Shown: piece after piece, positions 1-64,000 of the stretch
How positions within the stretch are numbered: position 1 is the first letter of the stretch
How the letters are laid out: every line of letters begins with the position of its first letter
Origin: a phage
Strand: one strand, 5' to 3'
DNA length: 64,000 nucleotides
Sequence record: PV419677.1
Notes under the pieces: generated by a model
Database searches by the model: none
The model's input: the letters and a program-made list of their open reading frames with translations, nothing else
What the model was told of the DNA's origin: nothing
Translations under genes and position numbers: made by a program

Positions 1-223
1 GTTGTACAACCATAATTTCACGACGACCTTTTGCGTTTGACACGTTCAAGTAGATACCTTTGTTCATGTCTGTTTCTTTATCATATACCGCAATTTTATT
101 GACAGTAAAGATTTTACCACGAATATTTGCAAATGCACATTCAAACGCTTCAGTCAGACCTGCTTCAGCAGCTTGAAGAGCAGACATTTCATATTGTTGG
201 CCAATTTCAAAAGAAGTAATCAT
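1..223 (-). CDS. hypothetical protein, truncated at window edge (gene downstream of dexA)
   Basis: ATG at 221-223 preceded by GAGGA Shine-Dalgarno and the conserved early leader CATCAACTACTGATGAGG; frame stays open to position 1. Confidence 0.4.
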   Translation of the reverse strand, partial: MITSFEIGQQYEMSALQAAEAGLTEAFECAFANIRGKIFTVNKIAVYDKETDMNKGIYLNVSNAKGRREIMVVQ

Positions 224-254
224 TTTGTTATCCTCATCAGTAGTTGATGAGGTG

Positions 255-295
255 ATTATGTCTCTTTCCATTGGCCTTGTACACTACTTTTTATC
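255..295 (-). promoter_or_regulatory. T4-type early sigma70 promoter (-35 TGTACA, -10 CATAAT)
   Basis: minus strand reads AAAAAGTAGTGTACA-N18-CATAAT followed by conserved leader and SD. Confidence 0.5.
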
Positions 296-974
296 GTTTT
301 TTCGGTAAAGATAACGGGTCTGCATCTTCTTCGGAAGGAACTTCATCCAAACCAAGAGCATAGCGCTGGGCATACTTAAGCATCAAAATATCTTTCGCGC
401 AGTCATGCACCGAATCGTGCGCCACAAATCCGTCTAAAGTCCCCTTCGGTAATGGAGTTTCACACATCTTACGGACGAGTGACAGGGCTTCGATTGCTGT
501 TCTGATATCTCGCTGGTTCCAGAATACAACCGGCTCCAGGCCATAGGTATTCAATTCACGCTCGGGAATACCCTCATTGCGCTGTAGGTCACGGATAAGG
601 TCAACAAACAACGGGAAGTCAAAAGACATTCCACGACACCACATAAGGCTTTCGTATTTGTTAATTCCATTACCATTCAGATAATCAATTGCCTGTTGGA
701 TACCGGTCAGAGTATCAACATCTTGCGCAGAAGGAGCCAAGTTAACACGGGCTTCTGCTGATTGCTTTTTCCACCAACCCATGGTTGTTGTATCGAACAG
801 ACGCTTACCTTTTTGGTATTCAAGGCTAAACTTGATACGTTTGCCGCGATTAACCAGGGTTTCGAATGATTCCACAATAACAGGGTCAGATTCGAATGTA
901 ATCAGGGCCAGGTCAATAACGGCTCCCTTCGAGCCGTTTCCCAGAGTTTCAAAGTCAATAATAGCATCAATCAT
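291..974 (-). CDS. dexA: exonuclease A (DEDDh 3'-5' exonuclease)
   Basis: 227 aa; near-colinear with remembered T4 DexA (IIDFETxG N-terminus, CRGMSFDFP, GFVAHDSxHDCAKDI). Confidence 0.9.
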   Translation of the reverse strand: MIDAIIDFETLGNGSKGAVIDLALITFESDPVIVESFETLVNRGKRIKFSLEYQKGKRLFDTTTMGWWKKQSAEARVNLAPSAQDVDTLTGIQQAIDYLNGNGINKYESLMWCRGMSFDFPLFVDLIRDLQRNEGIPERELNTYGLEPVVFWNQRDIRTAIEALSLVRKMCETPLPKGTLDGFVAHDSVHDCAKDILMLKYAQRYALGLDEVPSEEDADPLSLPKKR

Positions 975-1206
975 CGCACATCTCTTTTAATTTTTGAATT
1001 TCACCAGCAACATAGTCGGAGATAAAAATCCCTGGCTCTTCATTGTTAAAATATTCAATCGCGGCCATACGTTTCCGAATAAGATTCAGTTCCAGCAAAA
1101 CGTAATTACCCTGCACGACGATAGTCGGATTATCTTCGAAAAATTCAACCGCGTCCTGAATACCATAGATAAGATTATCTAAATCTTCTTTATGTACTTT
1201 ATACAT
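967..1206 (-). CDS. hypothetical small protein (dda.1 position)
   Basis: ORF trimmed to ATG at 1204-1206 immediately after dda stop at 1199-1201. Confidence 0.45.
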   Translation of the reverse strand: MYKVHKEDLDNLIYGIQDAVEFFEDNPTIVVQGNYVLLELNLIRKRMAAIEYFNNEEPGIFISDYVAGEIQKLKEMCDD

Positions 1207-2527
1207 AATATGCGTCGTACCTCGCTCGTGTGATTCCAACATAAGCCAACTGGCTCGCTAATGAAGCTTCGGCCATATGGATGCATGGAGTATAGATGAA
1301 TGCTTTGTCCACTGAAACGCCTTGGGCCTTGTGGATTGTACTGACCGGAAGAGCACGGACTTTCAAGAAGGTCCTGCGCGCTTTCCAGAAGTCTTTCCAC
1401 TCTGGACGTTTACCAGCGGCTTTCATCTGTTTGTATGTGTCAGCAACTTTCGCCAGATATGCCTGGAATTTTGGTTGCTGGTCTTCTGGTAAAACTTTAA
1501 TGCGGTCAACCTGATATTCTTCATCTTCATCAATTGACTCAACTTCCAGGTCCCAGTAATTAATCACTAACTGGTGCGATTCGCCTTTACAACGGAGAAT
1601 GGTGGAAGTGTATTTGCAATCCTTGATGCGAACCAACTGACCATTATTAAAAATGGTTTCGCTGAATTTCTTACCTTCAAATTCCAGCTCTTTCATGTGC
1701 GGCTCTTGCATAACCAGGACTTCATACGGTAAAAATGCTTTATCCGTTTCATAGAGCTTGCGACGAATAATATTGTTCAGTTTTTCAACTGATTTATTCG
1801 TGTATGCATACATCCTGTTTTCCATCAACATATCAGCATCTTTTACAATACTGAAATAGTTTACCAGGAAATCCTTTAAAGCGGTTTGTGAGGTGAAACC
1901 TTGCACGCCATGACCTTCATACATACAGTCACGGAACCAGCCGCCATTGCGAATTTCTGTCGCCACTTCAATGATAGGAGCATTGCTTCGCATGACCTCA
2001 GTCAGATGAATCTGTTTGAACTTAGGATGCGTAAAGAACGGGCTTATCTTTTGCTGTGTGCTTCCCGGGTCAACTGGCTGCAGCTGGTGCATATCACCAA
2101 TTCCAAGAATAGTGCACCATTTAGGAACAGAGTTAAGAATAATCTTAAACAGAGACCCGTCATACATACTTGCTTCATCACAAACCAGAACATTGCATTT
2201 TGACATGTCAGGCATTTCGCGCTGTTCAAAAACGTTTTGGTCTTCATATGTCGTTGGGTTAATCTTCAAGATACTATGGATTGTATTCGCTGTTTGACCA
2301 GACAATTTAGATAAAACTTTTTTCGCCTGGTGAGTTGGTGCAGCAAGCACAATTCCCATAACTCCATTACGCACTAAGTGGTCAATGACAAATTTTGTCA
2401 GAGTGGTCTTACCTGTGCCAGCTGGACCATTCAGAGTGATACATTCCCCTGAACGTCGCTGAATAGCTTCAGTAATATAATCAAAAGCTTCTTTTTGTCC
2501 TGTGTTCAAGTCTTCAAATTTAATCAT
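1199..2527 (-). CDS. dda: Dda DNA helicase (SF1B)
   Basis: 442 aa; Walker A GPAGTGKTT, Walker B CDEASM; size and position as T4 Dda. Confidence 0.9.
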   Translation of the reverse strand: MIKFEDLNTGQKEAFDYITEAIQRRSGECITLNGPAGTGKTTLTKFVIDHLVRNGVMGIVLAAPTHQAKKVLSKLSGQTANTIHSILKINPTTYEDQNVFEQREMPDMSKCNVLVCDEASMYDGSLFKIILNSVPKWCTILGIGDMHQLQPVDPGSTQQKISPFFTHPKFKQIHLTEVMRSNAPIIEVATEIRNGGWFRDCMYEGHGVQGFTSQTALKDFLVNYFSIVKDADMLMENRMYAYTNKSVEKLNNIIRRKLYETDKAFLPYEVLVMQEPHMKELEFEGKKFSETIFNNGQLVRIKDCKYTSTILRCKGESHQLVINYWDLEVESIDEDEEYQVDRIKVLPEDQQPKFQAYLAKVADTYKQMKAAGKRPEWKDFWKARRTFLKVRALPVSTIHKAQGVSVDKAFIYTPCIHMAEASLASQLAYVGITRARYDAYYV

Positions 2528-2823
2528 GCCAATTTTACTCGCTTAACATATAAAGTATCTAAAATTAATTTCAATTCTCGTGCGTGTTCTTCAGTAGGAA
2601 AAACAGTTTTTGTTTCCCACTTATCAAACCACCATTTTCTAGGTGTGCATACTGTTTCAATACGTCCCATGCGTAAATAGCGCCTTGTAGTATATGAATA
2701 GTTGGCAAGTTCATATTCTGCGCCCACTTTTGTGGTGTATAAGGTAACCTTTCCATCATACTCCAATGGGTGTTCAAAACCATCTTTATCTTTGTGGACC
2801 AGCACATATGCGTAGTACATCAC
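2524..2823 (-). CDS. hypothetical protein
   Basis: 99 aa minus-strand ORF, stop/start overlap with dda. Confidence 0.5.
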   Translation of the reverse strand: MMYYAYVLVHKDKDGFEHPLEYDGKVTLYTTKVGAEYELANYSYTTRRYLRMGRIETVCTPRKWWFDKWETKTVFPTEEHARELKLILDTLYVKRVKLA

Positions 2824-2824
2824 A

Positions 2825-3571
2825 TTAACCTCTAATCAGTTTAAAAATTGACGCGTTCAAAGGCAGACCACGTTTCAGTTTTAATTTACCAATAAAACCA
2901 ATCTTCTCAAAACGCTCAAGACCTTGAATGATTTTATCATAGCAATCAAAAAGCGTTTCAGCATTAGTTAATTTCTTGGTAACTTTCCAGTCATTACCTT
3001 TGAGCAAGACGTTCAATTTAGTAAGCTCATGACCTTCCGCAATACGGGAACCATCAATGCGAGCCTTCAGAGCAACCATTTTTAATTGGTTTTCTTTGGA
3101 CTGCTCTGATTTACTCATTTGAGCATAATGCTTAACGCGATTCTCACGTTTGTGTTGGATGTTCTTGATATGGGTATATGACTTTTTAATCTGTTCCCAT
3201 TTCTCTGCAGACAGATTTAACTTTTCAATCTTCTTGACAGATGGACGAGCAATTTTTACAGCAACATCATCACGACGTTGTTTAAGCTCATCCAGGGACC
3301 AATCAGAACGCATAGTGTTGTATTTCTTTTTAACAGGAATAACATTACCTTTGATATAACCAATGTCATTGTTAAAACGCTCTAATGATAGCTTCTCACC
3401 TTCAATAGAGTTATTAAATGTTTCACCAGAATAAGCACAAACTTTTTGGTCAAGAATGTTAACCAGGTAATTGAAATCCAGGTTAAAGTCCTTGCCACGA
3501 CGTTTAGCAGAAGCTTGAGTGTGTTCCAGGCGACGTTTAACTTTCAGCGTTTTGGTTTTTGATAAAGTCAT
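2825..3571 (-). CDS. hypothetical early protein at the T4 srd position
   Basis: 248 aa basic protein between dda and modA; identity to Srd inferred from position and size only. Confidence 0.4.
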   Translation of the reverse strand: MTLSKTKTLKVKRRLEHTQASAKRRGKDFNLDFNYLVNILDQKVCAYSGETFNNSIEGEKLSLERFNNDIGYIKGNVIPVKKKYNTMRSDWSLDELKQRRDDVAVKIARPSVKKIEKLNLSAEKWEQIKKSYTHIKNIQHKRENRVKHYAQMSKSEQSKENQLKMVALKARIDGSRIAEGHELTKLNVLLKGNDWKVTKKLTNAETLFDCYDKIIQGLERFEKIGFIGKLKLKRGLPLNASIFKLIRG

Positions 3572-3611
3572 GATATTTTTCTCATCTTACGGACGATTTG
3601 GTAACTCAGTA

Positions 3612-3655
3612 TGGATTCATTATACACCATCCATTAGGTGTGTACACTACTTTTT
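3612..3655 (-). promoter_or_regulatory. T4-type early promoter upstream of the srd-position gene
   Basis: minus strand AAAAAGTAGTGTACA-N16-TATAAT then GAATCCATACTGAGTTACC leader. Confidence 0.55.
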
Positions 3656-3706
3656 CGCCTTTAACGCTTTTATTTTTACTGTGTATAATGGTTCTAAGGT
3701 CTTTGG

Positions 3707-4321
3707 TTAGTTCAAAACAGTCAAATGCCAAACAGTATACAGGTTATTCAATGGGTGTGTTTCAATCAAGTCTACGCGGAGCGTAGTCCCAGCGGGAAAC
3801 ATAAACTCATCTTCATCATTAACCAGGTGCAAGTTTGACTTCCTGGTTGCTTCTGGATATGCACCATTGAACTCTTCAGGAGGAGCACCACAAATCATTT
3901 TGAAGATTGCTTCCTGATAGTTATACGCATATGGTGCATTGTTTATGCAGAAAATATTCCTTGTTCCATAGAAACTGTATGATGCGAAATTTCTTGCAAC
4001 CTGCCAGTCCCTGGAAAAACTCATTACACGATTGAATTCAATTGTTGCCCCAACATATCTTAAATCTTCCAGGTATTCCATAGTTTTCTTTGATATACCA
4101 CGGAACAACGCCGCTGGCGGGGCAGTATTCAGATTGTTGCGGATAATCCTGGACAAGTCTTCTTGAATCAGGTCAGGTTTATTTTCCATACACTGCCAGA
4201 GTACTGATTGCTCATTATCTGTATAAAGAGCATCAATCTCCGCTTGACATTGGTTACGAAAAGACTCACTAGAAGCGGCGGTGTCAATAATTCCATTCAA
4301 AACGTCATCAGTGTATAGCAT
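3707..4321 (-). CDS. modA: ADP-ribosyltransferase, ModA-like
   Basis: R-S-E signature (LFRG, SFS, EDEFMFP); about 204 aa after trimming start to ATG at 4319-4321 with SD; position as T4 modA. Confidence 0.65.
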   Translation of the reverse strand: MLYTDDVLNGIIDTAASSESFRNQCQAEIDALYTDNEQSVLWQCMENKPDLIQEDLSRIIRNNLNTAPPAALFRGISKKTMEYLEDLRYVGATIEFNRVMSFSRDWQVARNFASYSFYGTRNIFCINNAPYAYNYQEAIFKMICGAPPEEFNGAYPEATRKSNLHLVNDEDEFMFPAGTTLRVDLIETHPLNNLYTVWHLTVLN

Positions 4322-4352
4322 TTTATTATCCTCATCAGTAGTTGATAGGAAC

Positions 4353-4385
4353 ATCTTAACGTGTCTTATTGTTCTTGTACACAGT
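4353..4385 (-). promoter_or_regulatory. early promoter-like element upstream of modA
   Basis: TGTACA -35, 17-nt spacer, weaker -10 TAAGAT, then conserved CTATCAACTACTGATGAGG leader. Confidence 0.35.
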
Positions 4386-4926
4386 CAAGAACATAATAAT
4401 CATCAATAAATCCAGCATCAACTACCACGAATTTCTGGTCAACTGGAACAAACCATTCAAGCTCGGAATCAATCATGTCCATGTATTCTTCACGCCTTAA
4501 TGTAGCTGCCCGGTCGGAACCAGAAGCTGTATTGAAGAATTCAAGTGGAACATCAAGTGCGATTTTGCGCATCGCATCATGGTAACAAAAAGCTTTGGTC
4601 TGATTCAATCTGACGATAGTCCTAGTCACATATTCCATTGCAGCAAAATCCCTGGCAATACCATAGTCTTCTGTAAAGGAGGTTATCCGTCCAAATTCAA
4701 AAGGTTGCATTGATTCTTTTGCTTCATCTAACAAATCAATCTCTTGCTGGGTTACTCCGCGCCACAAGACTGTATCGGGTATAGACAACCTTGACTTGAT
4801 GATTGAGTTGACATTTGAATGCAAGGTCTTATCAACCTTTGATGTGCGGCATTCAAATAATGAAGCTATCTCCATTTCACTAAATTTTAACTGGTTGGGT
4901 TCGGTATCAGATTTGATGATGTTCAT
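4366..4926 (-). CDS. modB: ADP-ribosyltransferase, ModB-like
   Basis: 186 aa, similar architecture to the adjacent ModA-like gene (LWRG, SFTEDYGIARDF, acidic C-terminal E-x-E region). Confidence 0.6.
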   Translation of the reverse strand: MNIIKSDTEPNQLKFSEMEIASLFECRTSKVDKTLHSNVNSIIKSRLSIPDTVLWRGVTQQEIDLLDEAKESMQPFEFGRITSFTEDYGIARDFAAMEYVTRTIVRLNQTKAFCYHDAMRKIALDVPLEFFNTASGSDRAATLRREEYMDMIDSELEWFVPVDQKFVVVDAGFIDDYYVLDCVQEQ

Positions 4927-4982
4927 AATGGTCTCTCTGTTGTAAGAAAGACCATTATGACATTAGGAGGGGAGTAAGTAAA

Positions 4983-5252
4983 CTACTTAAATACTCCAAG
5001 TGGAACGCCAAAGACTGCAATGTCTACGGCCATACCAATCGGAGATTGATATGATGGAGATTGATATGATGAGTAAGAACTTTTCGATTTTATCGGGGTT
5101 TCGACTTTAATTGTCTCGGATTCAGTCTTAAGCCTTTGTAAACGATTAATTTTTTGTTGCTCGATTTCCTTATGAGCATGTTTACGGTCGATATCCAGCG
5201 CCGATGTGGGAATATTTGTTAACCAGTTCATTGTTTCACCCATGGTGCCCAT
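4983..5252 (-). CDS. hypothetical protein with Ser/Tyr-rich repeat
   Basis: 89 aa; contains SYQSPSYQSP encoded by an exact 15-bp tandem duplication at 5041-5070. Confidence 0.45.
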   Translation of the reverse strand: MGTMGETMNWLTNIPTSALDIDRKHAHKEIEQQKINRLQRLKTESETIKVETPIKSKSSYSSYQSPSYQSPIGMAVDIAVFGVPLGVFK

Positions 5253-5406
5253 GGAGGTGGGTCGTCGTAATATGAGGCCAGGTCGCGTAGAACTTCCAAG
5301 GGGAGGCTAAAACCGTGCTTCTGTATAATCGCATCAAGTTCGTCAACTAGGTCCACACGGGCTTCCGTAGGAGCTTTAGGCTCTTCAAAAAGTTCAAATA
5401 AATCCA

Positions 5407-5889
5407 TTAGTATCCACCGATAGGGCCGTAACCATACATACGAGCGCGCATCTTAGTATCGTGCAGAGCTTCTTCTGTTAAAGTAAAGCGCAGACCAATA
5501 TCAAAGTGTTTCCAAATCTGACGTTCAACTTCAGCAAGGTCTTCAGGTGCAGAAATCAGATATGTGCGACCTTTAAGTCGTTCAGTGGCCATTTTATCTC
5601 TATCTTTATAGAAAATGGTATCTTCGCCATAAAGGTCCGGGTGGCGATAGCCTTTGATGTGTAGAGCTTCGGAAACAGTAAACGGACACCCTTCGGCAAC
5701 ATCAACGTTTTTTCTATGAAATACCTTCAGCATAACGTTTTCTGGCATCGTCAGGTTCATTAATTTTGTTTCCAACTCAGTAACTGAATCCATGCCATTA
5801 TATGGCAAGATAAGACAGGCTGTTGCATCGTAAGGACGTGTCTGTCCAGCGGAATCACGGACATAGAATTCTAATTCATATACTTTCAT
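5407..5889 (-). CDS. hypothetical protein (mrh-region position)
   Basis: 160 aa minus-strand ORF. Confidence 0.5.
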
Positions 5890-6031
5890 AATGATTTCCT
5901 CTTACCGACTAATGGACCATCAGGAACTTTATTTTCCTTGATGTACTTTTCGTTTTCTTCCATCATTTTACTGCCAATTTTCAAAAGCAAATCCAGTGCT
6001 TCTTTTGCTCGGCGTTCAGCATCTTCTTGTG

Positions 6032-6226
6032 TCATGATTTATCTCCGTAGATATCACGCATCAGTTTAAGCGCTGCTCGTTCAGTCTTCTTTTCCTGCAT
6101 GGCTTTAAGCCCGTTAACGGCCCATTCTTCGGCTTCGCGCTGCATTTCTTCCTCGGCTCTGGCCACCCAGGAATCATCAATCCCTGGAGTAACCAACCAA
6201 TCTTTAAGCCAACTTGTAATTCTCAT
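6032..6226 (-). CDS. hypothetical protein
   Basis: 64 aa ORF abutting the next gene. Confidence 0.4.
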
Positions 6227-6568
6227 TTAATCACACGAGCTGGAAGACGAATCACAGCTTCCCGAATCATAGGAGGAATAAGACGAATCACCGGTCCACG
6301 AACTAACTGCGGCGGCGGTGACCACAATCGAAGTAGTATCGATACTACTTTGCGCTTGGGCTCTTTGTTCTTGCAGTCGAGTTAAACGTTTTTGTAAGTC
6401 TTCTTCTGACATTGTAGAATATAGGTCTTTTGATTTCGATTTGACCACTTCTTCCATCATGCCATCACCCATGTAAGCATATTCTCTTAGCTTAACATCC
6501 GGCAGGCTAACCGGAACCACACCCTCGTTTGGTTTGGTCTTGAACAAATTTTTGAGCCAACTAATCAT
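6227..6568 (-). CDS. hypothetical protein with Ser-rich C-terminus
   Basis: 113 aa; C-terminal DSSYSSYDSGSCDSSSSSCD. Confidence 0.45.
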   Translation of the reverse strand: MISWLKNLFKTKPNEGVVPVSLPDVKLREYAYMGDGMMEEVVKSKSKDLYSTMSEEDLQKRLTRLQEQRAQAQSSIDTTSIVVTAAAVSSWTGDSSYSSYDSGSCDSSSSSCD

Positions 6569-6762
6569 AGGAAACCTCGTTTAAATTCAACTTGACCATC
6601 ATCATAACGGATTTCAATATTGAATTCTAAAGAGTCATCGTCATGCATCATGAATGAATGTACGATAACTTCATCAAACACACCCAATCCGTACTTAAAA
6701 TGGACATCATGGGCAATAATTTCATCTAAAGTTTTGTTTGGTTTAATCCAACGGTTTAACAT
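6565..6762 (-). CDS. hypothetical protein
   Basis: 65 aa ORF, stop/start overlap. Confidence 0.4.
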   Translation of the reverse strand: MLNRWIKPNKTLDEIIAHDVHFKYGLGVFDEVIVHSFMMHDDDSLEFNIEIRYDDGQVEFKRGFL

Positions 6763-6838
6763 AGTATTCTCCTCTGTAATTGAAATAATTATACCGCTTC
6801 TATTAAAAGCAAAAAGGGAACCCGAAGGTTCCCTATAA

Positions 6839-7072
6839 TTAAACTACTGGGGTAGGCGTAAACATCGCCGCGTTCTTAGTTCGCCAATCAGCTGCACTAG
6901 ACGCTACGGTGACATAAGCGGCCTTTTCGGAAGGAAAAGTCTGATAGTGTGCATTCGCAATACGATGCTCATTTGAATAGATTTCAAACGGAACAGATAC
7001 TTCAACACCTTTAACTTCTTTACCTTCACCAGCTGGATGCGTAAAGGTTTTGATATTAACGAAACCACCCAT
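6839..7072 (-). CDS. soc: small outer capsid protein Soc
   Basis: 77 aa; VNIKTF...HYQTFPSEKAAY matches remembered T4 Soc. Confidence 0.85.
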   Translation of the reverse strand: MGGFVNIKTFTHPAGEGKEVKGVEVSVPFEIYSNEHRIANAHYQTFPSEKAAYVTVASSAADWRTKNAAMFTPTPVV

Positions 7073-7113
7073 AATTAACTCCTTTGTTGTTTAATTACGG
7101 GTGTATTTATAAC

Positions 7114-7632
7114 TTAATAACCCCGGTCCTGACGAGCGAAGTTTTCAGCATTTTTCAGGTAATACAGTTTAAAGATTTCTTCTGCTGACAGACCAAGACC
7201 ATGGAACATGTTCAGAACAAAGTGCAGGATGTCAATCATCTCAAATTTAATTTCGAGCTGGTCTTCAGGAGACAACTCATCAATACGACGATTACGGAAT
7301 TCAGCATGTTGGGCTTTCCACGGTTTCCAACAACTTGAGGCTGCTTTCTCGCCATTAGACATACCCCCGAGAGAAGTCAGAAGTTCACGGAATTCATCAT
7401 CGACATAATCTTTCTGGTTGCGAAGCCATGCAACAACATCACCTGCAGTAGCCAATTCATCTGGATGTGAGTTATATTCAGGTTTTTCGGTAGCCAGACG
7501 AACTTGCAATGATTTCTGCATATCAAGCATAATCTGCAGCGGGTCAATACCTTTTGTAATTGCATTGTCATAAGCCAGAGCAGCTTTATCAACGCCAGCA
7601 ATCAGTTGTGAACATTCATTAAAATGAGCCAT
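7114..7632 (-). CDS. 56: dCTP pyrophosphatase gp56 (MazG-like)
   Basis: MAHFNEC start at ATG 7630-7632 with AAGGA SD; about 172 aa; position next to soc. Confidence 0.75.
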   Translation of the reverse strand: MAHFNECSQLIAGVDKAALAYDNAITKGIDPLQIMLDMQKSLQVRLATEKPEYNSHPDELATAGDVVAWLRNQKDYVDDEFRELLTSLGGMSNGEKAASSCWKPWKAQHAEFRNRRIDELSPEDQLEIKFEMIDILHFVLNMFHGLGLSAEEIFKLYYLKNAENFARQDRGY

Positions 7633-7671
7633 TATATTTTTCCTTATCAATTCATGTTATTTTGTATGTTA

Positions 7672-7697
7672 ATTATATCATATTGGTTTGAAGCATA
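7672..7697 (-). promoter_or_regulatory. putative MotA-dependent middle promoter upstream of gene 56
   Basis: minus strand TTATGCTTCAAA (MotA-box-like TGCTTCA) 11 nt upstream of TATAAT. Confidence 0.45.
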
Positions 7698-7717
7698 AAT
7701 ACACGGAAGGGGGATAT

Positions 7718-7915
7718 ATGCTCAAACTATCTAGTCTAATTCAAGCCATCAAAGGCAGTCGTAAGCGAACGATTCTGGTCCTTTCGATACTCTGTTTAGT
7801 TCTACTCTGGAACTTCGTTGTTGCCCCTGTTGCATTGACACATGGTGTTATATTACCAGTCATTGCACTCGAATCAGTTGTAGATATTTTACTGGCATTA
7901 ATCGGCCTTATATAG
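7718..7915 (+). CDS. small hydrophobic membrane protein (opposite strand)
   Basis: ATG at 7718 preceded by GGAAGGGGG SD; 65 aa, two predicted TM helices; sits in the 56-61 intergenic gap. Confidence 0.4.
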   Translation: MLKLSSLIQAIKGSRKRTILVLSILCLVLLWNFVVAPVALTHGVILPVIALESVVDILLALIGLI

Positions 7916-7918
7916 ATG

Positions 7919-7940
7919 GAATAATGTGAATATTATTCCA
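7919..7940. terminator. hairpin between convergent gene ends (possible bidirectional terminator)
   Basis: perfect 8-bp inverted repeat GGAATAAT...ATTATTCC. Confidence 0.35.
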
Positions 7941-8033
7941 TCGGATTTGGAAATTAACCAGTAAGAAAGACAAGAAACATCATGGGCTTTTTAGCTCTTG
8001 ATGTTTTTCTGCGGAACTTACCGGAATTCCTTC

Positions 8034-9062
8034 CTAAACTTTTGCGTACTTCGAAAGTCGCATTCTCGCCATCAACCCTTGAGCAACGTTATCGGCCATA
8101 TATGATTCGATTTGTTCAGGGGTTGCGCCCTCCGATTTAACCATCTCATTTATGTCTTTCGTATGCCATGGTGCATTGTCCCAGAACATAACGGCTTCAC
8201 CCGCTTCAACGAGCTTCTTCATACGTTTAATCGTATCCGGATGTCTTGGCTCGTTGTCCATTACCCATACTCGGGTTTCAGCATAAGGAACGGCTTCCAA
8301 TGCTAATGTTCCACCAGTTATCGCAATGCTGTTAGGGATAAACAAACTATCAATCGGACCTTCCATTACCCACACGCGCTTGCGCTCATCAATCTTGTCT
8401 ACGCCATAGACTTTGGAAGCTTCTGGGTGAGCTTTGATTGTGATATATTTTTGTGGTGCATCTTTGCGAAGAGCTCGTCCTTGGAAAGATTCGATTTCTT
8501 TTTTGCCGTTGAAGATAGGAATAACCAAGCGTGGTTCATTCGTTTCATTCTTATACGTCCCAGGATTAACGGAGTTAACTAATGCAGGCCATTTGTTTGT
8601 AAACCATAACCGGTTCCAAACATTGCTCGGAATACACCGACTTTTTACATACTTAACTATCGGATGCTCTTCTGGTAAAGTATCAATTCTTTCACAAAAA
8701 GCAAGCTCTTCAATAACCGGAGTTTTTTCTGGTTCTTTCGGAGCTTCTGCAACTTCATTACGTTGTCGACCGAAGGCATTCTCCTTATACTTCTCAACCA
8801 TATATTCCCGGTGCAAATCCGGCTCAAACTCTTTTATGTATTTGCTTATATGCGTGGAGTAGTCACAGTTAAAACATTTCACGTAAACCGCACCATCAGA
8901 CGGATTGGTATACGCCCAGAATCGAGCCTTGTGCGAATCTTTCTGGGAGTCACCACAAACCTTGCAACGACAGTTTGCCTTAAATGTGCTCCCGGTGACT
9001 TCTCTATAACGTGGTTGATACGATAAAGCTCTGACTGCAAATTCTCTATCAATATATGACAT
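8034..9062 (-). CDS. 61: DNA primase gp61
   Basis: 342 aa; N-terminal zinc ribbon CKVCGDS...CFNC, TOPRIM-like core; size as T4 gp61. Confidence 0.9.
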   Translation of the reverse strand: MSYIDREFAVRALSYQPRYREVTGSTFKANCRCKVCGDSQKDSHKARFWAYTNPSDGAVYVKCFNCDYSTHISKYIKEFEPDLHREYMVEKYKENAFGRQRNEVAEAPKEPEKTPVIEELAFCERIDTLPEEHPIVKYVKSRCIPSNVWNRLWFTNKWPALVNSVNPGTYKNETNEPRLVIPIFNGKKEIESFQGRALRKDAPQKYITIKAHPEASKVYGVDKIDERKRVWVMEGPIDSLFIPNSIAITGGTLALEAVPYAETRVWVMDNEPRHPDTIKRMKKLVEAGEAVMFWDNAPWHTKDINEMVKSEGATPEQIESYMADNVAQGLMARMRLSKYAKV

Positions 9063-9094
9063 AGTTTCCTCATTTCAATGCCCCCGAAGGACCA

Positions 9095-9262
9095 TTATAC
9101 TGTAGGTTTATCGTCTTTATTCTTACGCTTTTTTGATGGGATTTGTTCAGGGCCTTTATTGACAACTGCCCCGGAAGTGGTACCTGTTGCGATATTAGTT
9201 GGGTTTCCACCTGCATCACCGGCAACCATATCTTCGTTGATAAAATCTTTGAATGTTTTCAT
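9095..9262 (-). CDS. small protein with capsid-targeting-like N-terminus
   Basis: ATG 9260-9262 with AAGGGGG SD; 55 aa; N-terminus MKTFKDFINED resembles the T4 internal-protein CTS. Confidence 0.45.
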   Translation of the reverse strand: MKTFKDFINEDMVAGDAGGNPTNIATGTTSGAVVNKGPEQIPSKKRKNKDDKPTV

Positions 9263-9278
9263 AACACCCCCTTTCCGC

Positions 9279-9286
9279 TATTTATA
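9279..9286 (-). promoter_or_regulatory. T4 late promoter-like TATAAATA
   Basis: exact TATAAATA on minus strand about 17 nt upstream of the ATG of the 9095-9262 gene. Confidence 0.4.
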
Positions 9287-9473
9287 CAACGAAGATAGCT
9301 TTATCACCATTTGCATCAGTCACTTCATAAGTGTCTTCATGATACAACGGAATAATCCAGGTAACACCATCATCAGCGATAACATGGATTGCTTCTTGGT
9401 CTTGCGACACGATTTCATATTCTTCAAAAATCTGGAAGACCGAAATCTTAGAGCCCGTACACATTGCAGTCAT
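9282..9473 (-). CDS. hypothetical protein
   Basis: 63 aa acidic ORF. Confidence 0.4.
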   Translation of the reverse strand: MTAMCTGSKISVFQIFEEYEIVSQDQEAIHVIADDGVTWIIPLYHEDTYEVTDANGDKAIFVV

Positions 9474-9474
9474 A

Positions 9475-9843
9475 TTAACCTCGCTTCATGAAAGCATTAA
9501 AAATCTGGTCATCAATATCAGTAGGCGGTTCTTGAGATTTAACCCAGCCAGCATCCAGAATGTCATTTGCTTCAGTAGATAGCATGACCCCAATTTCAGG
9601 ATTTCCGGTTATCCACGCTGCACAATCGCGTACATTCTTTTTATCAAATGGATAGCCACGAGTATCTTCATAAGGCCCATTCATTACCATAAATGAGCGA
9701 GCCTTTATGATAACGCCATCTTTAACAATAATATAACCAATCGCCTGATTATAACGAGGCTCGCGGAATTCATAATGAGCATTACCATCATTATTTTTAA
9801 CTAATTCAAAATTCAGATAAGACAAATCGCTTTGAATATACAT
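9475..9843 (-). CDS. hypothetical protein, paralog A
   Basis: 122 aa; C-terminus DDQIFNAFMKRG shared with next gene. Confidence 0.55.
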   Translation of the reverse strand: MYIQSDLSYLNFELVKNNDGNAHYEFREPRYNQAIGYIIVKDGVIIKARSFMVMNGPYEDTRGYPFDKKNVRDCAAWITGNPEIGVMLSTEANDILDAGWVKSQEPPTDIDDQIFNAFMKRG

Positions 9844-9844
9844 A

Positions 9845-10282
9845 TTAATCTCGCTTCATAAAGGCATTAAAAATTTGGTCGTCAACTGAATATACAGGGG
9901 TTTCCAGAAGTTTCAAAAGACTGTTTTTAATGTACTTACCCGGGATACCCATATTAACAATACTGTCATTCAATTCATTGTTAGGATTGATGTCTTTAAA
10001 TTCAAACCCATCAAATTCAACCTTGTCAGGAATACCATCAGCGAAAAAATAAACCAATTGGTGCATTGTATTGCATGAAAATAATTTAGACTTGACTGCA
10101 ATAAGTTCTTGCCAATGGTTTAATTCTTTGTTAAGAAGCTTATGAGCAAACGTAATTCTATCATCACTATCAACAAGAAAATAACCCAGGTATTGAATTT
10201 CGTCGCTCCAAAACACCCGGTATGCCTGTGCATTTGGATTTTTACAGCGAAGTTTTTTGATAACTAAATTTCTGTTAATCAT
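9845..10282 (-). CDS. hypothetical protein, paralog B
   Basis: start trimmed to ATG 10280-10282; C-terminus DDQIFNAFMKRD. Confidence 0.55.
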   Translation of the reverse strand: MINRNLVIKKLRCKNPNAQAYRVFWSDEIQYLGYFLVDSDDRITFAHKLLNKELNHWQELIAVKSKLFSCNTMHQLVYFFADGIPDKVEFDGFEFKDINPNNELNDSIVNMGIPGKYIKNSLLKLLETPVYSVDDQIFNAFMKRD

Positions 10283-10283
10283 T

Positions 10284-10577
10284 TTATTCACCTGTAACCC
10301 ATTGAACAATTTTGCTATTGTCAAATGAAGCATCGCAATACAGAACATAGTTATACTGCATAACGTCACCAGAAGTCAATTGGTCAGATACTTCTTTAAC
10401 CATATCAGGGTGGTCACGTTTAGTTATGTTCATGATATCAGCATAAATCTGATGTTCAACATCAGTCTGGTCGGCAGTCATAGACCACTCACAAAGGTCT
10501 TTATCAAGTCCAGCAGTAACTGGAGCTGTACCACATGATGCTACGGTAAGAATTGCCGCGATTAATAACTTTTTCAT
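10284..10577 (-). CDS. putative lipoprotein
   Basis: 97 aa; signal peptide with lipobox-like TVASCG. Confidence 0.55.
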   Translation of the reverse strand: MKKLLIAAILTVASCGTAPVTAGLDKDLCEWSMTADQTDVEHQIYADIMNITKRDHPDMVKEVSDQLTSGDVMQYNYVLYCDASFDNSKIVQWVTGE

Positions 10578-10580
10578 TTC

Positions 10581-10640
10581 AATCTCCTCAGTAGTTGATA
10601 GGGATAATATACAGCATTACCCCTTTGTTGTACACTATTT
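10581..10640 (-). promoter_or_regulatory. T4-type early promoter with conserved leader
   Basis: AAAATAGTGTACAA ... TATATTATCCCTATCAACTACTGAGGAG. Confidence 0.45.
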
Positions 10641-10874
10641 TAATGCATCTTCCAGATAAATTTTGCGGAATTTGCGTTTTGTCTGACGAATCTGACGCTT
10701 GGTAGGTTTCACAGGAAATTCGAAGAACTCTACGTATTCTTGTTCATAATCATTGTGGCCGACTGAAAGAACTAGTTCCCAGCTGCTTACGGTGCGTTGG
10801 ATAAACATATTATGCTTACCAAAAGATTTATTCCAAAAAGAACTAGGGGTAGGTTTCATTAATGTGATATTCAT
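10635..10874 (-). CDS. hypothetical protein
   Basis: 79 aa; C-terminal PTKRQIRQTKRKFRKIY motif, also seen in 35232-35465. Confidence 0.45.
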   Translation of the reverse strand: MNITLMKPTPSSFWNKSFGKHNMFIQRTVSSWELVLSVGHNDYEQEYVEFFEFPVKPTKRQIRQTKRKFRKIYLEDALK

Positions 10875-11081
10875 TTAAATTTCCTCAATGCGGCGGGCAT
10901 CATATTCAAAAACTTTATTGTCATTAACAAAGGCTTTAACCAGCGCATTATTCACTTCTGCATACTGCACTGTAACCCATTCAATCATATTTTGGTCACT
11001 AACATCCAGCGCGGTTTCTTTGGTAAACATATTACCATTTTCAAACCAACCAATAAATACTACGTTTTCTAATTTATACAT
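10875..11081 (-). CDS. dmd: Dmd-like small protein (possible antitoxin against RnlA/LsoA-type toxins)
   Basis: 68 aa; VVFIGWF...MFTKE...YAEVNNALVKAF resembles remembered T4 Dmd (gene 61.5); lies in the 61.x cluster. Confidence 0.45.
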   Translation of the reverse strand: MYKLENVVFIGWFENGNMFTKETALDVSDQNMIEWVTVQYAEVNNALVKAFVNDNKVFEYDARRIEEI

Positions 11082-11399
11082 TTAGATTTCCTCGCAGAAG
11101 GCCCAGGCAGCGTGATAAACTGTTGCGCCTTTAGTATCATTTAAACAAACCACGTCAACCGGTGCAATCACACGATAAAGACGGGGTTCTCCTCCATATG
11201 AGCGGGCTGCTCTTCCTGCATAGATACGGGCCAAACCAATATCTTCAGTAAAAAACACACGCCCTAAATTTTTCTTGCGCCCAACTTCTGACAGAACACC
11301 AGTTGCATCAGGAGGGCAAAGCATATTTTGGATTCCAGCATTAGAGCTTGAGCCATGATAATAAACTTTGTATTCCGCCTTGCAATCAATAGTTTTCAT
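11082..11399 (-). CDS. small protein with PARP-like H-G-S motif
   Basis: 105 aa; VYYHGSSSNAGIQNML and GRVFFTED resemble the PARP/H-Y-E ART motifs HGS...AGIL and GKGIYFAD. Confidence 0.35.
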   Translation of the reverse strand: MKTIDCKAEYKVYYHGSSSNAGIQNMLCPPDATGVLSEVGRKKNLGRVFFTEDIGLARIYAGRAARSYGGEPRLYRVIAPVDVVCLNDTKGATVYHAAWAFCEEI

Positions 11400-11438
11400 T
11401 TTATTCTCCAGTAGTTGATAGAGTCATTATAACATAAG

Positions 11439-11460
11439 AAAAAGGGGCTGTAAGCCCCTT
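11439..11460 (-). terminator. intrinsic terminator hairpin
   Basis: minus strand GGGGC-TTACA-GCCCC followed by TTTTT. Confidence 0.55.
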
Positions 11461-11467
11461 TGTTCAC

Positions 11468-11770
11468 TTACGCCAACTCATAGTTGTGCATAGTCAGACA
11501 ACGAATTTTCCCAGTAGTTGGGTGCATAACAGTCACACTAATTGTGTAATCATCACACACGTTAACAAAAGGTTCAGCGATAACATATACTGCCCCACCC
11601 GCCAACAGGTATTCACGAAGAGAGCTGCGAACAGATGAAGGTTGAACATCGCTTTTGAGCTTTATTAATTTACCAGTTTGAATGCCTGATGCGATAAGAG
11701 CAGCACAGTTTTCATCACGGCGAGCGAATTGTCCAAAATAGTAACGATTCATGTCGGTTTGATTAAACAT
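11468..11770 (-). CDS. hypothetical protein
   Basis: 100 aa ORF downstream of gene 41. Confidence 0.5.
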   Translation of the reverse strand: MFNQTDMNRYYFGQFARRDENCAALIASGIQTGKLIKLKSDVQPSSVRSSLREYLLAGGAVYVIAEPFVNVCDDYTISVTVMHPTTGKIRCLTMHNYELA

Positions 11771-11819
11771 ATGGTTTTCCTTTTAACAGTTGGTTTATTG
11801 TGTAACTCAGTATGGAATC

Positions 11820-11856
11820 ATTATGTCCTAAGACAAGGGGCTTGTACACCCCTTTT
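11820..11856 (-). promoter_or_regulatory. T4-type early promoter
   Basis: GGTGTACAA -35, 17-nt spacer, CATAAT -10, then GATTCCATACTGAGTTAC leader. Confidence 0.5.
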
Positions 11857-11866
11857 TAAAAATATT

Positions 11867-13306
11867 TTAAAATTTCATTTGAGCAGCAAGGTCATCCAGG
11901 TCGCTCCTGTTGACCCTGGTTTGTCGATTCATTTCGGCCTGGCGATTCATCTCACCGGTGGCTTCTTTAACCGTAGGGCCTTGTTTAGGAGCCGAATCAT
12001 CATCAACCTCATACCAGCGCTGATTACCTTTCTTAACACCCATCTTGAATTTATTATAGTAGTTCTTATCACCATAACGAGACTTAAGCTGTTTGATTAA
12101 CTGCAGCCCCATTTGAGCGAATTCTTCGGTCTCAACAACACCCAACATAAAGTCAGCCGTGTGAGCAATACCAAAGGATTCTGCAATGTCAGCCATATCA
12201 ATCTCGGCTGCAACGTTAGCGCCCCTGGTTGTCTGCGCTGCAGTCCACAAGACCACATTTTTCTCAACTGCCAACCCACGAAGTTCTTCTGCAACCATCT
12301 TAATCAGACCGTAACTGTTTTCGGTAAACGTTTTCAGTCTTGAGCTTGCACAGATTGCCAGGTAGTCAACAATAATCACATCCGGTACAAACCCTTGCTT
12401 CAGTTTGTATTCGTTCAGTAATGCACGGAAAGTATCCGCATGAGCACCACCAGTTGGATATTGTTTTATCTTCAGAGTCCCAAGAGTCCCGGAAGCACGC
12501 CATTTTTCCATCTTAGCTTTATATTCTGCCCATGATATATGACCTTCATCAATATCATCCAGAGACACATCCAGCAAGTTGGCATCAATACGTTTGGCAC
12601 ATACTTCTTCGGCCATTTCCATGCTTATATAAAGAACGTTATGACCAGTCTGAAGATAGTCAGCCGCTAACGAACAAAGTCCTAGAGATTTCCCGACGTT
12701 TGTCCCGGCCAGTAAAACGTTCTCTGTACCATACTCAACTCCACCCTTCGTGATTTTATTCAGGATGTTAATGCGGAACGGAACCTTTTTCGATTTGTTC
12801 AGATAAGTCTGGAATCGAGCTTCGTAATCGTTTAACCAGTCATGGCCCAGGGCAGAGTCAAAACAGATAGATAATGCATCACGCATGATATCAGGGATAG
12901 CACCAATATCCGGGATTCGTTTATCACGTTTATCTTTCGGAAGTTCGGCATTGCTCTGGATTTCGATAATCCTGGATGTAGCATTGAACATCGCAGACTT
13001 CTGTACATACTTCTCGGTTTCTCTAACCAACCATTCCTGGTCTTCTGGAGTATCGGCCAAGACTCCTAAGAGTTTCTTGGTGCCTTCATATTCAACTTCA
13101 GAAAGGTCAGAACTGTCGAGCGCGATATCAAGTGCAGTCTTAGTTGGCACCGCCTGATATTCTTTTACGTGTTCGTTAATCGTATTAAAAAGGGTCTTCG
13201 CTGGACCCTTTTCAAAATATGTGCTATTCAGATATGGCCAGACTTTAACAAAATATTCCTTGTTAAAGAGCAGCTGGGATAAAATAGTTTCTACCACTTC
13301 CACCAC
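11867..13306 (-). CDS. 41: replicative DNA helicase gp41 (DnaB-like)
   Basis: 479 aa; Walker A GTNVGKS; colinear with remembered T4 gp41. Confidence 0.9.
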   Translation of the reverse strand: MVEVVETILSQLLFNKEYFVKVWPYLNSTYFEKGPAKTLFNTINEHVKEYQAVPTKTALDIALDSSDLSEVEYEGTKKLLGVLADTPEDQEWLVRETEKYVQKSAMFNATSRIIEIQSNAELPKDKRDKRIPDIGAIPDIMRDALSICFDSALGHDWLNDYEARFQTYLNKSKKVPFRINILNKITKGGVEYGTENVLLAGTNVGKSLGLCSLAADYLQTGHNVLYISMEMAEEVCAKRIDANLLDVSLDDIDEGHISWAEYKAKMEKWRASGTLGTLKIKQYPTGGAHADTFRALLNEYKLKQGFVPDVIIVDYLAICASSRLKTFTENSYGLIKMVAEELRGLAVEKNVVLWTAAQTTRGANVAAEIDMADIAESFGIAHTADFMLGVVETEEFAQMGLQLIKQLKSRYGDKNYYNKFKMGVKKGNQRWYEVDDDSAPKQGPTVKEATGEMNRQAEMNRQTRVNRSDLDDLAAQMKF

Positions 13307-13635
13307 CTCTTTTTCATTTTAATCTTATCAATTTCATCTTGTATTTGCATTGTAACACACTTTTCTACATGCACTGCAAGCTCCGCTTTGCGGTCTTCAG
13401 AAGGGGTGCCGAAATCAACTGAAACTTTTCCCGATGGTTCAATTTTAATTCCGGTTACGTACACAATGTGATTGGACCCATCAGGGAGTGATAACAGAAT
13501 TTCCTGCCGTACAGTTCCCATGGATTGCCGGATAATCTCCAAACTTTTTTCGTAGTAAGGTACAGAAGGAGCCTTAGCTCCCTCCGCATCTTTCTCGAAA
13601 TTATCTAAATCAGATAAATCGATATCATTCATCAA
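13291..13635 (-). CDS. hypothetical protein at the gene 40 position
   Basis: 114 aa between uvsX and 41; called by position only. Confidence 0.4.
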   Translation of the reverse strand: MMNDIDLSDLDNFEKDAEGAKAPSVPYYEKSLEIIRQSMGTVRQEILLSLPDGSNHIVYVTGIKIEPSGKVSVDFGTPSEDRKAELAVHVEKCVTMQIQDEIDKIKMKKRWWKW

Positions 13636-14803
13636 GGTCTTCCATCATATCTAAATCGTTTTCGATATCTGCCGCAGATGGTTTTGCCTTACCTTCGGGA
13701 GCAGAGTATTTTTCAACCTTGGAGGCAATAAGCGCATCAACCTCGGCGTCAACAACAGCATTGCTATCGATTGCACCCAGCTGGTAATGTCGTTTGATTG
13801 CATCACGGAAAGGTTCGTGCTTGAACAACGGACCCCAGAATTCGGTACAGTTAGTATCTTTTGCACGCCATGATTTTTCTTCGCGGACCATTTCACCGGT
13901 CTCAACATCAAGATATTCACGGTTATACCAACCAACTTTCGGTTTCACCACAAATCCGATTTCCATTGCCATATCAAGCAGGCCAGAATACGGGTCAATA
14001 CCCCCATCGAATTTTACATCAATGAAGAATTTACTTTTCTCTTTGACCATACGAGATTTTTCGGCGTTCAGAACAAATTGGAAACCTTCAAGTTCTTTAC
14101 CGGTTTCTTTAATCTGGCGTTTGCCGATAATGAATACGGTGTCCGCAGAATACATAACACCTGTACCACCGGTCATAACGGTTTTGCTGTACATCTCAAT
14201 CGTCTCGATTGTATGGTTAACCGCGACACAAGGAATATCCTTGATACTAAAATATGGGGTAACAATACGGAACAGAGATTTCAGGGATTTAGCACGAGTC
14301 ATATCACCAACGACTTTTTCGTTCATCGCATCTTCTGTTTCTTTTTTCGACGCCATGTTACCGATTGAGTCAATAAAGATAATGACTTTTTCACCGCGCT
14401 CAATTGCTTCAAGCTGGTTAACCATATCAACTTTCAATTGTTCAACCGACTGGATTGGTGTGTGGATAACACGCTCCGGGTCTACTTTCATTGCACGCAG
14501 ATAGGCCTCTGTGATACCAAATTCTGAATCGTAGAACAAACAGATTGCGTCGGGGTATTTGTTCATATATGCAGAGACCATCGTTAAACCCATATTGGAT
14601 TTAAAGTGTTTTGACGGACCAGCAAAAATAGTCAAACCTGACTGCATACCACCATCTAGTGCACCGCTGATTGCAATGTTCAGCATCGGGATTTTTGTAC
14701 GAACTACATCTTTATCATTAAAGAACTTGGACTTGGTAAGAGTCGCGGTCATTTTGGATGTAGAAGCTTTAATCAAACGGGATTTCAAATCTGCAATAGA
14801 CAT
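13625..14803 (-). CDS. uvsX: UvsX recombinase (RecA-like)
   Basis: 392 aa; near-colinear with remembered T4 UvsX (KSRLIKASTSK, GPSKxFKSN). Confidence 0.9.
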   Translation of the reverse strand: MSIADLKSRLIKASTSKMTATLTKSKFFNDKDVVRTKIPMLNIAISGALDGGMQSGLTIFAGPSKHFKSNMGLTMVSAYMNKYPDAICLFYDSEFGITEAYLRAMKVDPERVIHTPIQSVEQLKVDMVNQLEAIERGEKVIIFIDSIGNMASKKETEDAMNEKVVGDMTRAKSLKSLFRIVTPYFSIKDIPCVAVNHTIETIEMYSKTVMTGGTGVMYSADTVFIIGKRQIKETGKELEGFQFVLNAEKSRMVKEKSKFFIDVKFDGGIDPYSGLLDMAMEIGFVVKPKVGWYNREYLDVETGEMVREEKSWRAKDTNCTEFWGPLFKHEPFRDAIKRHYQLGAIDSNAVVDAEVDALIASKVEKYSAPEGKAKPSAADIENDLDMMEDLDE

Positions 14804-14888
14804 TCATTTTTTCCATAGGCACCATTATATTTTTCTCACAGGTTTAAGATAGGATAATTATATCACTGTATTTTTAGAGCAATTAATG

Positions 14889-15419
14889 TTAGTTAATACC
14901 TTGGCGTGCTTTCTCTTTAGCTACACATTTATTAATATAGCTCAGACGGTTTTGAGCAGAACGCTGATACATATCACGATACTCATTAGCTTTTGGAGAA
15001 CCAGCCTCTGCTGCCTGATAAGCTTCCGCGCGCATGATGTTTATCTGCATATTGATGTATGACATGCAGACCTGTGAAATCTGGTTAACAGTATCCAGGT
15101 CATTTTGGCGCTTGGTTTCTGCTTCCAGTTTAGCAATGATTTCGTCATGCTTCGCAGCTTGTTCGCGTTTGTACTCAATTTCACGTTGAGCATATTTCGC
15201 GCAGTTATTTCCACATTGATTGTTGTCGCGTTTGTAGATAAGTCCAGTACCACCTTTGAAATCAAAGGAACCATTATGCACCTGACGGTCTGCAGCAATT
15301 CGCGCTTTACCAATCTCATTGGCATTAACAACATCGCCCTGGTAAGCACAACCAGATAGCAGCATAACAGCTGCGATAGCTAACTTTTTCATTGTATTTT
15401 CCTCAATTAAAACATTCAT
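14889..15419 (-). CDS. putative lipoprotein
   Basis: 176 aa; signal peptide ending LSGC; occupies the slot where T4 carries beta-gt and 42. Confidence 0.5.
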   Translation of the reverse strand: MNVLIEENTMKKLAIAAVMLLSGCAYQGDVVNANEIGKARIAADRQVHNGSFDFKGGTGLIYKRDNNQCGNNCAKYAQREIEYKREQAAKHDEIIAKLEAETKRQNDLDTVNQISQVCMSYINMQINIMRAEAYQAAEAGSPKANEYRDMYQRSAQNRLSYINKCVAKEKARQGIN

Positions 15420-15542
15420 AGCGGGCTTGGAGTCCCAAAAATATCCAACCCAAAATTAAAGTTGGAGTCATATGTGGAGTCATTATTGCCCAATAGATTG
15501 ACATACTAAAAAATGCAATCAGTACAATAATTGTAATTATCT

Positions 15543-15785
15543 TCATTTGGTTTCCTTGATGATAATTACATGTGCATTTGATTTACGCTCAGCAACGAGT
15601 GCCCAGATAAATGCAATAAACCATCCGACCATTGTCCAACCTAACAGGAGGTTAACAAAGAAGATTCCGCAATTACTTTTGGTTCCTCGCAGTAGCGCGA
15701 TAATCCACGGCAGAAAATATGCCAGTGCAGCCAGGAAGAAAGAACCAGCACCAAGAACAACAGTACCTGCAATTAATGTTTCCAT
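15543..15785 (-). CDS. imm: superinfection immunity protein Imm-like
   Basis: 80 aa two-TM protein with NLLLGWTxVGW...IWAL motif; position upstream of gene 43. Confidence 0.6.
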   Translation of the reverse strand: METLIAGTVVLGAGSFFLAALAYFLPWIIALLRGTKSNCGIFFVNLLLGWTMVGWFIAFIWALVAERKSNAHVIIIKETK

Positions 15786-15857
15786 TTTAATATCCTTAAT
15801 TTAATCATCAGTAGTTGATGGAGTAATCATACGGCAATCCTTTGCTGTTGTAAACAC

Positions 15858-17267
15858 TTAAAAATCAAACATATCAAAAAGAGATGCTTTTTTCTCGTAA
15901 TCAACCTTAGCTGCTTCAGAGAACCCTGTTAACGGTTTGACAAAAGTCTTCTGGAACAGTGTGTTGTAGTCCATCCACTGCAAGACTTGGTCACGGATTT
16001 CAATCGGGAGTTCAATCCCAGATGGCCATGCAATCACGGTTTCACCAAACGGGTTGCCGACTTTAAGAGGAAGTACATACACCTTTTCCCCTTCCATGAT
16101 TTGTGGAACAGTCTTCAGACCTTTAGTTGCACGCATATATGCAAGCACACCTTTGATATGAGCCGGGCACTTAAATCCAGGGAAACCACCCTCATTATAT
16201 TTCTGAATGTTGTTAACCGATGATACACCTGCGATGGTCATGTAGTTAAGCTCATTAAATTCCTTATTGAATTCCTTGAAGTATGTCTGCAGAGATTCTT
16301 CACCTTCTTGCAGCATGCGACGGATACATTCTTTCAGAGCTTTCTGACATGCTTTTGGTGTGCTCGACTTTTGAGTTTCCAGACCCATGATTTTCAGTTT
16401 CGGAACAGCATATCGTGTGCCTTCCATATCGTACACATTCAGAGCATAACGCTTCTTCGCTGTCCAGAATCCACCAACACCTTTAGAACCAAGCGGAGGA
16501 CATGCAATCGCTTCACGGTCCATAAACATAAGGTGCTGTTTGTTGTTCATGTATTCAGCCAGTTCACGGAAAGCTTTATCGATTGCCGGTTCCAGACGGT
16601 CTTTCGCAAACTTGTCCATGAAGTCAACCAGGTGGTTTGTATCGCGGAATTTCGATTCGCCACCAACCTTTTTAATCAGGTTATCGCACTGGATATAAAT
16701 GGAGTCAGTATCGCCATAGAATACATATGTTTCACCACTTGTACCACAAACACTATCAAAATATTCGTTAACTTTACGCTCAATCCACTGCAATGCAAGT
16801 TGTCCGAAAGATGTAATCGCGGTTGCATTTCGCAGGTCAAAGTAACGGAACCAGATATTTCCCACAATTTTGTTCAGTTGAAGTCGTTAATTTCAACCCG
16901 GAATTATATCCAGCTGCATGTTGCCATGCAGAGCAGACTATATCATCATCTTTCGATGCCATGCGCTTCCAGCCACTTGGCTGTACTCCTTTCGGATAGT
17001 CGTTGCACGTTCCTATAATAGGCTTCGCTCAGGATTGTCTCATAGAGATGTCCCCTGAATTCACATGGTTTAAAGTGCGCCGGAATACTTGGTTAACGCA
17101 CCATAACAACTGTTGATAAGCAATTTGCGGTTAATCTGTGCAGTATTTGCCGCAATTTCTGCCATTTGCGAATTATGCAAATGACTTTCCAAATCCGCCC
17201 TTGATAATGTTTTTAAATATGCAATTTGCGAATCATCAAAATCTATATTATAATCAATATTCATCAT
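15858..17267 (-). CDS. 43: DNA polymerase C-terminal subunit gp43B, two exons: join(15858..16864, 17096..17267) if the intron is spliced
   Basis: exon 1 encodes motif B KLLINSCYGAL, exon 2 encodes GNIWFRY... and motif C YGDTDS; both in the same frame, separated by 231 nt with stops. Confidence 0.75.
16865..17095 (-). other. putative ORF-less group I intron in gene 43
   Basis: exon ends in U pairing with G of an internal GCGCAC guide; R-like CAACGACUAU and S-like GAUAUAGUC can form P7; GNRA hairpin CUGCAUG-GCAA-CAUGCAG; last nucleotide G. Confidence 0.6.
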
Positions 17268-18082
17268 TTATTCCTACAGTTATCAAAATGCCAACGTTTC
17301 ATGCCTGCTAATATACCTTCTTTTCCACAATGTGGACAAACTGCTTTAACCTCTTTTGCTTGTTTCCAATATTCCTTTCTGGCATCAGAAATAGCTTGAT
17401 TGTGTTCATCTGAATTTTTGTGTCCCAATCTGGTTTTAACGATATCTGGATTTTTAGCAACACGTTCTTTCATAAACTCAGATTTCGCTGCACGCATTTC
17501 TGGTGTCCAGGCATCGGAGCATTTTTGTTTGTGGTCGTCGGATATAGTTCCATTTTTCAGCACAGACTCATTGTTCTTATAATGTTCAATTAAACTTTGT
17601 GAACGTTTTTGACAAGTTTCTACCGAGTGTTTTGTTCCAGTATTTTTAATTGAGGCGATTTTAAAATTATCAATTGAAATTTTATTGTAATAATCTGGAT
17701 TTTGGGCCCGGGTATATTTGATACTATCGGAAACCTTTTTGGCAACTACTGGATTATGCATCGCATTTGGTAAATTTAAAGAATTGACATAATCCCACCC
17801 ACCTTTACCACCTGGGGTTAAATTATATGTGTCAGTACGTGTGATAAATTCATTATCAACTAATTTGGCTTCAAGTGCATATGCATCATCTTCGTTATCA
17901 AATTCAGCAATGATTGATTTGACCAGGTTATGCTTGCCATATTTTTCTTTCGCAGCTTTCACAATGGGACCCGAACCCAGATAATCATCCAACAAATTAT
18001 AAGATTCACATTTATGAACTCCAATGTAAATCTTATCGTTCACTAAATTTTTAATTTGATAAACAGTGTATACATTTTTCAT
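17264..18082 (-). CDS. GIY-YIG homing endonuclease (seg-like) inserted in gene 43
   Basis: 272 aa; N-terminal VYQIKNLVNDKIYIG, NLTPGGKGG; C-terminal zinc finger CPHCGKEGILAGMKRWHFDNC; own SD AAGGAG. Confidence 0.7.
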   Translation of the reverse strand: MKNVYTVYQIKNLVNDKIYIGVHKCESYNLLDDYLGSGPIVKAAKEKYGKHNLVKSIIAEFDNEDDAYALEAKLVDNEFITRTDTYNLTPGGKGGWDYVNSLNLPNAMHNPVVAKKVSDSIKYTRAQNPDYYNKISIDNFKIASIKNTGTKHSVETCQKRSQSLIEHYKNNESVLKNGTISDDHKQKCSDAWTPEMRAAKSEFMKERVAKNPDIVKTRLGHKNSDEHNQAISDARKEYWKQAKEVKAVCPHCGKEGILAGMKRWHFDNCRNK

Positions 18083-18104
18083 AATGTCTCCTTAATTTAA
18101 AAAT

Positions 18105-18138
18105 ATTTTAGCGCGCTTCCTTGCGCTTGTACAACTTA
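18105..18138 (-). promoter_or_regulatory. promoter-like element upstream of the gene-43 HEG
   Basis: TTGTACAA -35, 18-nt spacer, TAAAAT -10. Confidence 0.35.
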
Positions 18139-19659
18139 AAGATGGTTTAAAAGGTCTTTAATCAATTCACTATTACGTTGTGCCGCCAACATCTTTTTCT
18201 TTTCGGTTTTTCGTTGATTAAAAACTTTCTCAACTTCTGTCGGAATAATACCTGCAACATCTTTAAAATACATCATGCCATTTGGAGCACAACTAAATGT
18301 ATCAGATGGACGGTCAGCAGTTCCTGCGATGTATTCATACATCGGCGCAGGAGCAAATGAACCGGCAATCGTTTCTGGACTGATGTTAATCTGTCGGATG
18401 ATGCTCGGATACAGAGATGTCAAGTCACAGCTCATAACGTATTTGTATGCGTTCGGAATCGGTTCCTTAACAAATGCACCAGGGAATGATTGACGAACAT
18501 GCGATTTGGTTTCCGGAATGACTTTGTTTTGAGTCTTCAGGCTGTTAAAGATAATCGCATCCCAAGTTTTGATTGGGCTGAATACAGACTGAATCTGCAT
18601 TTTTGCGTAATAACCCATTGACTGGCTAAGGTTAATAAACTGGCGCTTACGGTCAATCTGTACAACACGATAAACATCGATGATGTTATAAGAAATATAC
18701 CGTTGGTGATTTGATTCACGCAGTTTAGAAATCGGACCATCATACGGGAGTTTACCAACACCCAGCTCAGATTCCGCAACATAATCCAACGAATAAGACG
18801 GTTGGTTTGTGAAGCTGAACTTTTTATACAGGTCCAGATAATCCAGAACAGAGATACCCAGAATCTGAATGATTTCTTGTTCTTCACCAAAGCCGTTGTT
18901 AATTACTTTAACTTTTGTACGACGATGTGGGCTCAGACGTTTTGCTGTGGCTTCACCAAATACATTTTTAAGGCGGTTGTAGATATACGGAATATCAAAC
19001 TTCTCGATGTTCCAACCAGTTAACATAACCGGAGTTTTCTCGTTCCAGAATACCAAATACTGCTGGAGCATTTCTTCTTCTGAATCGAAAGCCATATAAA
19101 CAATTTTTTCCAGGATTTCTTCAGGGACTTCATCGCCGCCATCTTCTTGCAGCTTGGCAGCAATATCAATAGACCATTGCTCCACAGTGGCGTATGGTGA
19201 GCTCAAAAGGTCAAAGACATAGAATTTATCGTCTACCGAATCATAGTGCGTCAGGGCATCAATAGGGTGACGTGCTTCAGACGGCTCAGGGAACCCATCC
19301 GGAGATGTCACCTCGATATCGAAGTTAGCCACACGGATTTTACTTGAATCGTATTTGATTTCGTGTGGATAACGGTCGGACAAGTATGCGAGTTTAAAGT
19401 CATCCATACCCATAGCTTCGAGACCCATGTCATTCATTCGCTTCATCCACTGGGATGCATCACGCATGGAATCGAATTCTTTTTTCACACAACCTTTATT
19501 ATAGATGTCTGTATACTTTGCAGCCTGGTCTTCGCGAGCATGCATAAACAAGCATGGAGCATAAGGGATTTCACGAACACGTTCATGACCATTCTTGTCA
19601 ATGTATCGTTCAAGCAGATTGTCACCGATTTGTTCGATAGTTAAATAAAATTCTTGCAT
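18136..19659 (-). CDS. 43: DNA polymerase N-terminal subunit gp43A (N-terminal and 3'-5' exonuclease region)
   Basis: 507 aa; N-terminus MQEFYLTIEQIGDNLLERYID matches remembered T4 gp43; ends in-frame with stop before the HEG. Confidence 0.9.
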   Translation of the reverse strand: MQEFYLTIEQIGDNLLERYIDKNGHERVREIPYAPCLFMHAREDQAAKYTDIYNKGCVKKEFDSMRDASQWMKRMNDMGLEAMGMDDFKLAYLSDRYPHEIKYDSSKIRVANFDIEVTSPDGFPEPSEARHPIDALTHYDSVDDKFYVFDLLSSPYATVEQWSIDIAAKLQEDGGDEVPEEILEKIVYMAFDSEEEMLQQYLVFWNEKTPVMLTGWNIEKFDIPYIYNRLKNVFGEATAKRLSPHRRTKVKVINNGFGEEQEIIQILGISVLDYLDLYKKFSFTNQPSYSLDYVAESELGVGKLPYDGPISKLRESNHQRYISYNIIDVYRVVQIDRKRQFINLSQSMGYYAKMQIQSVFSPIKTWDAIIFNSLKTQNKVIPETKSHVRQSFPGAFVKEPIPNAYKYVMSCDLTSLYPSIIRQINISPETIAGSFAPAPMYEYIAGTADRPSDTFSCAPNGMMYFKDVAGIIPTEVEKVFNQRKTEKKKMLAAQRNSELIKDLLNHL

Positions 19660-19720
19660 TTGGTTTCCTTTATAGTCGAGTGATTGACTTTTGTTTTATG
19701 ACTTGATGTTATTATACTAC

Positions 19721-19741
19721 AAAAGGGACCGAAGTCCCTTT
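19721..19741 (-). terminator. intrinsic terminator hairpin
   Basis: minus strand GGGAC-TTCG-GTCCC followed by TTTTG. Confidence 0.5.
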
Positions 19742-19744
19742 GCT

Positions 19745-19972
19745 TTAAATTTCTATTGTACGTCGTTCGATGGTTGGATTACCCTTTTCATCTTTAGTTC
19801 TAACCATAGCCTGGAAGACTCTCTGTCCAGGATGCAATAATTTCTTGAGTTCCTTTTGAAATTCTATTTGAAGTTCTTCGGAAAGGTCAAAAATAGTTTG
19901 ATTTGGGGAAAGTCCATATATTTCTTTAAGGCGTTCGCATGTTTCAATTTCATGCTTCATATCAATTACCAA
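19745..19972 (-). CDS. hypothetical protein
   Basis: 75 aa ORF between regA and 43. Confidence 0.4.
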   Translation of the reverse strand: MVIDMKHEIETCERLKEIYGLSPNQTIFDLSEELQIEFQKELKKLLHPGQRVFQAMVRTKDEKGNPTIERRTIEI

Positions 19973-20330
19973 TTGTGTATTTGGCTACAAGCTTCCAGTC
20001 GTCTTTTTGTTTAAAGGAGATAACACGGAAGTTGTTTGTTACTGCGAACAATTCATTATGCTCTTCTTCTTTGATAGTGATTAAGCCCCAGTCTTCGAGC
20101 AGTTGAGCAATGGAATCACGGCGCTGATAGTCTTCACCATCAATATCCACCTGGCGACCATCCATGCGCAGCATTTCTTTGAAGTGAACAATATAATAAC
20201 GGCCTTGCTTCTGGAGGATGTGGCAGCTCTGGTACAGCACACGGTCTTTATTATTTGCGATGCCCATACGGGTCAGAGTTTCTTTAACTTTCAGGAAGTC
20301 TTCAGGTTGCTTTAATGTAATTTCAATCAT
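19962..20330 (-). CDS. regA: translational repressor RegA
   Basis: 122 aa; MIEITLKxPEDFLKVKETLTRMGIANNKD matches remembered T4 RegA. Confidence 0.9.
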   Translation of the reverse strand: MIEITLKQPEDFLKVKETLTRMGIANNKDRVLYQSCHILQKQGRYYIVHFKEMLRMDGRQVDIDGEDYQRRDSIAQLLEDWGLITIKEEEHNELFAVTNNFRVISFKQKDDWKLVAKYTIGN

Positions 20331-20331
20331 T

Positions 20332-20910
20332 TTACCATTCCAATATTTGTTTTTTAATTTCTTTTTGTTCTTTCACATTACTGGTAACGGTCTTTAAGAA
20401 TTCATCCGTCACCAGACCTTTTGTCTTTTTCAAAACATCTTTAAGACTACCTTTGGCTTTCAATGTTTCCATATACATCAAAGCATCATCTGCATTAATT
20501 GTATAATATTTCATTAAAAGCTTTAACACAAGCTGGACGCTGACTACATCCGGCTCAGCCTTCGCCCATTTACCATAACGCTTGCCTTGCGGAACTGCAT
20601 GCAGCAAATAATTATAATGCTGTTGGTCTGTTAACCCGGAACCGATTAAGTTCATCACGTTTACCTGCATGATGCAATCGACATGTTGGCTCAACGCGTT
20701 TTCCAACCAGAATTTATTGTAGTTTTCCGATTGAATCAGGTTCCGTGGTTTTTTGCTAACGGTTATGTCATTAAGAATCGCAAACAATTCATTTTCTGCT
20801 TTCTCTTTGTATGAATCGGACAATTCCTGAATTTTGTTAAAGTCGCGTGATTTCCACGCAACCTCATGTTCGTTTAATTGAACGTCATCACCAAAGAGAC
20901 TTACAGCCAT
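20332..20910 (-). CDS. 62: clamp loader small subunit gp62
   Basis: 192 aa; colinear with remembered T4 gp62 (GKRYGKWAK, LKGLVTDEFLK). Confidence 0.8.
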   Translation of the reverse strand: MAVSLFGDDVQLNEHEVAWKSRDFNKIQELSDSYKEKAENELFAILNDITVSKKPRNLIQSENYNKFWLENALSQHVDCIMQVNVMNLIGSGLTDQQHYNYLLHAVPQGKRYGKWAKAEPDVVSVQLVLKLLMKYYTINADDALMYMETLKAKGSLKDVLKKTKGLVTDEFLKTVTSNVKEQKEIKKQILEW

Positions 20911-21878
20911 TTCATTTCCCCAGCCAGTTGAGCAAACAGATAAGTCAAGTGAACTTCGGTATTGGCCGCAATGCCATGGTACTGATTATTCTCACCTACA
21001 ATCTCATACATGCGGATGATACTTGCACCAGTCAGTTTGCCATACATTTCATCAGCCAGCTTTGCAATGAAGCTTGAATAATCATTTGCATGCTTAGGAG
21101 CCAGACCACGGAGAACTTTAAAGTTACGGTCCTTAAGGGCATCAATCACATCATCAATTGGCGTGCGATTGTTTGTCACGATACTCAGAATACCAGAATC
21201 GATAACACCCTTTGCAGAGTAACGGTCAAGCTCGTTAATTGTCTTACGCAGGTCCGGGAAGTTATGCTTAACCAGAGCAGCAACAACTTTCAGGTCTTCG
21301 ATTTCAACGCCTTCGTTTTTACATATCGCAACCGCACGATGAATCATCTCTTTCATCATAGTAGTCTGGTCAGCTGGAGTTGCTTCACCAAACTTAATTA
21401 CGCGACAACGAGACTGCAACGGAGTAATGATGCCATCGATATTGTTCGCGGTCATAATGATTGAACAGTTGCTCGAATAAGCTTCCATAAAGCTACGGAG
21501 GTGTCGTTGTGATTCTGCCAGACCTGCACGGTCGAACTCATCGATAACAATTACCTTACGGCGACCTTCGATTGATTTGGATGATGCAAAGCGAGTCAAT
21601 TCATTACGCACAAAGTCAATTCGGCAATCGGAGCCGTTAACAAACAGCATATCAGAATTCGTATCTGCGCACATAGCTTTTGCAACTGTTGTCTTACCAG
21701 TACCAGGGGAACTACTGACCAGAATCAAGTTAGGAATCAAACCTTTTTTAACAATCGCCTCTAATGTTTCTTTATCGTGAGCCGGGAGAATACACTCTGA
21801 TAATGTACCTGGGCGGTATTTTTGTTCCCACATGAAGTCGGATTCGTTGACTGTCAAACCGTTAATTACTGTTGCCAT
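20901..21878 (-). CDS. 44: clamp loader large subunit gp44 (AAA+)
   Basis: Walker A SPGTGKTT, DEFDR Walker B; start trimmed to an internal Met. Confidence 0.9.
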   Translation of the reverse strand: MATVINGLTVNESDFMWEQKYRPGTLSECILPAHDKETLEAIVKKGLIPNLILVSSSPGTGKTTVAKAMCADTNSDMLFVNGSDCRIDFVRNELTRFASSKSIEGRRKVIVIDEFDRAGLAESQRHLRSFMEAYSSNCSIIMTANNIDGIITPLQSRCRVIKFGEATPADQTTMMKEMIHRAVAICKNEGVEIEDLKVVAALVKHNFPDLRKTINELDRYSAKGVIDSGILSIVTNNRTPIDDVIDALKDRNFKVLRGLAPKHANDYSSFIAKLADEMYGKLTGASIIRMYEIVGENNQYHGIAANTEVHLTYLFAQLAGEMKWL

Positions 21879-22439
21879 TATTATTTTCCTCATTAAATTT
21901 TTTAACTATTTTATTCAATTCATTGGCTGAATAATTATACCCATAGTTCCGCAAAAGCGTACTGAACTTACCGCGCTTTGGTTTATCCAGCTCTATCCAA
22001 ATTTTTAACAGTTCATCATAGTGATTCCAAACTTCAGAACGCTGCCATAACGAACAATTCAATTTATGTGTTTTACTAAATGTTCGAGATACACCAGTAC
22101 GTGATTCAGACATTTGTCTACGAGTTTCTTCTGTATGAAAATCAACTCCACCATTACCGCCTGGATGAACATTAACACATTTATTTCCATATTCAATAAG
22201 ACCTTTGGCAACAATCAAAGATTCATAGTGTTTAGCTTCTTTGAAAGTTTTTACTTCTTTAATAATTTTTGTATCGAATAACCAAAGCCCAGGAATTAAA
22301 TCATTTTCTTTTCGACAAGCTTTAATAAACGTTCCACTGCCGTGATATTCTTCACCGGTCAAACGATGTCTACCAAAATAATGATAAACATCGTTTGATG
22401 CAGTATTTGTTATTTTTGTATGATAACAAATGTATGACA
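21862..22439 (-). CDS. GIY-YIG homing endonuclease (seg-like) between genes 45 and 44
   Basis: start at ATG 22437-22439 with GGAG SD; SYICY...VYHYFG, YHGSG and NVHPGGNGG motifs shared with the gene-43 HEG. Confidence 0.55.
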
Positions 22440-22471
22440 TTTTATTCTCCATGGGGCCGAAGCCCCATTTA

Positions 22472-23167
22472 TTAATCTTGGAATTCGTGGCTAGAGCCTT
22501 GTTCCATCGCAATCACATAGCTTGCTTGTGTGCCTTCAAACTTCGTAGCAAATTTATCATCTTTCGCCCAAAGCATAACACGGTAATCAGCCGGAATCAT
22601 TTTCATGTTCAGTTTGTTAATGATAAATTTAAACGCTGCATCGCCTTCGTAGTCGCCACATACCAGGGAATACAATGGACGTGCTAATTCTTTATCTTCG
22701 AGCTGGTTATAACCATGGATAACAATCTTACCGTCTTTGTTGGTGATTGCAAAGGTGTCCAGAGACAAACCACCAGCCACACGCAGAAGCTGCTGCAGGT
22801 CACTACCTTTCAGGTCGAAAATAACCTTAGCTACCGGGAAAGGAATCTTTTTAGCAGGGAACACGATAGTGCTCGGGTCTGCAGCTGGCCAGTGAATCGT
22901 TGAACGTTGGTCTTTGATAATGATGTTTGATGCGTCTTCAGCCAGAGATACTTCAGCTTGGTCAGTTACCAGGCCCAGGATACTTAAGAAGCCGTTCAGG
23001 TCATAAATCGCAGCTTCAAAGTCAATTGTATCATTGATTTCGGCTTCGCCATATGACGCTCCAGTTACGGAACGAGTCAGGATGGTATTACCTGGCTTAA
23101 GCATAATGCCAGAGTAAATGGAAGTAAAGTTTTTCAATACCGCGATTGTGTCCTTTGAGAATTTCAT
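22472..23167 (-). CDS. 45: sliding clamp gp45
   Basis: 231 aa; MKFSKDT...LKNF...GIMLK colinear with remembered T4 gp45. Confidence 0.9.
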   Translation of the reverse strand: MKFSKDTIAVLKNFTSIYSGIMLKPGNTILTRSVTGASYGEAEINDTIDFEAAIYDLNGFLSILGLVTDQAEVSLAEDASNIIIKDQRSTIHWPAADPSTIVFPAKKIPFPVAKVIFDLKGSDLQQLLRVAGGLSLDTFAITNKDGKIVIHGYNQLEDKELARPLYSLVCGDYEGDAAFKFIINKLNMKMIPADYRVMLWAKDDKFATKFEGTQASYVIAMEQGSSHEFQD

Positions 23168-23232
23168 GTAATTACCTTTTATTCAATATTCAGTTAATGA
23201 GAATTAATTATACAACGTTTATTAACGTGCAG

Positions 23233-23658
23233 TTAAGCAATAACTGTCATTTGTTTGCGGATAGCTTCCGGAAGAGATTCAATATACTCTGGAAGTTGCG
23301 CAGCAATAATAGAACCAGCTTGCACCAGATGGTCGTCAGAGTTAACGCAATAATCATCTTCAAGACGTTCGGAACCGTCACGGTCGATAACCAGTTTAGC
23401 ACCAGCAGCCAGTGAATCGTTGTAGTGATTGCGCATCAGTTCAATCCACTTATCAGATACATCAGCATCGATAACACCATACAACATGAATTTAACTTCT
23501 TGAGGAAGTGATTTCAAACGGGTGGCAGATACTTCATCACACGCCAGGACCCAGGATTTACGGATGCGGTTTTGGTTATGTGGGTTAGCGTCAGTGCGGA
23601 TGGTTTTAACTTGGATATCTTTAGCAGTTACGTTGTTCATAATATTCTCTCTATTCAA
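23233..23658 (-). CDS. hypothetical protein at the rpbA position
   Basis: 141 aa between 45 and 46; called by position only. Confidence 0.35.
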   Translation of the reverse strand: MNRENIMNNVTAKDIQVKTIRTDANPHNQNRIRKSWVLACDEVSATRLKSLPQEVKFMLYGVIDADVSDKWIELMRNHYNDSLAAGAKLVIDRDGSERLEDDYCVNSDDHLVQAGSIIAAQLPEYIESLPEAIRKQMTVIA

Positions 23659-23895
23659 TTCAATTAATCAAAGTATTCATATGCGAACCAGGCATTGTGT
23701 CTGTTCGCGATTATTTTAACATATTCTTCACCGAAAGCGTTTTGCAAGTCACGTTCAGTGACAAGGTGTTCATCTTTCGAAAAGGTATTAACTAACACAT
23801 ACCGTTTAATTTCAGGGACAGCCAGTAAATGCTGCCCGGTTAAAAAATTGCTCATAAATAATATTATCCGTTGCAGTATCAAACAAGGGTCTGAT

Positions 23896-24612
23896 ATGAA
23901 TTATAACATCATTTACCAAAAGCTTATTAGCAGAGCATTGAATCGCAAATTAACCACATACTCTGAAAGCCATCACATTATACCCCGTTGTATGGGTGGG
24001 GCTGACGACGCTTCAAATCTTGTTGATTTAACTCCCGAGGAACATTTCGTTTGCCATCAACTGTTGGTCAAAATGCATCCAAATAACGCTTCTTTGGTCT
24101 ATGCCGCGCGCATGATGACAGTTTCTGCACCAAATGCCGACAGAAGCAAAAATAAATTATTTGGATGGCTTCGTCGTAAAAACTTGGAAGCTCAACAAAA
24201 TAAAATTTTCTCCGATGAAACCAGAAAGAAAATGTCAGAATCCGCCAAATTAAAACCGAGAGTCGAATGTCCACACTGTGGAAAAACCGGTCTCGCTGGC
24301 AATATGAATCGTTGGCATTTTGATAACTGTTCCAAAGGTCCAAACAAGGTTGTTCATACTATTCCGGAAAAGCAAAAGCAAAAAATTTCAGTAGGTTTAA
24401 AACAAGCTAAACATGAAATTTTAAATTGTGAATTTTGCGGGCTTGAAGGTAAAAAGTGTGTTATATCCACTCACCGACAATTCTGCAAATCCAATCCAAA
24501 CCGGAAGAAAAAGGTGGACCCCAAAATTCAGTGTCCACACTGTAATGTAGTCAGTACGCCAGCTAATATGAAACGTTGGCATTTTGATAACTGCAAAATG
24601 AAGCCTCAATAA
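23896..24612 (+). CDS. HNH homing endonuclease with three C-terminal zinc-finger repeats
   Basis: start trimmed to ATG 23896; HHIIPRCMGGADDASNLVDLTPEEHFVCH; three copies of a CPHCGK...RWHFDNC-type module; only large plus-strand gene in the region. Confidence 0.7.
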   Translation: MNYNIIYQKLISRALNRKLTTYSESHHIIPRCMGGADDASNLVDLTPEEHFVCHQLLVKMHPNNASLVYAARMMTVSAPNADRSKNKLFGWLRRKNLEAQQNKIFSDETRKKMSESAKLKPRVECPHCGKTGLAGNMNRWHFDNCSKGPNKVVHTIPEKQKQKISVGLKQAKHEILNCEFCGLEGKKCVISTHRQFCKSNPNRKKKVDPKIQCPHCNVVSTPANMKRWHFDNCKMKPQ

Positions 24613-24617
24613 GAGGC

Positions 24618-26312
24618 TCATTCCAGAACAGTAAATCGACCGACTTTTTTCATTTGAAGATGCTGTCCATATGCTTCTGGGTCATGGTCTCGGTGACTGA
24701 TGATAAACACGTTTTGACCTTCCAATTTATTGATAATTGCCTGGATAGCTTTGATGCCTTCGGCGTCAGTGGCTGAATCCATGACCTCATCCAGAATCAA
24801 CGTACTAATTTGCACACCAGATACTTTCGCAGCAATATCGCGCCATGTAAACAGCAATGCAATATCTATACGAGCTTTTTCACCCTGGCTAAATGATGCA
24901 TAGCTAAAGTCTTCACGTCCACGAGATTTAATCGTTTCGTTGAACTCTTCATCTAACGTAAAGCTATAATCAGCTTCCATAACTTTAAGATAAGCGTTTA
25001 TCTGCTTATTAAAGATAGGAATATATTTCTTAATAATCGCGCCCTTAATACCAGAATCTTTCAACATATCCGTTAGGATACCACGTTGATATTTTTCCAT
25101 CACAAGGTCGGATTTCTGTTTGACTATTTTATCAAGCTGGTCTTGGAGCATTTTAATGTCTGCTGCATGGTCAATGAATTCCGACTTGGCTTGCTCGATT
25201 AATGCTTTAACCTTTTTAGCTTTTTCGACAGTCTGGACTAAGGTTTGTTTCTTAGTTTGAATGTCTTGAGCTATTGTACGCTGGTTTTGTCTTGCCTTGG
25301 TATACGCATCAAATTGCTCCTGAACAACATTCTGGCGAGCTTTATGCTTATCAGCCGAAGCATTACATTCTTCAATCTTTGACTCAATCCTGGCGACAAT
25401 AGGGTCTCCTGGATGCAACTGACTGGCACAGGTCTGACAACAACCACCTTTCTCGTACAGACCAACAACCTTTCGATAATCGTCAATCTTCGACTTAATC
25501 AGGAATGATTCTTGCTTTAACTTCGTGAGTTCATGCTCAGGGTCTTCTCCCAAGATTATCTCGGTCAGTCTTGTCGTTGCTTCTTCGATAGTTGTCTTGA
25601 TTCCACGTGCTTCTGTGGCAAGTTCATCATACATCGTTTGCAGTCGCAACAGATTATCGCCTGACAATTTTCTTTGACGGTCTTCGTTGTCCTGATAGAT
25701 TTTAATCTGTTGAACAATACCATCATGCTGCACATCCATCACCTGGATTTGGCTATTGACTTCGCGGATAAGAGATTTGTTCAACTTATCCATATCGGCC
25801 AGTACAGAAACCTCTAAAAGGTCTTCGACAAGCTTTCTTCTGGCAGGAGTGGATAGGCCCATAAAAGGGGTATATCCAGCTGTGCCGAGTACGACAATTT
25901 GTTTGAAACTGGCGTATGACATTCCGATAAGCTGTTCAAATTCCGCTTGGAAGTCTTTACTGCTGGCAGATTCATCAAGACGTTTACCGCCACAAGAGAT
26001 TTCAAAAACATTGGGTTTTTGCCCGCGTTTGATATAGTATTCTTTTCCATCATATTCCATCCACAATTCAACGAGCATATCTTTTTTGTTGCTCGAGTTA
26101 ATCAGCTGACCTTTCTTTACATCACGGAAAGGCTTACCGAACATAGCAAAGGTAACCGCTTCAAGGAACGTAGATTTACCTGCGCCATTCTTGCCGGTGA
26201 CCAGAGTTTTCTGAACTTTATCCAGTTCAACAGTAATCGGTTGAGCACCAACCGACATAATATTTTTATAGATAACTTTCTTAAGCTTAAAAGTCTTCAT
26301 CGTAATAAGCAT
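24618..26312 (-). CDS. 46: recombination nuclease subunit gp46 (SbcC/Rad50-like ATPase)
   Basis: 564 aa; Walker A GKNGAGKST, long coiled-coil, C-terminal signature and Walker B. Confidence 0.9.
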   Translation of the reverse strand: MLITMKTFKLKKVIYKNIMSVGAQPITVELDKVQKTLVTGKNGAGKSTFLEAVTFAMFGKPFRDVKKGQLINSSNKKDMLVELWMEYDGKEYYIKRGQKPNVFEISCGGKRLDESASSKDFQAEFEQLIGMSYASFKQIVVLGTAGYTPFMGLSTPARRKLVEDLLEVSVLADMDKLNKSLIREVNSQIQVMDVQHDGIVQQIKIYQDNEDRQRKLSGDNLLRLQTMYDELATEARGIKTTIEEATTRLTEIILGEDPEHELTKLKQESFLIKSKIDDYRKVVGLYEKGGCCQTCASQLHPGDPIVARIESKIEECNASADKHKARQNVVQEQFDAYTKARQNQRTIAQDIQTKKQTLVQTVEKAKKVKALIEQAKSEFIDHAADIKMLQDQLDKIVKQKSDLVMEKYQRGILTDMLKDSGIKGAIIKKYIPIFNKQINAYLKVMEADYSFTLDEEFNETIKSRGREDFSYASFSQGEKARIDIALLFTWRDIAAKVSGVQISTLILDEVMDSATDAEGIKAIQAIINKLEGQNVFIISHRDHDPEAYGQHLQMKKVGRFTVLE

Positions 26313-26550
26313 CCTTGATGCATGATTCAGCCATATGAATTAATGTCTCTGGAGTATCATCTTCCATTACATTAAAACTAAATTCTACGGCCCAATCGGT
26401 GACTACATAGACTTTGATAAGTTGACCGGTTTCCCGGTCAGTGATAGCTTCAAACCAATACTTAATAGTATTTGGTTGATTATCGTCGTCAACCACATCA
26501 CATTCGCGGATATGTTCAAGCCCCGCTTCATTAAAATCATAAAGTCTCAC
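26287..26550 (-). CDS. hypothetical protein
   Basis: 87 aa acidic ORF between 46 and 47. Confidence 0.4.
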   Translation of the reverse strand: MRLYDFNEAGLEHIRECDVVDDDNQPNTIKYWFEAITDRETGQLIKVYVVTDWAVEFSFNVMEDDTPETLIHMAESCIKDAYYDEDF

Positions 26551-27593
26551 GGTTGCACCTCAAGATATAATTTGTTGGCCAATGCTTTAAGAGCTTTTGA
26601 TTCTTTCTCATTGGTGTCAGGTAATGCATCAATATATTCTGCCATCATATCAGTTAAGCGTTTTATGTCTAACTCTTCTTCGGAGTCAGTCGTATCAACA
26701 CTGTTATCAACCTTATTGACAACACGCAATTCATGTACACGCTTTTCTAATTCAGATTCGAACTTGGTCAGGTCTTTATCGACTTTTTCTACAATAACAC
26801 GGACTGATAAGTCTTTGAAGTCGTCGTAGTTAATAGTTTCGTTTGGATAGAAAATCTTCCGATGCCAGGTGGTTTCATTCGGAATAAATTTCATCTCTTC
26901 GGTTTCTGTATCAAATTCCCAGAATCCGCGCGGGTCATTCTCATCACCTGCTGTTAATGTCCATGGTGTCCCGATGTACTTAACGTTTGCAGCTTCTGAA
27001 ATGGTATGAAAGTGACCAGACCAAACTTGCTTGTACTTCTTAAGGAAATCAGGCTCAAGCCCGTGGGATTTCAATCCTTTATAGAAATAAAACCCGGTTA
27101 ATTCCCAGTGACCGATGCAATATTCAGCCCCAGAAGTTTTGATGTGTTGATGAATGTCAGTTGCGTTCTCGTCGCACATCCATGGAATCATATCAATCTG
27201 GCAACCGTCAAAATCAACAGTCGTTGGCTTATCATAGATTTTAACATGGTCATACTTATTCAGGAGTTCAGTGATAGCATTAGGATGAATCTTATTCTTC
27301 AGATTCATGTCATGGTTCCCGACTATCGTGTGCATAGTAATTCCTGCTTCACGAAGGAGTTCCATAATCTCACGGCTGAATTCCATTGTCTTATGCGTTA
27401 CGGCCTTACGGACGTCAAAAATATCACCATATTGAATCCAGACTTTAATCCCATTCGCTTTGGAATATGCAATCGCCTGTAAAATACCATCGCGTTGAAT
27501 GTTTTGAGCCCATGGGTCGTCAGCTTTGACACCCAAGTGCCAATCACCTAAATTTAAAATTTTCATAAGCCAAGCGCCGTTATCGCAGTGCAA
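26547..27593 (-). CDS. 47: recombination nuclease subunit gp47 (SbcD/Mre11-like)
   Basis: 348 aa; phosphoesterase motifs GDWHLG, GDIFD, GNHD. Confidence 0.9.
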   Translation of the reverse strand: MHCDNGAWLMKILNLGDWHLGVKADDPWAQNIQRDGILQAIAYSKANGIKVWIQYGDIFDVRKAVTHKTMEFSREIMELLREAGITMHTIVGNHDMNLKNKIHPNAITELLNKYDHVKIYDKPTTVDFDGCQIDMIPWMCDENATDIHQHIKTSGAEYCIGHWELTGFYFYKGLKSHGLEPDFLKKYKQVWSGHFHTISEAANVKYIGTPWTLTAGDENDPRGFWEFDTETEEMKFIPNETTWHRKIFYPNETINYDDFKDLSVRVIVEKVDKDLTKFESELEKRVHELRVVNKVDNSVDTTDSEEELDIKRLTDMMAEYIDALPDTNEKESKALKALANKLYLEVQP

Positions 27594-27749
27594 AATAAAA
27601 TTATTGAAATGAACCCGTCAGGAGTAGAAAAGAATCCTATCCAACAAGCTCGTGTGAATGTGTAGAATGCCATGAATAACACGACATATCCTAAAAATAA
27701 TTCCATATGTTCTCCTCAGTTGGTTCATTTTATCATCCCGAATATAAAG

Positions 27750-27776
27750 CAAAAAGGAAGCACTAGGCTTCCTTTC
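27750..27776 (-). terminator. intrinsic terminator hairpin
   Basis: minus strand AGGAAGC-CTAGT-GCTTCCT followed by TTTTTG. Confidence 0.45.
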
Positions 27777-28017
27777 CAATTAATACACCGTACAGAGGTT
27801 CGTGAGAAGACCTGAACTTGATAGGCTTATAGGTAATAGTACCTTCATTTTCTGCTTTAATGCGAGCGGCTTCAAATTGAAGTATCATCTCATTTTTGTC
27901 AGATTTAATCTTATCAAAATCCGTCGAATTCGTCATTCATAAAACCTCTTAAACTTTTTCGTATTCGTCATGCATAAGCTTAAAAATCCGGGTGTTCGTC
28001 TTCAAAGCAACCGATAT

Positions 28018-28218
28018 TCATCGCTGCCACCATTTCTTAAGTTGATGTGAATCCACCCAAACCTTGGCCACGGGCTCAATCTGAAAAATACCATCAGAAT
28101 ACTGCCCAACCATTTTATATTCGGTTTCAGTCTGCTTGATACAGATATTACCATATGAGCGAAGTCTGAAAGCGGCTCCAACAAGAAGCCGTTTAAAAGG
28201 TTTATTTACTAATGCCAT
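28018..28218 (-). CDS. hypothetical protein
   Basis: 66 aa ORF, ATG at 28216-28218 next to upstream stop. Confidence 0.4.
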   Translation of the reverse strand: MALVNKPFKRLLVGAAFRLRSYGNICIKQTETEYKMVGQYSDGIFQIEPVAKVWVDSHQLKKWWQR

Positions 28219-28513
28219 TTACGATTTCCCAAATTTGTTTGCGAGTAGTTTCCCACATCAACTTAATCAGGTCTTCCGTAACTGGTTGGCGGTAAATTCC
28301 ACGCAGTTTAACTAAAGCATATTTGTATGCTTCAAAATTGTTTTCCAGCACTGCCCCTTGAGCATGCTTATTCAGTCGTGCAATTTCACGAGCATTCTTT
28401 TTCAGAATCTTTGCTGCTTGACTCTGTGCTTCGAGTGCGTTCGCTTCTTCGAGACGTTCCTGTGCTTCTTCAATCTGCTTATCGGTCAGTTGAGAAATAT
28501 CTGGAGCTTGCAT
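28202..28513 (-). CDS. hypothetical protein
   Basis: 103 aa ORF. Confidence 0.45.
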   Translation of the reverse strand: MQAPDISQLTDKQIEEAQERLEEANALEAQSQAAKILKKNAREIARLNKHAQGAVLENNFEAYKYALVKLRGIYRQPVTEDLIKLMWETTRKQIWEIVNGISK

Positions 28514-28514
28514 A

Positions 28515-28766
28515 TTAATCCTTGGGAGTTAACTCAATTGTAAAATATAGATTAGCATTATCCACATGATAACGGTAATCAACGTTATTATCCGGTGAAG
28601 TAAATTCCAGATTCCGGACGTTTAAAGGGTCGATATCAATTGGAAGACCTTTTATGTCTCGCAGATAAAGTTTAATGAAATATGGGAGCGCAGTAAAGTC
28701 TTCCTCGATTTTATCTAAAAAATCGGTAATATCAAATTGATGTTCCATATAAAAAATCCAAATCAC
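28515..28766 (-). CDS. hypothetical protein
   Basis: 83 aa ORF. Confidence 0.45.
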
Positions 28767-29289
28767 CTTCTTTATCTTTGGCGCTCTTATCAGACCCTGG
28801 CGCTTTAACTAAAGAGGATTCGTACTGTGTCATTTTGTCATAGATGTCCTGGATAAATGTTTCATCAGCCAGAGCCACCATATCGTCGTCACGTGAATCA
28901 TACACGTTGTGAACGAAGTAGCTATATTTCTTTGCCATTTCTTTACGTTCTTTTTTGATACGCTGAACGAAAGCATTGAAGCAAGCCATTGTTATGTAAG
29001 CATGTGGATTATCGTATTTTGTTTCGTCGAAGTTATGAAGACCTTTTATTGCGGCCTCAATTCCGTCTGCAATCATTTCTTGCTTCCAGGATTGGGTATA
29101 TCCGGAGAAGTTGAAACGTTTGCTAAGACCTTCGGCTATAAGCATAATTGCCAGACCAATAACATCGTTCTGGCGAATAATTTTATTCGGGTCGGTGTTC
29201 GCATTCAGCTTCTGTTTCCACTCCGAAATAGCTTTCAGAAGCTCTTTATTATTTACATAGTTATTCTTGGTTAATTTAATTTCGTTCAT
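28732..29289 (-). CDS. 55: late sigma factor gp55
   Basis: 185 aa; NYVNNKELL...[38 protein letters not shown] matches remembered T4 gp55. Confidence 0.85.
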
Positions 29290-29337
29290 ATCGCCTCACT
29301 TAGTATATTAATATTATATCGTCCTTGATATAAAGCG

Positions 29338-29604
29338 TTAGCGAAGTAAACAGTAAGCCTGGAAGACCTTCTCCATAATTGCCTTAAATTCGTGGATGTC
29401 AATATAAGGGATAACCTCCGCATCACTAATGAATTCCATCAAACGGTCATGCTCGTTGCGGTATTGTCCTTCATTCAGCATACCGATATGGGACTCCCAA
29501 GAGCCATACCCTTCTGCATGCGGGAAGAATGTTATTTTCATGAATTCATCCACCCAAAATGTTCCCAGGTCCTGGATGGATATCATTGTATGATTGATGT
29601 GCAT
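29338..29604 (-). CDS. hypothetical protein
   Basis: 88 aa ORF. Confidence 0.4.
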   Translation of the reverse strand: MHINHTMISIQDLGTFWVDEFMKITFFPHAEGYGSWESHIGMLNEGQYRNEHDRLMEFISDAEVIPYIDIHEFKAIMEKVFQAYCLLR

Positions 29605-29870
29605 CAGTATACCATCTGGGCAGCTTCTAAAACATCATCAAGCTTATCAAACTGGTCAACATAATCAATCCCACCAACTTCATCTTTAGCATACAACCAA
29701 TACTGATGGAATTCATATTCAATAATAAAGTGGTCGCCTTCAATCTGGAGGACACCAACATCATTAAATTGAACTGCATAACCCGTCAAGCGGACATCAT
29801 TCAGGAGTTCTTCTTTCATAGTAATCATTTCCAGGTTTTTCTCATAATGAGAGAGTTTAATTTTAATCAT
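29604..29870 (-). CDS. hypothetical protein
   Basis: 88 aa ORF. Confidence 0.4.
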   Translation of the reverse strand: MIKIKLSHYEKNLEMITMKEELLNDVRLTGYAVQFNDVGVLQIEGDHFIIEYEFHQYWLYAKDEVGGIDYVDQFDKLDDVLEAAQMVY

Positions 29871-30126
29871 TTAAGTAGTCCAGGAATTCGTCTAATGTCA
29901 TGCCTTCCGCCCAAGCTTCCCAAGCATCGATTTTGGTGTACTTGGTTTTAGTACACATAGGATAGATTCTGAATTCATATCCCATTGAAATGAAATAATT
30001 TAAAGTCCTTTGTAAATAGTAACCTTGACTAATTTTATGAGCTCGGCGAATTCCATTAGCATACGTATGTTTGTATGATACTATTACCGCAACACCTTCA
30101 GGTAATTCAATAGCAGGACACATCAT
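29863..30126 (-). CDS. hypothetical protein
   Basis: 87 aa ORF. Confidence 0.4.
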   Translation of the reverse strand: MMCPAIELPEGVAVIVSYKHTYANGIRRAHKISQGYYLQRTLNYFISMGYEFRIYPMCTKTKYTKIDAWEAWAEGMTLDEFLDYLND

Positions 30127-30449
30127 TTCGCACCCTTAATAATTTTCAGGTCAACAAAACCTTTCTTGCGCTGGGACTTCATACGCTTGATAGCTTTATC
30201 AGAAACTTCTTTGTTTTCACGCAGAAGCGGCAGACCAAACGCTACTACATCAAATTCATTCAGGATATACTGGACAAGGCTTTCACGAATACGCGCTTTA
30301 CCCATTGTCTGACCTTCTGCAATAATCAGTTTCTGTACATCGCCTTCCCACTGGTCCAGAATCTCAGGGGTAACAAAACCAGATTTCATCAGAGTGTTAA
30401 CTTTAGCAAATGCGAAATTAGCGATGATGTTAGTGATAGATGCAGTCAT
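30123..30449 (-). CDS. hypothetical protein
   Basis: 108 aa ORF. Confidence 0.45.
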   Translation of the reverse strand: MTASITNIIANFAFAKVNTLMKSGFVTPEILDQWEGDVQKLIIAEGQTMGKARIRESLVQYILNEFDVVAFGLPLLRENKEVSDKAIKRMKSQRKKGFVDLKIIKGAK

Positions 30450-30521
30450 GATATATTCCTCAGTCTCATTAAATTAAAATTTTATTATCCTGGGGTCATT
30501 ATACCATGACCCCGTTGGTTT

Positions 30522-30812
30522 TTACTGCGCTTTAGCGCCTTTCCAGCCTTCATACATCATTGCAACGGACAAAAGCAGTGCGCCTTCGCATGCTGCGTAC
30601 TTATTATTCCAAAACCAGTTCAGAAAAACTTCATCCTCAATGCCAGAGTGTTTCATGTTCTGAAAAAATTTGGCACGTTCTTCTGCAATACGTTGTGACA
30701 ATTTAGATTGTGGATTCATATTTTCCTCAGCTATAGTAATAACAGATATTAGCTTTACGTTTGGCTGTTCGATGTGAAGTATTGTAATCCGGTTCGTCAT
30801 CCATGTAAACAT
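30522..30812 (-). CDS. hypothetical protein
   Basis: 96 aa ORF; overlaps the next ORF, start uncertain. Confidence 0.35.
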   Translation of the reverse strand: MFTWMTNRITILHIEQPNVKLISVITIAEENMNPQSKLSQRIAEERAKFFQNMKHSGIEDEVFLNWFWNNKYAACEGALLLSVAMMYEGWKGAKAQ

Positions 30813-31020
30813 CCTTTTTCAGCTTTCTCACTTCCCCGCGAGCAATTCGGTTCTGTTCGTTTTTAACTTCAGAAGAAATACCACCCATACGCTTCCATTT
30901 GTCTGAACGGAAGATATTTTCTTCAACTAAATCCTGACTTACGCCGTCTGGTGCTTTACGACGTCCGGAATAATAAAAATCTTTTACAGACAATTCTTTG
31001 CGACGAATAGTTTTACCCAT
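30727..31020 (-). CDS. hypothetical protein
   Basis: 97 aa basic ORF. Confidence 0.35.
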   Translation of the reverse strand: MGKTIRRKELSVKDFYYSGRRKAPDGVSQDLVEENIFRSDKWKRMGGISSEVKNEQNRIARGEVRKLKKDVYMDDEPDYNTSHRTAKRKANICYYYS

Positions 31021-31022
31021 AG

Positions 31023-31277
31023 TTACCTCAACAGTTTGTATCCAATAAGATTTTTAATGTACTGGATATCTTTGACATCCAAATCCAACTTAAGGTCTTT
31101 CAGACGGTCACCCAGGGTCAAAAAGGTTACATGCTTCCAATTCTTCACTGGGCAGCAATAAGTCTTAGGACCATTTGCAATTTCAATATTCTTATCAGTG
31201 ACGGTGAGAAAAATTAGGCGCTCATCATCCAGATTAAGGGTAATGATATTTTTCATTGAGTGTAATTTCAGGTTCAT
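31023..31277 (-). CDS. hypothetical protein
   Basis: 84 aa ORF. Confidence 0.4.
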   Translation of the reverse strand: MNLKLHSMKNIITLNLDDERLIFLTVTDKNIEIANGPKTYCCPVKNWKHVTFLTLGDRLKDLKLDLDVKDIQYIKNLIGYKLLR

Positions 31278-31528
31278 AATTTAATTTCCTTAGCTATCGA
31301 ACAAAACACTCCACGGTCACAAATCATTTTAATACCAAGGTCAATTATGGTATACCACACATCCAGGCTAGATATTTCAGTTACTAAAACAGCTTTGCCG
31401 TTGATTGAATAATACTGGTTGACTTTAATTTCTTTATCATTGATAGTCATTTTGTTTTCCTCATCAGTAGTTGATGGGATAATGATACACCGTTCAAAGG
31501 GGCTTGTACACCCCTTTTTAATCTTCAA
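31274..31528 (-). CDS. hypothetical protein
   Basis: 84 aa ORF preceded by an early promoter/leader motif at 31451-31510. Confidence 0.45.
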   Translation of the reverse strand: MKIKKGCTSPFERCIIIPSTTDEENKMTINDKEIKVNQYYSINGKAVLVTEISSLDVWYTIIDLGIKMICDRGVFCSIAKEIKL

Positions 31529-31835
31529 TTAAGTCCTGGTCATACCCCAGGGATATCAGTTTTGTTTTAAAGGCAGGAATATTTGTCATTTTTTCATCAT
31601 TGACAAAAATCACTGGGTAACGAATGTTAAGGGTAGGATATCCAGCACGCTTAGCCAAAGACACGATTAAAGGTCTGTCATAAGCGATTTCAGAGCCTTG
31701 TTTGTTAAGGACTGAATAGAATGTATAAGGAAGGTTTAAGGAGCCCAGAAGGCTCCTGACGTGCATACAACCAGGGCATCGACCGACTTCTTCGGGGATA
31801 CCATAGATTTCAATCTTAGTCGAGTTTTGGCCCAC
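31518..31835 (-). CDS. glutaredoxin/thioredoxin-like redoxin (NrdH-like)
   Basis: 105 aa; CxxC motif CPGC near N-terminus; upstream of nrdG/nrdD. Confidence 0.5.
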   Translation of the reverse strand: MGQNSTKIEIYGIPEEVGRCPGCMHVRSLLGSLNLPYTFYSVLNKQGSEIAYDRPLIVSLAKRAGYPTLNIRYPVIFVNDEKMTNIPAFKTKLISLGYDQDLIED

Positions 31836-32115
31836 AGGAAATCACTCCTTGGTAGTTCCAGGTTTTAATAACTTCTTCATCGTTGGCGGTTGCATACGGG
31901 ACATAAATCTGAATAAGGAAACCTGTGTCATCGAAAGAGAAATAAACCGTCGGTTTGATTCCATGAATCTCAGATAGAGCATAGATATCTTTAAGGTCTT
32001 CTTCTTTATCAGCAAAGAATTTCGGGTCCAAGTCACAGTCATGGAAGTACCATTCATCACCGAACTTGTCCCACGCGGTCCAATTAGTAGCTACATATTC
32101 TTCAAAACGTTTCAT
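31816..32115 (-). CDS. hypothetical protein
   Basis: 99 aa ORF. Confidence 0.4.
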   Translation of the reverse strand: MKRFEEYVATNWTAWDKFGDEWYFHDCDLDPKFFADKEEDLKDIYALSEIHGIKPTVYFSFDDTGFLIQIYVPYATANDEEVIKTWNYQGVISCGPKLD

Positions 32116-32351
32116 TCTTTCACCTTCATCATTTTTGCAATGGTACTATGAATAGTCTGGATTCTTTTGTTGAATTCAGAGCTTTCGAGGCCAGGATTGG
32201 TGCTTAACCAACCGATAATAACAAACAGTAAACCAAACGGGATAGCCAGAATAAGCAGACAAACGATGAACAACACAAGCATTATGTTTGCCAGAATATC
32301 TGCTGTAGCATTACGAAATTTATTCATATTTACCCTTAATTGATTAACCAA
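32112..32351 (-). CDS. small membrane protein
   Basis: 79 aa with two hydrophobic helices. Confidence 0.4.
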   Translation of the reverse strand: MVNQLRVNMNKFRNATADILANIMLVLFIVCLLILAIPFGLLFVIIGWLSTNPGLESSEFNKRIQTIHSTIAKMMKVKE

Positions 32352-32441
32352 GCATTGATAAACACTAAACTATACTGCGAATAAAATTCTGGACCAAAAT
32401 GAAAAATCATATCATTTATAGTATCCATAATGTAATTCAAT

Positions 32442-32912
32442 TTAATCATGTTTCCACACCCCATCGGTATTTGACCAAAGTCGCTGATTATCTGACCCTC
32501 GCCACAGTTTTTTGGTCGGAAGATTTTTCTCATACTTCCCATCAATAATAACATCAACATATTTAAGCATTTCTAGTTGTTTAATATCTTCAAACTTATA
32601 TCCTGTCCACAACCAAATGCTTTTATTGGGATAAAGATTTTTAATAGTTTGAACCACAGAGTGAATAACATCTCGGTTATCAGGATAGAGAGGGTCTCCT
32701 CCGGTTATAGTTAATCCTTCTATATAATCATTATTCAAACATTCAATTAATTGTTCTAGTGTTTCGCCAGTGAATGGAATACCATTTCTAGCGTTCCATG
32801 TTGATTTATTATAACACCCTTCGCATTTATGCAAACAACCTGTAACGAAAAGAACGACCCTGCATCCAGGGCCATTCACAAAATCGCAAGGATAAAATCT
32901 ATCATAATTCAT
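32442..32912 (-). CDS. nrdG: anaerobic ribonucleotide reductase activating protein NrdG (radical SAM)
   Basis: 156 aa; cysteine cluster CLHKCEGC. Confidence 0.85.
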   Translation of the reverse strand: MNYDRFYPCDFVNGPGCRVVLFVTGCLHKCEGCYNKSTWNARNGIPFTGETLEQLIECLNNDYIEGLTITGGDPLYPDNRDVIHSVVQTIKNLYPNKSIWLWTGYKFEDIKQLEMLKYVDVIIDGKYEKNLPTKKLWRGSDNQRLWSNTDGVWKHD

Positions 32913-34726
32913 TGGTGTTTAACCCTATGCATGATTTCTTTATTTTTGCCGAGATTAAATCCGCGTTCGTTCGGATTTCCCAAATAACCACAAGTTCTTC
33001 TTATTGTGTTCATCTTTTTAGGATCAGTTTCTCCACAAATAGAACAAACAAATCCGTTTTCAGTAGGAGTCATTTCATGGGTACTTCCACACGTAAAACA
33101 TTTATCTACTGGCATATTAACACCAAAATAATCTAAATGTTGTGCAGCATAATCCCATACAGCCTCAAGACCTTTTAAGTTATTTTTCATATCAGGAAGT
33201 TCAACATAAGAAATGTGACCACCTGTTGCAATGAAATGATATGGTGCTTCGCGAGAAATCTTTTCAAACGGGGTGATATTTTCTTCTACTGAAATATGGA
33301 AACTATTAGTGTACCAGCCTTTATCAGTAACATCCTTTACATTTCCATATTTTTCAGTATCAAGTTTACAGAAGCGATAACAAAGGTTTTCAGCAGGTGT
33401 AGAATACAAACTAAAAGCAAAACCGGTTCTTTCAGTCCACTGCTTAAGACGAGCATTCATTTTAGTTAAAATTTCTTGCCCAATATCACGACCGGCAAGA
33501 ATATTCAATTCGTGAATACCAATGTATCCCAAAGACACTGAACTTCTACCGTTTTTAAATAACTCAATTATATCATCATCAGGTTTAAGACGAACCCCGA
33601 ACGCACCTTCTTGGTAAAGAATAGGAGCAACAGTCGCTTTAACTCCTTTTAAAGAACTAATTCTACACATCAAAGCTTCAAAACATAAATCCATTCGCTC
33701 ATTGAACAATTCGATAAATTTCTGTTCATTGAACTGTGTTCCAATATAAGAATCTAATGCAATACGAGGAAGATTCAGTGTTACAACACCAAGATTATTA
33801 CGTCCATCAAGAATTTCATTACCAGTCGAATCTTTCCATACGCCCAAGAAACTACGACAACCCATTGGAGAAACAGGAATAGATGAACCGGTGATAGCTT
33901 TATTATTCTTAACTGAAATAATATCAGGATACATTCTTTTGCTTGCACACTCTAGAGCAAGCTGCTTAATATCATAGTTCGGGTCGTCTTTATAAAGATT
34001 AACACCTTCTTCAACGAACATAACAAGTTTAGGGAAAATAGGAGTTATCCCATCGCGACCAAGACCTTTGATACGATTTTTCAGAATTGCTTTCTGAATC
34101 ATTCGTTCAGTCCAGTCAGTTCCCGTACCAAATGTAATGGTTACAAAAGGCGTTTGTCCGTTTGAACTAAAGAGAGTATTTACTTCGTATTCATAAGCTT
34201 GGAATGCATCGTATACGTCTTTTTCTGTTTTAGATTGGGCATAATTCAATGCATCAGTGATTTGCCATTTTTCTGCGTCTTCAATATGTTTTGCGTATGT
34301 ACGTTTAACATAAGGAGAAAATACTTTATCTACATTCGCAAAAGTCGTTCCGCCATATTGATGGGAAGCAACCTGTGCAGTAATTTGTGCCATAATTGCA
34401 GTAGCAACACTGATTGATTTAGGAGTTTCAATCTGTGCATTACCGAGCTTAAACCCGTTCTCAAGCATTCCTTTTAAATCTACTAAACAACAATTAGTAA
34501 ATGGAAGAGCAGGGGAATAATCAATATCATGGAAATGGATAATTCCGCTTTCATGCGCTTTCATAATAAAAGATGGGACCATATTTTTGGCAATGTGTTT
34601 AGACACAATACCAGCCATAAGGTCACGTTGAGTTGGAAAAACACGAGAATCTTTATTAGCATTCTCGTTTAAAAGGTCTTTATTAGTTTTATGAATCAAT
34701 CCTTCAATTTCGTTTTCAATTGTCAT
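32909..34726 (-). CDS. nrdD: anaerobic ribonucleoside-triphosphate reductase NrdD
   Basis: 605 aa continuous ORF; C-terminal glycyl-radical motif RRTCGYLG; zinc ribbon CxxC...CxxC. Confidence 0.9.
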   Translation of the reverse strand: MTIENEIEGLIHKTNKDLLNENANKDSRVFPTQRDLMAGIVSKHIAKNMVPSFIMKAHESGIIHFHDIDYSPALPFTNCCLVDLKGMLENGFKLGNAQIETPKSISVATAIMAQITAQVASHQYGGTTFANVDKVFSPYVKRTYAKHIEDAEKWQITDALNYAQSKTEKDVYDAFQAYEYEVNTLFSSNGQTPFVTITFGTGTDWTERMIQKAILKNRIKGLGRDGITPIFPKLVMFVEEGVNLYKDDPNYDIKQLALECASKRMYPDIISVKNNKAITGSSIPVSPMGCRSFLGVWKDSTGNEILDGRNNLGVVTLNLPRIALDSYIGTQFNEQKFIELFNERMDLCFEALMCRISSLKGVKATVAPILYQEGAFGVRLKPDDDIIELFKNGRSSVSLGYIGIHELNILAGRDIGQEILTKMNARLKQWTERTGFAFSLYSTPAENLCYRFCKLDTEKYGNVKDVTDKGWYTNSFHISVEENITPFEKISREAPYHFIATGGHISYVELPDMKNNLKGLEAVWDYAAQHLDYFGVNMPVDKCFTCGSTHEMTPTENGFVCSICGETDPKKMNTIRRTCGYLGNPNERGFNLGKNKEIMHRVKHQ

Positions 34727-35196
34727 TTTAAACTCTTTCTAAGCTGCTTCTTAAATGAAGCCATTAATTGTGTTTTGGTGTCAGATTCATTATAAGTCAT
34801 ACCATTCAAAAGCATTTCCCGAATCATTTCTTCTTTTCCCAGACGACCGAACTCTTTGGCTTTGTCTGTTACAAAATTGGGGTGAATATTGTTTTCGGTA
34901 TAATCAGATTTCAGATAGACAAGCAAACTCTCTAACCATTCCAGGTAGTCAACATCACGACCTTTCAGACCCGAGCGGCTGAACTTATGCTTCATTTGCC
35001 CTTCTGTCCCATTGCACAGATTGCATAGTAACCCGCGAACCTTACCAGCTTTTGGCCCGTTCAATTCGTGGTCATGGTCAAGATGATTGGCCTGAACATC
35101 GGAGTCCAAATCACGGTGGCAAATTGGACACTTACCAGCTTGTGCATCATAAAGTTTTTGTTTTTCTTCTTTGTATAATTTGCCAGTCAACAACAT
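34723..35196 (-). CDS. 49: endonuclease VII gp49 (Holliday junction resolvase)
   Basis: 157 aa; CPICHRDLD...HLDHDH...CNLCNG zinc-binding N-terminus. Confidence 0.8.
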   Translation of the reverse strand: MLLTGKLYKEEKQKLYDAQAGKCPICHRDLDSDVQANHLDHDHELNGPKAGKVRGLLCNLCNGTEGQMKHKFSRSGLKGRDVDYLEWLESLLVYLKSDYTENNIHPNFVTDKAKEFGRLGKEEMIREMLLNGMTYNESDTKTQLMASFKKQLRKSLK

Positions 35197-35231
35197 AATA
35201 AACCCTTACCATTATTAGATAAGGGTATTTA

Positions 35232-35465
35232 TTATTTTTCGAATGTACTATAAAACGAGCGATGCAATCGTTTAAATTGACGAATCATCTTTTTGGTAGG
35301 TCGAGTATACAATCCTACACAGGTGGCCATAAACTGGTCGGTAGGACTTCCTTTGATAAGAAGTTTCCAGACCTTAGTGCCATTTAGTTTTTCAGTATAA
35401 ATCAGTTCAGTTTTCATAGTAAAACCCAAACTCCATATCGATGAAATCATTGTTTGAAGGTTCAT
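35232..35465 (-). CDS. hypothetical protein
   Basis: 77 aa; PTKKMIRQFKRLHRSFY motif shared with 10635-10874. Confidence 0.4.
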   Translation of the reverse strand: MNLQTMISSIWSLGFTMKTELIYTEKLNGTKVWKLLIKGSPTDQFMATCVGLYTRPTKKMIRQFKRLHRSFYSTFEK

Positions 35466-35539
35466 TATACTCTATTTCGGAATCGTTGTAAACAGGTTCC
35501 TCTGGCTCGGTAGTTTTCCACCGAGCGACATACCATGGC

Positions 35540-35848
35540 TTAACGGTCACACCACCAACTACTTACTTCAAAATCAGGTTCACCGTGTTCCCAGTACCAA
35601 GGACCGACTGGGTGCCAATCGCCATGTTCATCTTCTTCGTATTCTTCAGATTCGAGCCCAACGTATTGCCATTGGACTTCATAAGCAGTGCCACCGATTA
35701 CAACAGTGTTCTCGCCATATGGATGGGCTACAGCAAAGTCTATACCTTCTGCTTTGGCTAACCAAACCATATATTCGTATAGCTTATATTCCAGGTCATC
35801 TTCGGTGCCATCACCTAGAAAAATGGTTTGTTCGTTTAATTCAATCAT
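35540..35848 (-). CDS. hypothetical acidic protein
   Basis: 102 aa ORF. Confidence 0.45.
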   Translation of the reverse strand: MIELNEQTIFLGDGTEDDLEYKLYEYMVWLAKAEGIDFAVAHPYGENTVVIGGTAYEVQWQYVGLESEEYEEDEHGDWHPVGPWYWEHGEPDFEVSSWWCDR

Positions 35849-36033
35849 AATTCCACCATAAATTCAAATAGCTGGTCACGTACACAAGTATCAGTCCAAC
35901 CCCATTTGTTGGCTTCTTCTTTTAACCAATCCGGGAGATTTGTCAATACGGTTTCTTTACTAGGCGCGGGAGTATCAAACTCTCTCGTCAACTCTCTTGC
36001 GCAGGTTTTATAGGCCATATCAAATTCAGTCAT
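35845..36033 (-). CDS. hypothetical protein
   Basis: 62 aa ORF. Confidence 0.35.
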   Translation of the reverse strand: MTEFDMAYKTCARELTREFDTPAPSKETVLTNLPDWLKEEANKWGWTDTCVRDQLFEFMVEL

Positions 36034-36187
36034 TTAAAGTTCCAGAATGAAGCACCAACCAGAAATAAAGGCCAACAAATCATAGATGTCAGCCACCAAC
36101 AAAAGTCACCGGAGTCATCCAATTTAGCTAGGGTCTTAGCATAACCAATACCGATGATAAGATACAAAACAACCAACGATAATTCAA

Positions 36188-36451
36188 TCATTTGAAGTAT
36201 GCTCGCAGTTGGTCGAAGCCACCAATATGACTTCCGTCGGGGGCAAATACTTGCGGCATGGTCAAACCAATTTGGGATTCGCGGCCAAGCGCAGCCAGGA
36301 GTTGGGCAATCTTCTCATCATCAAACACACCTTTTTCTGGCATAACGTTGATGAACTCGTAAGGTTGTTTTTTAACATCCAAAAAACGTTTTGCATTATC
36401 GCAGAATACACAGCGATGAATAGATGAATCATAACCATATACTTTAAACAT
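36188..36451 (-). CDS. nrdC: glutaredoxin NrdC
   Basis: 87 aa; MFKVYGYDS...CVFCDNAK...MPQVFAPDGSHIGGFDQL matches remembered T4 NrdC. Confidence 0.85.
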   Translation of the reverse strand: MFKVYGYDSSIHRCVFCDNAKRFLDVKKQPYEFINVMPEKGVFDDEKIAQLLAALGRESQIGLTMPQVFAPDGSHIGGFDQLRAYFK

Positions 36452-36452
36452 A

Positions 36453-36710
36453 TTATTCCTTAATTCCTAATACTTGTTTGAAGGTCTCAGTATAATCGGG
36501 GTATTGACCGGTTTGTTCTTTATGTTTGACCATAATACCATAAACTCCTGAACGCATATTATTATATGAACGAGTTAAAGCAGATTTCAATACTGAATAA
36601 CTATCCGGAAGTTTACCGTGTTCTTTATAATAGGCCAGAGTTAATTCACGGACCGCCTTATCAGCAGTCTCAAGATATTCTTTACGCTTTGCCATTTTCG
36701 TCTCGCTCAA
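36453..36710 (-). CDS. hypothetical protein
   Basis: 85 aa ORF. Confidence 0.4.
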
Positions 36711-37026
36711 ATTTGTGTTTACAATGTCTGCATTTGTAACGAAGAGTACTAGTCTGCCAATGGACTAACTGGACCTGTTCAGTTCCGCATTCTGGACAGT
36801 TAGGAACGCTCTTAGAAGCACGTTCACGGCGGCGAACCATAGCCATTACCATATCCCAATCAGGAACCTGACTATAATCATCACAGCCATGAATCTTTCC
36901 TAACTGCACAAGGTCAACGCCCTCAGCGTTTTCAATAAATTTTAAAAGACCTTTATTAAACCCCGCCCCGGGTGTCCATTCTGGAAATGCAGTTTCTGCA
37001 ATATCTTCAGCTAAACGTTGTTTCAT
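36682..37026 (-). CDS. zinc-ribbon protein
   Basis: 114 aa; CPECG...CRHCKH. Confidence 0.45.
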
Positions 37027-38012
37027 TTCAGCAGCTCCAGAGCCTGTTCCAGTTTATCCAGACGATTAGTTGATTCTTCCCAAAATCGCTTGGCTTTGGT
37101 ATAGTCTTCAGTTGCCTTTTTATTAACAGCAAGAGCTTTATTATACGCTGTTTCCAGGGCAACAATTTCAGGCGCTTTTTGTTCCACTGACTCATTATTC
37201 AGATTATCAATCAGGTCTTCAAGGGTGGTTTCTTGCGGAGCGTTCATAATTTCCTCACTTTTCTTTTTATGGATTTCTGCAATAGTTGGTTGCTTTGCAC
37301 ATTTAACTTCACGCAATGTCACCACAATTTTCCAACCTTTCCAACCATGAGTACTGGTGATAGGGTCTACTTTAATTTTTTCAACAGTGCGCATATAATT
37401 AAGGGCACACTGCAGCTGATGAACAAGAACACATGCAACATCAAGATACTTTTTGACATTTTCTGGGGTAGCCACCGGCGTAAAGAATTCATACTTAACT
37501 GCAATAATTACCTGGTTTTCACCAGACTCTTTAACATTTATCATGTGCTCAGCCAAATGGGAGATAGTGCGAAAATCACCGCCCATCAATTTTGTCGCTG
37601 ATTTTATGATAGACATTTTGTTATCTCTGAATTCACGAGCCCAACAATTTGCGAATTCAGAAACAGTATAGCCTTGCTTATCAAGGTAGTATTTTTCAAC
37701 ATCACCAAACCAATGATATCCAATTGTACCTTTACCGCGTCTGGATTCAACGCCAAACTTATTAAGAAGGTCTTTATTAACCAGGTATGCCAGGACTCGG
37801 GAACCTTTAAAAGTTTTCTTGATATCATCATTACCGGCACGACTCGCAATAGTTGCAATGTCTTTCTTGAAGCGACCAGATGCAACAATCGTCGAGTCAA
37901 TCTGATTTAACCAGTAATTGATAATTAAAAGGATAGCCGATTCGCCTATCAATGGTTTTACTTTTGTGTCGATAGTTGCGTTAAAGGCCTGGATATATTC
38001 ATTACGTGTCAT
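37023..38012 (-). CDS. hypothetical protein
   Basis: 329 aa ORF. Confidence 0.5.
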   Translation of the reverse strand: MTRNEYIQAFNATIDTKVKPLIGESAILLIINYWLNQIDSTIVASGRFKKDIATIASRAGNDDIKKTFKGSRVLAYLVNKDLLNKFGVESRRGKGTIGYHWFGDVEKYYLDKQGYTVSEFANCWAREFRDNKMSIIKSATKLMGGDFRTISHLAEHMINVKESGENQVIIAVKYEFFTPVATPENVKKYLDVACVLVHQLQCALNYMRTVEKIKVDPITSTHGWKGWKIVVTLREVKCAKQPTIAEIHKKKSEEIMNAPQETTLEDLIDNLNNESVEQKAPEIVALETAYNKALAVNKKATEDYTKAKRFWEESTNRLDKLEQALELLK

Positions 38013-38070
38013 AGTGTTCTCCTCATAAAGTAGGAATTCATTATACTCCCTCCATCCTTGGAAGTAAACA

Positions 38071-38976
38071 TTATTTTAATGCTAAAATCGCCGCCTGCAA
38101 TTTATTGCGTTGCGTTTCCATATTCTTGATGCGATTCAGAACATCCTGAATACCCTTTTTCTCATCTTCAATCAGACCGTTTAAGCGGTTGACTGATTCC
38201 TGGATAGCATCAGCATGATAACTCTCAATAGGCTTCATTGGTGGGTTAAAGATTTCAAGAGAGCTATCCGGTTGGACTTTCCATTTGTACATGTTTTTAA
38301 CGTCCACTGGCGAAATTTTAGCCTGGTCGTAAGATTTAAACTGACCTGTAACTGCTGGGTTATATGTCGCAGTAGGGATATGTTCTGCCATTTCTGGTTC
38401 CTTTTTCTCTTGATAAGGTGCATAAGACAAAAGATATTCTTTAGTTAATTTAATATCAATGACTATAGTTTTAAGGAATTTTTCCGTTTGGTGGATATAA
38501 TTTGTATCTTCTTCAAACGTGTATGCTTCAACAGCATGGCGCATATAAAACAGCGCGATACCCATAACCTCTTTAAAGGTATCACAAAGAACAACGTCGC
38601 CCTTGGTGGTTGGTTTGAACTTAATCTGTATACCATCATTCTTGATATTGATAATCAAGTTACTGGAGTTAAAATTATAGTTCTTGATGTTAACCGGAGC
38701 TTTACGAATACGAAGTCCAGCTGCCAGGATTTCCTTGATGCTCTTACGAACTGTGGCACCAAACAAAAACGCCGGGCGGCGGCAGTAATCATTCAGAGAG
38801 TTAATTCTTACAATACGTTGTCCATACCCCTGGGTGGCAGAACCTGATTTGATTTTGCCAAAGTTGACCAGAGAATTCATCGCGATAAGACGGGTTGCAC
38901 GTCCTTCACGCTGTTCAAATCGAGAATATTCTTTACGTGTTTTAATGTTCATATCAAAGTCCAAATAATTTTTCAT
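38071..38976 (-). CDS. hypothetical protein
   Basis: 301 aa ORF. Confidence 0.5.
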   Translation of the reverse strand: MKNYLDFDMNIKTRKEYSRFEQREGRATRLIAMNSLVNFGKIKSGSATQGYGQRIVRINSLNDYCRRPAFLFGATVRKSIKEILAAGLRIRKAPVNIKNYNFNSSNLIINIKNDGIQIKFKPTTKGDVVLCDTFKEVMGIALFYMRHAVEAYTFEEDTNYIHQTEKFLKTIVIDIKLTKEYLLSYAPYQEKKEPEMAEHIPTATYNPAVTGQFKSYDQAKISPVDVKNMYKWKVQPDSSLEIFNPPMKPIESYHADAIQESVNRLNGLIEDEKKGIQDVLNRIKNMETQRNKLQAAILALK

Positions 38977-39154
38977 AGAGTTTAGCTAAAGGCCAAGTCA
39001 CAATAGAAACTATTCCAAATAAAGCAAGCACCGGCCAAATAAAGGTAGCGAATACTGCTTCGCCACCTGAGCTAATTTCCATATGATTTCGACCAATCAG
39101 AACAGTAATAAATCCTATCACGAGATAAGCAAGAATAAAACCAATAATTTCCAT
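38954..39154 (-). CDS. small membrane protein
   Basis: 66 aa, two hydrophobic helices. Confidence 0.4.
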   Translation of the reverse strand: MEIIGFILAYLVIGFITVLIGRNHMEISSGGEAVFATFIWPVLALFGIVSIVTWPLAKLYEKLFGL

Positions 39155-39156
39155 GA

Positions 39157-40002
39157 TTAATCCTTAAGAAGATTTAAGATATCGATATATTTCTGACGTT
39201 CAGCCTTGGCCTTAGCATTCAGACCAGAGAGTCGGAAAATCTCATCATCTTGTTGTTGAATTGTAACATTCAAGCAAGTAAGCAAATTGCTAAAATACTC
39301 GATTTGAGCTTGATGTTTCTCATTGCTGCGCACTGGAACAGGTTCCATTTTAGGAGCTTGCTCTGAAGGCTCCTCAGCCTGGTCTTTAATTTTATAAAGT
39401 TTAATACGCTGACCCACTCCAGTTTCGGCATCACCAAAACTAAGAACGCCGTGCTGTTCTAATTCAGACAGGGCCAAGCGGAGATGGAACTTCCAGTTGT
39501 CATATTGACAACCACTAAAAGTTGAAATGGTATACTCATTTTCATTTCCGGGGTGGTTAACAATATTAAAGATAATCCAATCACCTGAACCGTTAGTCTT
39601 AAATGTCATTTGTTTATCAAGACCTTTTGCAAGACGAGCACCAAGGGCCAGTAGACGACGTTGATTAGTATTAAGGTCTTTAACAACTTCGCCAAATGAC
39701 ATCGCCGGGATTAAACGACCATAAAGGTCGTAGCCTTTGTTATAATTTTTAAGAATAATTTTGGCATTAGCACGAGACAACATACCTGTTTTACGAAGAG
39801 TTTTCATGACTCGGTCTTCTAAGGTAAACGAACCTTTAGTCTTGTCAAAGATTTTAGTGAAGTCATCTTTAACAGTACAAACATTGAACTTGTCCCACAT
39901 CATATATAGGACCTTTTCAACCACTTCTTTAGTGCTTGGAATACTGTTAAATTTAACAACTTTTTTAACTTCAGAACGAATTTCATTAATTGCTTGTGAC
40001 AT
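39157..40002 (-). CDS. hypothetical protein
   Basis: 281 aa ORF. Confidence 0.5.
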   Translation of the reverse strand: MSQAINEIRSEVKKVVKFNSIPSTKEVVEKVLYMMWDKFNVCTVKDDFTKIFDKTKGSFTLEDRVMKTLRKTGMLSRANAKIILKNYNKGYDLYGRLIPAMSFGEVVKDLNTNQRRLLALGARLAKGLDKQMTFKTNGSGDWIIFNIVNHPGNENEYTISTFSGCQYDNWKFHLRLALSELEQHGVLSFGDAETGVGQRIKLYKIKDQAEEPSEQAPKMEPVPVRSNEKHQAQIEYFSNLLTCLNVTIQQQDDEIFRLSGLNAKAKAERQKYIDILNLLKD

Positions 40003-40065
40003 AATAATTTCCTCAATAGATTAATCAAAGGTCAGAACCATTATACCATCCTTGGTATAAAGCGT

Positions 40066-40656
40066 TTATGCGAGAACCGTCTTTAAACGCTCTTCAAACT
40101 TCTGAAGGAGTACCTGGCGCTCTGCTCTTTGTTTGGTATAGGTTTCAATACGCTCTGAAGTGAGATTGTATTGTTCATTAACTGATTCCCTCATGAATTC
40201 AGGAATCTCTTTACATGCTTTGATTTCATTGAACTTATCAAGCACCGCTTGTTGTTCAGCAATCAGACCATCATAATATTGGATATCTGATTTGATGTTT
40301 TGTACATCAGATTCAGTTGGCATGTTTTTCTTCGCTCTTGCTGCTTGATACTCAGCATTAGTCTCTCTTGACCAGAATAAAGAACGGTTTTTATTGGTGT
40401 TTTTATACACATCAACAATACCAACTGAATCAACAGTCACAATCCAGTTCCAGGCGTTTTTATAAGTTTGACCACCTGATACTGTAATCTCACCAGCACA
40501 AGCAACATCATTAAAGAACTTGCTTTGTGCTTCTGATTTAAAATTACCATTATTGTAATTAATCAGGTTAAAGATTGATTTGGCTTCCATTTTATTCTCC
40601 AGTATTTGGTAACTCAGTATGGGAACATTATACGCCCATCCCCATACCATGTACAC
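40066..40656 (-). CDS. hypothetical protein
   Basis: 196 aa ORF; early promoter/leader motif upstream at 40600-40660; start may be internal. Confidence 0.45.
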   Translation of the reverse strand: MYMVWGWAYNVPILSYQILENKMEAKSIFNLINYNNGNFKSEAQSKFFNDVACAGEITVSGGQTYKNAWNWIVTVDSVGIVDVYKNTNKNRSLFWSRETNAEYQAARAKKNMPTESDVQNIKSDIQYYDGLIAEQQAVLDKFNEIKACKEIPEFMRESVNEQYNLTSERIETYTKQRAERQVLLQKFEERLKTVLA

Positions 40657-40658
40657 AT

Positions 40659-40961
40659 TTAATTAAAAGTTCTTTCAGTATTTTCACCACTGAACCAGAC
40701 GCTCTTAACGGCTTGCTGGGCGCGATGGAGCTGCTCTGCCATATAAACACCAAGGGCCTCAGCTTTACGCGTTCTGTGAGCTTCTGCGGCGACCATTTGC
40801 AGCTTATCCATCATGATAAGAGCTTTGCATTTCTCCTTCAGAGCATATCGCTTCTTCTCTTCTGGAGTTTTGACCATTCCTCTTAACTTGTGCATTTTCA
40901 ACTTAAAATGGTCAGCAGATTTCAGACATGCCTCAATCATGTCAAGTTCATACTTTTTCAT
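40659..40961 (-). CDS. hypothetical protein
   Basis: 100 aa ORF. Confidence 0.45.
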   Translation of the reverse strand: MKKYELDMIEACLKSADHFKLKMHKLRGMVKTPEEKKRYALKEKCKALIMMDKLQMVAAEAHRTRKAEALGVYMAEQLHRAQQAVKSVWFSGENTERTFN

Positions 40962-40967
40962 AATTCC

Positions 40968-41174
40968 TCACTTGCGACGACGTTTTGGTAATGGTTTAGG
41001 GAAGAACATTGCTTTACCGGCAGGGGTCAAAGTCACACGCAAAGCATTACCAATACCAAGGGATGCTTTAACCAGACCTTTGGCTTTTAACTCACCAAAT
41101 GCTTGACGTTGTTCAGGGTCACGAGTGTTAACCATCAGACCTTTTTCACCAGCAGCTTTGATTAATTCTAACAT
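40968..41174 (-). CDS. hypothetical basic protein
   Basis: 68 aa ORF downstream of promoter 41216-41252. Confidence 0.45.
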   Translation of the reverse strand: MLELIKAAGEKGLMVNTRDPEQRQAFGELKAKGLVKASLGIGNALRVTLTPAGKAMFFPKPLPKRRRK

Positions 41175-41215
41175 TTTATTCTCCGTTTGTTTATTTGGTA
41201 ACTCAGTATGGAATC

Positions 41216-41252
41216 ATTATGCATCATGACCATCTGGTTGTACACTACTTTT
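41216..41252 (-). promoter_or_regulatory. T4-type early promoter
   Basis: AAAAAGTAGTGTACAA, 17-nt spacer, CATAAT, then GATTCCATACTGAGTTACC leader. Confidence 0.55.
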
Positions 41253-41260
41253 TAAAATAA

Positions 41261-41285
41261 AAAAGGACCCCGAAGGGTCCTTAGA
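41261..41285 (-). terminator. intrinsic terminator (UUCG tetraloop hairpin)
   Basis: minus strand GGACCC-TTCG-GGGTCC followed by TTTTT, directly after the 41288-42328 gene. Confidence 0.6.
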
Positions 41286-41287
41286 AT

Positions 41288-42328
41288 TTAACGATAATAG
41301 GAATTGTGGTTGTCAAGATATACCTCCTCAACAAACTTGTCCCAGAACTTCATGTCCACCTTCGCAGGCATACCATTCTTAGCAGCCTGGATGGCCAGAA
41401 CTTCAACTAAATCGACAGTATCTTCAAGAAGTTCTTGAACTTCTTTAAATGGTAATTCACCAGCTTTAATCAGCTTAATGATAGAGGCTTCACGCAATGG
41501 GAATACCAAGTCACCTGTTTGGTAGATTTCCATCAATTGATACCCTGCACGATATGCATGGCTCAGTGCTTTCCAGTCAATACCTTCATTAGCTTCAGCC
41601 TTACGAGCACGTTCACCATATTCGGCGTCGAGTTTATCCAGAGATTGCTTGAGCTCGATTAATGATAGAGTAGTTTGGTATTTACGACCGAGGACAGTAT
41701 AGAACGTTTGAGGACCTGTTTTCTCATGGTTATGAAATACCCATTCGCAGAACTCGTTTTCAGGGAGTCGATGTTTGATATCTTCTACCTTAGTGCGACG
41801 TTGCTTAGTCGAACCGTCTTCTTGATAATCAACCCACTGTTCAGGAATCTGATTAACGATTGCCAGTACACCACGCAGTGCAGCCAATCGAGAACCTTTA
41901 ACACCATATTTGGAAGCTTGCTTACGGACATACCCCAAATAGGCTTTCATGTTAGTTGTATAGAACCGCGAACGGTTGTCTTGAATAAACTTCCATACAT
42001 CTGGTAAATCGGATTTGACTACCAGGTCAGCCGGTGTGTGAATCATATCCAGAGCAACGGTTTCGCCTTCAGCAGCCAGTTTAAAGAAATATTTCAGACT
42101 ATAAAGTTCATGGTCAACATCATCTTTTGTATTTTTGGTAGCCGTGTTATTCGTGTTCAGGTTGGTATGGTTCATCGCGGTTCCGAGCAGGATATCTCGC
42201 GGATGAGGAACAAAGATTTCTTTAAAATCGACATCAGATTCCGGAGTACTTGTTCCATAAAGGTGGGAGCCAAAATATCCCTTCATAACAGTTCTCATTT
42301 TTTGTCCTCGAAGTGGATTACAGGGCAC
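41288..42328 (-). CDS. predicted nucleotidyltransferase (Pol-beta superfamily motif)
   Basis: 346 aa; N-terminal GSHLYGTSTPESDVD fits the GS-x9-13-DxD NTase signature. Confidence 0.45.
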   Translation of the reverse strand: MPCNPLRGQKMRTVMKGYFGSHLYGTSTPESDVDFKEIFVPHPRDILLGTAMNHTNLNTNNTATKNTKDDVDHELYSLKYFFKLAAEGETVALDMIHTPADLVVKSDLPDVWKFIQDNRSRFYTTNMKAYLGYVRKQASKYGVKGSRLAALRGVLAIVNQIPEQWVDYQEDGSTKQRRTKVEDIKHRLPENEFCEWVFHNHEKTGPQTFYTVLGRKYQTTLSLIELKQSLDKLDAEYGERARKAEANEGIDWKALSHAYRAGYQLMEIYQTGDLVFPLREASIIKLIKAGELPFKEVQELLEDTVDLVEVLAIQAAKNGMPAKVDMKFWDKFVEEVYLDNHNSYYR

Positions 42329-42747
42329 ATCTTAGATTTACGAGCTTTAATGTATTGAATAACGATGTTTTCTTTAGTTTCCTTTCCTTCACGTTTGGCT
42401 AGAATACGTTGCCATTCCTTTTCTTCTTTACGTAAATCATACCAGGACCATAAATTCATTAGACCATACATTAAACCAAATGCTACCGCCAGAATAAGAG
42501 CCAGTGTAGCTAGTCCTAAAATAAACCCTAAACCTAAACCAACCGGGGTACTTAATACAAAGAAATGCTCTAATACACCAGCCCCCGCGACAGTGAATCC
42601 AAAAACCACACTACCGATAAAAATGGCACAAACAAAACAGGCCCAAACCATTTTCCAAAAGTAAGCACACAATGAGTGTGGACGAGAATGGCGGTCATAA
42701 AATTTATCGTGGAAACGAGCATGCCAAGAGTTTGCATTGATAATCAT
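42295..42747 (-). CDS. membrane protein
   Basis: 150 aa, multiple hydrophobic helices. Confidence 0.45.
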   Translation of the reverse strand: MIINANSWHARFHDKFYDRHSRPHSLCAYFWKMVWACFVCAIFIGSVVFGFTVAGAGVLEHFFVLSTPVGLGLGFILGLATLALILAVAFGLMYGLMNLWSWYDLRKEEKEWQRILAKREGKETKENIVIQYIKARKSKMCPVIHFEDKK

Positions 42748-42757
42748 AATATTTTCC

Positions 42758-43318
42758 TTAAGAGTTCATAGTTGGGATAACAGAGTTCAGATAAGAGACT
42801 AAAACTTTTAGCTCGTCTTTAGTAAATACGACTTCACTTTCACCGTCATGTCTTTGGACAATGGACAACAAGTCACGACCGTTATGTTGAACAACAGTCA
42901 GTTCAGTATTATAATTCAATTCCTCTTCATCGCCTTCAAACGTTTCACTAGAACGAATCAGTGCATCTTGACCTGGGACTTTCCATTCAACTTCTGGTTT
43001 ACATTCTTCCTGGAAGAGTTTGAAAATACAATCAAAGAATTTATCAGAATCGCTAATGCTCAGGCATTCTATACCATTTTCCAGATTAAACCCATTTTCA
43101 TTTTTATAGATATAAGCGTATAGCTCATCGTTAATATCGACAGGAGCACTATGACGACCGTTAAGATATTCATCTTTATCCAAAACCATTAAATCATAAA
43201 GTGGTTTAATATCAGCGATAGTCAGTACGATTTTATCGTCTTCTTGACAAAGCTCAATTGCGTTATTAACTACTTCAGCGGTCAGTTCGCCAAACAATTC
43301 AGTTGTTTCAATAATCAT
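42758..43318 (-). CDS. hypothetical acidic protein
   Basis: 186 aa ORF. Confidence 0.5.
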   Translation of the reverse strand: MIIETTELFGELTAEVVNNAIELCQEDDKIVLTIADIKPLYDLMVLDKDEYLNGRHSAPVDINDELYAYIYKNENGFNLENGIECLSISDSDKFFDCIFKLFQEECKPEVEWKVPGQDALIRSSETFEGDEEELNYNTELTVVQHNGRDLLSIVQRHDGESEVVFTKDELKVLVSYLNSVIPTMNS

Positions 43319-43328
43319 TTTCTGTTCC

Positions 43329-43601
43329 TCAACGGTTATGTTTTAAAATACTATAAAGCTCTTCGACTTGGTCTGCATTCAGACAAATCATATCATTTTC
43401 TTGCTGGATTGTGATTCCACCTTTTTCTTCCCAATCTTTAACAAAGATGTCATCGTCGGATTCTTCATCATCTGCTAAAAGGACAATAATACCATCTTCA
43501 GAATTACCACTCGGGTCATATAACATTACAGTTTCCTCGCTAACCATGAAAAGAATAAACCAATTAAAACAGGTCCTACAGCCATTGTTAACCAAGCCCA
43601 A
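43329..43601 (-). CDS. hypothetical protein
   Basis: 90 aa ORF. Confidence 0.4.
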   Translation of the reverse strand: MGLVNNGCRTCFNWFILFMVSEETVMLYDPSGNSEDGIIVLLADDEESDDDIFVKDWEEKGGITIQQENDMICLNADQVEELYSILKHNR

Positions 43602-43617
43602 GGTTCAAGATAGTAAA

Positions 43618-43875
43618 TCATCTCATGCTCCTGTGCCAACAATTTCGTGGCTCACGTTTAAAAATTTCATCATGCATTGATTGACAACCAACACAATATA
43701 TCACACCTTTAATCGCTTGTCTCCGCGCTTCAGGAATTTTTTCGTCGCAGTCAAAACAGAATTCAGCAGACTCCCTTTCAACTGCAACTTGTGCTCTCGC
43801 ATGGGTGATAGCGGCTTGGACAACCGCTTCCATCTCTAACTGTTCAGCACCATCTTTTGCAAATCCAACAGCCAT
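43618..43875 (-). CDS. DksA/TraR-type C4 zinc-finger protein
   Basis: 85 aa; CFDCDEKIPEARRQAIKGVIYCVGCQ (CxxC-x17-CxxC). Confidence 0.5.
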   Translation of the reverse strand: MAVGFAKDGAEQLEMEAVVQAAITHARAQVAVERESAEFCFDCDEKIPEARRQAIKGVIYCVGCQSMHDEIFKREPRNCWHRSMR

Positions 43876-44057
43876 TATTCTTTCAACTCATTAAGATACT
43901 CAACCAATGCTGCTTTAGAATTCGCTAAATCTCGTTTACACTGCTCTATTCCGGAATATGAATAGCCTTCACAATGTTCAACAGCCAATTCATAAGAGTT
44001 AATTTCAACATCACGAGCGAGTTTGATAATTTTTTCAATCTGTTCAGTAGTTAACAT
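43875..44057 (-). CDS. hypothetical protein
   Basis: 60 aa ORF. Confidence 0.35.
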   Translation of the reverse strand: MLTTEQIEKIIKLARDVEINSYELAVEHCEGYSYSGIEQCKRDLANSKAALVEYLNELKE

Positions 44058-44061
44058 AATA

Positions 44062-44298
44062 TCACCAGTATTTTTTGATGGTAGAAATTAATTCTTGGAT
44101 TTGAGTGGTCTTCAGCTTACACCCACACCCCCTTAAGGTGTCTTTAAGGAGCCATGGCTCCTTGAGCTCGTCCTTTTCCATGCGGATTCTATATCCGCGG
44201 TAATCAGCAAATATGCTTCCGTCATCAAATATCTTAATTTCAAGAATATGATTATTGGTTTCATATTCCAATGAAACCATGGTATTTGTAAGTTTCAT
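44062..44298 (-). CDS. hypothetical protein
   Basis: 78 aa ORF. Confidence 0.4.
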   Translation of the reverse strand: MKLTNTMVSLEYETNNHILEIKIFDDGSIFADYRGYRIRMEKDELKEPWLLKDTLRGCGCKLKTTQIQELISTIKKYW

Positions 44299-44501
44299 TA
44301 TTCCACCACATATGATAATGAGAAAATTGCTGATGAAAGATGAGTAGCATCTTCTTCACACAGTTCAAATGGAGCTTTCTGTAAGAGTTCAACCACTTCT
44401 TCATCAGTGGCACTGTCCATAAAGATTGCATAATCATTAAGATAGATAACAACCTCATCACCAGTATTAACTGCATTAATCTTGATATTTTTAATTCTCA
44501 T
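44298..44501 (-). CDS. hypothetical protein
   Basis: 67 aa ORF. Confidence 0.4.
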   Translation of the reverse strand: MRIKNIKINAVNTGDEVVIYLNDYAIFMDSATDEEVVELLQKAPFELCEEDATHLSSAIFSLSYVVE

Positions 44502-44569
44502 TGTGTTCTCCTCAGTAGTTGATGGGATAATAGTACACCCTTTTTATGAGGATGTAAACCCCTTAATGA

Positions 44570-44599
44570 AAAAAGGTCCACCCGAAGGCAGACCTTTTG
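44570..44599 (-). terminator. intrinsic terminator hairpin
   Basis: minus strand GGTCTGCC-TTCG-GGTGGACC followed by TTTTT. Confidence 0.5.
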
Positions 44600-44601
44600 A
44601 A

Positions 44602-44985
44602 TTACTCTAATGTTAACAGATACTTAGTCTGAAAGAAAACTCCAACGATATCGTCCAGAGTCGATTGAATAGCCTTAGGTACAACTTTATAGACTCTTTC
44701 CGAGCTTTTAATCATTTCATCTAAAAACAAAATTGTATCTTTCGGCAAGTCCGAGGCGGACGGTAATGCAGCTTTGTATTGTTTCCCGCTGTAACCTAAC
44801 CATTGCTCACTGAACTGGTCGAGTGGACCTTGGATTTCTGTGAAGTAGAAATCATAAGCTTTATGGCGGGCGTAACTTTTGGTTTCAAGATGGGCGGACT
44901 TAAAATAAGCCAAAGAGACTAACAACCACCCAATATATGAATCCACCTCAGACCCACGACCCGTTACGAAATCATCAAATTTCAT
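44602..44985 (-). CDS. hypothetical protein (rI.1 position)
   Basis: 127 aa ORF downstream of rI. Confidence 0.45.
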   Translation of the reverse strand: MKFDDFVTGRGSEVDSYIGWLLVSLAYFKSAHLETKSYARHKAYDFYFTEIQGPLDQFSEQWLGYSGKQYKAALPSASDLPKDTILFLDEMIKSSERVYKVVPKAIQSTLDDIVGVFFQTKYLLTLE

Positions 44986-45268
44986 CTTCCAATTTTACCT
45001 TCATTAATTTAGCGTACTCGACTGCAGCAGCCCGGCCATCAATTTGACATGTGATTTCATTTACACATTGACTCTTATTGTTCCATTCAGTTTTAATAAA
45101 AGCCCAAAATTGTTCGGACTGCTCGACGCTGGGTTCTTTGAATTGCGAATAGATTTGCATCGCACTATCTGCATACTGGGTAAATTTACCATCTGTAGCA
45201 GAGGACATATTTGGGCCTAAACAGCCCATTAGTAATAGACTTAGAGAAAGTCCTCGAATAAGGTCCAT
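44975..45268 (-). CDS. rI: lysis inhibition regulator RI-like
   Basis: 97 aa; signal-anchor N-terminus; SVEQSEQFW and C-terminal AYARxMxxKLE resemble remembered T4 RI; located next to tk. Confidence 0.6.
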   Translation of the reverse strand: MDLIRGLSLSLLLMGCLGPNMSSATDGKFTQYADSAMQIYSQFKEPSVEQSEQFWAFIKTEWNNKSQCVNEITCQIDGRAAAVEYAKLMKVKLEDEI

Positions 45269-45340
45269 AAGGACTCCTATTGTTGGTCATGATTACGCTT
45301 TGCAGCCTTAACATAGCGGAATACTAGTTAGTAACTGTAT

Positions 45341-45616
45341 TTATAGACGTTTAAAATTAAAGCAGTACTCTGAAAATAAACCTGCAAAATTACGTTCAAC
45401 CCAGACCCGTTGTTTTGGGCTAGTGACCATTGACAAATAGTATGCTTGTTGCAGGCTTATTCCATTTTTATTAGGACACTCTTTGTTGAACGAGTGATAG
45501 GTACTTGCAACGATTTCGACTTCGCGCTCATACCTTTCCTGGTCCTGCTGCATAGGAACAAAAACCAAAACCAGGAATATCAAAATAGAGATATACGTCC
45601 AAACCTTGTATACCAT
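45341..45616 (-). CDS. small membrane-anchored protein
   Basis: 91 aa; N-terminal hydrophobic helix. Confidence 0.4.
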   Translation of the reverse strand: MVYKVWTYISILIFLVLVFVPMQQDQERYEREVEIVASTYHSFNKECPNKNGISLQQAYYLSMVTSPKQRVWVERNFAGLFSEYCFNFKRL

Positions 45617-45623
45617 GCGAACC

Positions 45624-46196
45624 TCAGCTTGTTAATTCGAGCCAATGTTTTCTGCACAAAGATACGTACGATTCATTCCCACCGACCAATACTTGCTCGC
45701 CGTCCTTTACAGCAGCACCGTCGATTACTCGAGCGGTCATGGTTGCTTTCCGGCCGCAATGGCAGACGCCCTTTAATTCAACCAGTTTATCCGAAATAGC
45801 CAGAAGTCTGGCTGAACCGGGAAATAATTGACCCCGAAAATCTGTTCTTAACCCGTAACACATAACGGGGATATTGTAATTATCGACCACTTGAGCTAAC
45901 TGGTCAATTTGCTCTGGTAACAAAAATTGAGCTTCATCGACCAGGACACAATGGATATCCTTTTGAGACTCGGCCCATTTATAGAATTCAAACAGGTTCA
46001 TGTCGGCCGTTACCAGGTTTGCTTCCTGGCTAATACCGATGCGTGATTTAATTTCAGATTCCGAGTCCCGATTATCAATAACAGGTTTTAGCAAAAGCAC
46101 ACTCATTCCACGCTCTTTATAGGAATAAGCTGCAGTCAGCAATGAAGCTGTTTTGCCTGCATTCATTGCTGCGTAATGATAAATTAAACTCGCCAT
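45624..46196 (-). CDS. tk: thymidine kinase
   Basis: 190 aa; P-loop YAAMNAGKT, conserved C-terminal cysteines; colinear with remembered T4 Tk. Confidence 0.9.
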   Translation of the reverse strand: MASLIYHYAAMNAGKTASLLTAAYSYKERGMSVLLLKPVIDNRDSESEIKSRIGISQEANLVTADMNLFEFYKWAESQKDIHCVLVDEAQFLLPEQIDQLAQVVDNYNIPVMCYGLRTDFRGQLFPGSARLLAISDKLVELKGVCHCGRKATMTARVIDGAAVKDGEQVLVGGNESYVSLCRKHWLELTS

Positions 46197-46205
46197 ATCA
46201 CCTTC

Positions 46206-46391
46206 TTAAAGCGTATTCACATAAGCTATTAATTCGTTTTCTTTCTCGTCAAATCGACTAGCAAATTCTTCCAGATGGTCGGCATCTATTGGGCCATATT
46301 CATCGTAAAAAGCGTTTGCTTCGGCATGCTCTTCCAAAAGCTCATGGATGAGCTCAAACAATCTACTTTTCTGACTAATACTTAAACTCAT
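46206..46391 (-). CDS. hypothetical acidic protein
   Basis: 61 aa ORF. Confidence 0.35.
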   Translation of the reverse strand: MSLSISQKSRLFELIHELLEEHAEANAFYDEYGPIDADHLEEFASRFDEKENELIAYVNTL

Positions 46392-46594
46392 TTCGGTTCA
46401 CCATATCGCACAAATTTAGGATGTTCGCAATAACCAGAATGAAAACCTTCACCCTTATGATTAGAACATCCTTTATTAGAACAGTACCACCAGTAATCAT
46501 ATTCGCAATTCATTTCATCATTGCATAAAGCTGCGATTACTGGCCATTCGCATTTTTCACATTTGGCCGTTTTAAGAATTCGGGCTTGGCTCAT
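46388..46594 (-). CDS. cysteine-rich small protein
   Basis: 68 aa, 9 cysteines. Confidence 0.4.
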   Translation of the reverse strand: MSQARILKTAKCEKCEWPVIAALCNDEMNCEYDYWWYCSNKGCSNHKGEGFHSGYCEHPKFVRYGEPK

Positions 46595-47045
46595 AATCCA
46601 CCACTATTAAATCAATGTCAGGAGTAAACATATCAATTAATTTAGAAACCTTTTCCCAATCTCCACCTGCAATACCACAACCAATACGCGGAATATAAAT
46701 TACCGGTTTAAACAAAAGGGTTTCTGCTTGTAGATTTAATTCTATCATACAATTTACTAAAGCACCATAATCAAGATTAGGGCCCGGTTCATATTGGGTG
46801 TACAAATTATAACACATACCAAACCCATTGGGCTTATGTTTAAAAACAATAGACATATCACCGAGTTTTTCTCTGGAACCGTATTCAGTAGTGGTTTTAT
46901 CTATTTCTAAAACTTTTGGATAAGCCTTCGCCAACTGTCCGGCAACACCAGAACCCATTGTGTGGAAGCAGTTACAACCATGGGCAATAATATTACCTTG
47001 AAGAAAGAGGGCGACGATATCGCCCTTAATATACTGGGTAATCAT
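46572..47045 (-). CDS. macro domain protein (TARG1/OARD1-like)
   Basis: 157 aa; IKGDIVALF...HGCNCFHTMGSGVAG and PRIGCGIAGGDWEKV resemble the TARG1 motifs CRMGAGIA and PRIGCGLDRLQWENV. Confidence 0.55.
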   Translation of the reverse strand: MITQYIKGDIVALFLQGNIIAHGCNCFHTMGSGVAGQLAKAYPKVLEIDKTTTEYGSREKLGDMSIVFKHKPNGFGMCYNLYTQYEPGPNLDYGALVNCMIELNLQAETLLFKPVIYIPRIGCGIAGGDWEKVSKLIDMFTPDIDLIVVDYEPSPNS

Positions 47046-47401
47046 TTAGAGTTCAATCCTCTATTATATGAATCCACTAACCTGTCAACCATACTGGTGC
47101 AGGCCGCCTTATATTTTGCACTTGACAGAATGCAATCCATTTCAAATAATTTCTTTTCATATTTGTTGGATAATACATTCTTTTTCAAAAGCGTATGTTC
47201 AACATCATTTTGGCCATCTTTATAGGCTGCAGTGAGCTTGGCACTGAACTGGATTACACAATCCACATTGCTTGCTGCGCAATAATCTTTGGCCGTCCTC
47301 GTTGCATATTCTATGATGCTGTTGTTGTCGTCGCTCTGTACTGAAGCTATTCCTCCCATGCTGAATACTAACCCTATGGCTAAAGTGATAACTCTTACCA
47401 T
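47042..47401 (-). CDS. secreted/periplasmic protein
   Basis: 119 aa; N-terminal signal peptide, several cysteines. Confidence 0.45.
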   Translation of the reverse strand: MVRVITLAIGLVFSMGGIASVQSDDNNSIIEYATRTAKDYCAASNVDCVIQFSAKLTAAYKDGQNDVEHTLLKKNVLSNKYEKKLFEMDCILSSAKYKAACTSMVDRLVDSYNRGLNSK

Positions 47402-47403
47402 TT

Positions 47404-47946
47404 TTAATCCACCGTTTTTAATAGGCCTCGTGATTTCAAGTAGTTAGCTTTTTCTAGGACCTGTGAAGCATACGTATTACCAGCTTTCACATTCCACCCT
47501 GCGTTATATGATGATAGTGTTTTTCTTATATCCCCCTTATGAATATTCAACCAGTATGAAAGCTCAATATAAGCCCAGCGTGCACTGTTCTCTCTCTTGC
47601 TTATCATCTTGATTATTTCTTTATCTGTCATTGTCCACCCAACCTGTTTCACTCGTTCGCGTACGGTTGGAAGATAATTTTGGAATATACCATATGCATG
47701 ATGCTTATCTTTATTTAATCCAGTATTAATCCCAGCAGAACTCTCCTGCCAGGTTAAACCAGCCATGATATATCCCAAACCATTATGTTGGTGCGGATTT
47801 TCTTTGTACTTACCATTTTTCTGGAATTGTTCTCCAAACGCATAAGCATATTGGAGGTTTTCCATTTGTTCATTACTGAAAGTAGGCTCTACGCTATGGG
47901 CAGACATACTAACTGTCAATAGTAAGGTGGCGATTACTTTTTTCAT
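47404..47946 (-). CDS. secreted lytic transglycosylase-like (SLT domain) protein
   Basis: 180 aa; signal peptide; LTWQESSAG...AYGIFQ resembles the SLT catalytic E-S...GLMQ region. Confidence 0.5.
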   Translation of the reverse strand: MKKVIATLLLTVSMSAHSVEPTFSNEQMENLQYAYAFGEQFQKNGKYKENPHQHNGLGYIMAGLTWQESSAGINTGLNKDKHHAYGIFQNYLPTVRERVKQVGWTMTDKEIIKMISKRENSARWAYIELSYWLNIHKGDIRKTLSSYNAGWNVKAGNTYASQVLEKANYLKSRGLLKTVD

Positions 47947-47956
47947 GAATTCCCCA

Positions 47957-48415
47957 TTAGATATAAATCACTTTTGTGCTAATTTTTCCTTCCAGACGAT
48001 TAGAGTTAACAAACGCCATACGACAACACATGGTCGGAGACTTCCCAGGAATAGCGGGGTTAACTGTCATTCCTAACCACAGGTTCTTGTCTGTGATTTC
48101 CAGACGAAGTGGACGGTAGTTCACATTCGGGTCAATTTGTGCTTCAACTTCCGGGAGTGGTTTCATTTCCAGGAATTCAACGATTTCTTTTACATGTGGT
48201 GTGATTTTTCCAAACAAGTCAAAAACATATTGTTCATCAATTTCACGTTGGATTGCACGGTCCAACAGGTGCGGACTGTACTTAATGAAGAATGCTTCAA
48301 GGCCTGCTTCTTTACAAGCCTTGTTGATAGCATTATTAATTTTGAGGAACTCCGTTTCAAAAATGCGACGAAGTTTATTGCGGCGAATGTAAACACTTGA
48401 ATCGATAGTAGTCAT
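47957..48415 (-). CDS. hypothetical protein
   Basis: start trimmed to ATG 48413-48415 with AAGGAG SD; early promoter-like motif at 48425-48480. Confidence 0.45.
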   Translation of the reverse strand: MTTIDSSVYIRRNKLRRIFETEFLKINNAINKACKEAGLEAFFIKYSPHLLDRAIQREIDEQYVFDLFGKITPHVKEIVEFLEMKPLPEVEAQIDPNVNYRPLRLEITDKNLWLGMTVNPAIPGKSPTMCCRMAFVNSNRLEGKISTKVIYI

Positions 48416-48471
48416 GATTATCTCCTTTTGTTTGATGGGATAATCATAACTCATTTCAATCTGCTTGTACA

Positions 48472-49051
<580 letters not shown>

Positions 49052-49055
<4 letters not shown>

Positions 49056-49285
49056 TTCACTTCCTCGCCAGTTGCGATATCATATTCCACCAAACGAATG
49101 CCGTCAGTCCAACCTTGCACGGAGATATAAGTAGTTGGATAAATCATTTCTTTACCATTCCACTGACCGCCATTCCAGACTTCCAGAAAGTCTTGTTCAC
49201 CGGGTCCATTAAACCATTCAACAAATCTTTTCAGAGCTGCGTCAGAACCTTCAATAGTCAATTTAGACATATTTTTTCCAGTCAC
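49052..49285 (-). CDS. hypothetical protein
   Basis: 77 aa ORF. Confidence 0.4.
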
Positions 49286-49562
49286 TAATTAATCGCACAT
49301 CCTGGTCATAGGTCAGGAGGCTACGAGTTATAATACCCTTACACGGTCCAGAAATAAATTCCAGAGTAAAGTAAGGAACCAACTTCATCAAGCGAATACT
49401 CGGAGCAGTGCAACGAAATCTGGACCCAATAAAAGGTCCAGACAAAAACACATACTCAAAGAAATTAGCTTTATTAAAGATTTCATAATTCTTTACGAAA
49501 TCCTCAGACCGAACCTTTGGGCTAAAATAGATTTGGTCAAAAAGCTCTTCATGGGTCATCAT
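49263..49562 (-). CDS. hypothetical protein
   Basis: 99 aa ORF. Confidence 0.4.
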   Translation of the reverse strand: MMTHEELFDQIYFSPKVRSEDFVKNYEIFNKANFFEYVFLSGPFIGSRFRCTAPSIRLMKLVPYFTLEFISGPCKGIITRSLLTYDQDVRLISDWKKYV

Positions 49563-50101
49563 TGCATTCCTATCACAAAGAACAGAGGACGTGTGGTTTG
49601 ATTGGTTTCTTCACATGATGCACGACAACAATGTTGCACTACCTTTATATGAGCATCATAAATCTTATCCATATCAGGCGTTTTAACAGGCTCATCAATT
49701 ATATACAGAACCCGTGAAAGTGATAATCCACGGAATTTGCATGCAGTGTTACCAATAAAACTACGAACAGAATCAGTGTACAAACGGTACTTAATACTTT
49801 CTGTATGGTTATTAAAATATTCCTTTCGGATTGCAGTAGCCGAAACATTAGCATACGCGGCGCAATTAGACAAAATAATTACAGTCCCACCACCTGCGAG
49901 CCAATCAGACGCAAAAATGGATACTGCCCTTGTTTTACCAGATTGGCGTCCACCATCAAGTTTTAGGGTGCAGTATTCTTTAAACAGGGTTTGTGAATCG
50001 GGTACATAAAACCCACTATTACAAATGTGTTCTACTCTAGCATCAGAATGGTTTGCAAAAGCATTCATCAGGGATAGATAACTACCGGTTAAAAATTTCA
50101 T
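49559..50101 (-). CDS. small P-loop NTPase
   Basis: 180 aa; Walker A GGRQSGKT, Walker B-like LYIIDEP. Confidence 0.45.
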   Translation of the reverse strand: MKFLTGSYLSLMNAFANHSDARVEHICNSGFYVPDSQTLFKEYCTLKLDGGRQSGKTRAVSIFASDWLAGGGTVIILSNCAAYANVSATAIRKEYFNNHTESIKYRLYTDSVRSFIGNTACKFRGLSLSRVLYIIDEPVKTPDMDKIYDAHIKVVQHCCRASCEETNQTTRPLFFVIGMQ

Positions 50102-50244
50102 AGTTGTCTCTTAGTTGTGGGGCCGTTCCTTGGCGCATCATTCATCCCTTCCTGCATTTACCCATTACCGCACTCGGGCTCGACCTTATTACAGGTTGGC
50201 GGGAGTCCCTCAGGATTGAGGTCCAGGTTGCTCCCATTTAATTA

Positions 50245-50508
50245 TTACGCTTTACCGCCAGAAACAATACCAAAGGTATCAAAATCCCATTCAATATTGT
50301 CAACATCAACTTTCTTACCAGCAACCACGAATGCGATTTCGCGGCGTTTTGCATAGGTAACAATTTCTTTACCATCGCCGCCAAAGAAAGAATAACCATT
50401 GCGCTTCATGGTGCCAAAGTCTTCAGCATCACCAGCGAAGGCGCGGACTTTAAAAGCACCGGTAGGAGCTTTAGCAGATTCAGTAATAAATTCTTGATAA
50501 GTTTTCAT
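50245..50508 (-). CDS. internal protein (IPII-like) with capsid targeting sequence
   Basis: start trimmed to ATG 50506-50508; MKTYQEFITE CTS; GDAEDF...KRNGYSF shared with 61805-62104. Confidence 0.6.
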   Translation of the reverse strand: MKTYQEFITESAKAPTGAFKVRAFAGDAEDFGTMKRNGYSFFGGDGKEIVTYAKRREIAFVVAGKKVDVDNIEWDFDTFGIVSGGKA

Positions 50509-50556
50509 TTTATATTCCATTGTTTGGTTGATAAAATCATTATACAACCTTTTTAG

Positions 50557-50973
50557 TTAAGCGTACACAGCTTTCCCATAGTATTTGTACCAGGTAGGCT
50601 TTTGAGAAATTTTCTCATTCAGTCTGGCTTGACTGATTTCAATTGACCAGATTGATGGTTGATAATCATTTTTCCATTCATCAGGAATATCACTTAAATC
50701 TTGGGTAGAAATATCTTTTATGTTAAACCCTCGCTTTAAACATTCTGCAATAAGTTCTTGATGACGGTTTTTAAGGAACAAAAGTTTATCATAAAAGAAG
50801 GTAACATGACCAGTCCCTAAAAGAAAAGATGATGGAATTTTAAAGTCAGAAACCTTTTTACCATTTTGCACATGCTTACGAACAGCGCCAAAAACGCGAG
50901 GAAGTTCACGATATTCAGCCATAAGATGTTGGTCAGCAAGTTCAGATACCAGGGTTAAATTAATGCGAGTCAT
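50557..50973 (-). CDS. denV: endonuclease V (pyrimidine dimer DNA glycosylase) DenV
   Basis: 138 aa; [34 protein letters not shown] matches remembered T4 DenV. Confidence 0.9.
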
Positions 50974-51028
50974 GTTTGTTCTCCGTAGTTGATAGGGTCA
51001 TTATAACCCTATCATTTGGAGATGTACA

Positions 51029-51517
51029 CTAATATGCGTCAAAAGTTCCGGTACGGAACGTTTCTATAACTCGTTTGGCTCGGTTCGGAGTCTGGACTTT
51101 ATACCATCTTGAGTCCGCCAGTTCCTTAGCAGCCGCTTCCCATGATTTAGCCTTCAGAAGTCGCATACCCTTAGGAAAACCAGCAACACCAGCAACACCC
51201 ATCTGGAATACCATATTAATGAGTGCACAACGACGAACTTCATCAAGTACATCATAAACAGGTTTTAAGACAGGGTGTCTCAAGATTCCGGCTTTAGCTT
51301 TTTCGACCGAACGATTAAACAATGTTTCAGCTTCGTGTTGGGTTATACGGCCATTACAGACACGACCCATGAGCTTGTCGAGCTCGGCGCGAGCGACATC
51401 TTTAGATGGGTTCTTAGTTATCAGTTGCCCGATACCAATGGTCCAATAGCCTTCAGTATCTTTATACAAATCCAACTTACAACCTTCATCTATGCGTAAC
51501 ATTTCGAATATATTCAT
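51029..51517 (-). CDS. e: lysozyme (gene e endolysin)
   Basis: 162 aa; [12 protein letters not shown]...[13 protein letters not shown] matches remembered T4 lysozyme. Confidence 0.9.
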
Positions 51518-51543
51518 AATACCCCCTTATATAGGGGTATTTA

Positions 51544-52077
51544 TTATCCGAAAATTTGAGTCATTACCTTGTACATCGATTTACCCATCACATACTGCCA
51601 TTGACTCGGTTTAATCAAAGCAAATGCATCGAACTCTGGAACCGAACTACCATCCGGAAAGGTATGATAGGCAGAGCATTTACTATGTCTGAACTGCTCA
51701 TGCTCGACCGGAACCGTGTACAAAAACAGGTGAAGGTTTTTATTATCTGAATAACGGAACTCACCCAGGTCCTTTAAGAATGCTGGGTCATATTGGGTAA
51801 ACCCAGTTTCTTCTTCGCATTCACGGATAGCAGCTTCAATCGGGGATTCACATGCTTCAACATGACCCTTAGGGATGTCCCATTTGTGCGCAGGCATACC
51901 TGGTTTACGAGAACCGGTAACACGACCCATGAACAACTCTTTATCTTCAGTCATGAAAATAATGCCAGCAGATAATTCTTTCACCTTGTTTTTCTTACTC
52001 ATCGTCGCGCTTCCAAGATTTTTTAAAGATTTCGGCCATAATAGTTTCAACGCATGTTTCTGTTGATGGGCTTTCAC
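51544..52077 (-). CDS. nudE: Nudix hydrolase NudE-like
   Basis: 177 aa; Nudix box GHVEACESPIEAAIRECEEETGF. Confidence 0.75.
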   Translation of the reverse strand: MKAHQQKHALKLLWPKSLKNLGSATMSKKNKVKELSAGIIFMTEDKELFMGRVTGSRKPGMPAHKWDIPKGHVEACESPIEAAIRECEEETGFTQYDPAFLKDLGEFRYSDNKNLHLFLYTVPVEHEQFRHSKCSAYHTFPDGSSVPEFDAFALIKPSQWQYVMGKSMYKVMTQIFG

Positions 52078-52231
52078 TATCAGTTATTCGAACCATATAG
52101 TCGGAAATTGGTCGGAACATATCCAAGTCAGTTTCTAAATCATCTTTGATTTTCTCTTCTGATGTACCTGTATCATAGGAATACAGATAAGAATCACACG
52201 ACTCTGATTTAATATAAATTGCAATACTCAT
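51995..52231 (-). CDS. hypothetical acidic protein
   Basis: 78 aa ORF; start uncertain (overlap with nudE). Confidence 0.35.
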   Translation of the reverse strand: MSIAIYIKSESCDSYLYSYDTGTSEEKIKDDLETDLDMFRPISDYMVRITDSESPSTETCVETIMAEIFKKSWKRDDE

Positions 52232-52815
52232 TTACGGCATTCCTCAATAAAAGAGTTCAATGTATTTTTCTTGGCGATATCGTCGTATACCTTTTTAACT
52301 TTAGAAATACGAAAAGGTACTTCAATAACCATAGTCCATAAAAGTGATGCAATAAGTCCAACAGCAGCAGAAGAAACGCACGCGCCCATTACAGCTACAG
52401 GTGCTTCATTTTTACCTGTCAGGAAAAACCACAGGATTGGTAAAAATAAGATTCCAGCCCATGCATAAAATCTGGAACAAATTAACTTATCAAATTCATC
52501 TTTCCAGGTACGAAATCCATATTTCTTGCTATAAGAAATTAATGGGTCTGGTGTCTGTTCTTTGAGTGGTTCTGGTTGATGCCCATTAATGATGTATCCC
52601 ATTTTATATTCCTTAATTAAAAGCTCTTTCATATGACGATTGCATCGCGACCAATCAACATTTTCAACCTTGATTCCTTCATCACCATCATCAAGGTTTG
52701 CCCAATATTTTTTGGTAATCATAAATTCATCTCTTGATACAATTATACCTGCATTTTCTGCCCGCCGGATGAAGTTTACATCAACACCCATACAGCCAGG
52801 TTCATAAAGGGCCAT
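52228..52815 (-). CDS. membrane protein with C-terminal FIEECRK motif
   Basis: 195 aa; TM segments in C-terminal half. Confidence 0.45.
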   Translation of the reverse strand: MALYEPGCMGVDVNFIRRAENAGIIVSRDEFMITKKYWANLDDGDEGIKVENVDWSRCNRHMKELLIKEYKMGYIINGHQPEPLKEQTPDPLISYSKKYGFRTWKDEFDKLICSRFYAWAGILFLPILWFFLTGKNEAPVAVMGACVSSAAVGLIASLLWTMVIEVPFRISKVKKVYDDIAKKNTLNSFIEECRK

Positions 52816-53558
52816 TACCAGCCCTCCATGGGGAATTCCAGATATACTTGAGCATTAACGCGGATTTCATTTGTAATCTTTTTAACACGGTCGGTATTAC
52901 GAGACACACGACCAAACCAGCGCCAGCCGTTACTTACTGCGCGGGAACCTGTATGCCATGTCTGCCAATCAAACTGGAGCAACGTGCGGTCAGGAGCATC
53001 CCACTTAGTTAATTCATTGGACTCAATTTTTTCCAGAACTTCTTTATGCCACTGTCGATAGATAAGTTCACCATCAGGAATCTGACTAAATTGCGCAGTT
53101 CCTGTTGCAAAATAAGTAGGACACACATCAGCGTTAACAAGACCAAGAATATGTTCAGAATGGTAACGAGGATTATCATAATCAGGTTGTCCTGCGGTAA
53201 TAAAGTGTCGACCAACCGGAATATCTGGGCGTGGTACATCATCATGGTGATAACCTGGGATAGCAGGATACCAACCAGGCATCAGCATATGAACCCGGGA
53301 ATCAAATACAACCTGGTCAGTGTTCCAATCATCCGGCAGACTCATGATAAAGCTACGAGTAATAGGACCGCCATTGTCAAAAGCGAAAGCCAATGAGCTG
53401 TTGAAGAACATAGTTTCGTTTTTGATTTTATCATTAGAAATTTTACCAGCGAAACTACCTACTGCATGAGCTTGGGAATTAAAAGTTTTTGGACCGTTCA
53501 TAATATTTTCCTCATTGATTGTGGGACCATTGTGTCGTAGTCCCACTTGGATATACAC
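52815..53558 (-). CDS. hypothetical protein
   Basis: 247 aa ORF. Confidence 0.5.
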   Translation of the reverse strand: MYIQVGLRHNGPTINEENIMNGPKTFNSQAHAVGSFAGKISNDKIKNETMFFNSSLAFAFDNGGPITRSFIMSLPDDWNTDQVVFDSRVHMLMPGWYPAIPGYHHDDVPRPDIPVGRHFITAGQPDYDNPRYHSEHILGLVNADVCPTYFATGTAQFSQIPDGELIYRQWHKEVLEKIESNELTKWDAPDRTLLQFDWQTWHTGSRAVSNGWRWFGRVSRNTDRVKKITNEIRVNAQVYLEFPMEGW

Positions 53559-53560
53559 AA

Positions 53561-54541
53561 TTATTTTTCGAAAGGACGAATTAAATGTTGGTTAGCCTTG
53601 AAACGTTTAACATAGTCTTCGTGACCCAGGGTGTTGTACATATTAACCACTTCCTGGTAATGTTCCCAGGCATACTCGCGGAACCATCCAGAAGTAATGG
53701 AGGTACAGACTTTTTCTAGTGCAATATGGAAGCTCACGGATGGAGAAATATTGAACTCATTAGGAACCTGCGAACGCTCCAGAGCAAGTACACATGCTTC
53801 TTCATAAACCCCAGCCAGTTTAATAATCTCAGGGAGTGCTTCAAATTTTTCACGCGAGGTCATAACTTCTGAATTATCCTTCATATAGAACTTATATGCA
53901 GGCTTATCAGCAAGCGCCACGGCCTCGTGGATGGAGTCATGGTCAAGGGTATAGATTGTATCATTAAAGAAAGCTTTCTTATCCACGTCTAGTTTAGGGT
54001 GGCTATATGACAATGTTTCTGCCTGGCGCTGCAGCATGATTTTATGCAGTTCGTCATTAAGAACAACCCCCTTATTGCGAAGGTAATTAATATGACTCAT
54101 GGTCTTCAGGAAGAATGGATTGTTCTTCAGGTAACGATGAGACAATTTAATTGCCAGACAAATATCAGGAGTCGCCCAATAGAAACCAGATAGACGGTCT
54201 TTCTGAATATTTGCCTTCGCATATTTGAGTAAACGATAACTGGAGGTAAAATCTTCCTCTTGTAGCTCATCAGTCAGCTCACGAACACTTGTCAATGCGC
54301 GGACGATGTACGCTTCAAAATAGGTTTCTTTACCATTGTGCATACATTTAAAAGCTTGAACATCTGGGTTATCCACATGCACATGTTGTCCCATCATCTG
54401 GGTTTTAAAGCTATTCCAGGAGCCCTGGTCAGCGATAAAGTCCCAATCAGAGTTTTCAATTTTCTGACTTTCAATCAGACCAGCGTTATGTAATGCACGA
54501 GAACCAATAACTAACATCATAATATTTTCCTCAAATAACAC
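53561..54541 (-). CDS. hypothetical protein
   Basis: 326 aa ORF. Confidence 0.5.
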   Translation of the reverse strand: MLFEENIMMLVIGSRALHNAGLIESQKIENSDWDFIADQGSWNSFKTQMMGQHVHVDNPDVQAFKCMHNGKETYFEAYIVRALTSVRELTDELQEEDFTSSYRLLKYAKANIQKDRLSGFYWATPDICLAIKLSHRYLKNNPFFLKTMSHINYLRNKGVVLNDELHKIMLQRQAETLSYSHPKLDVDKKAFFNDTIYTLDHDSIHEAVALADKPAYKFYMKDNSEVMTSREKFEALPEIIKLAGVYEEACVLALERSQVPNEFNISPSVSFHIALEKVCTSITSGWFREYAWEHYQEVVNMYNTLGHEDYVKRFKANQHLIRPFEK

Positions 54542-54772
54542 TTAAATTTCAGCAGCAGAGATATTAGATTCATCTATCATCTCAGAGGCGGACCCCTTAA
54601 CGATAGGAACCAATTTGCCATAGAGGTCTTCATTGTAAGGGTCGTTGATACAGTGTGCATCTTCAAAACAAACACCGTAATCAGACTTCTTATAAACGAG
54701 ACCGTAAATCTTTGTAAACTTAGCACGACTAATTTTTACAGGCTCATCAGTCATTGGGGCGTAATACCACAT
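54542..54772 (-). CDS. hypothetical protein
   Basis: 76 aa ORF. Confidence 0.4.
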   Translation of the reverse strand: MWYYAPMTDEPVKISRAKFTKIYGLVYKKSDYGVCFEDAHCINDPYNEDLYGKLVPIVKGSASEMIDESNISAAEI

Positions 54773-54875
54773 AATGTTTTCCTCATTAGTTGACGAAATA
54801 ATGATACTACATTTCTTTAGGCTTGTACACTAAATTTCTGCACATAAGTCCTCCTACCACATCCGTGTGGCTAAA

Positions 54876-55103
54876 TTATTTTCCCAACGAAATACGAGTA
54901 GGTTTTTTGCCAAAATATTCTTCATAAGAACCATCTAAACGACCTGCTTTAGACCGACAATATGAATCATACTTTTTATAATAGGTCAACTCGGTATTAT
55001 AACGTGGGTGTCTATCAGCCATAATAATACTTAACGGCCAACCTTTGGCATAATCGCGAAGACCATTTATTTTACGAATGTATCTTTTCTTTAATTTTAG
55101 CAT
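54876..55103 (-). CDS. hypothetical basic protein
   Basis: 75 aa ORF. Confidence 0.4.
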   Translation of the reverse strand: MLKLKKRYIRKINGLRDYAKGWPLSIIMADRHPRYNTELTYYKKYDSYCRSKAGRLDGSYEEYFGKKPTRISLGK

Positions 55104-55321
55104 GAGCTCGGGTACCAGATTTTACCATCGGAGCGAGCAACGAAGGTACGACCAGCTTCTTCACCATAACAAGAGCTATTCAGCCAATCTTCAAGACGAA
55201 CTTCACCGTCGTAATCATCTAGCTCAACACCAAAATCTTGAGCGTTAGCCATATCTTTTACTTTCTTATACAGCGCAGCCAGTTCAAGAGCTGCTTTTTC
55301 CAATTCATTAATATTAGACAT
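55097..55321 (-). CDS. W-x-SS-C C-terminal family member 1
   Basis: 74 aa; ends KIWYPSSC; internal WLNSSCYGEE. Confidence 0.5.
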   Translation of the reverse strand: MSNINELEKAALELAALYKKVKDMANAQDFGVELDDYDGEVRLEDWLNSSCYGEEAGRTFVARSDGKIWYPSSC

Positions 55322-55330
55322 TTTTATTCC

Positions 55331-55561
55331 TTAGCAAGACATAGAGGAGTTAAACCAGAAACCCTGGCCATCATTGATGCCATAATCACTGCGAATCCAG
55401 TCATATTCTTCATATTCTTCGCTAGAAGCCGGAATATAACGTTGGAAACGGTCTGCGGCGTGTAAATTAAAAATTTCACCGGTTTTATCGGCTAACTGCT
55501 CACCTTCACAGATTAGTGCACGGATTTGGTCTTCAATTTCTTTAACAGTTTTAGTAGTCAT
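55331..55561 (-). CDS. W-x-SS-x-C C-terminal family member 2
   Basis: 76 aa; ends FWFNSSMSC. Confidence 0.5.
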   Translation of the reverse strand: MTTKTVKEIEDQIRALICEGEQLADKTGEIFNLHAADRFQRYIPASSEEYEEYDWIRSDYGINDGQGFWFNSSMSC

Positions 55562-55570
55562 TTTATAACC

Positions 55571-55783
55571 TTAGCATTCATAAGAGGAGGACACCCAAGA
55601 GGTACCGCTAATAGTAATACAACCATTATAAAGCGTAATATGTTGTTCCAGATTACGCTGACCGTCAATATAGATATCAGCTTCTTCGCGTTCTTCTTTG
55701 CAAATCTGGATAACGTTTTCAATAGCTGCCGCGGCAGTACGGATTGCACAATCTAATTCACGAGACATATAATTCCTTAACAT
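55571..55783 (-). CDS. WVSSS-x-EC C-terminal family member 3
   Basis: 70 aa; ends SWVSSSYEC. Confidence 0.5.
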   Translation of the reverse strand: MLRNYMSRELDCAIRTAAAAIENVIQICKEEREEADIYIDGQRNLEQHITLYNGCITISGTSWVSSSYEC

Positions 55784-56058
55784 TCAGAAGAGGAGGACAC
55801 CCAACCGCCATTTTCTAGGTCGGTTGTGTAGTCATGAGTATTAACAATAGCCCATTCAGGATGACCATCTTCTTCCCAATGAGCAAGGTCAGCTTTCAAG
55901 GCGCCAGGAGAATAATAGTCACCGCCCATACCGCGAGCAGGGTATATATTAAAATGAGTCTCATATTTGTCTGCAATTTCCTCAGCACGGCGAATGGCTT
56001 CATGGATTTCTTTTACTGCGGCCAGAAGCTCTGGTTGGTTATGGTTATCATTCATCAT
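55777..56058 (-). CDS. WVSSS-x-EC C-terminal family member 4
   Basis: start trimmed to ATG 56056-56058 (GAGG SD), 1 nt after upstream stop; ends GGWVSSSSEC. Confidence 0.5.
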   Translation of the reverse strand: MMNDNHNQPELLAAVKEIHEAIRRAEEIADKYETHFNIYPARGMGGDYYSPGALKADLAHWEEDGHPEWAIVNTHDYTTDLENGGWVSSSSEC

Positions 56059-56059
56059 A

Positions 56060-56350
56060 TTAGCACACCTCAGAAGAGGAAACCCATGCACCAACAGTAA
56101 CAACACCGTTTTCAACTCGCCCGCCGTTGTTTTCAATATGGTGAGCAAACCATTCAGAACATTCATAACCAACTGGATGATATGTACGGCCGGTGCCATA
56201 ATCGCCAGTGCTGAATTCAATACCGTACTTGTCGGCAATTTCTTCACATTTGGATTCGATGGTGTCTACTTTACTCAACAGGTCATAGATGGCTTTTTCT
56301 GCAGATTTCTCGTCGGTGTATCCAGGGATTTCAATTTCAATTTTATTCAT
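56060..56350 (-). CDS. WVSSS-x-EC C-terminal family member 5
   Basis: 96 aa; ends GAWVSSSEVC. Confidence 0.5.
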   Translation of the reverse strand: MNKIEIEIPGYTDEKSAEKAIYDLLSKVDTIESKCEEIADKYGIEFSTGDYGTGRTYHPVGYECSEWFAHHIENNGGRVENGVVTVGAWVSSSEVC

Positions 56351-56700
56351 GATTTACATTCCTTAATAAAGGTTTCAAGGTCATTACGTTTTGTTTTGTC
56401 TAGGAACTTATTATACTCAGCCATTGCCAAAGCGTATCTCTTCCGGCTAGGAGCATTCACGGCGTTTGTATGACAGATATCATACACAACAGGGATAAAA
56501 TAAGCCACAACAGCCGGAGCGATTATCATAAAGAACCCCATCTCAATAGGCATGACTCCCTCGATTGCAGCCATAACCGTGGTCATTACCAGACCAACCA
56601 AACCACCGAGCATGGCGGTGACAATTCCCAATAATAAATTGCCGCCAATATCATATTCAGCCAATTGATAAACATGTGATGCAAGACTAGGCCGTTCCAT
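56347..56700 (-). CDS. membrane protein with C-terminal FIKECKS motif
   Basis: start trimmed to ATG 56698-56700 with AAGGAGG SD; two TM helices. Confidence 0.45.
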   Translation of the reverse strand: MERPSLASHVYQLAEYDIGGNLLLGIVTAMLGGLVGLVMTTVMAAIEGVMPIEMGFFMIIAPAVVAYFIPVVYDICHTNAVNAPSRKRYALAMAEYNKFLDKTKRNDLETFIKECKS

Positions 56701-57046
56701 TACGAACCTCCTTAATAAATTCTTCGGCACATTTAATTTTGTGCTCTTCTTGTAGGGAAACACATTTTTGTTCCCACTCTTTAACTCGCCCACGATATCC
56801 TTTATTCATATGATTTTGATGCCACGCATTTATCAATATCATACTCAGGACCGTAATAAAAGGAGCTGCGATTATTAGCGCCCAGGCAACTCCAACACTA
56901 ATGATATCCATATCCCCACAAAGCACCATCATTATAACCCCAACGATGCACATGGACAAAGCTCCAAATGGAGGCATAAGGTCTTTATCAATCTTGTCTG
57001 CGTATACAAATTTTTCTGGTTTACTTGGCAGATATAACGTTCGCAT
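56687..57046 (-). CDS. membrane protein with C-terminal EEFIKEV motif
   Basis: start trimmed to ATG 57044-57046 with AAGGGG SD; two TM helices. Confidence 0.45.
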   Translation of the reverse strand: MRTLYLPSKPEKFVYADKIDKDLMPPFGALSMCIVGVIMMVLCGDMDIISVGVAWALIIAAPFITVLSMILINAWHQNHMNKGYRGRVKEWEQKCVSLQEEHKIKCAEEFIKEVRNGTA

Positions 57047-57593
57047 TTTGAACCCCTTTAGCATATTCACGACATTCAGCAATAAAACGATTAAGCTTAC
57101 GTTTCCGTTTACGACTCTCTAATGTATACTCAGCCGCCAAATCAAGAAGCTCATCTTTATCATAATTTTTAATATCAGTATAAGCTGGGCGGCGGTCAAC
57201 CATTCCAAATACATCGCCATTCTCTAGCGCCACATAACATACTAAATGGTAATCATCATCGGCCACATTAAGAAGTACGCAATCGTTGCTCTCGTTTAAA
57301 GCATACACTGAATAACGTAGTCCAGCGAATTCTGCTTGTTGGATACTCAGATTTACATCAATAATTTCCAAGGCATCTGCAAAAGAAAGGTCTTCAGCTA
57401 AAGCAAAAATAAAAGGCAATTTTGTAGTATCGCCGCGGCTAGTTGTTCTTCTTAAGAAATCATTGGAATAACCCAGGTCACCACGGATTCTATAAAGAAC
57501 TGTGTTAGTTTCAGTGGCAAGACCGCTCCCACCAAACCAATCTACATTTGATATAAGGTCAGTATATAAGCTCATAATATTCTCCTCTCCCAA
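57021..57593 (-). CDS. hypothetical protein with C-terminal RFIAECREY motif
   Basis: 190 aa ORF. Confidence 0.45.
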   Translation of the reverse strand: MGEENIMSLYTDLISNVDWFGGSGLATETNTVLYRIRGDLGYSNDFLRRTTSRGDTTKLPFIFALAEDLSFADALEIIDVNLSIQQAEFAGLRYSVYALNESNDCVLLNVADDDYHLVCYVALENGDVFGMVDRRPAYTDIKNYDKDELLDLAAEYTLESRKRKRKLNRFIAECREYAKGVQNANVISAK

Positions 57594-57617
57594 TTAGGGG
57601 GCAAAGCCCCCTTTATC

Positions 57618-58211
57618 TTACTTAAGTGAATTGATGTATTCTTCAATGTCAGCGGACGTGGTATCCACACCAACCTGTGGGCCTTTGAAGGTTTCAACAC
57701 GCATCAGGGTGTCTTCAATATCAATCTTAGTCAATGCAGCGATTTCAACAACATCATCTGCAGTCGCAATACCCAGGGCAGATACCTTACGGGTTTCGCG
57801 GATGTATTCCAGTTTAACAGCTAGTTCCTGACGAGAATCATCCAGCTCTTTAACTTTCAATTTAATTTCATTACGCATTTCAACATAATCATCGGCCTTC
57901 TTACGAAGTTGTTTAGCAGTGCGGCGATACAGGAGACCCAGTTTAGCATGGACCTGGACATCCGCACCATCAGCAATCAGTTTGCGGATTTCACGCTCTT
58001 TTGAAGCGGCGAGTTGGTCTTTTTCATCGGCCAACGCACGAATGCGTTTTTCTTCATTAACAGACTTAACGTGGGCGGTCTGGAGCTCAGTAATCTTGTC
58101 AATCAGGGTAGAAGCCGCTTGAGTATATTGGTCTTCAATAGACAGGTTTTTTGCCATTGCAGTACCCAGTTTGGAGCGGATGAATTCAACAAGTTTCTTT
58201 AAAGTATTCAT
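57618..58211 (-). CDS. coiled-coil protein (possibly PspA/IM30-like)
   Basis: 197 aa, heptad-rich alpha-helical sequence; family assignment weak. Confidence 0.35.
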
Positions 58212-58286
58212 GGTATTTCCTTCAGTTGGTTAATGTTTTATTATCCAGGGAACATACTATCATGTTCCCAGAGGTATGTAAACATT

Positions 58287-58715
58287 TTATTTCATTTTTG
58301 CGAGGCAGATTTCATTGGCTTCCCATTGAGCTTGCTTAATAATAGCTTTTGATACAGGAACCTTTTGGCCATAAGTTTTTGACGTTGAGAGAACAATATA
58401 TTTGTTTGTCTCATTATGACAACCCCATGATTTTTCGCCATGAGTACCTTTAACTACAGCTGACACCTCAACAGAACAACCATCAGCTCCAATCTTGGTA
58501 TCCACAATCCATTCATTTCGCTTAATTGCTTCTTCCAATGTTGCCGCTTCCGCCATCCAGTGCGTTTCAGGGTCTATTTGTTCAATCTCACGAGTTAACG
58601 CAACTCCCAAGTCTTTTGCATATTTTTGTTGTTCAGGAGTTAATGAGTCATATAACTTTTTCATTTCTTTATCTTCAATATTCATAATATTTTCCTCAAG
58701 GGGCTTTCGCCCCAT
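58287..58715 (-). CDS. hypothetical protein
   Basis: 142 aa ORF; GC hairpin immediately upstream of its SD. Confidence 0.45.
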   Translation of the reverse strand: MGRKPLEENIMNIEDKEMKKLYDSLTPEQQKYAKDLGVALTREIEQIDPETHWMAEAATLEEAIKRNEWIVDTKIGADGCSVEVSAVVKGTHGEKSWGCHNETNKYIVLSTSKTYGQKVPVSKAIIKQAQWEANEICLAKMK

Positions 58716-58719
58716 TCAT

Positions 58720-59052
58720 TTAGATTTTGTTTTCCTGCACACCATAATAAAGTTCATCAGACACAATATCCAGGATGCGGCGAACATATTCATCATGGTA
58801 TTGGCAGTCAAAATCAAATGCAACAGTAGTTTCCGCTTTGCGAGTGAATTTAACTTGCACATTCAGGTGATTAACAACGTTAGTTAATTTATCAGTAAAG
58901 AACTCTTTTGCTACCGCCTGTTGGACTTGCACTTTAAACTTGGTGTTACGAATCATATTTTCAGCAGATGCGAAATTACCAGTTTTATCAAAGTCAACAA
59001 GTGCCAGGTTGATGATGAATTTCATTTTATTCTCCAGTGTTTTATTGTGCAA
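58720..59052 (-). CDS. hypothetical protein
   Basis: 110 aa ORF downstream of promoter 59066-59100. Confidence 0.45.
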   Translation of the reverse strand: MHNKTLENKMKFIINLALVDFDKTGNFASAENMIRNTKFKVQVQQAVAKEFFTDKLTNVVNHLNVQVKFTRKAETTVAFDFDCQYHDEYVRRILDIVSDELYYGVQENKI

Positions 59053-59065
59053 CTCAGTATGGAAT

Positions 59066-59100
59066 CATTATGCCTTAAAGCAGGGGGCTTGTATACCCCC
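59066..59100 (-). promoter_or_regulatory. T4-type early promoter
   Basis: TGTATA -35, CATAAT -10, GATTCCATACTGAGTTGC leader. Confidence 0.45.
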
Positions 59101-59107
59101 TTTTTAA

Positions 59108-59602
59108 TTAAATTTCAAATTCTTTGCGGAAGTTGGAAGCATAAGACTGAACTGATGCTTTGTTGAATCCAAACTCACGCACAATCATATCAATAACAGC
59201 TCTGCGAGCAGCACCATTAGACATATTAACAGTTTTGAACATATCATAGCATAAATCTTTGTTGCTCATACCGGAGCGTTTAGGTGCCTTACGTTCAGCT
59301 TTTGGTTCAGTCTTAGGAGTAGGTTTAACTTCTGGTTTAACCTGTCCATCATTCAGACCTTTAAAAATTTTACCTGCCAGTGTTGCCAGTTTAGCAGCTT
59401 CGCCACGAGTGATACCAAATACTGCCGGGTTAAATGAAATACCTTCAGCTGTCAGACGTTTGAAGAACATACGTGCAGCGGATTGTGCTTCAGCTTCAGA
59501 AGAGTTGTTTAATGCCAGTTTAACATACTTAACCAATTTTGAAGTTTTCATTTTATTATCCCGTTTGTTTATTTGGTAACTCAGTATGGGATAATTATAC
59601 AC
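59108..59602 (-). CDS. hypothetical protein, paralog pair member
   Basis: 164 aa; C-terminal GAARRAVIDMIV...QSYASNFRK shared with 59635-60141. Confidence 0.5.
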   Translation of the reverse strand: MYNYPILSYQINKRDNKMKTSKLVKYVKLALNNSSEAEAQSAARMFFKRLTAEGISFNPAVFGITRGEAAKLATLAGKIFKGLNDGQVKPEVKPTPKTEPKAERKAPKRSGMSNKDLCYDMFKTVNMSNGAARRAVIDMIVREFGFNKASVQSYASNFRKEFEI

Positions 59603-59634
59603 TATCCCACCTGGAAGTAAAACACTTTTCTCAA

Positions 59635-60141
59635 TTATTTTTGAGCTTTGCGGAAGTTGGAAGCATAAGACTGAACAACAGTCTTTTTGATATCATGGGT
59701 GTTAACCAGAACATCAATCAGAGCGCGACGAGCTGCACCATCTGCCATATCAATTTCTGCAAATGCCTGGAAGCAAATGTCACGAGCATTACCAGATTTG
59801 GACCGGATTTTTTCTTCTTTAACTTCTTCAATTGGGAATTCAATCATTTCAGCTTGGATTAATTCAATGATAGATTCTTTTGACTGTTTGGTGTTTACCT
59901 TCAGTTCAGAATTAAGGGACTTGGCAATGGCAACAATCTGGGTTGAAGTCAGATGAATAAGTGCATCTTCACGAATGCAGATTTCACATACTTCGTCAGC
60001 AACCATTTTGTTGGTGATGCGGGTAACAGAGAATGCAGAGGTCAGGGTCAGGAAGTTCATTTTATTTCTCCAAAGTTTTGTTTGATTCAGTGTGTAACTC
60101 AGTATGGAATCATTATGCACCCGGTCAATTCGGATGTACAC
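59635..60141 (-). CDS. hypothetical protein, paralog pair member
   Basis: 168 aa; C-terminal GAARRALIDVLV...QSYASNFRK. Confidence 0.5.
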   Translation of the reverse strand: MYIRIDRVHNDSILSYTLNQTKLWRNKMNFLTLTSAFSVTRITNKMVADEVCEICIREDALIHLTSTQIVAIAKSLNSELKVNTKQSKESIIELIQAEMIEFPIEEVKEEKIRSKSGNARDICFQAFAEIDMADGAARRALIDVLVNTHDIKKTVVQSYASNFRKAQK

Positions 60142-60148
60142 TACTTTT
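60112..60148 (-). promoter_or_regulatory. T4-type early promoter
   Basis: AAAAAGTAGTGTACA, 17-nt spacer, CATAAT, GATTCCATACTGAGTTACAC leader. Confidence 0.55.
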
Positions 60149-60188
60149 TGAAGAAAATTTCAAATTTATTCGGGGTATAAAAAAGCCC

Positions 60189-60217
60189 CAACCTTTCGGA
60201 AGGGGCTATGCCTTGCG
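60189..60217 (-). terminator. intrinsic terminator downstream of the tRNA region
   Basis: minus strand AGCCCC...GGGGCT hairpin followed by TTTTTT. Confidence 0.5.
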
Positions 60218-60269
60218 GCAACCTTGTCGGGGTTCCACCTGCTAAGGCAAGTGTTTGTACGAAACGCCG

Positions 60270-60360
60270 GGATTTGAACCCGGTTATTAAGTAGTTGACG
60301 CTACTCAATATTTTTAAAAGGCCATATCTCGACCATATCCGAACGTTCCGTCAAAAACGC
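60270..60360 (-). ncRNA. tRNA-like element (acceptor stem and T-arm only)
   Basis: 7-bp acceptor-like stem CGGAACG/CGTTTCG and T-arm CCGGG-TTCAAAT-CCCGG, but no canonical D or anticodon arm; internal 9-bp hairpin. Confidence 0.35.
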
Positions 60361-60599
60361 TGCTCGGCTTACGGCAAAGATATTCCCTCGAATCGATAAT
60401 TCTGTGCGCCGTTTCAGCTGTGATATAAGGGGACATCAACAAATCGTAAAGATTTATTAATGCCAGTCCTTAAACAGGGAACTTCAGTCCGACGACTTAC
60501 CGGTAGCGACCCGGTTTCTTGTTTGTTGCGCCGGTGAATGCTGATAATCAGTCTTCATACGACGGCTTGACTATATAATAGTCTTCATTTGGTATCCCG

Positions 60600-60674
60600 C
60601 CCTGGGATCGAACCAGGACCGCAAACTTAGAAGGATCGTATGCTATCCATTACACCAGCGGGACATAGTTGGTG
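60600..60674 (-). tRNA. tRNA-Arg (anticodon UCU)
   Basis: hand-folded cloverleaf: acceptor GTCCCGC/GCGGGAT, anticodon loop CTTCTAA, T-loop TTCGATC, encoded CCA. Confidence 0.75.
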
Positions 60675-60679
60675 ACCCA

Positions 60680-60756
60680 GACCAGATTTGAACTGGTAAC
60701 CTTTCCCTTATGAGGGGACTGCTGCTAACCATTGAGCTACAGGGCCTTAATTCTAT
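60680..60756 (-). tRNA. tRNA with anticodon CAU (Ile2 or Met type)
   Basis: hand-folded: acceptor GGCCCTG/CTGGGTC, anticodon loop CTCATAA, T-arm ACCAG-TTCAAAT-CTGGT, encoded CCA. Confidence 0.65.
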
Positions 60757-60845
60757 TATGAAAGGTTCTTTGAGGGAAGAACCTTTGGTAATAGAGGGTA
60801 CTTAATAATGATATAGTAATAATATCACATAATTCTTAAAGCATA

Positions 60846-61274
60846 TCAACCTTCATCAACAATAGTATGTGTATTGGCATTGACAATCTGCCACCAGTCA
60901 AAACGGTTGAAACCATAACAAGGCTTATTCTCGTTTTCTTTAATGATAACACGCAGTTCATCTTCGGTCGCAGCCTTTGCGATTAAGTCAGCATAACCGC
61001 CGCGAGGATAATAGTTATCACCTGCAAAAAGCAAAAAATTTGTTTTGATATTCTTGAATTCTTCAAGAGTAATAACTGTTCCACCAGGTTGAACAATATC
61101 TACATAACTATACCCTAATTTTTGAGCTTCATCTACCGCTTCAAGCAGGGTGTCATGTGCCCGCCCAATTTGACAATCTGGTTTTTCAGATGGATTTGCC
61201 TGATAATCCGCATACACTTTATACATTTTACTCACCTTTAGAGATTTTATCCATAACGAAAGAGATTGAACCAA
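60846..61274 (-). CDS. hypothetical protein
   Basis: 142 aa ORF. Confidence 0.5.
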   Translation of the reverse strand: MVQSLSLWIKSLKVSKMYKVYADYQANPSEKPDCQIGRAHDTLLEAVDEAQKLGYSYVDIVQPGGTVITLEEFKNIKTNFLLFAGDNYYPRGGYADLIAKAATEDELRVIIKENENKPCYGFNRFDWWQIVNANTHTIVDEG

Positions 61275-61413
61275 TTAAAAATGCAACTACTAAAGAGATT
61301 ATATTCTCAGAAGTTGAAAGCATATTCAACATAAAGCCAGCAAACATGCTAAAACCAAAAGCGGTAACAGCAACAAGGGCAGTAACATTTCTAATTAATT
61401 CACAACGTTTCAT
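61228..61413 (-). CDS. small membrane protein
   Basis: 61 aa, two hydrophobic helices. Confidence 0.35.
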   Translation of the reverse strand: MKRCELIRNVTALVAVTAFGFSMFAGFMLNMLSTSENIISLVVAFLIGSISFVMDKISKGE

Positions 61414-61470
61414 TTTATTCTCCTCAGTAGTTGATGGGATAATTATAATGCAGTTATCCCATCACGTACA

Positions 61471-61749
61471 CTAAATTTTTGTATATTGTCCAGCTTTAAC
61501 TTTTTTCAGTTCACGAGGGCTTACCGCATAAGTGAATGGAGCATTCCAGGAAGAACTGACTTTGTAACCTTTAGTCAACATCATTGCTGAAACTTTCTTG
61601 TTATCAGGACCGTTTTCGCCTTTAACAAGAAACAACTCAAATGCGCCACCATCAACCGGTTTGGCCTTAACCATCAGATGTCCTTTCAGGTCTTCCAGCA
61701 TGTCCGGGTGACTAATTGATTCGTTAATAAATTCTTGATAAGTTTTCAT
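61471..61749 (-). CDS. internal protein (IPI-like) with capsid targeting sequence
   Basis: 92 aa; N-terminal MKTYQEFINE; early promoter/leader motif upstream. Confidence 0.6.
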   Translation of the reverse strand: MKTYQEFINESISHPDMLEDLKGHLMVKAKPVDGGAFELFLVKGENGPDNKKVSAMMLTKGYKVSSSWNAPFTYAVSPRELKKVKAGQYTKI

Positions 61750-61804
61750 TAGTAGCTCCAGTAGTTGATGGGATAATTATACTGCAACTATCCCATCACG
61801 TACA

Positions 61805-62104
61805 TTACATTTTTGAACCACGAATTACGCCATAAGCGGCGAAGTCGTCAGTGATATTTTTAGGAGTGTTTTTACCCGTTTCAATGAAAGCAATGCTTGA
61901 TTTCTGACTAAAAGAGGTAATTTTGTTATAGTTAGAGTCAAGGAAGGTATAACCATTTTTACGCAGCTGGTCAAAGTCTTCAGCATCGCCTTTACCTTTG
62001 AAGTCAACCCATTTGTAGGTGTTTTTCTTCTGAAGGCCCAGAGGCCAGGTTTTTGCTTCCGCCAGGTAATTGTTTTCTACCAAAAATTCATGGAGCGTTT
62101 GCAT
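61805..62104 (-). CDS. internal protein-like (CTS variant)
   Basis: 99 aa; MQTLHEFLVEN; GDAEDF...RKNGYTF shared with 50245-50508. Confidence 0.55.
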   Translation of the reverse strand: MQTLHEFLVENNYLAEAKTWPLGLQKKNTYKWVDFKGKGDAEDFDQLRKNGYTFLDSNYNKITSFSQKSSIAFIETGKNTPKNITDDFAAYGVIRGSKM

Positions 62105-62112
62105 TTGAAATC

Positions 62113-62385
62113 CTATTTTAGATAAATTGCGTATTTTTTATAACCAGCTGTCTCATGACGGAGACCCTTGTCATTGGCAAAACGCTCAATGTTATTAATT
62201 TGGTTCTGGTCAAGTTCTGAAATGTCAAACGCGAAAAAGTTGCGTTTGTTGCCAATTGTTATATGGTCAGTTAAGTCAATGCTATACAGGTGATTGATAT
62301 TGTCAATCATAGCTTTGACTGCTTTACTAATTTTTACTTCTTCATTCAGTTGTGACTCGTTGAAAAATTCATTGAAAGTTTTCAT
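62113..62385 (-). CDS. internal protein-like (CTS)
   Basis: 90 aa; MKTFNEFFNES. Confidence 0.55.
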   Translation of the reverse strand: MKTFNEFFNESQLNEEVKISKAVKAMIDNINHLYSIDLTDHITIGNKRNFFAFDISELDQNQINNIERFANDKGLRHETAGYKKYAIYLK

Positions 62386-62393
62386 AAGAAACC

Positions 62394-62726
62394 TTATTTA
62401 TAAAGTTTTGCCAGTTCTTTACGTCCGCGAGCAGACATAATAAATTGTTCATCGCCAATTTTAAAATAAGCCATACCGCCGTCAACAGCGATACCAATTT
62501 CTTTAGTACCTTCTTTGCCTTTCCACTTGCCACCAGATTTCAGGACAGCTTCAACTGCAGCTTTGGAATATTTGGACGTTTGAAAACGTTCATTACCAAT
62601 CTGAAAGAAAACACCATCTGCATTTTTGGTTAAACCAAATTTCAGAGAGCCTTCACTATCATCAATTGATTTGGTCTCATTGATGGCGGATTCGGCTAAA
62701 AACTCGTTGTAAGTTTTGATGTTCAT
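62394..62726 (-). CDS. internal protein-like (CTS)
   Basis: start trimmed to ATG 62724-62726 (GGAG SD); MNIKTYNEFLAES. Confidence 0.55.
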   Translation of the reverse strand: MNIKTYNEFLAESAINETKSIDDSEGSLKFGLTKNADGVFFQIGNERFQTSKYSKAAVEAVLKSGGKWKGKEGTKEIGIAVDGGMAYFKIGDEQFIMSARGRKELAKLYK

Positions 62727-62789
62727 ATTAACTCCATTGTTCATTCGTTGGTGTAGGAACATAATACTGCACCTACACTTATTTGTACA

Positions 62790-63480
<691 letters not shown>

Positions 63481-63481
<1 letters not shown>

Positions 63482-64000
63482 TATATTACCTTATTAATTT
63501 TATCAAAAAGTTCTTCGAGTGTGCCATTGTTTTTAATAACAATGTCACTAGCTAGTGGTGGAAGTCCAGCTTCCGTAATGTGTGTATCAGTAGAATGATT
63601 TGCTTCATCGCGTTCTACAAAGATTATTGTAGCACCCATCGCCCGAAGCGAATCAAGTTCGTTCTTTTGACGAACATCTGGGACAACGTAATATTTATAT
63701 CCAGAATAGAGGTTGTCAAGATAATCGCACGCAAAAGTTTTAATCCAAAACATGCTGTCGAACTCTGTACAAACGATGTCAGTTCCAAGGGTCTGCATGA
63801 AACGTCTAACTGTCCAGGGCTCAACATTATTTAGTGTGTGAAATTCAATGATTTTACGAACCATATCTGGATTCGGAAGGTCAAGATTGTATTGTTGTTT
63901 CAACCATTCAAGAGCATCAACCAGAAGAATATAAGCTTCGGTGTTGTTCATTATCAAGGTTTTTTCACGGTCATAACCTTGTCCATCAAAATTTTCCAGG
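63481..64000 (-). CDS. 1: dNMP kinase gp1, partial (5' end beyond window)
   Basis: C-terminal region WxVRRxMQxLGTD...DTHITEAGLP matches remembered T4 gp1; frame open upstream of the listed Met to the window edge. Confidence 0.75.

Follow-up and report, generated by a model that had tools for sequence, protein, structure and literature searches.

Gene 61.1 of T4-like phages: a paralogue of the gp23 cleavage-site segment and a candidate prohead peptide

In a 64,000-nucleotide stretch of phage DNA (sequence record PV419677.1; "the window" below means this whole stretch), a 55-codon open reading frame lies just upstream of the primase gene. By profile match and position, this gene is the ortholog of T4 gene 61.1. 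[quoted passage not shown] A sequence-only reading of this DNA had picked out the gene and missed this main point, which is that the peptide's body is related to the part of gp23 that holds the cleavage site and the N-fist. Overall, gp61.1 reads as an internal-protein-type propeptide followed by a gp23-type N-fist and a Lys/Arg-rich tail. We think that gp61.1 is probably a head-assembly peptide rather than the product of a replication gene. The likeliest reading, with a little less than an even chance of being correct, is that gp61.1 is made late and is processed by the gp21 protease in the prohead. In the literature that we searched, we found no description of the gp23 paralogy, of the relationship between the short and long forms of gp61.1, or of the late-promoter signal across the family.

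The locus and the identity of the gene

From 8 to 13 kb, the window holds the 56 - 61 - 41 gene region of a T4-like phage that belongs to Gaprivervirus, the genus of VR7/SP18-type phages. When 701 bp around 61.1 were used as a query, 33 Gaprivervirus genomes were 95-99% identical to them. The features that we discuss are:

6839..7072, minus strand: Soc-like gene
7114..7650, minus strand: dCTPase-like gene
8034..9062, minus strand: primase gene 61 (phrog_47)
9095..9262, minus strand: coding sequence of gene 61.1, 55 codons plus TAA (from phrog_1823, annotated orthologs, and dN/dS)
9098..9136, minus strand: codons 43-55 of 61.1, SKKRKNKDDKPTV, Lys/Arg-rich tail; the opening Lys/Arg-rich segment is conserved and the C-terminal end is variable
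9149..9232, minus strand: codons 11-38 of 61.1, DMVAGDAGGNPTNIATGTTSGAVVNKGP, conserved core, paralogous to the N-fist of gp23* and to the first part of its N-arm (gp23 66-93)
9233..9262, minus strand: codons 1-10 of 61.1, MKTFKDFINE, capsid-targeting-sequence-like propeptide; it ends with I8-N9-E10, which fits the I/L-x-E motif
9267..9273, minus strand: Shine-Dalgarno sequence AAGGGGG, 4 nt before the ATG
9273, minus strand: predicted +1 of late transcription, 6 nt beyond the box, placed by the -13..-6 rule (PMC1524935)
9279..9286, minus strand: gp55-type late-promoter box, exact TATAAATA (-13..-6), 16 nt before the ATG
9282..9473, minus strand: 63-aa ORF upstream of 61.1
upstream of the 63-aa ORF, minus strand: two ORFs with an AdfA/61.2-type tail
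farther upstream, before gene 41, minus strand: spackle-like ORF (by synteny with SP18)
11867..13306, minus strand: helicase gene 41
50245..50508, minus strand: internal-protein-like ORF that starts with MKTYQEFITE (six-frame pattern search)
61471..61749, minus strand: internal-protein-like ORF that starts with MKTYQEFINE (six-frame pattern search)

The 55-codon ORF that had been proposed between gene 61 and the 61.x genes is real. It runs across 9095..9262(-), starts with ATG, and encodes 55 amino acids (MKTFKDFINEDMVAGDAGGNPTNIATGTTSGAVVNKGPEQIPSKKRKNKDDKPTV) with the N-terminus MKTFKDFINED. Its placement is also as claimed, with primase gene 61 (8034..9062) on one side and the 61.x genes and helicase gene 41 on the other. 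It was wrong to call the gene unannotated: it is already named as T4 61.1 (NP_049649, T4p034), SP18_gp032, and VR7 '61.1'. (Other records label its relatives as 'hypothetical' or as 'major capsid domain-containing protein'.) Residues 1-52 match positions 1-52 of the 54 positions in the profile for phrog_1823 (E = 1e-32), and the 55-amino-acid product is 72% identical to T4 gp61.1. As in the T4 family's orthologous group, the gene lies within the 41-61 interval, shares its strand with primase gene 61, and is the immediate upstream neighbour of that gene. The gene order around it is that of T4 and SP18, and adjacency to gene 61 is common to T4, SP18, VR7, S16, Aeromonas phage 65, and the KVP40-type phages. 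One difference is that in T4, 61.2 (AdfA-type) abuts 61.1, while in the window a 63-aa ORF intervenes.

In the window, 61.1 and gene 61 are separated by a spacer of 32 nt. The predicted RNA fold of this spacer is not better than that of shuffled sequences (z = -0.59), and an Rfam scan of 8900-9600 gave no match.

Relatives of 61.1 are widespread. With tblastn, we found matches in 1,453 phage records, and the hosts of these phages include Escherichia, Klebsiella, Shigella, Aeromonas, Acinetobacter, Enterobacter, Yersinia, Salmonella, Citrobacter, and others. (A word-indexed protein search returned just 21 relatives, all of the short form.) The weakest of the tblastn matches are to gp23 itself. 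These matches are at the start of major capsid protein genes, and this is how the likeness to gp23 first became apparent.

Might the ORF be a chance ORF or a decaying fragment without a function? It is short and of low complexity (Gly/Thr/Lys-rich), and neither Pfam nor NCBIfam has a family for the 55-amino-acid protein or for the long form that is described below. Nevertheless, its conservation extends to over 1,400 phage records from many host genera, and each of our alignments of 61.1 contains 9-16 invariant residues. Furthermore, dN/dS is 0.09-0.33 (in comparisons to relatives with saturated synonymous sites). This purifying selection implies that 61.1 is a real protein-coding gene. The conservation pattern already refutes the idea of a chance ORF, and we give it almost no credence.

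The conservation of 61.1 has been noticed before. Nolan et al. (2006) listed it among the conserved ORFs of T4-like phages without an identified function, and it is one of few function-less ORFs that are conserved across the non-cyanobacterial T4-like phages (PMC1524935). Our own search of the literature for a function of gp61.1, or for its detection in virions, found nothing.

Similarity to gp23 and to internal head proteins

BLASTP aligns residues 2-46 of gp61.1 to residues 57-101 of T4 gp23, across 45 residues and without gaps, at 44% identity (E = 2e-10). T4's gp61.1 aligns to gp23 likewise. Identity to the gp23 of a near-identical Gaprivervirus genome is 46%. Across six genomes, 61.1 and its cognate gp23 are 44-55% identical over 31-46 residues, and the alignment is ungapped for five of the six pairs. 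When we used phmmer to search all of the sequences in PDB, chains of gp23 were the sole matches (best E = 8.9e-5). The residues that are common to gp61.1 and gp23 are G15, D16, I24, G27, T29, G31, G37, and P38 (in the gp61.1 numbering).

These alignments place I8-N9-E10|D11 of gp61.1 on the maturation site of gp23, L63-T64-E65|A66. (At maturation, gp23 sheds 65 residues and gp24 sheds 10 (PMC9546572); given this loss and the sequence of gp23, the cut in gp23 is after L63-T64-E65.) The N-fist of gp23* is residues 66-91 (PMC7136217, PMC9958956), which correspond to residues 11-36 of gp61.1, and the start of the N-arm is matched by residues 37-46. Unlike 61.1, gp23 has residues 1-56 and an HK97-fold body, and the basic tail of gp61.1 stands where gp23 has MVRRAIPNLIAFD. 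Pfam's model for that body (PF07068; gp23 residues 88-517) did not match 61.1, which places it outside the Gp23 family. The similarity is limited to gp23 57-101. In our view, databases that label it as a 'major capsid domain-containing protein' make too much of the relationship.

We also considered recent gene conversion between 61.1 and gp23. This is unsupported, as the identity to the cognate gp23 is uniform (44-55%) across the six genomes.

In the unexpanded head, residues 66-105 of gp23* are disordered, and a contact with the scaffold in this region is probable (PMC9546572). In the expanded head, the N-fist binds four neighbouring subunits and helps to form the Soc site (PMC9546572, PMC7136217, PMC9958956). 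Mutations that affect head length (A66D, A94V, and G97S) map to this N-fist/N-arm segment (PMC9546572, PMC7136217, PMC9958956). The AF2 model of the short form of gp61.1 has a mean pLDDT of 61 and a pTM of 0.14, so gp61.1 alone is predicted to be effectively disordered. The predicted disorder of its core matches the disorder of gp23* 66-105 in the unexpanded head.

The other end of the peptide resembles the internal head proteins. A targeting-sequence-type N-terminus had been suggested from the sequence, and the comparison bears this out: MKTFKDFINE is similar to MKTYQEFINE, MKTYQEFITE, and MKTFNEFFNE from internal-protein (IP) genes of the window and to MKTYQEFIAE from T4 IPII/IPIII. Seven of the ten residues are identical to those of the internal-protein gene at 61471..61749. 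A six-frame pattern search of the window for targeting-like starts found three ORFs, one of which is 61.1. More variants (MKTFNEFFNE, MQTLHEFLVE, and MNIKTYNEFLAE) are present in a cluster at 61.4-62.8 kb (IP-like genes at 61471-62762). Setting 61.1 aside, three of the window's five targeting-type ORFs match PHROG families of internal head proteins.

A review of Black's work indicates that positions 4 and 7 hold the information for targeting and that positions 8 and 10 hold the information for processing (PMC9026906). Residues F4, F7, I8, and E10 of gp61.1 occupy these functionally mapped positions, with F4 and F7 as the putative targeting determinants and I8 and E10 as the putative processing determinants. 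(IPIII has Y4 and F7, and the IP-like genes of the window have Y/F4 and F7.) The gp21 protease cuts at I/LxE (PMC12991175). In our alignments, the P3 position is always L/I/M/V, in short and long forms alike, and E10 is invariant in three of the four alignments (A1, A2, and A5) and is at least 90% conserved in the other (A3). The same spacing as in MKTFKDFINE is seen in MAKINELLRE, which is the 10-residue propeptide of gp24.

Like gp61.1, the internal head proteins (IPI/II/III and the IP-like genes) are small and basic and have a 10-residue propeptide of the form M-K-T-(Y/F)-x-(D/E)-F-I-x-E, with aromatic or hydrophobic residues at positions 4 and 7, I8, and E10. There are also several differences. 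The mature part of gp61.1 is not related to any of the internal proteins and is a paralogue of gp23 instead. It would also be much smaller, at 45 amino acids after the putative cut. The gene is in the replication cluster, not at the internal-protein locus, and it is conserved across genera, while the internal proteins are highly variable.

The tail of gp61.1 is less uniform. T4 gp61.1 (54 amino acids instead of 55) has the same core and a similar start, MKTFK(D/E)FI.E, and its gene is also directly upstream of gene 61. After a Lys-rich stretch that the two proteins have in common, the T4 tail is acidic (KKKKEESKEKEE), whereas the tail in the window is basic throughout. The window's gp61.1 (5.8 kDa) has a pI of 9.2, as compared to 5.5 for T4 gp61.1. 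T4 gp61.1 is acidic as a whole, so binding of DNA by the tail would not be a conserved role.

Some phages have a long form of gp61.1 (146-177 amino acids; phrog_2086) at the same position. These include S16 (gp18), Karamvirus, phages of Acinetobacter, Serratia, and Aeromonas, and KVP40-type vibriophages. The long form has the same core, the same Glu, a basic tail, the same place upstream of the primase gene, and often the ATAAATA core of the late promoter. Unlike in the short form, the 10-residue targeting-like start is replaced by a helical N-domain of about 105 residues (related to phrog_18642), with the 61.1 core behind it at the C-terminus. The motif (L/I/M/V)-x-E is kept in every long or short form that we examined.

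The N-domain of the long form is itself widespread. At E <= 1e-3, a profile search returned 1,797 cluster representatives, and its matches were dominated by the N-domain. Several of the distant members that we examined keep the segment (L/I/V)-x-E - MV(A/T)G - TTGA. The genomic context of a distant homologue of the N-domain (P0179) was uninformative. In the AF2 model of the long form (pLDDT 62), only residues 10-70 are confident, and pLDDT is under 50 across most of the 61.1-like segment. A Foldseek search of PDB with this model found no match with E below 7. We also considered that the N-domain might be a copy of gp23's propeptide (residues 1-54) and rejected this idea (hhalign probability of 0.1%).

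Late-promoter signals upstream of 61.1

On the minus strand, the sequence upstream of 61.1 reads TATAAATA-GCGGA-AAGGGGG-TGTT-ATG. The sequence-only reading had reported an exact late-promoter box and a strong Shine-Dalgarno sequence here, and both are present (at 9286..9279(-) and 9273..9267(-), respectively). In T4, late promoters are defined by a box at -13..-6 (PMC1524935), and the box at 61.1 is exact, is on the coding strand, and is upstream of the gene. Transcription from 9273 would give an 11-nt leader, AAGGGGGTGTT, that opens with the Shine-Dalgarno sequence; such a leader would be short yet workable. (One lineage has the box 21 nt ahead of the start codon, for a predicted leader of 8 nt.) The same reading had contrasted this box with early-promoter motifs at the neighbouring genes. 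This holds only loosely. The best sigma-70-like site lies at 11454-11426, some 2 kb upstream.

The window contains five copies of TATAAATA, as compared to 5.1 expected from shuffled sequences, so the count in the window is uninformative by itself. All five are on the transcribed strand. Apart from the one at 61.1, they precede the Soc-like gene by 31 nt, an rI-like lysis-inhibition gene by 69 nt, an internal-head-protein gene by 9 nt (at 62395, where the box is just the codons Y-K-stop), and a gp57A-like chaperone gene by 211 nt.

A comparison across lineages was more informative. We fetched 64 loci with relatives of 61.1 and reduced them to 28 lineage representatives (87.7 kb). The first T of the box is poorly conserved in T4-like phages other than T4 (PMC1524935), so we also scored the core ATAAATA on the coding strand. 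Of the 12 cores in these loci, 11 are 12-45 nt upstream of the start of 61.1, in a 34-nt zone where 0.13 would be expected. (The binomial P value is about 3e-21, which is inflated because the lineages are related.) The 11 lineages with the core, out of 28, include both short and long forms of 61.1; six of them have the exact box and five more have NATAAATA. Similarly, across about 100 kb, six of the seven exact boxes on the coding strand are 21-35 nt before the start of 61.1, in lineages whose flanking sequences and upstream genes differ. Variants of the box with one mismatch are also enriched in the zone upstream of 61.1 (seven versus 0.95 expected). T4-group phages carry TATGAATA in place of the exact box, and we found no box at 61.1 in the RB49-like, RB43-like, or S16-like lineages. 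Overall, the late-promoter core appears at the same place in relatives of the window, and this localisation looks unmistakable to us despite the kinship of the lineages.

It could still be that TATAAATA is not the promoter of 61.1. The box might be a by-product of a stop codon in an AT-rich spacer, or it might be a late promoter that mainly serves gene 61. The TAA stop codon (9282-9284) of the upstream 63-aa ORF is indeed inside the box (GTA-TAA-ATA), and the box at 62395, 9 nt from the next ATG, arises from a stop codon as well. That the count in the window equals the chance expectation, that the leader would be very short, and that T4 lacks the exact box also fit this explanation. It does not account for the concentration of 11 of the 12 cores in one 34-nt zone even though the upstream genes and the flanks differ, or for the other gene junctions in the same loci, which lack the ATAAATA core. 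We consider this explanation to be distinctly unlikely.

A possible role in the prohead, and alternatives

The sequence-only reading had proposed a packaged internal peptide, and our analysis supports this in part. If gp61.1 is a prohead peptide, then we would expect its gene to be transcribed by read-through from early promoters and also, late in infection, from its own gp55-type promoter (9279-9286). The peptide would enter the core of the assembling prohead by means of its propeptide and its gp23-like segment. (In gp23, that region probably contacts the scaffold.) The gp21 prohead protease would cut after Glu10 and leave a 45-residue peptide that starts with DMVAGD. The long form would be cut at the same Glu, shedding a propeptide domain of about 105 residues and yielding the same peptide of about 45 residues. 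Once mature, the 45-residue peptide could remain with the DNA, vie with gp23 for the scaffold, or occupy sites in the lattice. Late transcription, targeting to the prohead, and cleavage are all steps that we infer.

In concept, such a peptide would resemble gp67 and gp68, which are small proteins of the prohead core that are cut by gp21 (PMC9546572). Comparing T4 gp67 and gp68 to 61.1 by eye, we saw no likeness in sequence. Also, gp67 and gp68 are documented components of the head and are encoded in the late head-gene cluster, whereas 61.1 is in the replication cluster.

Published data for T4 bear on this proposal. The T4 61.1 transcript is classified as 'early' and the protein was not detected in a time-course proteome (PMC9697503 Table S2). 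That table also gives 'early' transcripts and 'late' proteins for ipII, ipIII, e, and gene 40. A cut after E10 would leave a semi-tryptic peptide, which a standard search would miss. Knockdown of T4 61.1 by CRISPRi-ART had no effect on fitness, and likewise for gene 61 (PMC11879866). In the text and supplements that we examined, a mass spectrometry paper on the T4 head does not mention gp61.1 (PMC5694885). The points against a prohead peptide are the 'early' class of the T4 transcript, the failure to detect the T4 protein, its absence from that paper, the lack of a fitness effect on knockdown, the lack of the exact box in T4 and of any box in several other lineages, the very short leader, the location in the replication cluster, and the change in charge of the tail between T4 and the window.

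A more specific idea is that gp61.1 acts as a free-standing N-fist, with the 45-residue peptide binding to sites that are normally used by the N-terminal segment of gp23. One possibility is that they belong to the gp22 scaffold of the prohead, where the peptide could influence head length; we suggest this because A66D, A94V, and G97S map to the corresponding segment of gp23. Alternatively, the sites could be sockets in the lattice of the expanded shell that are left unfilled at symmetry-mismatched positions. A corollary would be that gp23's own decapeptide before the cleavage site (AFGSFLTE) was the ancestor of, or the model for, the capsid targeting sequence in the internal proteins. In that case, 61.1 would be the intermediate form, and the N-domain of the long form would be an alternative targeting propeptide. 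We view this more specific idea as very doubtful.

The main alternative outside of the head is that gp61.1 is made early and acts in the cytoplasm as a mimic or decoy, by imitating the exposed N-terminal segment or the cleavage site of new gp23. It might absorb stray activity of gp21, tie up a host factor or an immune sensor that recognizes gp23 or the protease, or tune the engagement of gp23 with the scaffold or chaperones. This would fit with the early class of the T4 transcript, with the gene's location in an early gene cluster, and with a peptide that is a disordered mimic of a segment of gp23. The lack of a fitness effect in a laboratory host would also be usual for a counter-defence gene. 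We know of no defence system that reads residues 57-101 of gp23. Hosts do sense gp23 (Gol/Lit with EF-Tu; PMC3014915), major capsid proteins (Avs7), and the activity of gp21 (CBASS CdnG; PMC12991175). Mimicry of the Gol region in particular was considered and set aside: this region, which has been described as the most conserved part of gp23 (PMC3014915), is at about residues 100-117 in our gp23 alignment, outside and downstream of the 61.1-like segment. Furthermore, an early decoy would not need a recurrent late-promoter core or a propeptide of the internal-protein type. A decoy seems rather unlikely to us.

Gene position suggests another alternative, in which gp61.1 is a replication accessory (a small partner of the helicase and primase) that resembles gp23 and targeting sequences only by coincidence. 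From T4 to Aeromonas phage 65 and the KVP40-type phages, the synteny of the 41-61 interval is strict, and in T4, the stop codon of 61.1 is 2 nt from the start of gene 61. The Lys/Arg-rich segment in the tail and the early transcript class in T4 would also be consistent with a role in replication. This tight arrangement does not extend to the window, with its 32-nt spacer, and gp61.1 did not match any replication-protein family in Pfam or NCBIfam. A replication accessory would also leave two observations as coincidences: the similarity to gp23, which is significant database-wide and includes the Glu at the cleavage site, and the recurrence of the late-promoter core directly upstream. We judge a replication accessory to be very unlikely.

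By its position, 61.1 has been read as a part of the replication cluster. Its sequence gives it a concrete and testable role in head morphogenesis instead, and makes it a new candidate member of the head proteins that bear targeting sequences and are processed by gp21, a class that includes the internal proteins, Alt, and gp24. If gp61.1 turns out to be a decoy, then it would be a new type of counter-defence that is based on mimicry of the capsid protein. If it does act in the head, then it would be an extra component of the well-studied T4 prohead, and it would connect the capsid targeting sequence with the propeptide of the capsid protein itself. Cargo could then also be loaded into T4-type capsids by means of a second natural tag, in a short or a long version.

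Late-promoter boxes in the window

The window contains five exact copies of the gp55-type late-promoter box, TATAAATA, and all five are on the transcribed strand.

Exact TATAAATA boxes and the genes they precede
7104-7111, minus strand: Soc-like gene
9279-9286, minus strand: 61.1
45338-45345, minus strand: rI-like lysis-inhibition gene (phrog_1246)
62395-62402, minus strand: internal-head-protein gene
63692-63699, minus strand: gp57A-like chaperone gene

For two of the five (the boxes of 61.1 and rI), the TAA stop codon of the upstream gene lies inside the box. The box at 62395 reads as the codons Y-K-stop. Because the following ATG is just 9 nt away, this box cannot provide the next gene with a leader that bears a Shine-Dalgarno sequence.

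Internal-protein-like genes

N-termini that resemble a targeting sequence are found on four consecutive small ORFs and on one lone ORF.

ORFs with targeting-sequence-like N-termini
61471-62762, minus strand: cluster of four ORFs (MKTYQEFINE, MQTLHEFLVE, MKTFNEFFNE, MNIKTYNEFLAE)
50245-50508, minus strand: lone ORF (MKTYQEFITE)

Three of these five ORFs match PHROG families of internal head proteins. Together, they look like a diversified internal-protein locus.

The surroundings of 61.1

Upstream of 61.1, two neighbouring and otherwise unlike ORFs share one C-terminal tail, DDQIFNAFMKR(G/D).

ORFs with the shared tail
9475-9843, minus strand: phrog_4122
9845-10369, minus strand: phrog_8539

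T4 61.2 has this ending too (..DDQIFNAFMNRG), and the tail also matches, weakly, the C-terminus of the anti-DarT factor AdfA (Pfam). It could be a common functional tail or else a recombination joint. Farther upstream, the hairpin AAAGGGGCTTACAGCCCCTTT (11426-11461, minus strand) overlaps the -35 element of a sigma-70-like promoter (CTTACA-17-TATAAT, with TG), an arrangement that is probably akin to the promoter-early stem-loop cassettes known from T4-type genomes.

On the other side, 32 nt separate 61.1 from gene 61 (9063-9094, minus strand), whereas T4 has a mere 2 nt there. A small CC-UUCG-GG hairpin in this spacer is no more stable than shuffled sequences. A 137-aa ORF (9078-9491, plus strand) runs opposite 61.1 and the 63-aa gene upstream of 61.1. 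Since the conserved frames are those on the minus strand, this antisense ORF is most likely spurious.

Long-form relatives and the gp23-like core

The long-form relatives of 61.1 (loci L031-L073, proteins P0142-P0289) carry an N-terminal domain of about 105 residues (phrog_2086), which is related to phrog_18642 (function unknown). We found this domain in about 1,800 cluster representatives, which are 79-490 aa long and have diverse C-termini. Among the distant members examined, several retain the (L/I/V)xE-MV(A/T)G-TTGA segment, and one (P0179) also retains the gp23-like PLAMVRR. The 61.1 core of the lineage at locus L036 (1501-1671), GDGGYDADNIASG, exceeds other 61.1 sequences in its similarity to gp23 (GDHGYDATNIAAG). 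Local gene conversion is one possible cause of this likeness to the major capsid protein, and convergence is another.

Follow-up and report, generated by a model that had tools for sequence, protein, structure and literature searches.

The window analysed here, a stretch of 64,000 nucleotides of phage DNA (record PV419677.1), contains a close-packed group of small genes between its helicase and primase genes. Aligned from end to end, stretch 10600-11900 shares 97.1% identity with Escherichia phage MN01 (Straboviridae, Tevenvirinae, Gaprivervirus), and phages SP18 and VR20 show about 97% identity to it over approximately three quarters of the length. Judged by these alignments, the source of the window is a T4-like phage (Gaprivervirus). 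A first-pass annotation of this DNA had singled out two ORFs, of 68 aa (10875-11081) and 105 aa (11082-11399); both are present as described, on the minus strand, in the interval that separates helicase gene 41 from primase gene 61. The minus strand carries every gene of the 41-61 region, which are listed here in transcription order:

13625-14803, minus strand: uvsX
13291-13635, minus strand: gene 40-like ORF
11867-13306, minus strand: helicase gene 41
11468-11770, minus strand: 100-aa ORF
11082-11399, minus strand: 105-aa ORF, PHROG 2110, predicted stand-alone minimal Arr-clade ADP-ribosyltransferase (ART) domain
10875-11081, minus strand: dmd (68 aa), gene 61.5 orthologue, predicted antitoxin-like inhibitor of RnlA/LsoA
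10635-10874, minus strand: 61.4-like ORF, DUF7279, third gene of the closely packed unit
10284-10577, minus strand: spackle (sp)
9845-10282 and 9475-9843, minus strand: two ORFs occupying the 61.2 slot
between the 61.2-slot ORFs and primase gene 61, minus strand: two small ORFs
8034-9062, minus strand: primase gene 61

In T4, dmd comes straight after gene 41, which makes the ORFs of 100 and 105 aa additions relative to that phage. T4 genes 61.2 and 61.5 had been proposed as the place to look for relatives, and for the 105-aa ORF this comparison returned no T4 counterpart. In one phage closely related to that of the window, the order gene 41-ART-dmd is kept although the 100-aa ORF is missing, which marks this upstream ORF as an independent indel.

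The resemblance of the 68-aa ORF to T4 Dmd, which the first-pass annotation had noted, is borne out by all comparisons. The ORF matches the Pfam Dmd family PF17587 with E=1.3e-20 and 73.9 bits (gathering cut-off 27), PHROG 2102 with E=5.5e-33, and the solved Dmd chains 5i8j_A (E=1e-21) and 5hy3_B, the latter being T4 Dmd (E=6e-17); BLASTP against T4 Dmd (gp61.5) gave 57% identity with E=3e-23. As in T4, the gene lies between gene 41 and gene 61, with 61.4 and sp downstream of it. The window Dmd is eight residues longer than its T4 counterpart, and the gene that precedes it is the ART gene, as opposed to gene 41 in T4. As far as sequence comparison can tell, the 68-aa ORF is an ordinary Dmd orthologue and its annotation routine.

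Upstream of the 105-aa ORF, two elements that may govern its expression were found:

11441..11461, minus strand: terminator-like hairpin, AAAGGGGCTTACAGCCCCTTT followed by a T-run, closing the unit of the upstream 100-aa ORF
11426..11454, minus strand: the region's best sigma-70/T4-early-like promoter match (consensus only), CTTACA, 17-nt spacer, TG-TATAAT

The hairpin has a 9-pair stem with 5 GC pairs and overlaps the promoter match, which agrees at 10/12 positions and ends 27 nt short of the ART start codon; a GGAG Shine-Dalgarno motif precedes the ART ATG by 8 nt. The TAA stop codon of the ART ORF is followed at once by the ATG of dmd, and the same holds for the TAA of dmd and the start codon of the 61.4-like ORF; both stop/start junctions conform to GAGGAAAT[CT]TAAATG. 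Taken together, these signals suggest that ART, dmd and 61.4 constitute an early transcription unit.

When the 105-aa protein itself was used as the query, Pfam (E<=1), NCBIfam (E<=10) and the PDB sequences (E<=10) returned 0 matches, while PHROG 2110, a family of 'unknown function', was matched with E=1.3e-58. Close homologues number 121, nearly all of them 95-112 aa in length, and by tblastn the family is present in 610 phage records (216 from Escherichia, 116 from Klebsiella, 68 from Acinetobacter, 62 from Aeromonas, and others including Vibrio), with identities below 60% in only 17 of them. The family thus occurs widely in Straboviridae and is strongly conserved. Nearly all of the 610 records carry the annotation 'hypothetical protein'; two of the 121 close homologues were labelled 'ADP-ribosyl transferase' by their depositors. 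The family has accordingly been recognised as putative ARTs by a few depositors and is otherwise of 'unknown function' (PHROG 2110), and our literature search found no paper that describes, characterises or experimentally tests it. The notion of a chance ORF with a coincidental motif, which could draw only on the absence of direct matches in curated databases, has a negligible probability: it is refuted by the conservation of a PHROG family with 121 close homologues in 610 phage records, and is at odds with the Shine-Dalgarno and promoter-like elements as well as with a confident fold prediction.

This prediction, an AlphaFold2 model computed from 37 homologues, reached a pLDDT of 87.2 and a pTM of 0.78, with a weaker segment in the equivalent of the D-loop (pLDDT 69, residues 31-40). 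Structure prediction of ORF 11082-11399 had been named earlier as a way to check for ART character, and the model indeed displays an ART-like fold. Foldseek against the PDB ranked Arr first (9iaf, 2hw2; probability 1.00, TM 0.55-0.61) and KptA second, with TreX, TreTu, PARPs and DarT lower. In BFVD, the third match, and the first one that is not an orthologue, is a viral protein of 94 aa whose annotation reads rifampin ADP-ribosyl transferase (TM 0.73-0.81). At the sequence level, the link to Arr was reached only with a profile of the wider family (38 diverse members). In an hmmsearch of the PDB, this profile matched Arr-ms (2HW2/9IAF) with E=4e-4 and Arr-2 with E=0.012, and hhalign against the Arr-ms and Arr-2 sequences taken from the PDB gave a probability of 96.5% (E=7e-10) in local mode and of 96.1% in global mode, where query residues 10-105 were aligned with Arr-ms 14-111. 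A profile restricted to the T4-like clade had no match in the PDB and attained an hhalign probability of 31% against Arr, which accounts for the lack of a direct Pfam match to the window protein. The Pfam Arr-ms family (PF12120) does recognise the corresponding block in 31 of the 53 multidomain proteins among the relatives introduced below (best E=1.8e-9), as well as many solo relatives. We regard the ART homology and fold of the 105-aa ORF as very probable; the fold is that of the H-Y-[E/D] (PARP/diphtheria toxin/Arr) clade.

By profile and Foldseek alike, Arr (2HW2/9IAF; Arr-2, 9IBA; PF12120) is the closest known family, and the small ART core is common to both. They share the H-G-[ST] strand, E-x-G-R in the D-loop, an aromatic residue at the position of Tyr49 and an alanine at that of Ala57. 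The phage protein differs in having Phe in place of Tyr49 and no fixed Asp84, in ending at about residue 111 of Arr-ms, so that the C-terminal helical third of Arr (111-143) is missing, and in being the product of a predicted phage early gene rather than of a resistance gene. Because this C-terminal third is missing, rifamycins are unlikely acceptors. One might still consider a genuine Arr-type enzyme that modifies a rifamycin-like small molecule and thereby shields host transcription during infection, given that Arr is the nearest family, that some GenBank records name the orthologue 'rifampin ADP-ribosyl transferase', and that Arr-family genes of actinophages have been interpreted as rifamycin-protective (PMC9503650). 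We deem this very improbable, in view of the missing segment, the non-conserved Asp84 and the failure of Pfam Arr-ms to match the window protein even at E<=1; moreover, these phages infect enteric and aquatic Gram-negatives, and we infer that rifamycin exposure in the course of a short T4-like infection is unlikely to have acted as a selection.

The first-pass annotation had considered the 105-aa protein too short for a full catalytic domain, an assessment that the relatives do not uphold. A search of 1.84 billion representative proteins with the T4-like clade profile yielded 246 relatives, among them 53 multidomain proteins. In proteins of 205-3924 aa the entire profile (positions ~10-104) recurs as one block in N-terminal, internal or C-terminal position. 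Its Pfam partners in the 53 multidomain proteins include ART-PolyVal (8), NUDIX (3) and DUF7178 (3), and further GNAT, Toprim, LPD23, ddrB-ParB and CHAP; in one architecture a lambda-type portal is followed by the ART block and then by a 2H/Acb1-like domain, and the block was also found in a tape-measure protein. Such architectures are hallmarks of the 'polyvalent proteins' that phages and conjugative elements are predicted to deliver into the recipient cell along with the DNA (PMC5512222). Since the whole block recurs across many proteins, the ~95-residue unit is a complete portable domain; it covers the Arr-ms core (14-111) and, on the evidence of these architectures, is an autonomous, self-contained ART domain. 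A solved ART toxin, TreTu, is of comparable size (113 aa). ART-PolyVal (PF18760, Tox-ART-HYD2 clade) shares with the present domain the setting in giant proteins of phages and conjugative elements, sometimes in one and the same polypeptide, and the predicted role of an injected host-modifying enzyme (PMC5512222). It is nevertheless a separate family: the present domain matches Arr-ms rather than PF18760, PF18760 has no match in the window protein, and in the polyvalent proteins P0132 and P0156 the PF18760 region differs from that of the present domain. In T4-like phages, moreover, the present domain is a solo early gene and not part of a virion protein.

Conservation was evaluated in two sets, 98 diverse (broad) relatives and 117 T4-like sequences, and three segments of the protein could be related to the NAD pocket of Arr:

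11349..11360, minus strand: Y14-H15-G16-S17, strand-1 H-G-[ST] NAD-binding motif (by homology), corresponding to Arr-ms H19-G20-T21
11262..11318, minus strand: residues 28-46, D-loop equivalent (Arr-ms V32-H46), LPPxxTGxxSExGRKKNL
11217..11258, minus strand: V48-F49-F50-T51 strand and next helix

The two peptides in which ART-like motifs had been suspected, VYYHGSSSNAGIQNML (residues 12-27) and GRVFFTED (residues 46-53), are both present, and in this respect the earlier assignment was sound: YHGS is the strand-1 H-G-[ST] motif, and VFFT is the strand bearing the triad Tyr of Arr, here a Phe. H15 and G16 do not vary, and all 98 diverse sequences have Ser or Thr at position 17. The D-loop equivalent is the family's most conserved segment. 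Its E38-x-G-R41 is common to Arr (FE40AGR43 in Arr-ms, FEDGR in Arr-2), whose loop V32-H46 has been equated with the PARP D-loop in a study of Arr inhibition (bioRxiv 10.1101/2025.02.20.639278); relative to Arr it contains a two-residue insertion (KK-NL), and its GRKKNL portion is basic and invariant. F49 takes the position of the Arr triad residue Tyr49 and is Phe in 96 of the 98 relatives. A57 corresponds to Ala57 of Arr, a residue at the floor of the nicotinamide pocket, where Ser is usual. The invariant Y60, positioned on a helix 11 residues after F49, aligns with Gly60 of Arr-ms and has no Arr counterpart. All in all, both sets show little or no variation at H15, G16, E38, F49, A57 and Y60, and five of these residues have equivalents in Arr (H15/H19, G16/G20, E38/E40, F49/Y49, A57/A57), of which G20, Y49 and A57 have been placed at the NAD pocket (bioRxiv 10.1101/2025.02.20.639278).

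The catalytic acid is where the correspondence is weakest. Of the Arr motif H19-Y49-D84, the His is kept and the Tyr is replaced by Phe, while Asp84 aligns at a gap boundary, opposite the hydrophobic strand position L86, and alignment of the 98 broad and 117 T4-like sequences gave no fixed-column equivalent for it. An acidic residue is found somewhere in positions 82-85 in 79/98 broad (81%) and 107/117 T4-like sequences (91%), though in a varying column; within the T4-like clade, acids are present at D82 (99/117), D88 (85/117) and E103 (115/117), the last being clade-specific and near-invariant. Besides the acids of positions 82-85, E103 and the invariant E38 are candidates for the catalytic residue. 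This raises the question of whether the protein is an enzyme at all. A non-catalytic ART fold might serve as a sponge or binder of NAD+, ADP-ribose or ADPR-derived signals, or as a decoy or inhibitor of a DarT-like host ART. Such a role would be compatible with Asp84 lacking a fixed counterpart, with Phe replacing the triad Tyr and with the very small size of the protein, as well as with the situation in the metagenomic T4-like contig L008, where the ART gene lies two genes downstream of a gene for an Acb2/Tad1-like sponge and near NADAR (AdfN-like). The Phe and the absent Asp are, however, features of the whole family, including the polyvalent modules that stand beside other enzymes, and the invariance of H-G-[ST], A57 and Y60 is what a working NAD site would predict. 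Cells probably contain too much free NAD+ for a small early protein to act as a sponge for it, which on general grounds also speaks against this reading, as does a PADLOC scan in which none of the 38 family members matched a defence-system protein. We therefore consider a non-catalytic role rather unlikely, and a mimic of a defence-system ART was rejected on the basis of the same scan. The chances that the 105-aa protein is catalytically active appear to us somewhat better than even.

The anti-DarT variant of the decoy idea deserves a separate comment, as it had been founded on the presence of an anti-DarT factor in the T4 61.x region. That factor, T4 AdfA, is gp61.2, and in the window the 61.2 slot is taken by two other ORFs, with only the last ~13 residues of AdfA in common. 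As for the 105-aa protein, it has no sequence match to DarT, AdfA (PF23813) or NADAR. Neither the decoy nor the anti-DarT proposal finds support.

A further possibility is an NAD+-dependent enzyme of the Tpt1/KptA type, whose task would be the removal or modification of an RNA 2'-phosphate, or of some other group on RNA or DNA, in phage RNA repair or in protection from host RNases. The basic, invariant GRKKNL segment and the pI of 8.4 would suit a nucleic acid substrate of this kind, and in some relatives the domain is joined to a 2H phosphoesterase or a NUDIX domain, types that act on ADPR derivatives in KptA pathways (PMC9503650). The gene also adjoins dmd, an anti-RNase factor, and in a Klebsiella Slopekvirus it lies ~1.4 kb from genes for an HNH endonuclease and RNA ligase 2, although these neighbourhood links are not conserved. 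In Tpt1, three members of the catalytic Arg-His-Arg-Arg tetrad lie in the N-terminal RNA lobe. Compared with Tpt1/KptA structures (9LD3, 7KW9, 6E3A), the 105-aa protein consists of a single ~95-aa domain equivalent to the NAD lobe only, with no counterpart of this N-terminal lobe. Against four Tpt1 NAD lobes, three of them from the PDB and the fourth that of E. coli KptA, the wider-family profile scored an hhalign probability of 14%, versus 96% for Arr. Membership in Tpt1 was rejected on these two grounds, and the KptA-type activity as such strikes us as distinctly unlikely. The 105-aa protein falls outside Arr sensu stricto, Tpt1 and ART-PolyVal, and clearly has its place beside Arr in the ART superfamily.

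Phage ARTs with other affiliations provide a frame for considering its role. AcrIF11 (6KYF), an anti-CRISPR ART of phages and plasmids, has no detectable sequence similarity to the present family, as neither of our profiles matched it in the PDB, and its target and host range are unrelated; it sets a precedent, however, for a phage ART as an anti-defence enzyme (PMC12421852), as does the action of Alt against Mokosh (bioRxiv 10.1101/2025.11.20.689424). The T-even phage ARTs that act on host proteins, T4 Alt, ModA and ModB, belong to the R-S-E clade (PMC5512222), in contrast to the 105-aa protein, which is on the H-Y-[ED] side and shows no sequence similarity to them. If active, the protein would represent a fourth, unrelated ART class in T-even-type phages and would rank among the smallest known ADP-ribosyltransferase domains; Alt, ModA and ModB are far larger proteins.

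The reading we favour, at slightly better than even chances, is that of a free-standing Arr-clade ART that would catalyse NAD+-dependent mono-ADP-ribosyl transfer to a host component and so act as a takeover or counter-defence effector. The ART ORF would be transcribed early, together with dmd. Its product would bind NAD+ via H15-G16-S17, F49, A57 and Y60, engage the acceptor through the conserved basic D-loop (SExGRKKNL) and attach one ADP-ribose unit to a host macromolecule in the early phase of infection, with host takeover or counter-defence as the result; in other phages and in conjugative elements, polyvalent virion proteins would bring this module into the cell ready-made. In short, the 105-aa protein is probably an early-expressed mono-ART effector directed against a host component, and possibly one of counter-defence. 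A more specific version posits a minimal ART whose catalytic residues are non-canonical, namely His15, Phe49 and Tyr60 plus an acid contributed by Glu38 of the D-loop instead of strand 5. By ADP-ribosylation this ART would disable a host immunity protein or RNA; it would be co-transcribed with Dmd to form a cassette of one stoichiometric and one catalytic anti-toxin, and its module would serve as the warhead of many polyvalent proteins. We consider this version unlikely. The question is of some relevance, as the family is present in hundreds of phages that are candidates for therapy (against E. coli, Klebsiella, Acinetobacter and Aeromonas) and its module is reused in injected polyvalent proteins. 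The identity of the acceptor could reveal a new mechanism of host takeover or anti-defence, and the protein could show how an ART functions without the canonical strand-5 acid.

For the effector reading set out above, the gene's surroundings in other phages are informative. Eleven contexts were compared (four phages and seven metagenomic phage contigs), and no constant neighbour of the immunity, antitoxin or ADPR hydrolase type was found in them. The lack of a consistent hydrolase or immunity gene fits an enzyme of a lytic phage that is aimed at the host, rather than a self-limiting toxin. Adjacency to Dmd is limited to the Escherichia and Shigella phage lineages among those sampled. In Acinetobacter phage Konradin, the gene lies amid small ORFs near 61.1 with no dmd annotated, and in a Vibrio phage it occupies yet another site. 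Proximity to anti-defence genes (Dmd; NADAR plus Acb2/Tad1-like in L008; tk-tk.4) is recurrent but non-obligate. The link with Dmd or other anti-defence genes may reflect mere co-location in hyperplastic early regions, and a role specifically in counter-defence is, in our estimation, a tentative proposal with less than even prospects. The tk-tk.4 example comes from Aeromonas phage 65, where the ART gene is inserted between these two genes, the second of which, tk.4, has recently been named AdfM.

In T4, the slot of gene 61.2 is occupied by AdfA (gp61.2). The window phage instead carries two unrelated ORFs there, with matches to PHROGs 4122 and 8539, respectively:
9475-9843, minus strand, ORF in the 61.2 slot with a PHROG match
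9845-10282, minus strand, ORF in the 61.2 slot with a PHROG match
For the second, mechanical ORF calling returned a 174-aa frame (9845-10369, minus strand) with a GTG start; such a frame would run into the 3' end of spackle. Both the annotation of MN01, a close Gaprivervirus relative, and a PHROG 8539 match that begins only at residue 30 point to the internal ATG at 10282 as the true start, giving a product of 145 aa. Resemblance to AdfA is confined in both proteins to the C-terminal tail, [SI][VI]DDQIFNAFM[KN]R[GD] (BLASTP E=9e-6 and 4e-5, last 13-32 residues); the Pfam AdfA match covered residues 109-122 only and fell under threshold. That otherwise dissimilar proteins end in the same peptide suggests that this peptide could serve as a docking or recognition tag.

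A repeated element was also seen upstream, where one 15-16-nt string, GAGGAAAT[CT]TAAATG, forms the junctions on both sides of dmd:
11076-11092, minus strand, ART/dmd junction
10870-10886, minus strand, dmd/61.4 junction
At each, the start codon directly abuts the stop codon, and the Shine-Dalgarno sequence falls within the upstream ORF. The string may be a translational coupling signal and may also mark a junction left by recombination or by a gene cassette. Gene 41 and the ART gene, which encodes a predicted minimal ADP-ribosyltransferase domain, are separated by a further small gene:
11468-11770, minus strand, 100-aa ORF, PHROG 17014
Pfam and NCBIfam searches with this ORF gave no match. 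T4 has no counterpart, and phage pEC-M719-6WT.2 lacks the ORF yet keeps the order gene 41-ART-dmd; judged by these comparisons, the ORF is an independent indel.

The ART module also occurs within much larger proteins. P0153 (954 aa) combines it in one chain with a lambda-type portal and, after the portal, a 2H/Acb1-like phosphoesterase domain, and in P0135 (3924 aa), a tape-measure protein, it is embedded at residues 592-697; these two arrangements imply that the module would be delivered by the virion in other phages. Three polyvalent proteins, P0137 and P0145 among them, fuse it with DUF7178, which in one phage contig, L014, is a separate gene (7117-7710) about 1.8 kb downstream of the ART-module gene. 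DUF7178 is a possible functional partner of the module. In L008, a T4-like metagenomic contig of 110 kb, the ART relative lies within a run of small early genes (2980-5354) that also encodes an AdfN-like NADAR protein and an Acb2/Tad1-hairpin protein; from its predicted gene content, the run looks like an anti-defence island. An RNA ligase gene is found downstream of it.

What the first reader, a model, noticed from the sequence alone, without database searches (positions are those of the whole stretch)
14889..15419. No glucosyltransferase or dCMP hydroxymethylase genes at their T4 positions
Between uvsX and imm, where T4 has beta-gt and 42, there is only a 176-aa lipoprotein. Between 47 and 55 (27594-28731), where T4 has alpha-gt, there are only small ORFs. 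A gp56-like dCTPase is still present, so the DNA modification state of this phage is unclear from this window.
Basis: inference. Interest (0 to 1): 0.45.

Follow-up and report, generated by a model that had tools for sequence, protein, structure and literature searches.

The report
T4-like phage lacking cytosine-hypermodification genes
This T4-like phage (genus Gaprivervirus) really has lost the genes that T4 uses to hydroxymethylate and glucosylate its cytosines, and its relatives carry a thymidylate synthase with the one amino-acid change known to redirect that enzyme to dCMP, so the DNA probably contains 5-methylcytosine instead.

Summary
Between uvsX and imm there are only a lipoprotein gene (14889-15419) and a 47-codon ORF. 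Between genes 47 and 55 there are only homologues of T4 47.1 and a-gt.2 to a-gt.5. No gp42, beta-gt or alpha-gt homologue exists in the 64 kb window or in the complete genome of the relative VR7. A gp56 dCTPase is present.

The window belongs to a Gaprivervirus (95-98.5% identical to VR7, SP18, YenM_P8). The lipoprotein does not replace anything: it belongs to the T4 Imm.1 family (phrog_1754). In the sister genus Dhakavirus (JS98), a five-gene cytosine-modification module sits between uvsX and this lipoprotein gene. That module is missing here.

Two papers already note that Gapriverviruses lack gene 42 yet keep alc, denB and the dCTPase, and they leave the base unknown.

My new inference: the only ThyA-family enzyme of all Gapriverviruses examined ("Td", outside this window) has Asp at E. 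coli position 177. This is the classic dUMP-to-dCMP switch. Leu143 and Asp169 are kept, which predicts 5-methyl-dCMP as the product. Acinetobacter phages 133 and ZZ1 and Morganella phage MP1 have the same Asp and also carry alc; their lack of gene 42 rests on the literature plus a partial check of phage 133. RB49, JS98 and T4-type Td proteins have Asn.

Published restriction digests report that VR7 DNA has "modified cytosines". This needs LC-MS confirmation.

The parts
13625..14803 (-). uvsX (RecA-like recombinase). This is the upstream landmark of the locus where T4 has segA, beta-gt and 42, and where JS98 has a five-gene cytosine-modification module.
   Evidence: 392-aa ORF. It is 98% identical to VR7 UvsX and 79% identical to T4 UvsX.
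14804..14888 (-). 85-bp spacer between the lipoprotein gene and uvsX. This is the junction where the modification genes are missing. It holds promoter-like hexamers for uvsX.
   Evidence: Sequence read. In JS98 about 4.2 kb (orf38-orf42) lie at this junction. In T4, segA, b-gt and 42 lie here.
14889..15419 (-). Imm.1-family lipoprotein gene (176-aa ORF; probable start at 15392, giving 167 aa). It has a signal peptide with lipobox LLSG|C, a conserved N-terminal region with a CGNNC motif, and a helical C-terminal half. Its function is unknown.
   Evidence: phrog_1754, E 1.7e-46. T4 Imm.1 hits the same family at 6e-43 and JS98 orf43 at 9e-52. The N-terminus aligns to T4 Imm.1. Homologues occur in 122 phage records, all T4-like. 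The AF2 model has pLDDT 70 with residues 65-167 helical. Fold searches gave no informative match.
15403..15546 (-). 47-aa hydrophobic ORF, homologue of the small ORF between 42 and imm in T4 (called 42.1 in VR7).
   Evidence: phrog_3610, E 1e-25. 96% identical to VR7 gp42.1, with a 53% tblastn match at T4 position 26319.
15543..15785 (-). imm, the superinfection immunity membrane protein.
   Evidence: Pfam PF14373, 9.5e-18. phrog_1039.
15826..15854 (-). Sigma-70-like promoter (TTTACA-17-TATGAT) upstream of imm, 42.1 and the imm.1-like gene.
   Evidence: Consensus scan, 10 of 12 matches. The number of sites in the region is not above chance, so only the position argues for function.
7114..7650 (-). 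Gene 56, dCTPase/dUTPase (probable start at 7632). It depletes dCTP and supplies dCMP.
   Evidence: 68% identical to T4 gp56 over 172 aa, E 1e-77. Pfam dUTPase_2. phrog_173.
7651..8033 (.). The interval between genes 56 and 61 where T4 carries dam. No methyltransferase gene is here, only a 75-aa plus-strand ORF (7688-7915).
   Evidence: T4 map. ORF list. phrog_2024, unknown function.
27563..28766 (-). The interval between genes 47 and 55. It holds a 47.1-like ORF (27563-27706) and a-gt.2-like (27763-27936), a-gt.3-like (28018-28218), a-gt.4-like (28202-28513) and a-gt.5-like (28515-28766) ORFs. There is no alpha-gt and no mobB.
   Evidence: ORFs. For the four a-gt.2 to a-gt.5-like ORFs: 93-99% identical to the VR7 a-gt.2 to a-gt.5 homologues and 41-58% to the T4 counterparts. 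The 47.1-like ORF was assigned by position and by its PHROG family, not by those identity figures. PHROG families of unknown function.
63481..64000 (-). Gene 1, dNMP kinase. Only the C-terminal 172 codons are present because the gene runs off the window end. In T4 this kinase phosphorylates the modified dCMP.
   Evidence: The translation matches VR7 gp1 almost exactly and has no internal stop.

Best explanation
Shown. The window comes from a Gaprivervirus, a T-even relative. The cytosine-hypermodification module is absent from its usual place between uvsX and imm, and the alpha-gt slot between genes 47 and 55 is empty. What remains between uvsX and gene 43 is the envelope-related trio: an Imm.1-family lipoprotein, 42.1 and Imm. 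The rest of the 'exclude cytosine' machinery is kept. The gp56 dCTPase and the gp1 dNMP kinase are in the window. alc, denB and denA are present in the relative VR7.

Inferred. The lineage has not reverted to plain cytosine. It switched to 5-methylcytosine. Its only ThyA-family enzyme, the product of td at the conserved frd-td-nrdA locus outside this window, has Asp instead of Asn at E. coli position 177. That substitution turns thymidylate synthase into a dCMP methylase. The enzyme keeps Leu143, where hydroxymethylases have Asp or Glu. It keeps Asp169, where 5-hydroxycytosine synthases have Asn. All catalytic residues are also kept.

Proposed pathway. gp56 converts dCTP and dCDP to dCMP. Td(Asp177) with CH2-THF makes 5-methyl-dCMP, and Frd recycles the resulting DHF. 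gp1 and host NDP kinase make 5-methyl-dCTP. gp43 incorporates it. Alc and DenB then act on cytosine-containing host DNA only. dTMP would come from host ThyA, from residual dUMP activity of Td, or from deamination of 5-methyl-dCMP by Cd. This last step is speculative.
For: Identity of the phage:
- 33 Gaprivervirus records are colinear with 13000-16865 at 95-98.5% identity.

Absence of the known enzymes:
- No gp42, bgt, agt or JS98-orf39 homologue in the window or in the whole VR7 genome. None is annotated in VR7.

Module present in the sister genus:
- JS98 has orf38-orf42 (a ThyA-type enzyme, a kinase, an isomerase, a nucleotidyltransferase/kinase and a putative transferase) between uvsX and the lipoprotein orthologue.

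Td specificity residue:
- VR7 Td reads QRSVDVFLGLPFDIGSYG.
- All 17 further full-length Gaprivervirus Td sequences read have Asp177, Leu143, Cys146 and His147. They include SP18, VR25, VR26, CJ20, MN01, UPEC01 and YenM_P8, the closest relative of the window.
- The next 116 homologues (Tequatrovirus, Mosigvirus, Dhakavirus) all have Asn.
- VR7 has a single ThyA homologue.
- Catalytic residues are invariant.

Correlation across lineages:
- Acinetobacter phages 133 and ZZ1 and Morganella phage MP1 are flagged in PMC8056088 as lacking gene 42. The paper attributes DenB, Alc and dCTPase-dUTPase homologues to ZZ1 and 133; I saw alc and a dCTPase in 133 and alc in ZZ1 and MP1. All three have Asp177.
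- RB49 has C-DNA and no alc, and its Td has Asn.

Literature:
- N177D switches TS to dCMP and yields 5mdCMP (PMC8670742, section 11).
- L143D/E marks hydroxymethylases and D169N marks 5hoC synthases (PMC13326640).
- VR7 DNA 'has modified cytosines'. It was not classed as glycosylated, and only the T4147 control DNA was called hydroxymethylated (PMC6326788 text and Suppl. Fig. S4).

No rival enzyme:
- No DNA methyltransferase domain in the ten VR7 ORFs of 160 aa or more that lack a T4 name, nor in the window's unassigned ORFs.
Against: - The td gene is not in this window, and the window's own phage is not in the phage collection. The Asp177 allele is therefore inferred from relatives, although from all of them.
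- No enzyme assay or nucleoside analysis exists. The published VR7 digests say only 'modified cytosines'.
- In engineered E. coli and L. casei TS, the Asn-to-Asp mutants are (from memory of that literature) much slower than wild type, so activity in the natural enzyme is assumed.
- Converting the only phage TS removes the phage's own dTMP synthesis. This is tolerable, because T4 td mutants grow on thyA+ hosts (established knowledge), but it is untested here.
- Td is not unusually divergent between VR7 and JS98 (68.5%, against a range of 50-92% for other proteins). There is no extra signal of selection beyond the diagnostic residues.
- Whether Alc, DenB and gp56 spare 5mC-DNA and 5m-dCTP is unknown.
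Confidence: 0.65

Rival explanations
1. Plain cytosine DNA. The lineage simply lost its modification genes, as in RB49-type (Krischvirus) phages. gp56 then serves only as a dUTPase and dCMP supplier.
For: There is no gp42 or gt gene in the window or in VR7. gp56 is also present in C-DNA T4 relatives (PMC2993671 Table 4; PMC8056088). VR7 is fully restricted by BREX, like unmodified VpaE1 (PMC6326788).
Against: - VR7 keeps alc and denB, which in T4 act against cytosine DNA. RB49-type phages lack them (PMC12115623 Table 4).
- VR7 DNA was reported to have modified cytosines, on a dcm- host, with SalI and EcoRII as methylation-sensitive probes.
- Td has Asp177 in every Gaprivervirus, whereas RB49 Td has Asn.
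Confidence: 0.1
2. A different cytosine derivative. Either Td(Asp177) makes something other than 5-methyl-dCMP (for example 5-hydroxymethyl-dCMP), or a non-homologous, still unrecognised enzyme makes or further decorates the base. This is what PMC8056088 and PMC12115623 suspect.
For: - Both papers propose an unknown protein or base.
- Many ORFs of unknown function remain, including DUF7275/DUF7277 proteins.
- MP1's Asp177 enzyme is very divergent and has Val at position 147. Asp177 enzymes therefore need not all make the same product.
Against: - Leu143 and Asp169 are kept, which argues against hydroxymethyl and hydroxyl products by the published diagnostics (PMC13326640).
- In the same experiment that included T4 beta-glucosyltransferase treatment, VR7 DNA was not classed as hydroxymethylated or glycosylated.
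- No glycosyltransferase, sugar-nucleotide gene or methyltransferase was detected.
- The unassigned larger ORFs are shared with JS98 or RB69 or vary within the genus.
Confidence: 0.2
3. Post-replicative methylation. Cytosines are incorporated normally and then methylated at many sites by a phage DNA methyltransferase.
For: It would also give resistance to EcoRII and SalI.
Against: No methyltransferase domain was found in the window or in VR7's unassigned ORFs of 160 aa or more. Even dam is missing between genes 56 and 61. It does not explain why alc, denB and the dCTPase are kept, or why Td has Asp177.
Confidence: 0.05

Closest known systems
Xanthomonas phage XP12: complete replacement of C by 5-methylcytosine through a thymidylate-synthase-family dCMP methyltransferase
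   Same: The predicted chemistry and logic are the same. A ThyA-family enzyme acts on dCMP at the mononucleotide level (PMC5175136; PMC8670742). The canonical dCTP is removed, and no sugar is attached.
   Different: XP12 is an unrelated long-tailed Xanthomonas phage. Here the enzyme is the resident T4-type td gene at its normal frd-td-nrdA position, 64-69% identical to ordinary T-even Td proteins (68.5% for VR7 against JS98). It appears to have been repurposed by a few substitutions (N177D, A179G, A182G, and positions 148/149). The XP12 sequence was not compared here. 5mC in Gaprivervirus DNA is not demonstrated.
T4 glucosyl-hydroxymethylcytosine system (gp42, alpha-gt, beta-gt, gp56, gp1, Alc, DenB)
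   Same: The genome architecture and accessory machinery are the same: gp56, gp1, imm, 42.1, imm.1 and a-gt.2 to a-gt.5 in the window, and alc, denA, denB, cd, td and frd in VR7.
   Different: gp42, beta-gt, alpha-gt, dam and arn are absent.
Arabinosyl-5-hydroxycytosine system of RB69 and Dhakavirus (JS98), PMC13326640
   Same: JS98 is the nearest genus. The order uvsX, [module], Imm.1-like lipoprotein, small ORF, imm, 43 is the same apart from the module. The lipoprotein family is shared mostly with this group of phages.
   Different: The five-gene module (JS98 orf38-orf42, about 4.2 kb) is missing here. The Gaprivervirus ThyA homologue has Asp169, not the Asn that is diagnostic of 5hoC synthases.
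RB49-type (Krischvirus) T4 relatives with unmodified cytosine
   Same: No gene 42 and no glucosyltransferases, while gp56 and td are present (PMC2993671).
   Different: RB49 lacks alc and denB, and its Td has Asn177 (PMC12115623 Table 4). Gapriverviruses keep alc and denB and have Asp177.

Membership tests
T-even glucosyl-hmC DNA modification system | dCMP hydroxymethylase gp42 (ThyA family, Asp at 177 and Asp/Glu at 143) | tested here: not met
   tblastn with T4 gp42 gave no hit in the window (best E 2.1) and none in the whole VR7 genome.
T-even glucosyl-hmC DNA modification system | alpha- and/or beta-glucosyltransferase | tested here: not met
   No tblastn hit in the window or in VR7. The T4 positions hold only Imm.1-like/42.1 and 47.1/a-gt.2-5 ORFs.
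T-even glucosyl-hmC DNA modification system | dCTPase gp56 and dNMP kinase gp1 | tested here: met
   gp56 at 7114-7650 is 68% identical to T4 gp56. gp1 lies at 63481-64000 and is cut by the window end.
Arabinosyl-5-hydroxycytosine system (RB69/Dhakavirus) | 5hodCMP synthase (ThyA homologue with D169N), plus arabinosyltransferase and sugar-nucleotide genes between uvsX and imm | tested here: not met
   JS98 orf39 has no hit in the window or in VR7. Only 85 bp separate uvsX from the lipoprotein gene, against about 4.2 kb in JS98. Gaprivervirus Td keeps Asp169.
XP12-type 5-methylcytosine replacement via dCMP methyltransferase | ThyA-family enzyme with Asp at E. coli position 177 (dCMP specificity) | tested here: met
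   Met in all 18 full-length Gaprivervirus Td sequences read (VR7 plus 17 more), including the closest relative YenM_P8. The gene lies outside this window, so it was not seen for this very phage.
XP12-type 5-methylcytosine replacement via dCMP methyltransferase | Hydrophobic residue at position 143 and intact catalytic Cys146 (reductive methylation rather than hydroxymethylation) | tested here: met
   MALPPCH is conserved in all sequences. The diagnostic comes from PMC13326640.
XP12-type 5-methylcytosine replacement via dCMP methyltransferase | 5-methylcytosine replaces cytosine in virion DNA | not testable with these tools
   The only evidence is indirect. VR7 DNA 'has modified cytosines' and was not classed as glycosylated or hydroxymethylated (PMC6326788 Suppl. 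Fig. S4).
XP12-type 5-methylcytosine replacement via dCMP methyltransferase | The enzyme methylates dCMP in vitro | not testable with these tools
   No assay data were found in the searchable literature.
Unmodified-cytosine T4 relatives (RB49 type) | Absence of the cytosine-DNA-directed functions alc and denB, with an ordinary Asn177 Td | tested here: not met
   VR7 has alc and denB and Asp177. RB49 Td has Asn.
Imm.1 lipoprotein family (phrog_1754) | Full-length profile match plus a lipoprotein signal peptide with a lipobox Cys | tested here: met
   Window protein 1.7e-46 over residues 10-170. T4 Imm.1 6e-43. LLSGC lipobox and a shared N-terminus.

The most novel reading that the evidence does not exclude
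A whole genus of T-even-type coliphages (Gaprivervirus), and in parallel Acinetobacter phages 133 and ZZ1 and Morganella phage MP1, replaces cytosine with 5-methylcytosine. It would do so by a natural Asn177-to-Asp change in the resident thymidylate synthase, after discarding the hydroxymethyl/hydroxy-cytosine and glycosylation genes. If so, T4-like phages have a third, sugar-free cytosine-replacement strategy. That strategy would escape the defences that target hmC or glycosylated hmC. The phage's own dTMP synthesis would be rewired (host ThyA, or deamination of 5-methyl-dCMP).
Probability: 0.6. Interest if true: 0.72.

Novelty: new member of a known kind. Interest (0 to 1): 0.6.

Why it matters
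The bare observation, that Gapriverviruses lack gene 42 and the glucosyltransferases, is already in print. Two papers state that the nature of the DNA is unknown, and one of them declines to recommend these phages for therapy for that reason.

The Asp177 Td gives a concrete explanation that one LC-MS run can test. If it is right, several things follow:
- It adds 5-methylcytosine to the repertoire of T4-like phages.
- It shows a modification pathway being swapped by a point change in a housekeeping enzyme together with deletion of a gene module.
- It explains the retention of alc, denB and the dCTPase.
- It predicts sensitivity to McrBC- and MspJI-type defences, and resistance to defences specific for hmC or glucosyl-hmC.
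- It matters for sequencing, cloning, CRISPR editing and therapeutic use of these phages.

Tried and rejected
1. Looked for the missing enzymes elsewhere. T4 gp42, beta-gt and alpha-gt, the JS98 ThyA-type enzyme and E. coli ThyA were run by tblastn against the window and the whole VR7 genome. Only td was found.

2. Tested VR7ORF147c, annotated as 'cytidine/deoxycytidylate deaminase-like' (window 59635-60141), as a candidate. It has no Pfam hit and no H/CxE...PCxxC zinc motif in the sequence, so it was dropped.

3. Screened other non-T4 ORFs of the window and of VR7 for methyltransferase, glycosyltransferase or nucleotide-modifying domains. Only homing endonucleases, collagen, DUF7275/7277 and T5orf172 were found.

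4. Checked the ORF after gene 55, annotated 'anti-restriction nuclease' in EAWsc9 (window 29338-29604). It matches phrog_1822 of unknown function, so there is no support for that name.

5. Tried to obtain a function for the lipoprotein from structure. The alignment is shallow (9 sequences), the AF2 pLDDT is 70, and Foldseek against PDB and BFVD returned only the JS10 orthologue and generic helical hairpins.

6. Asked whether Td is unusually divergent relative to JS98. It is not: 68.5%, mid-range among 23 proteins.

7. Tried to read Kaliniene 2010 (the VR7 restriction data) and Hardy & Nalivaika 1992. Neither is held.

8. Searched the literature for a prior claim of 5mC in Gaprivervirus, ZZ1, 133 or T4-like phages. 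Nothing was found. This does not prove that none exists.
Full report
WHAT THE WINDOW IS

A 4-kb query around the finding (13000-17000) matches 33 phage records colinearly at 95-98.5% identity. They include Yersinia phage vB_YenM_P8, TH40, EAWsc9, SP18, VR7, VR20 and VR26. These records are classified as Straboviridae, Tevenvirinae, Gaprivervirus. All long ORFs lie on the minus strand in T4 order, from dexA (291-974) to gene 1 (63481 to the window end).

CHECK OF THE OBSERVATION

The order is gp41, gp40, uvsX (13625-14803), an 85-bp spacer, a 176-codon ORF (14889-15419), a 47-codon ORF (15403-15546), imm (15543-15785; Pfam PF14373, 9.5e-18), then gene 43. In T4 the same interval holds segA, b-gt and 42.

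Between gene 47 (26547-27593) and gene 55 (28732-29289) there are five small ORFs. One is 47.1-like by position and PHROG family. The other four are homologues of T4 a-gt.2, a-gt.3, a-gt.4 and a-gt.5. T4 a-gt and mobB are missing.

tblastn with T4 gp42, beta-gt and alpha-gt finds nothing in the 64 kb (best E about 1). gp56 is found at 7114-7650 with 68% identity over its full length and a Pfam dUTPase_2 match.

Two corrections apply. There is also a 47-aa ORF. The lipoprotein probably starts at its tenth codon (MKKLAIAAVMLLSGC), as annotated in VR7.

IS GENE 42 ELSEWHERE?

I fetched the complete VR7 genome (169,285 bp). No 42, a-gt, b-gt, dam or arn is annotated. tblastn with T4 gp42, bgt, agt and the JS98 ThyA-type enzyme gives no hit.

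VR7 does carry gp56, gp1, cd, td, frd, alc, denA, denB and ndd. This agrees with two papers. [quoted passage not shown] The raw observation is therefore already published for the genus.

WHAT THE LIPOPROTEIN IS

It matches phrog_1754 (1.7e-46). T4 Imm.1, a 125-aa lipoprotein encoded between imm and 43, matches the same family at 6e-43. JS98 orf43 matches at 9e-52. The N-termini align directly.

tblastn finds the family in 122 phage records, all T4-like:
- Gapriverviruses at 95% or more.
- VR25 at 77%.
- Dhakaviruses at about 50%.
- Serratia, Erwinia, Enterobacter, Kosakonia, Edwardsiella and Pectobacterium T4-likes at about 30-44%.

The conserved part is the N-terminal 80 residues: the lipobox, a GDVV..E.G.AR.AA stretch and a QCGNNCAKYAQRE motif. 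An AF2 model from a 9-sequence alignment has mean pLDDT 70 and a confident helical C-terminal half. Foldseek against PDB and BFVD returns only the JS10 orthologue.

The function stays unknown. From its position in an imm / 42.1 / imm.1 cluster behind a promoter-like site (15826-15854), and from its export signal, I infer with low confidence a periplasm-facing envelope or superinfection role. It is not a replacement for beta-gt or 42.

WHAT IS MISSING, SEEN FROM THE SISTER GENUS

In JS98 (Dhakavirus) the order is as follows:
- uvsX
- orf38 (RB69 047c-like)
- orf39 (RB69 048c-like ThyA homologue)
- orf40 (a kinase)
- orf41 (a sugar-phosphate isomerase)
- orf42 (557 aa, RB69 052c-like)
- orf43 (the lipoprotein)
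- orf44
- imm
- gene 43

PMC13326640 shows that RB69 gp48 is a 5-hydroxy-dCMP synthase. It also reports that this neighbourhood encodes arabinosylation of 5-hydroxycytosine in RB69, Dhakaviruses and others. Gaprivervirus is not in its list.

In the window the whole module of about 4.2 kb is absent and 85 bp remain. The simplest reading is loss of the module in the Gaprivervirus lineage. This is an inference: the direction of change was not tested phylogenetically.

THE KEY LEAD

VR7's only ThyA-family gene is td (HM563683 142489-143349), between frd and nrdA as in T4. Its translation reads ...MALPPCHLLYQF...WYQRSVDVFLGLPFDIGSYG....

Aligned with E. coli ThyA, the Asp falls on Asn177. Leu143, Cys146, His147, Gln165, Arg166, Ser167 and Asp169 are kept. 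So are Arg21, Glu58, Tyr94, Arg126/127, His207 and Tyr209.

A search of 5.8 billion proteins returned four Gaprivervirus-type clusters with Asp. The next 116 homologues (64-69% identical; Tequatrovirus, Mosigvirus, Dhakavirus) all have Asn.

All 17 further full-length cluster members read have QRSVDVFLGLPFDIGSYGTL. They include SP18, UPEC01, DK-13, VR26, P479, VR25, MN01, CJ20 and YenM_P8. Two alleles that are only 85% identical both keep it.

tblastn shows that exactly 33 phage records carry this Td type at 84% identity or more. This is the same number as the Gaprivervirus records.

Thirty-seven positions are fixed in Gapriverviruses and never seen in the other 116 sequences. They include N177D, A179G, A182G and positions 148/149 next to the catalytic Cys.

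WHY THAT RESIDUE MATTERS

- PMC8670742 (section 11) summarises Graves 1992, Hardy & Nalivaika 1992 and Liu & Santi 1992. [quoted passage not shown] In metaviromes, Asp177 marks contigs with modified cytosine.
- PMC13326640 adds two diagnostics. Hydroxymethylases have Asp or Glu at 143, where a bulky hydrophobic residue excludes water. 5-hydroxycytosine synthases have Asn at 169.
- Gaprivervirus Td has Asp177, Leu143 and Asp169. The predicted product is therefore 5-methyl-dCMP.
- This is the chemistry of the XP12 dCMP methylase (PMC5175136).

CORRELATION TEST

I checked the other T4 relatives that PMC8056088 flags as having no known cytosine-modifying enzyme. The paper credits ZZ1 and 133 with DenB, Alc and dCTPase-dUTPase homologues.

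| Phage | Td sequence at position 177 | Residue | Other observations |
|---|---|---|---|
| Acinetobacter phage 133 | LMRSVDVFLGKPFDIASY | Asp | alc and a dCTPase present; no gene 42 in the 100 of 160 kb examined |
| Acinetobacter phage ZZ1 | MRSVDVPLGMPFDIASY | Asp | alc present |
| Morganella phage MP1 (divergent homologue) | VYQRSADVPLGLNFDLIQAY | Asp | alc present |
| RB49 (cytosine DNA, no gene 42) | GLPFNVAS | Asn | no alc |
| JS98 and all T4-type phages | GLPFNIAS | Asn | have gene 42 or its 5hoC counterpart |

Asp177 in the resident ThyA homologue thus tracks the combination 'reported to lack gene 42 but alc kept' in at least three separate groups. For ZZ1 and MP1 the absence of gene 42 rests on the paper alone.

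EXPERIMENTAL HINT

Gordeeva et al. (PMC6326788) grew VR7 on BL21(DE3). They digested its DNA with Eco32I, MboI, EcoRII (blocked by Dcm-type methylation), SalI (blocked by CpG methylation) and Csp6I, with and without T4 beta-glucosyltransferase. They concluded that VR5 and T4 DNA are glycosylated, T4147 DNA is hydroxymethylated, 'and VR7 has modified cytosines' in unglycosylated DNA.

That wording fits 5mC but does not prove it. I could not see the gel.

RIVALS

- Plain cytosine (about 0.1) is contradicted by alc and denB, by the VR7 digests and by Asp177.
- Another derivative or an unknown enzyme (about 0.2) remains possible. However, no glycosyltransferase, sugar-nucleotide or methyltransferase domain was found in the unassigned ORFs. 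The larger unassigned ORFs are also shared with JS98 or RB69, or vary within the genus.
- Post-replicative methylation (about 0.05) has no candidate enzyme. Even dam is missing.

LIMITS

- td is outside this window, and this exact phage is not in the collection, so the allele is inferred from all relatives.
- Activity, product and the dTMP supply are inferences.
- Td is not exceptionally divergent from JS98 Td: 68.5%, in a range of 50% (Alc) to 92%.
- I found no paper claiming 5mC in these phages. The library is incomplete, and Kaliniene 2010 could not be read.

VERDICT

The absence itself is already known. The lipoprotein is an ordinary Imm.1-family gene.

The added value is a specific, apparently unpublished and easily testable explanation of the modification state. 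It proposes 5-methylcytosine made by a naturally specificity-switched Td, in a lineage that lost its hydroxy/hydroxymethyl-cytosine glycosylation module.

Noticed in passing
window 15858-19659 (minus strand): Gene 43 (DNA polymerase) is interrupted twice here, whereas VR7, EAWsc9 and P8 have one 904-aa ORF. The 43A ORF (19659-18136, 507 aa) ends with its own stop. A free-standing GIY-YIG homing-endonuclease ORF follows (18082-17264). Polymerase sequence then resumes at 17267 (...INSCYGAL). An ORF-less group I intron (Rfam RF00028, 17127-16914, 81 bits, E 4e-19) precedes the last exon (about 16865-15858, GNIWFRYFDL...). An intron next to a free-standing endonuclease gene looks like a 'collaborative homing' arrangement. 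Only partial matches exist in the phage collection (G2285, PSD2002).
   Followed up: partly
window 23695-24612 (+): A 305-aa HNH-type homing endonuclease ORF (phrog_655, 1.6e-67) lies on the opposite strand, inserted between rpbA and gene 46. It is absent from VR7, where the small gene 45.2 lies at this position.
   Followed up: partly
window 32442-34726: nrdG and nrdD (anaerobic ribonucleotide reductase; NrdD 98% identical to T4 over the aligned part) are present here and in EAWsc9 but absent from VR7. Gapriverviruses therefore differ in this module.
   Followed up: no
window 57021-59052: Four ORFs (190, 197, 142 and 110 aa; phrog_8788, phrog_8232 and others of unknown function) have no counterpart in VR7. 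Conversely, VR7 ORF135c, ORF148c (T5orf172 domain) and ORF149c are absent from the window. This is a variable region next to the tRNA genes (tRNA-Arg 60590-60664, tRNA-Met 60670-60746).
   Followed up: no
window 7651-8033: There is no dam methyltransferase gene between genes 56 and 61, where T4 has one. Only a 75-aa plus-strand ORF of unknown function (phrog_2024) lies there.
   Followed up: partly
L009 35516-36463 (phage 133), L012 33346-34278 (ZZ1), L013 37020-37859 (MP1): The thymidylate-synthase homologues of Acinetobacter phages 133 and ZZ1 and Morganella phage MP1 also have Asp at position 177. Petrov et al. 2010 (Table 4) list phage 133 as having a gene 42 allele. None is annotated or detectable in the 100 kb of phage 133 examined, so the Asp177 td may have been counted as gene 42.
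   Followed up: partly
L002 12637-13014 (T4 imm.1): T4 Imm.1 is labelled 'iduronate sulfatase' in NC_000866. It is a 125-aa lipoprotein of phrog_1754 with no sulfatase features, so this is probably an annotation error that has propagated.
   Followed up: partly
L005 36496-37243 (VR7 alc region): Alc is the most divergent of 23 proteins compared between VR7 and JS98 (50% identity). VR7 also has a second short Alc-like ORF (ORF243c). This may reflect adaptation of Alc to a different modified base.
   Followed up: no
Td clusters P0001 versus P0004 (outside the window): Gapriverviruses that are about 95-98% identical in the uvsX-43 region carry two td alleles that are only 85% identical at the protein level (SP18/VR7 type versus P8/TH40/CJ20 type). 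Both have Asp177. This suggests allele exchange at the td locus within the genus.
   Followed up: no
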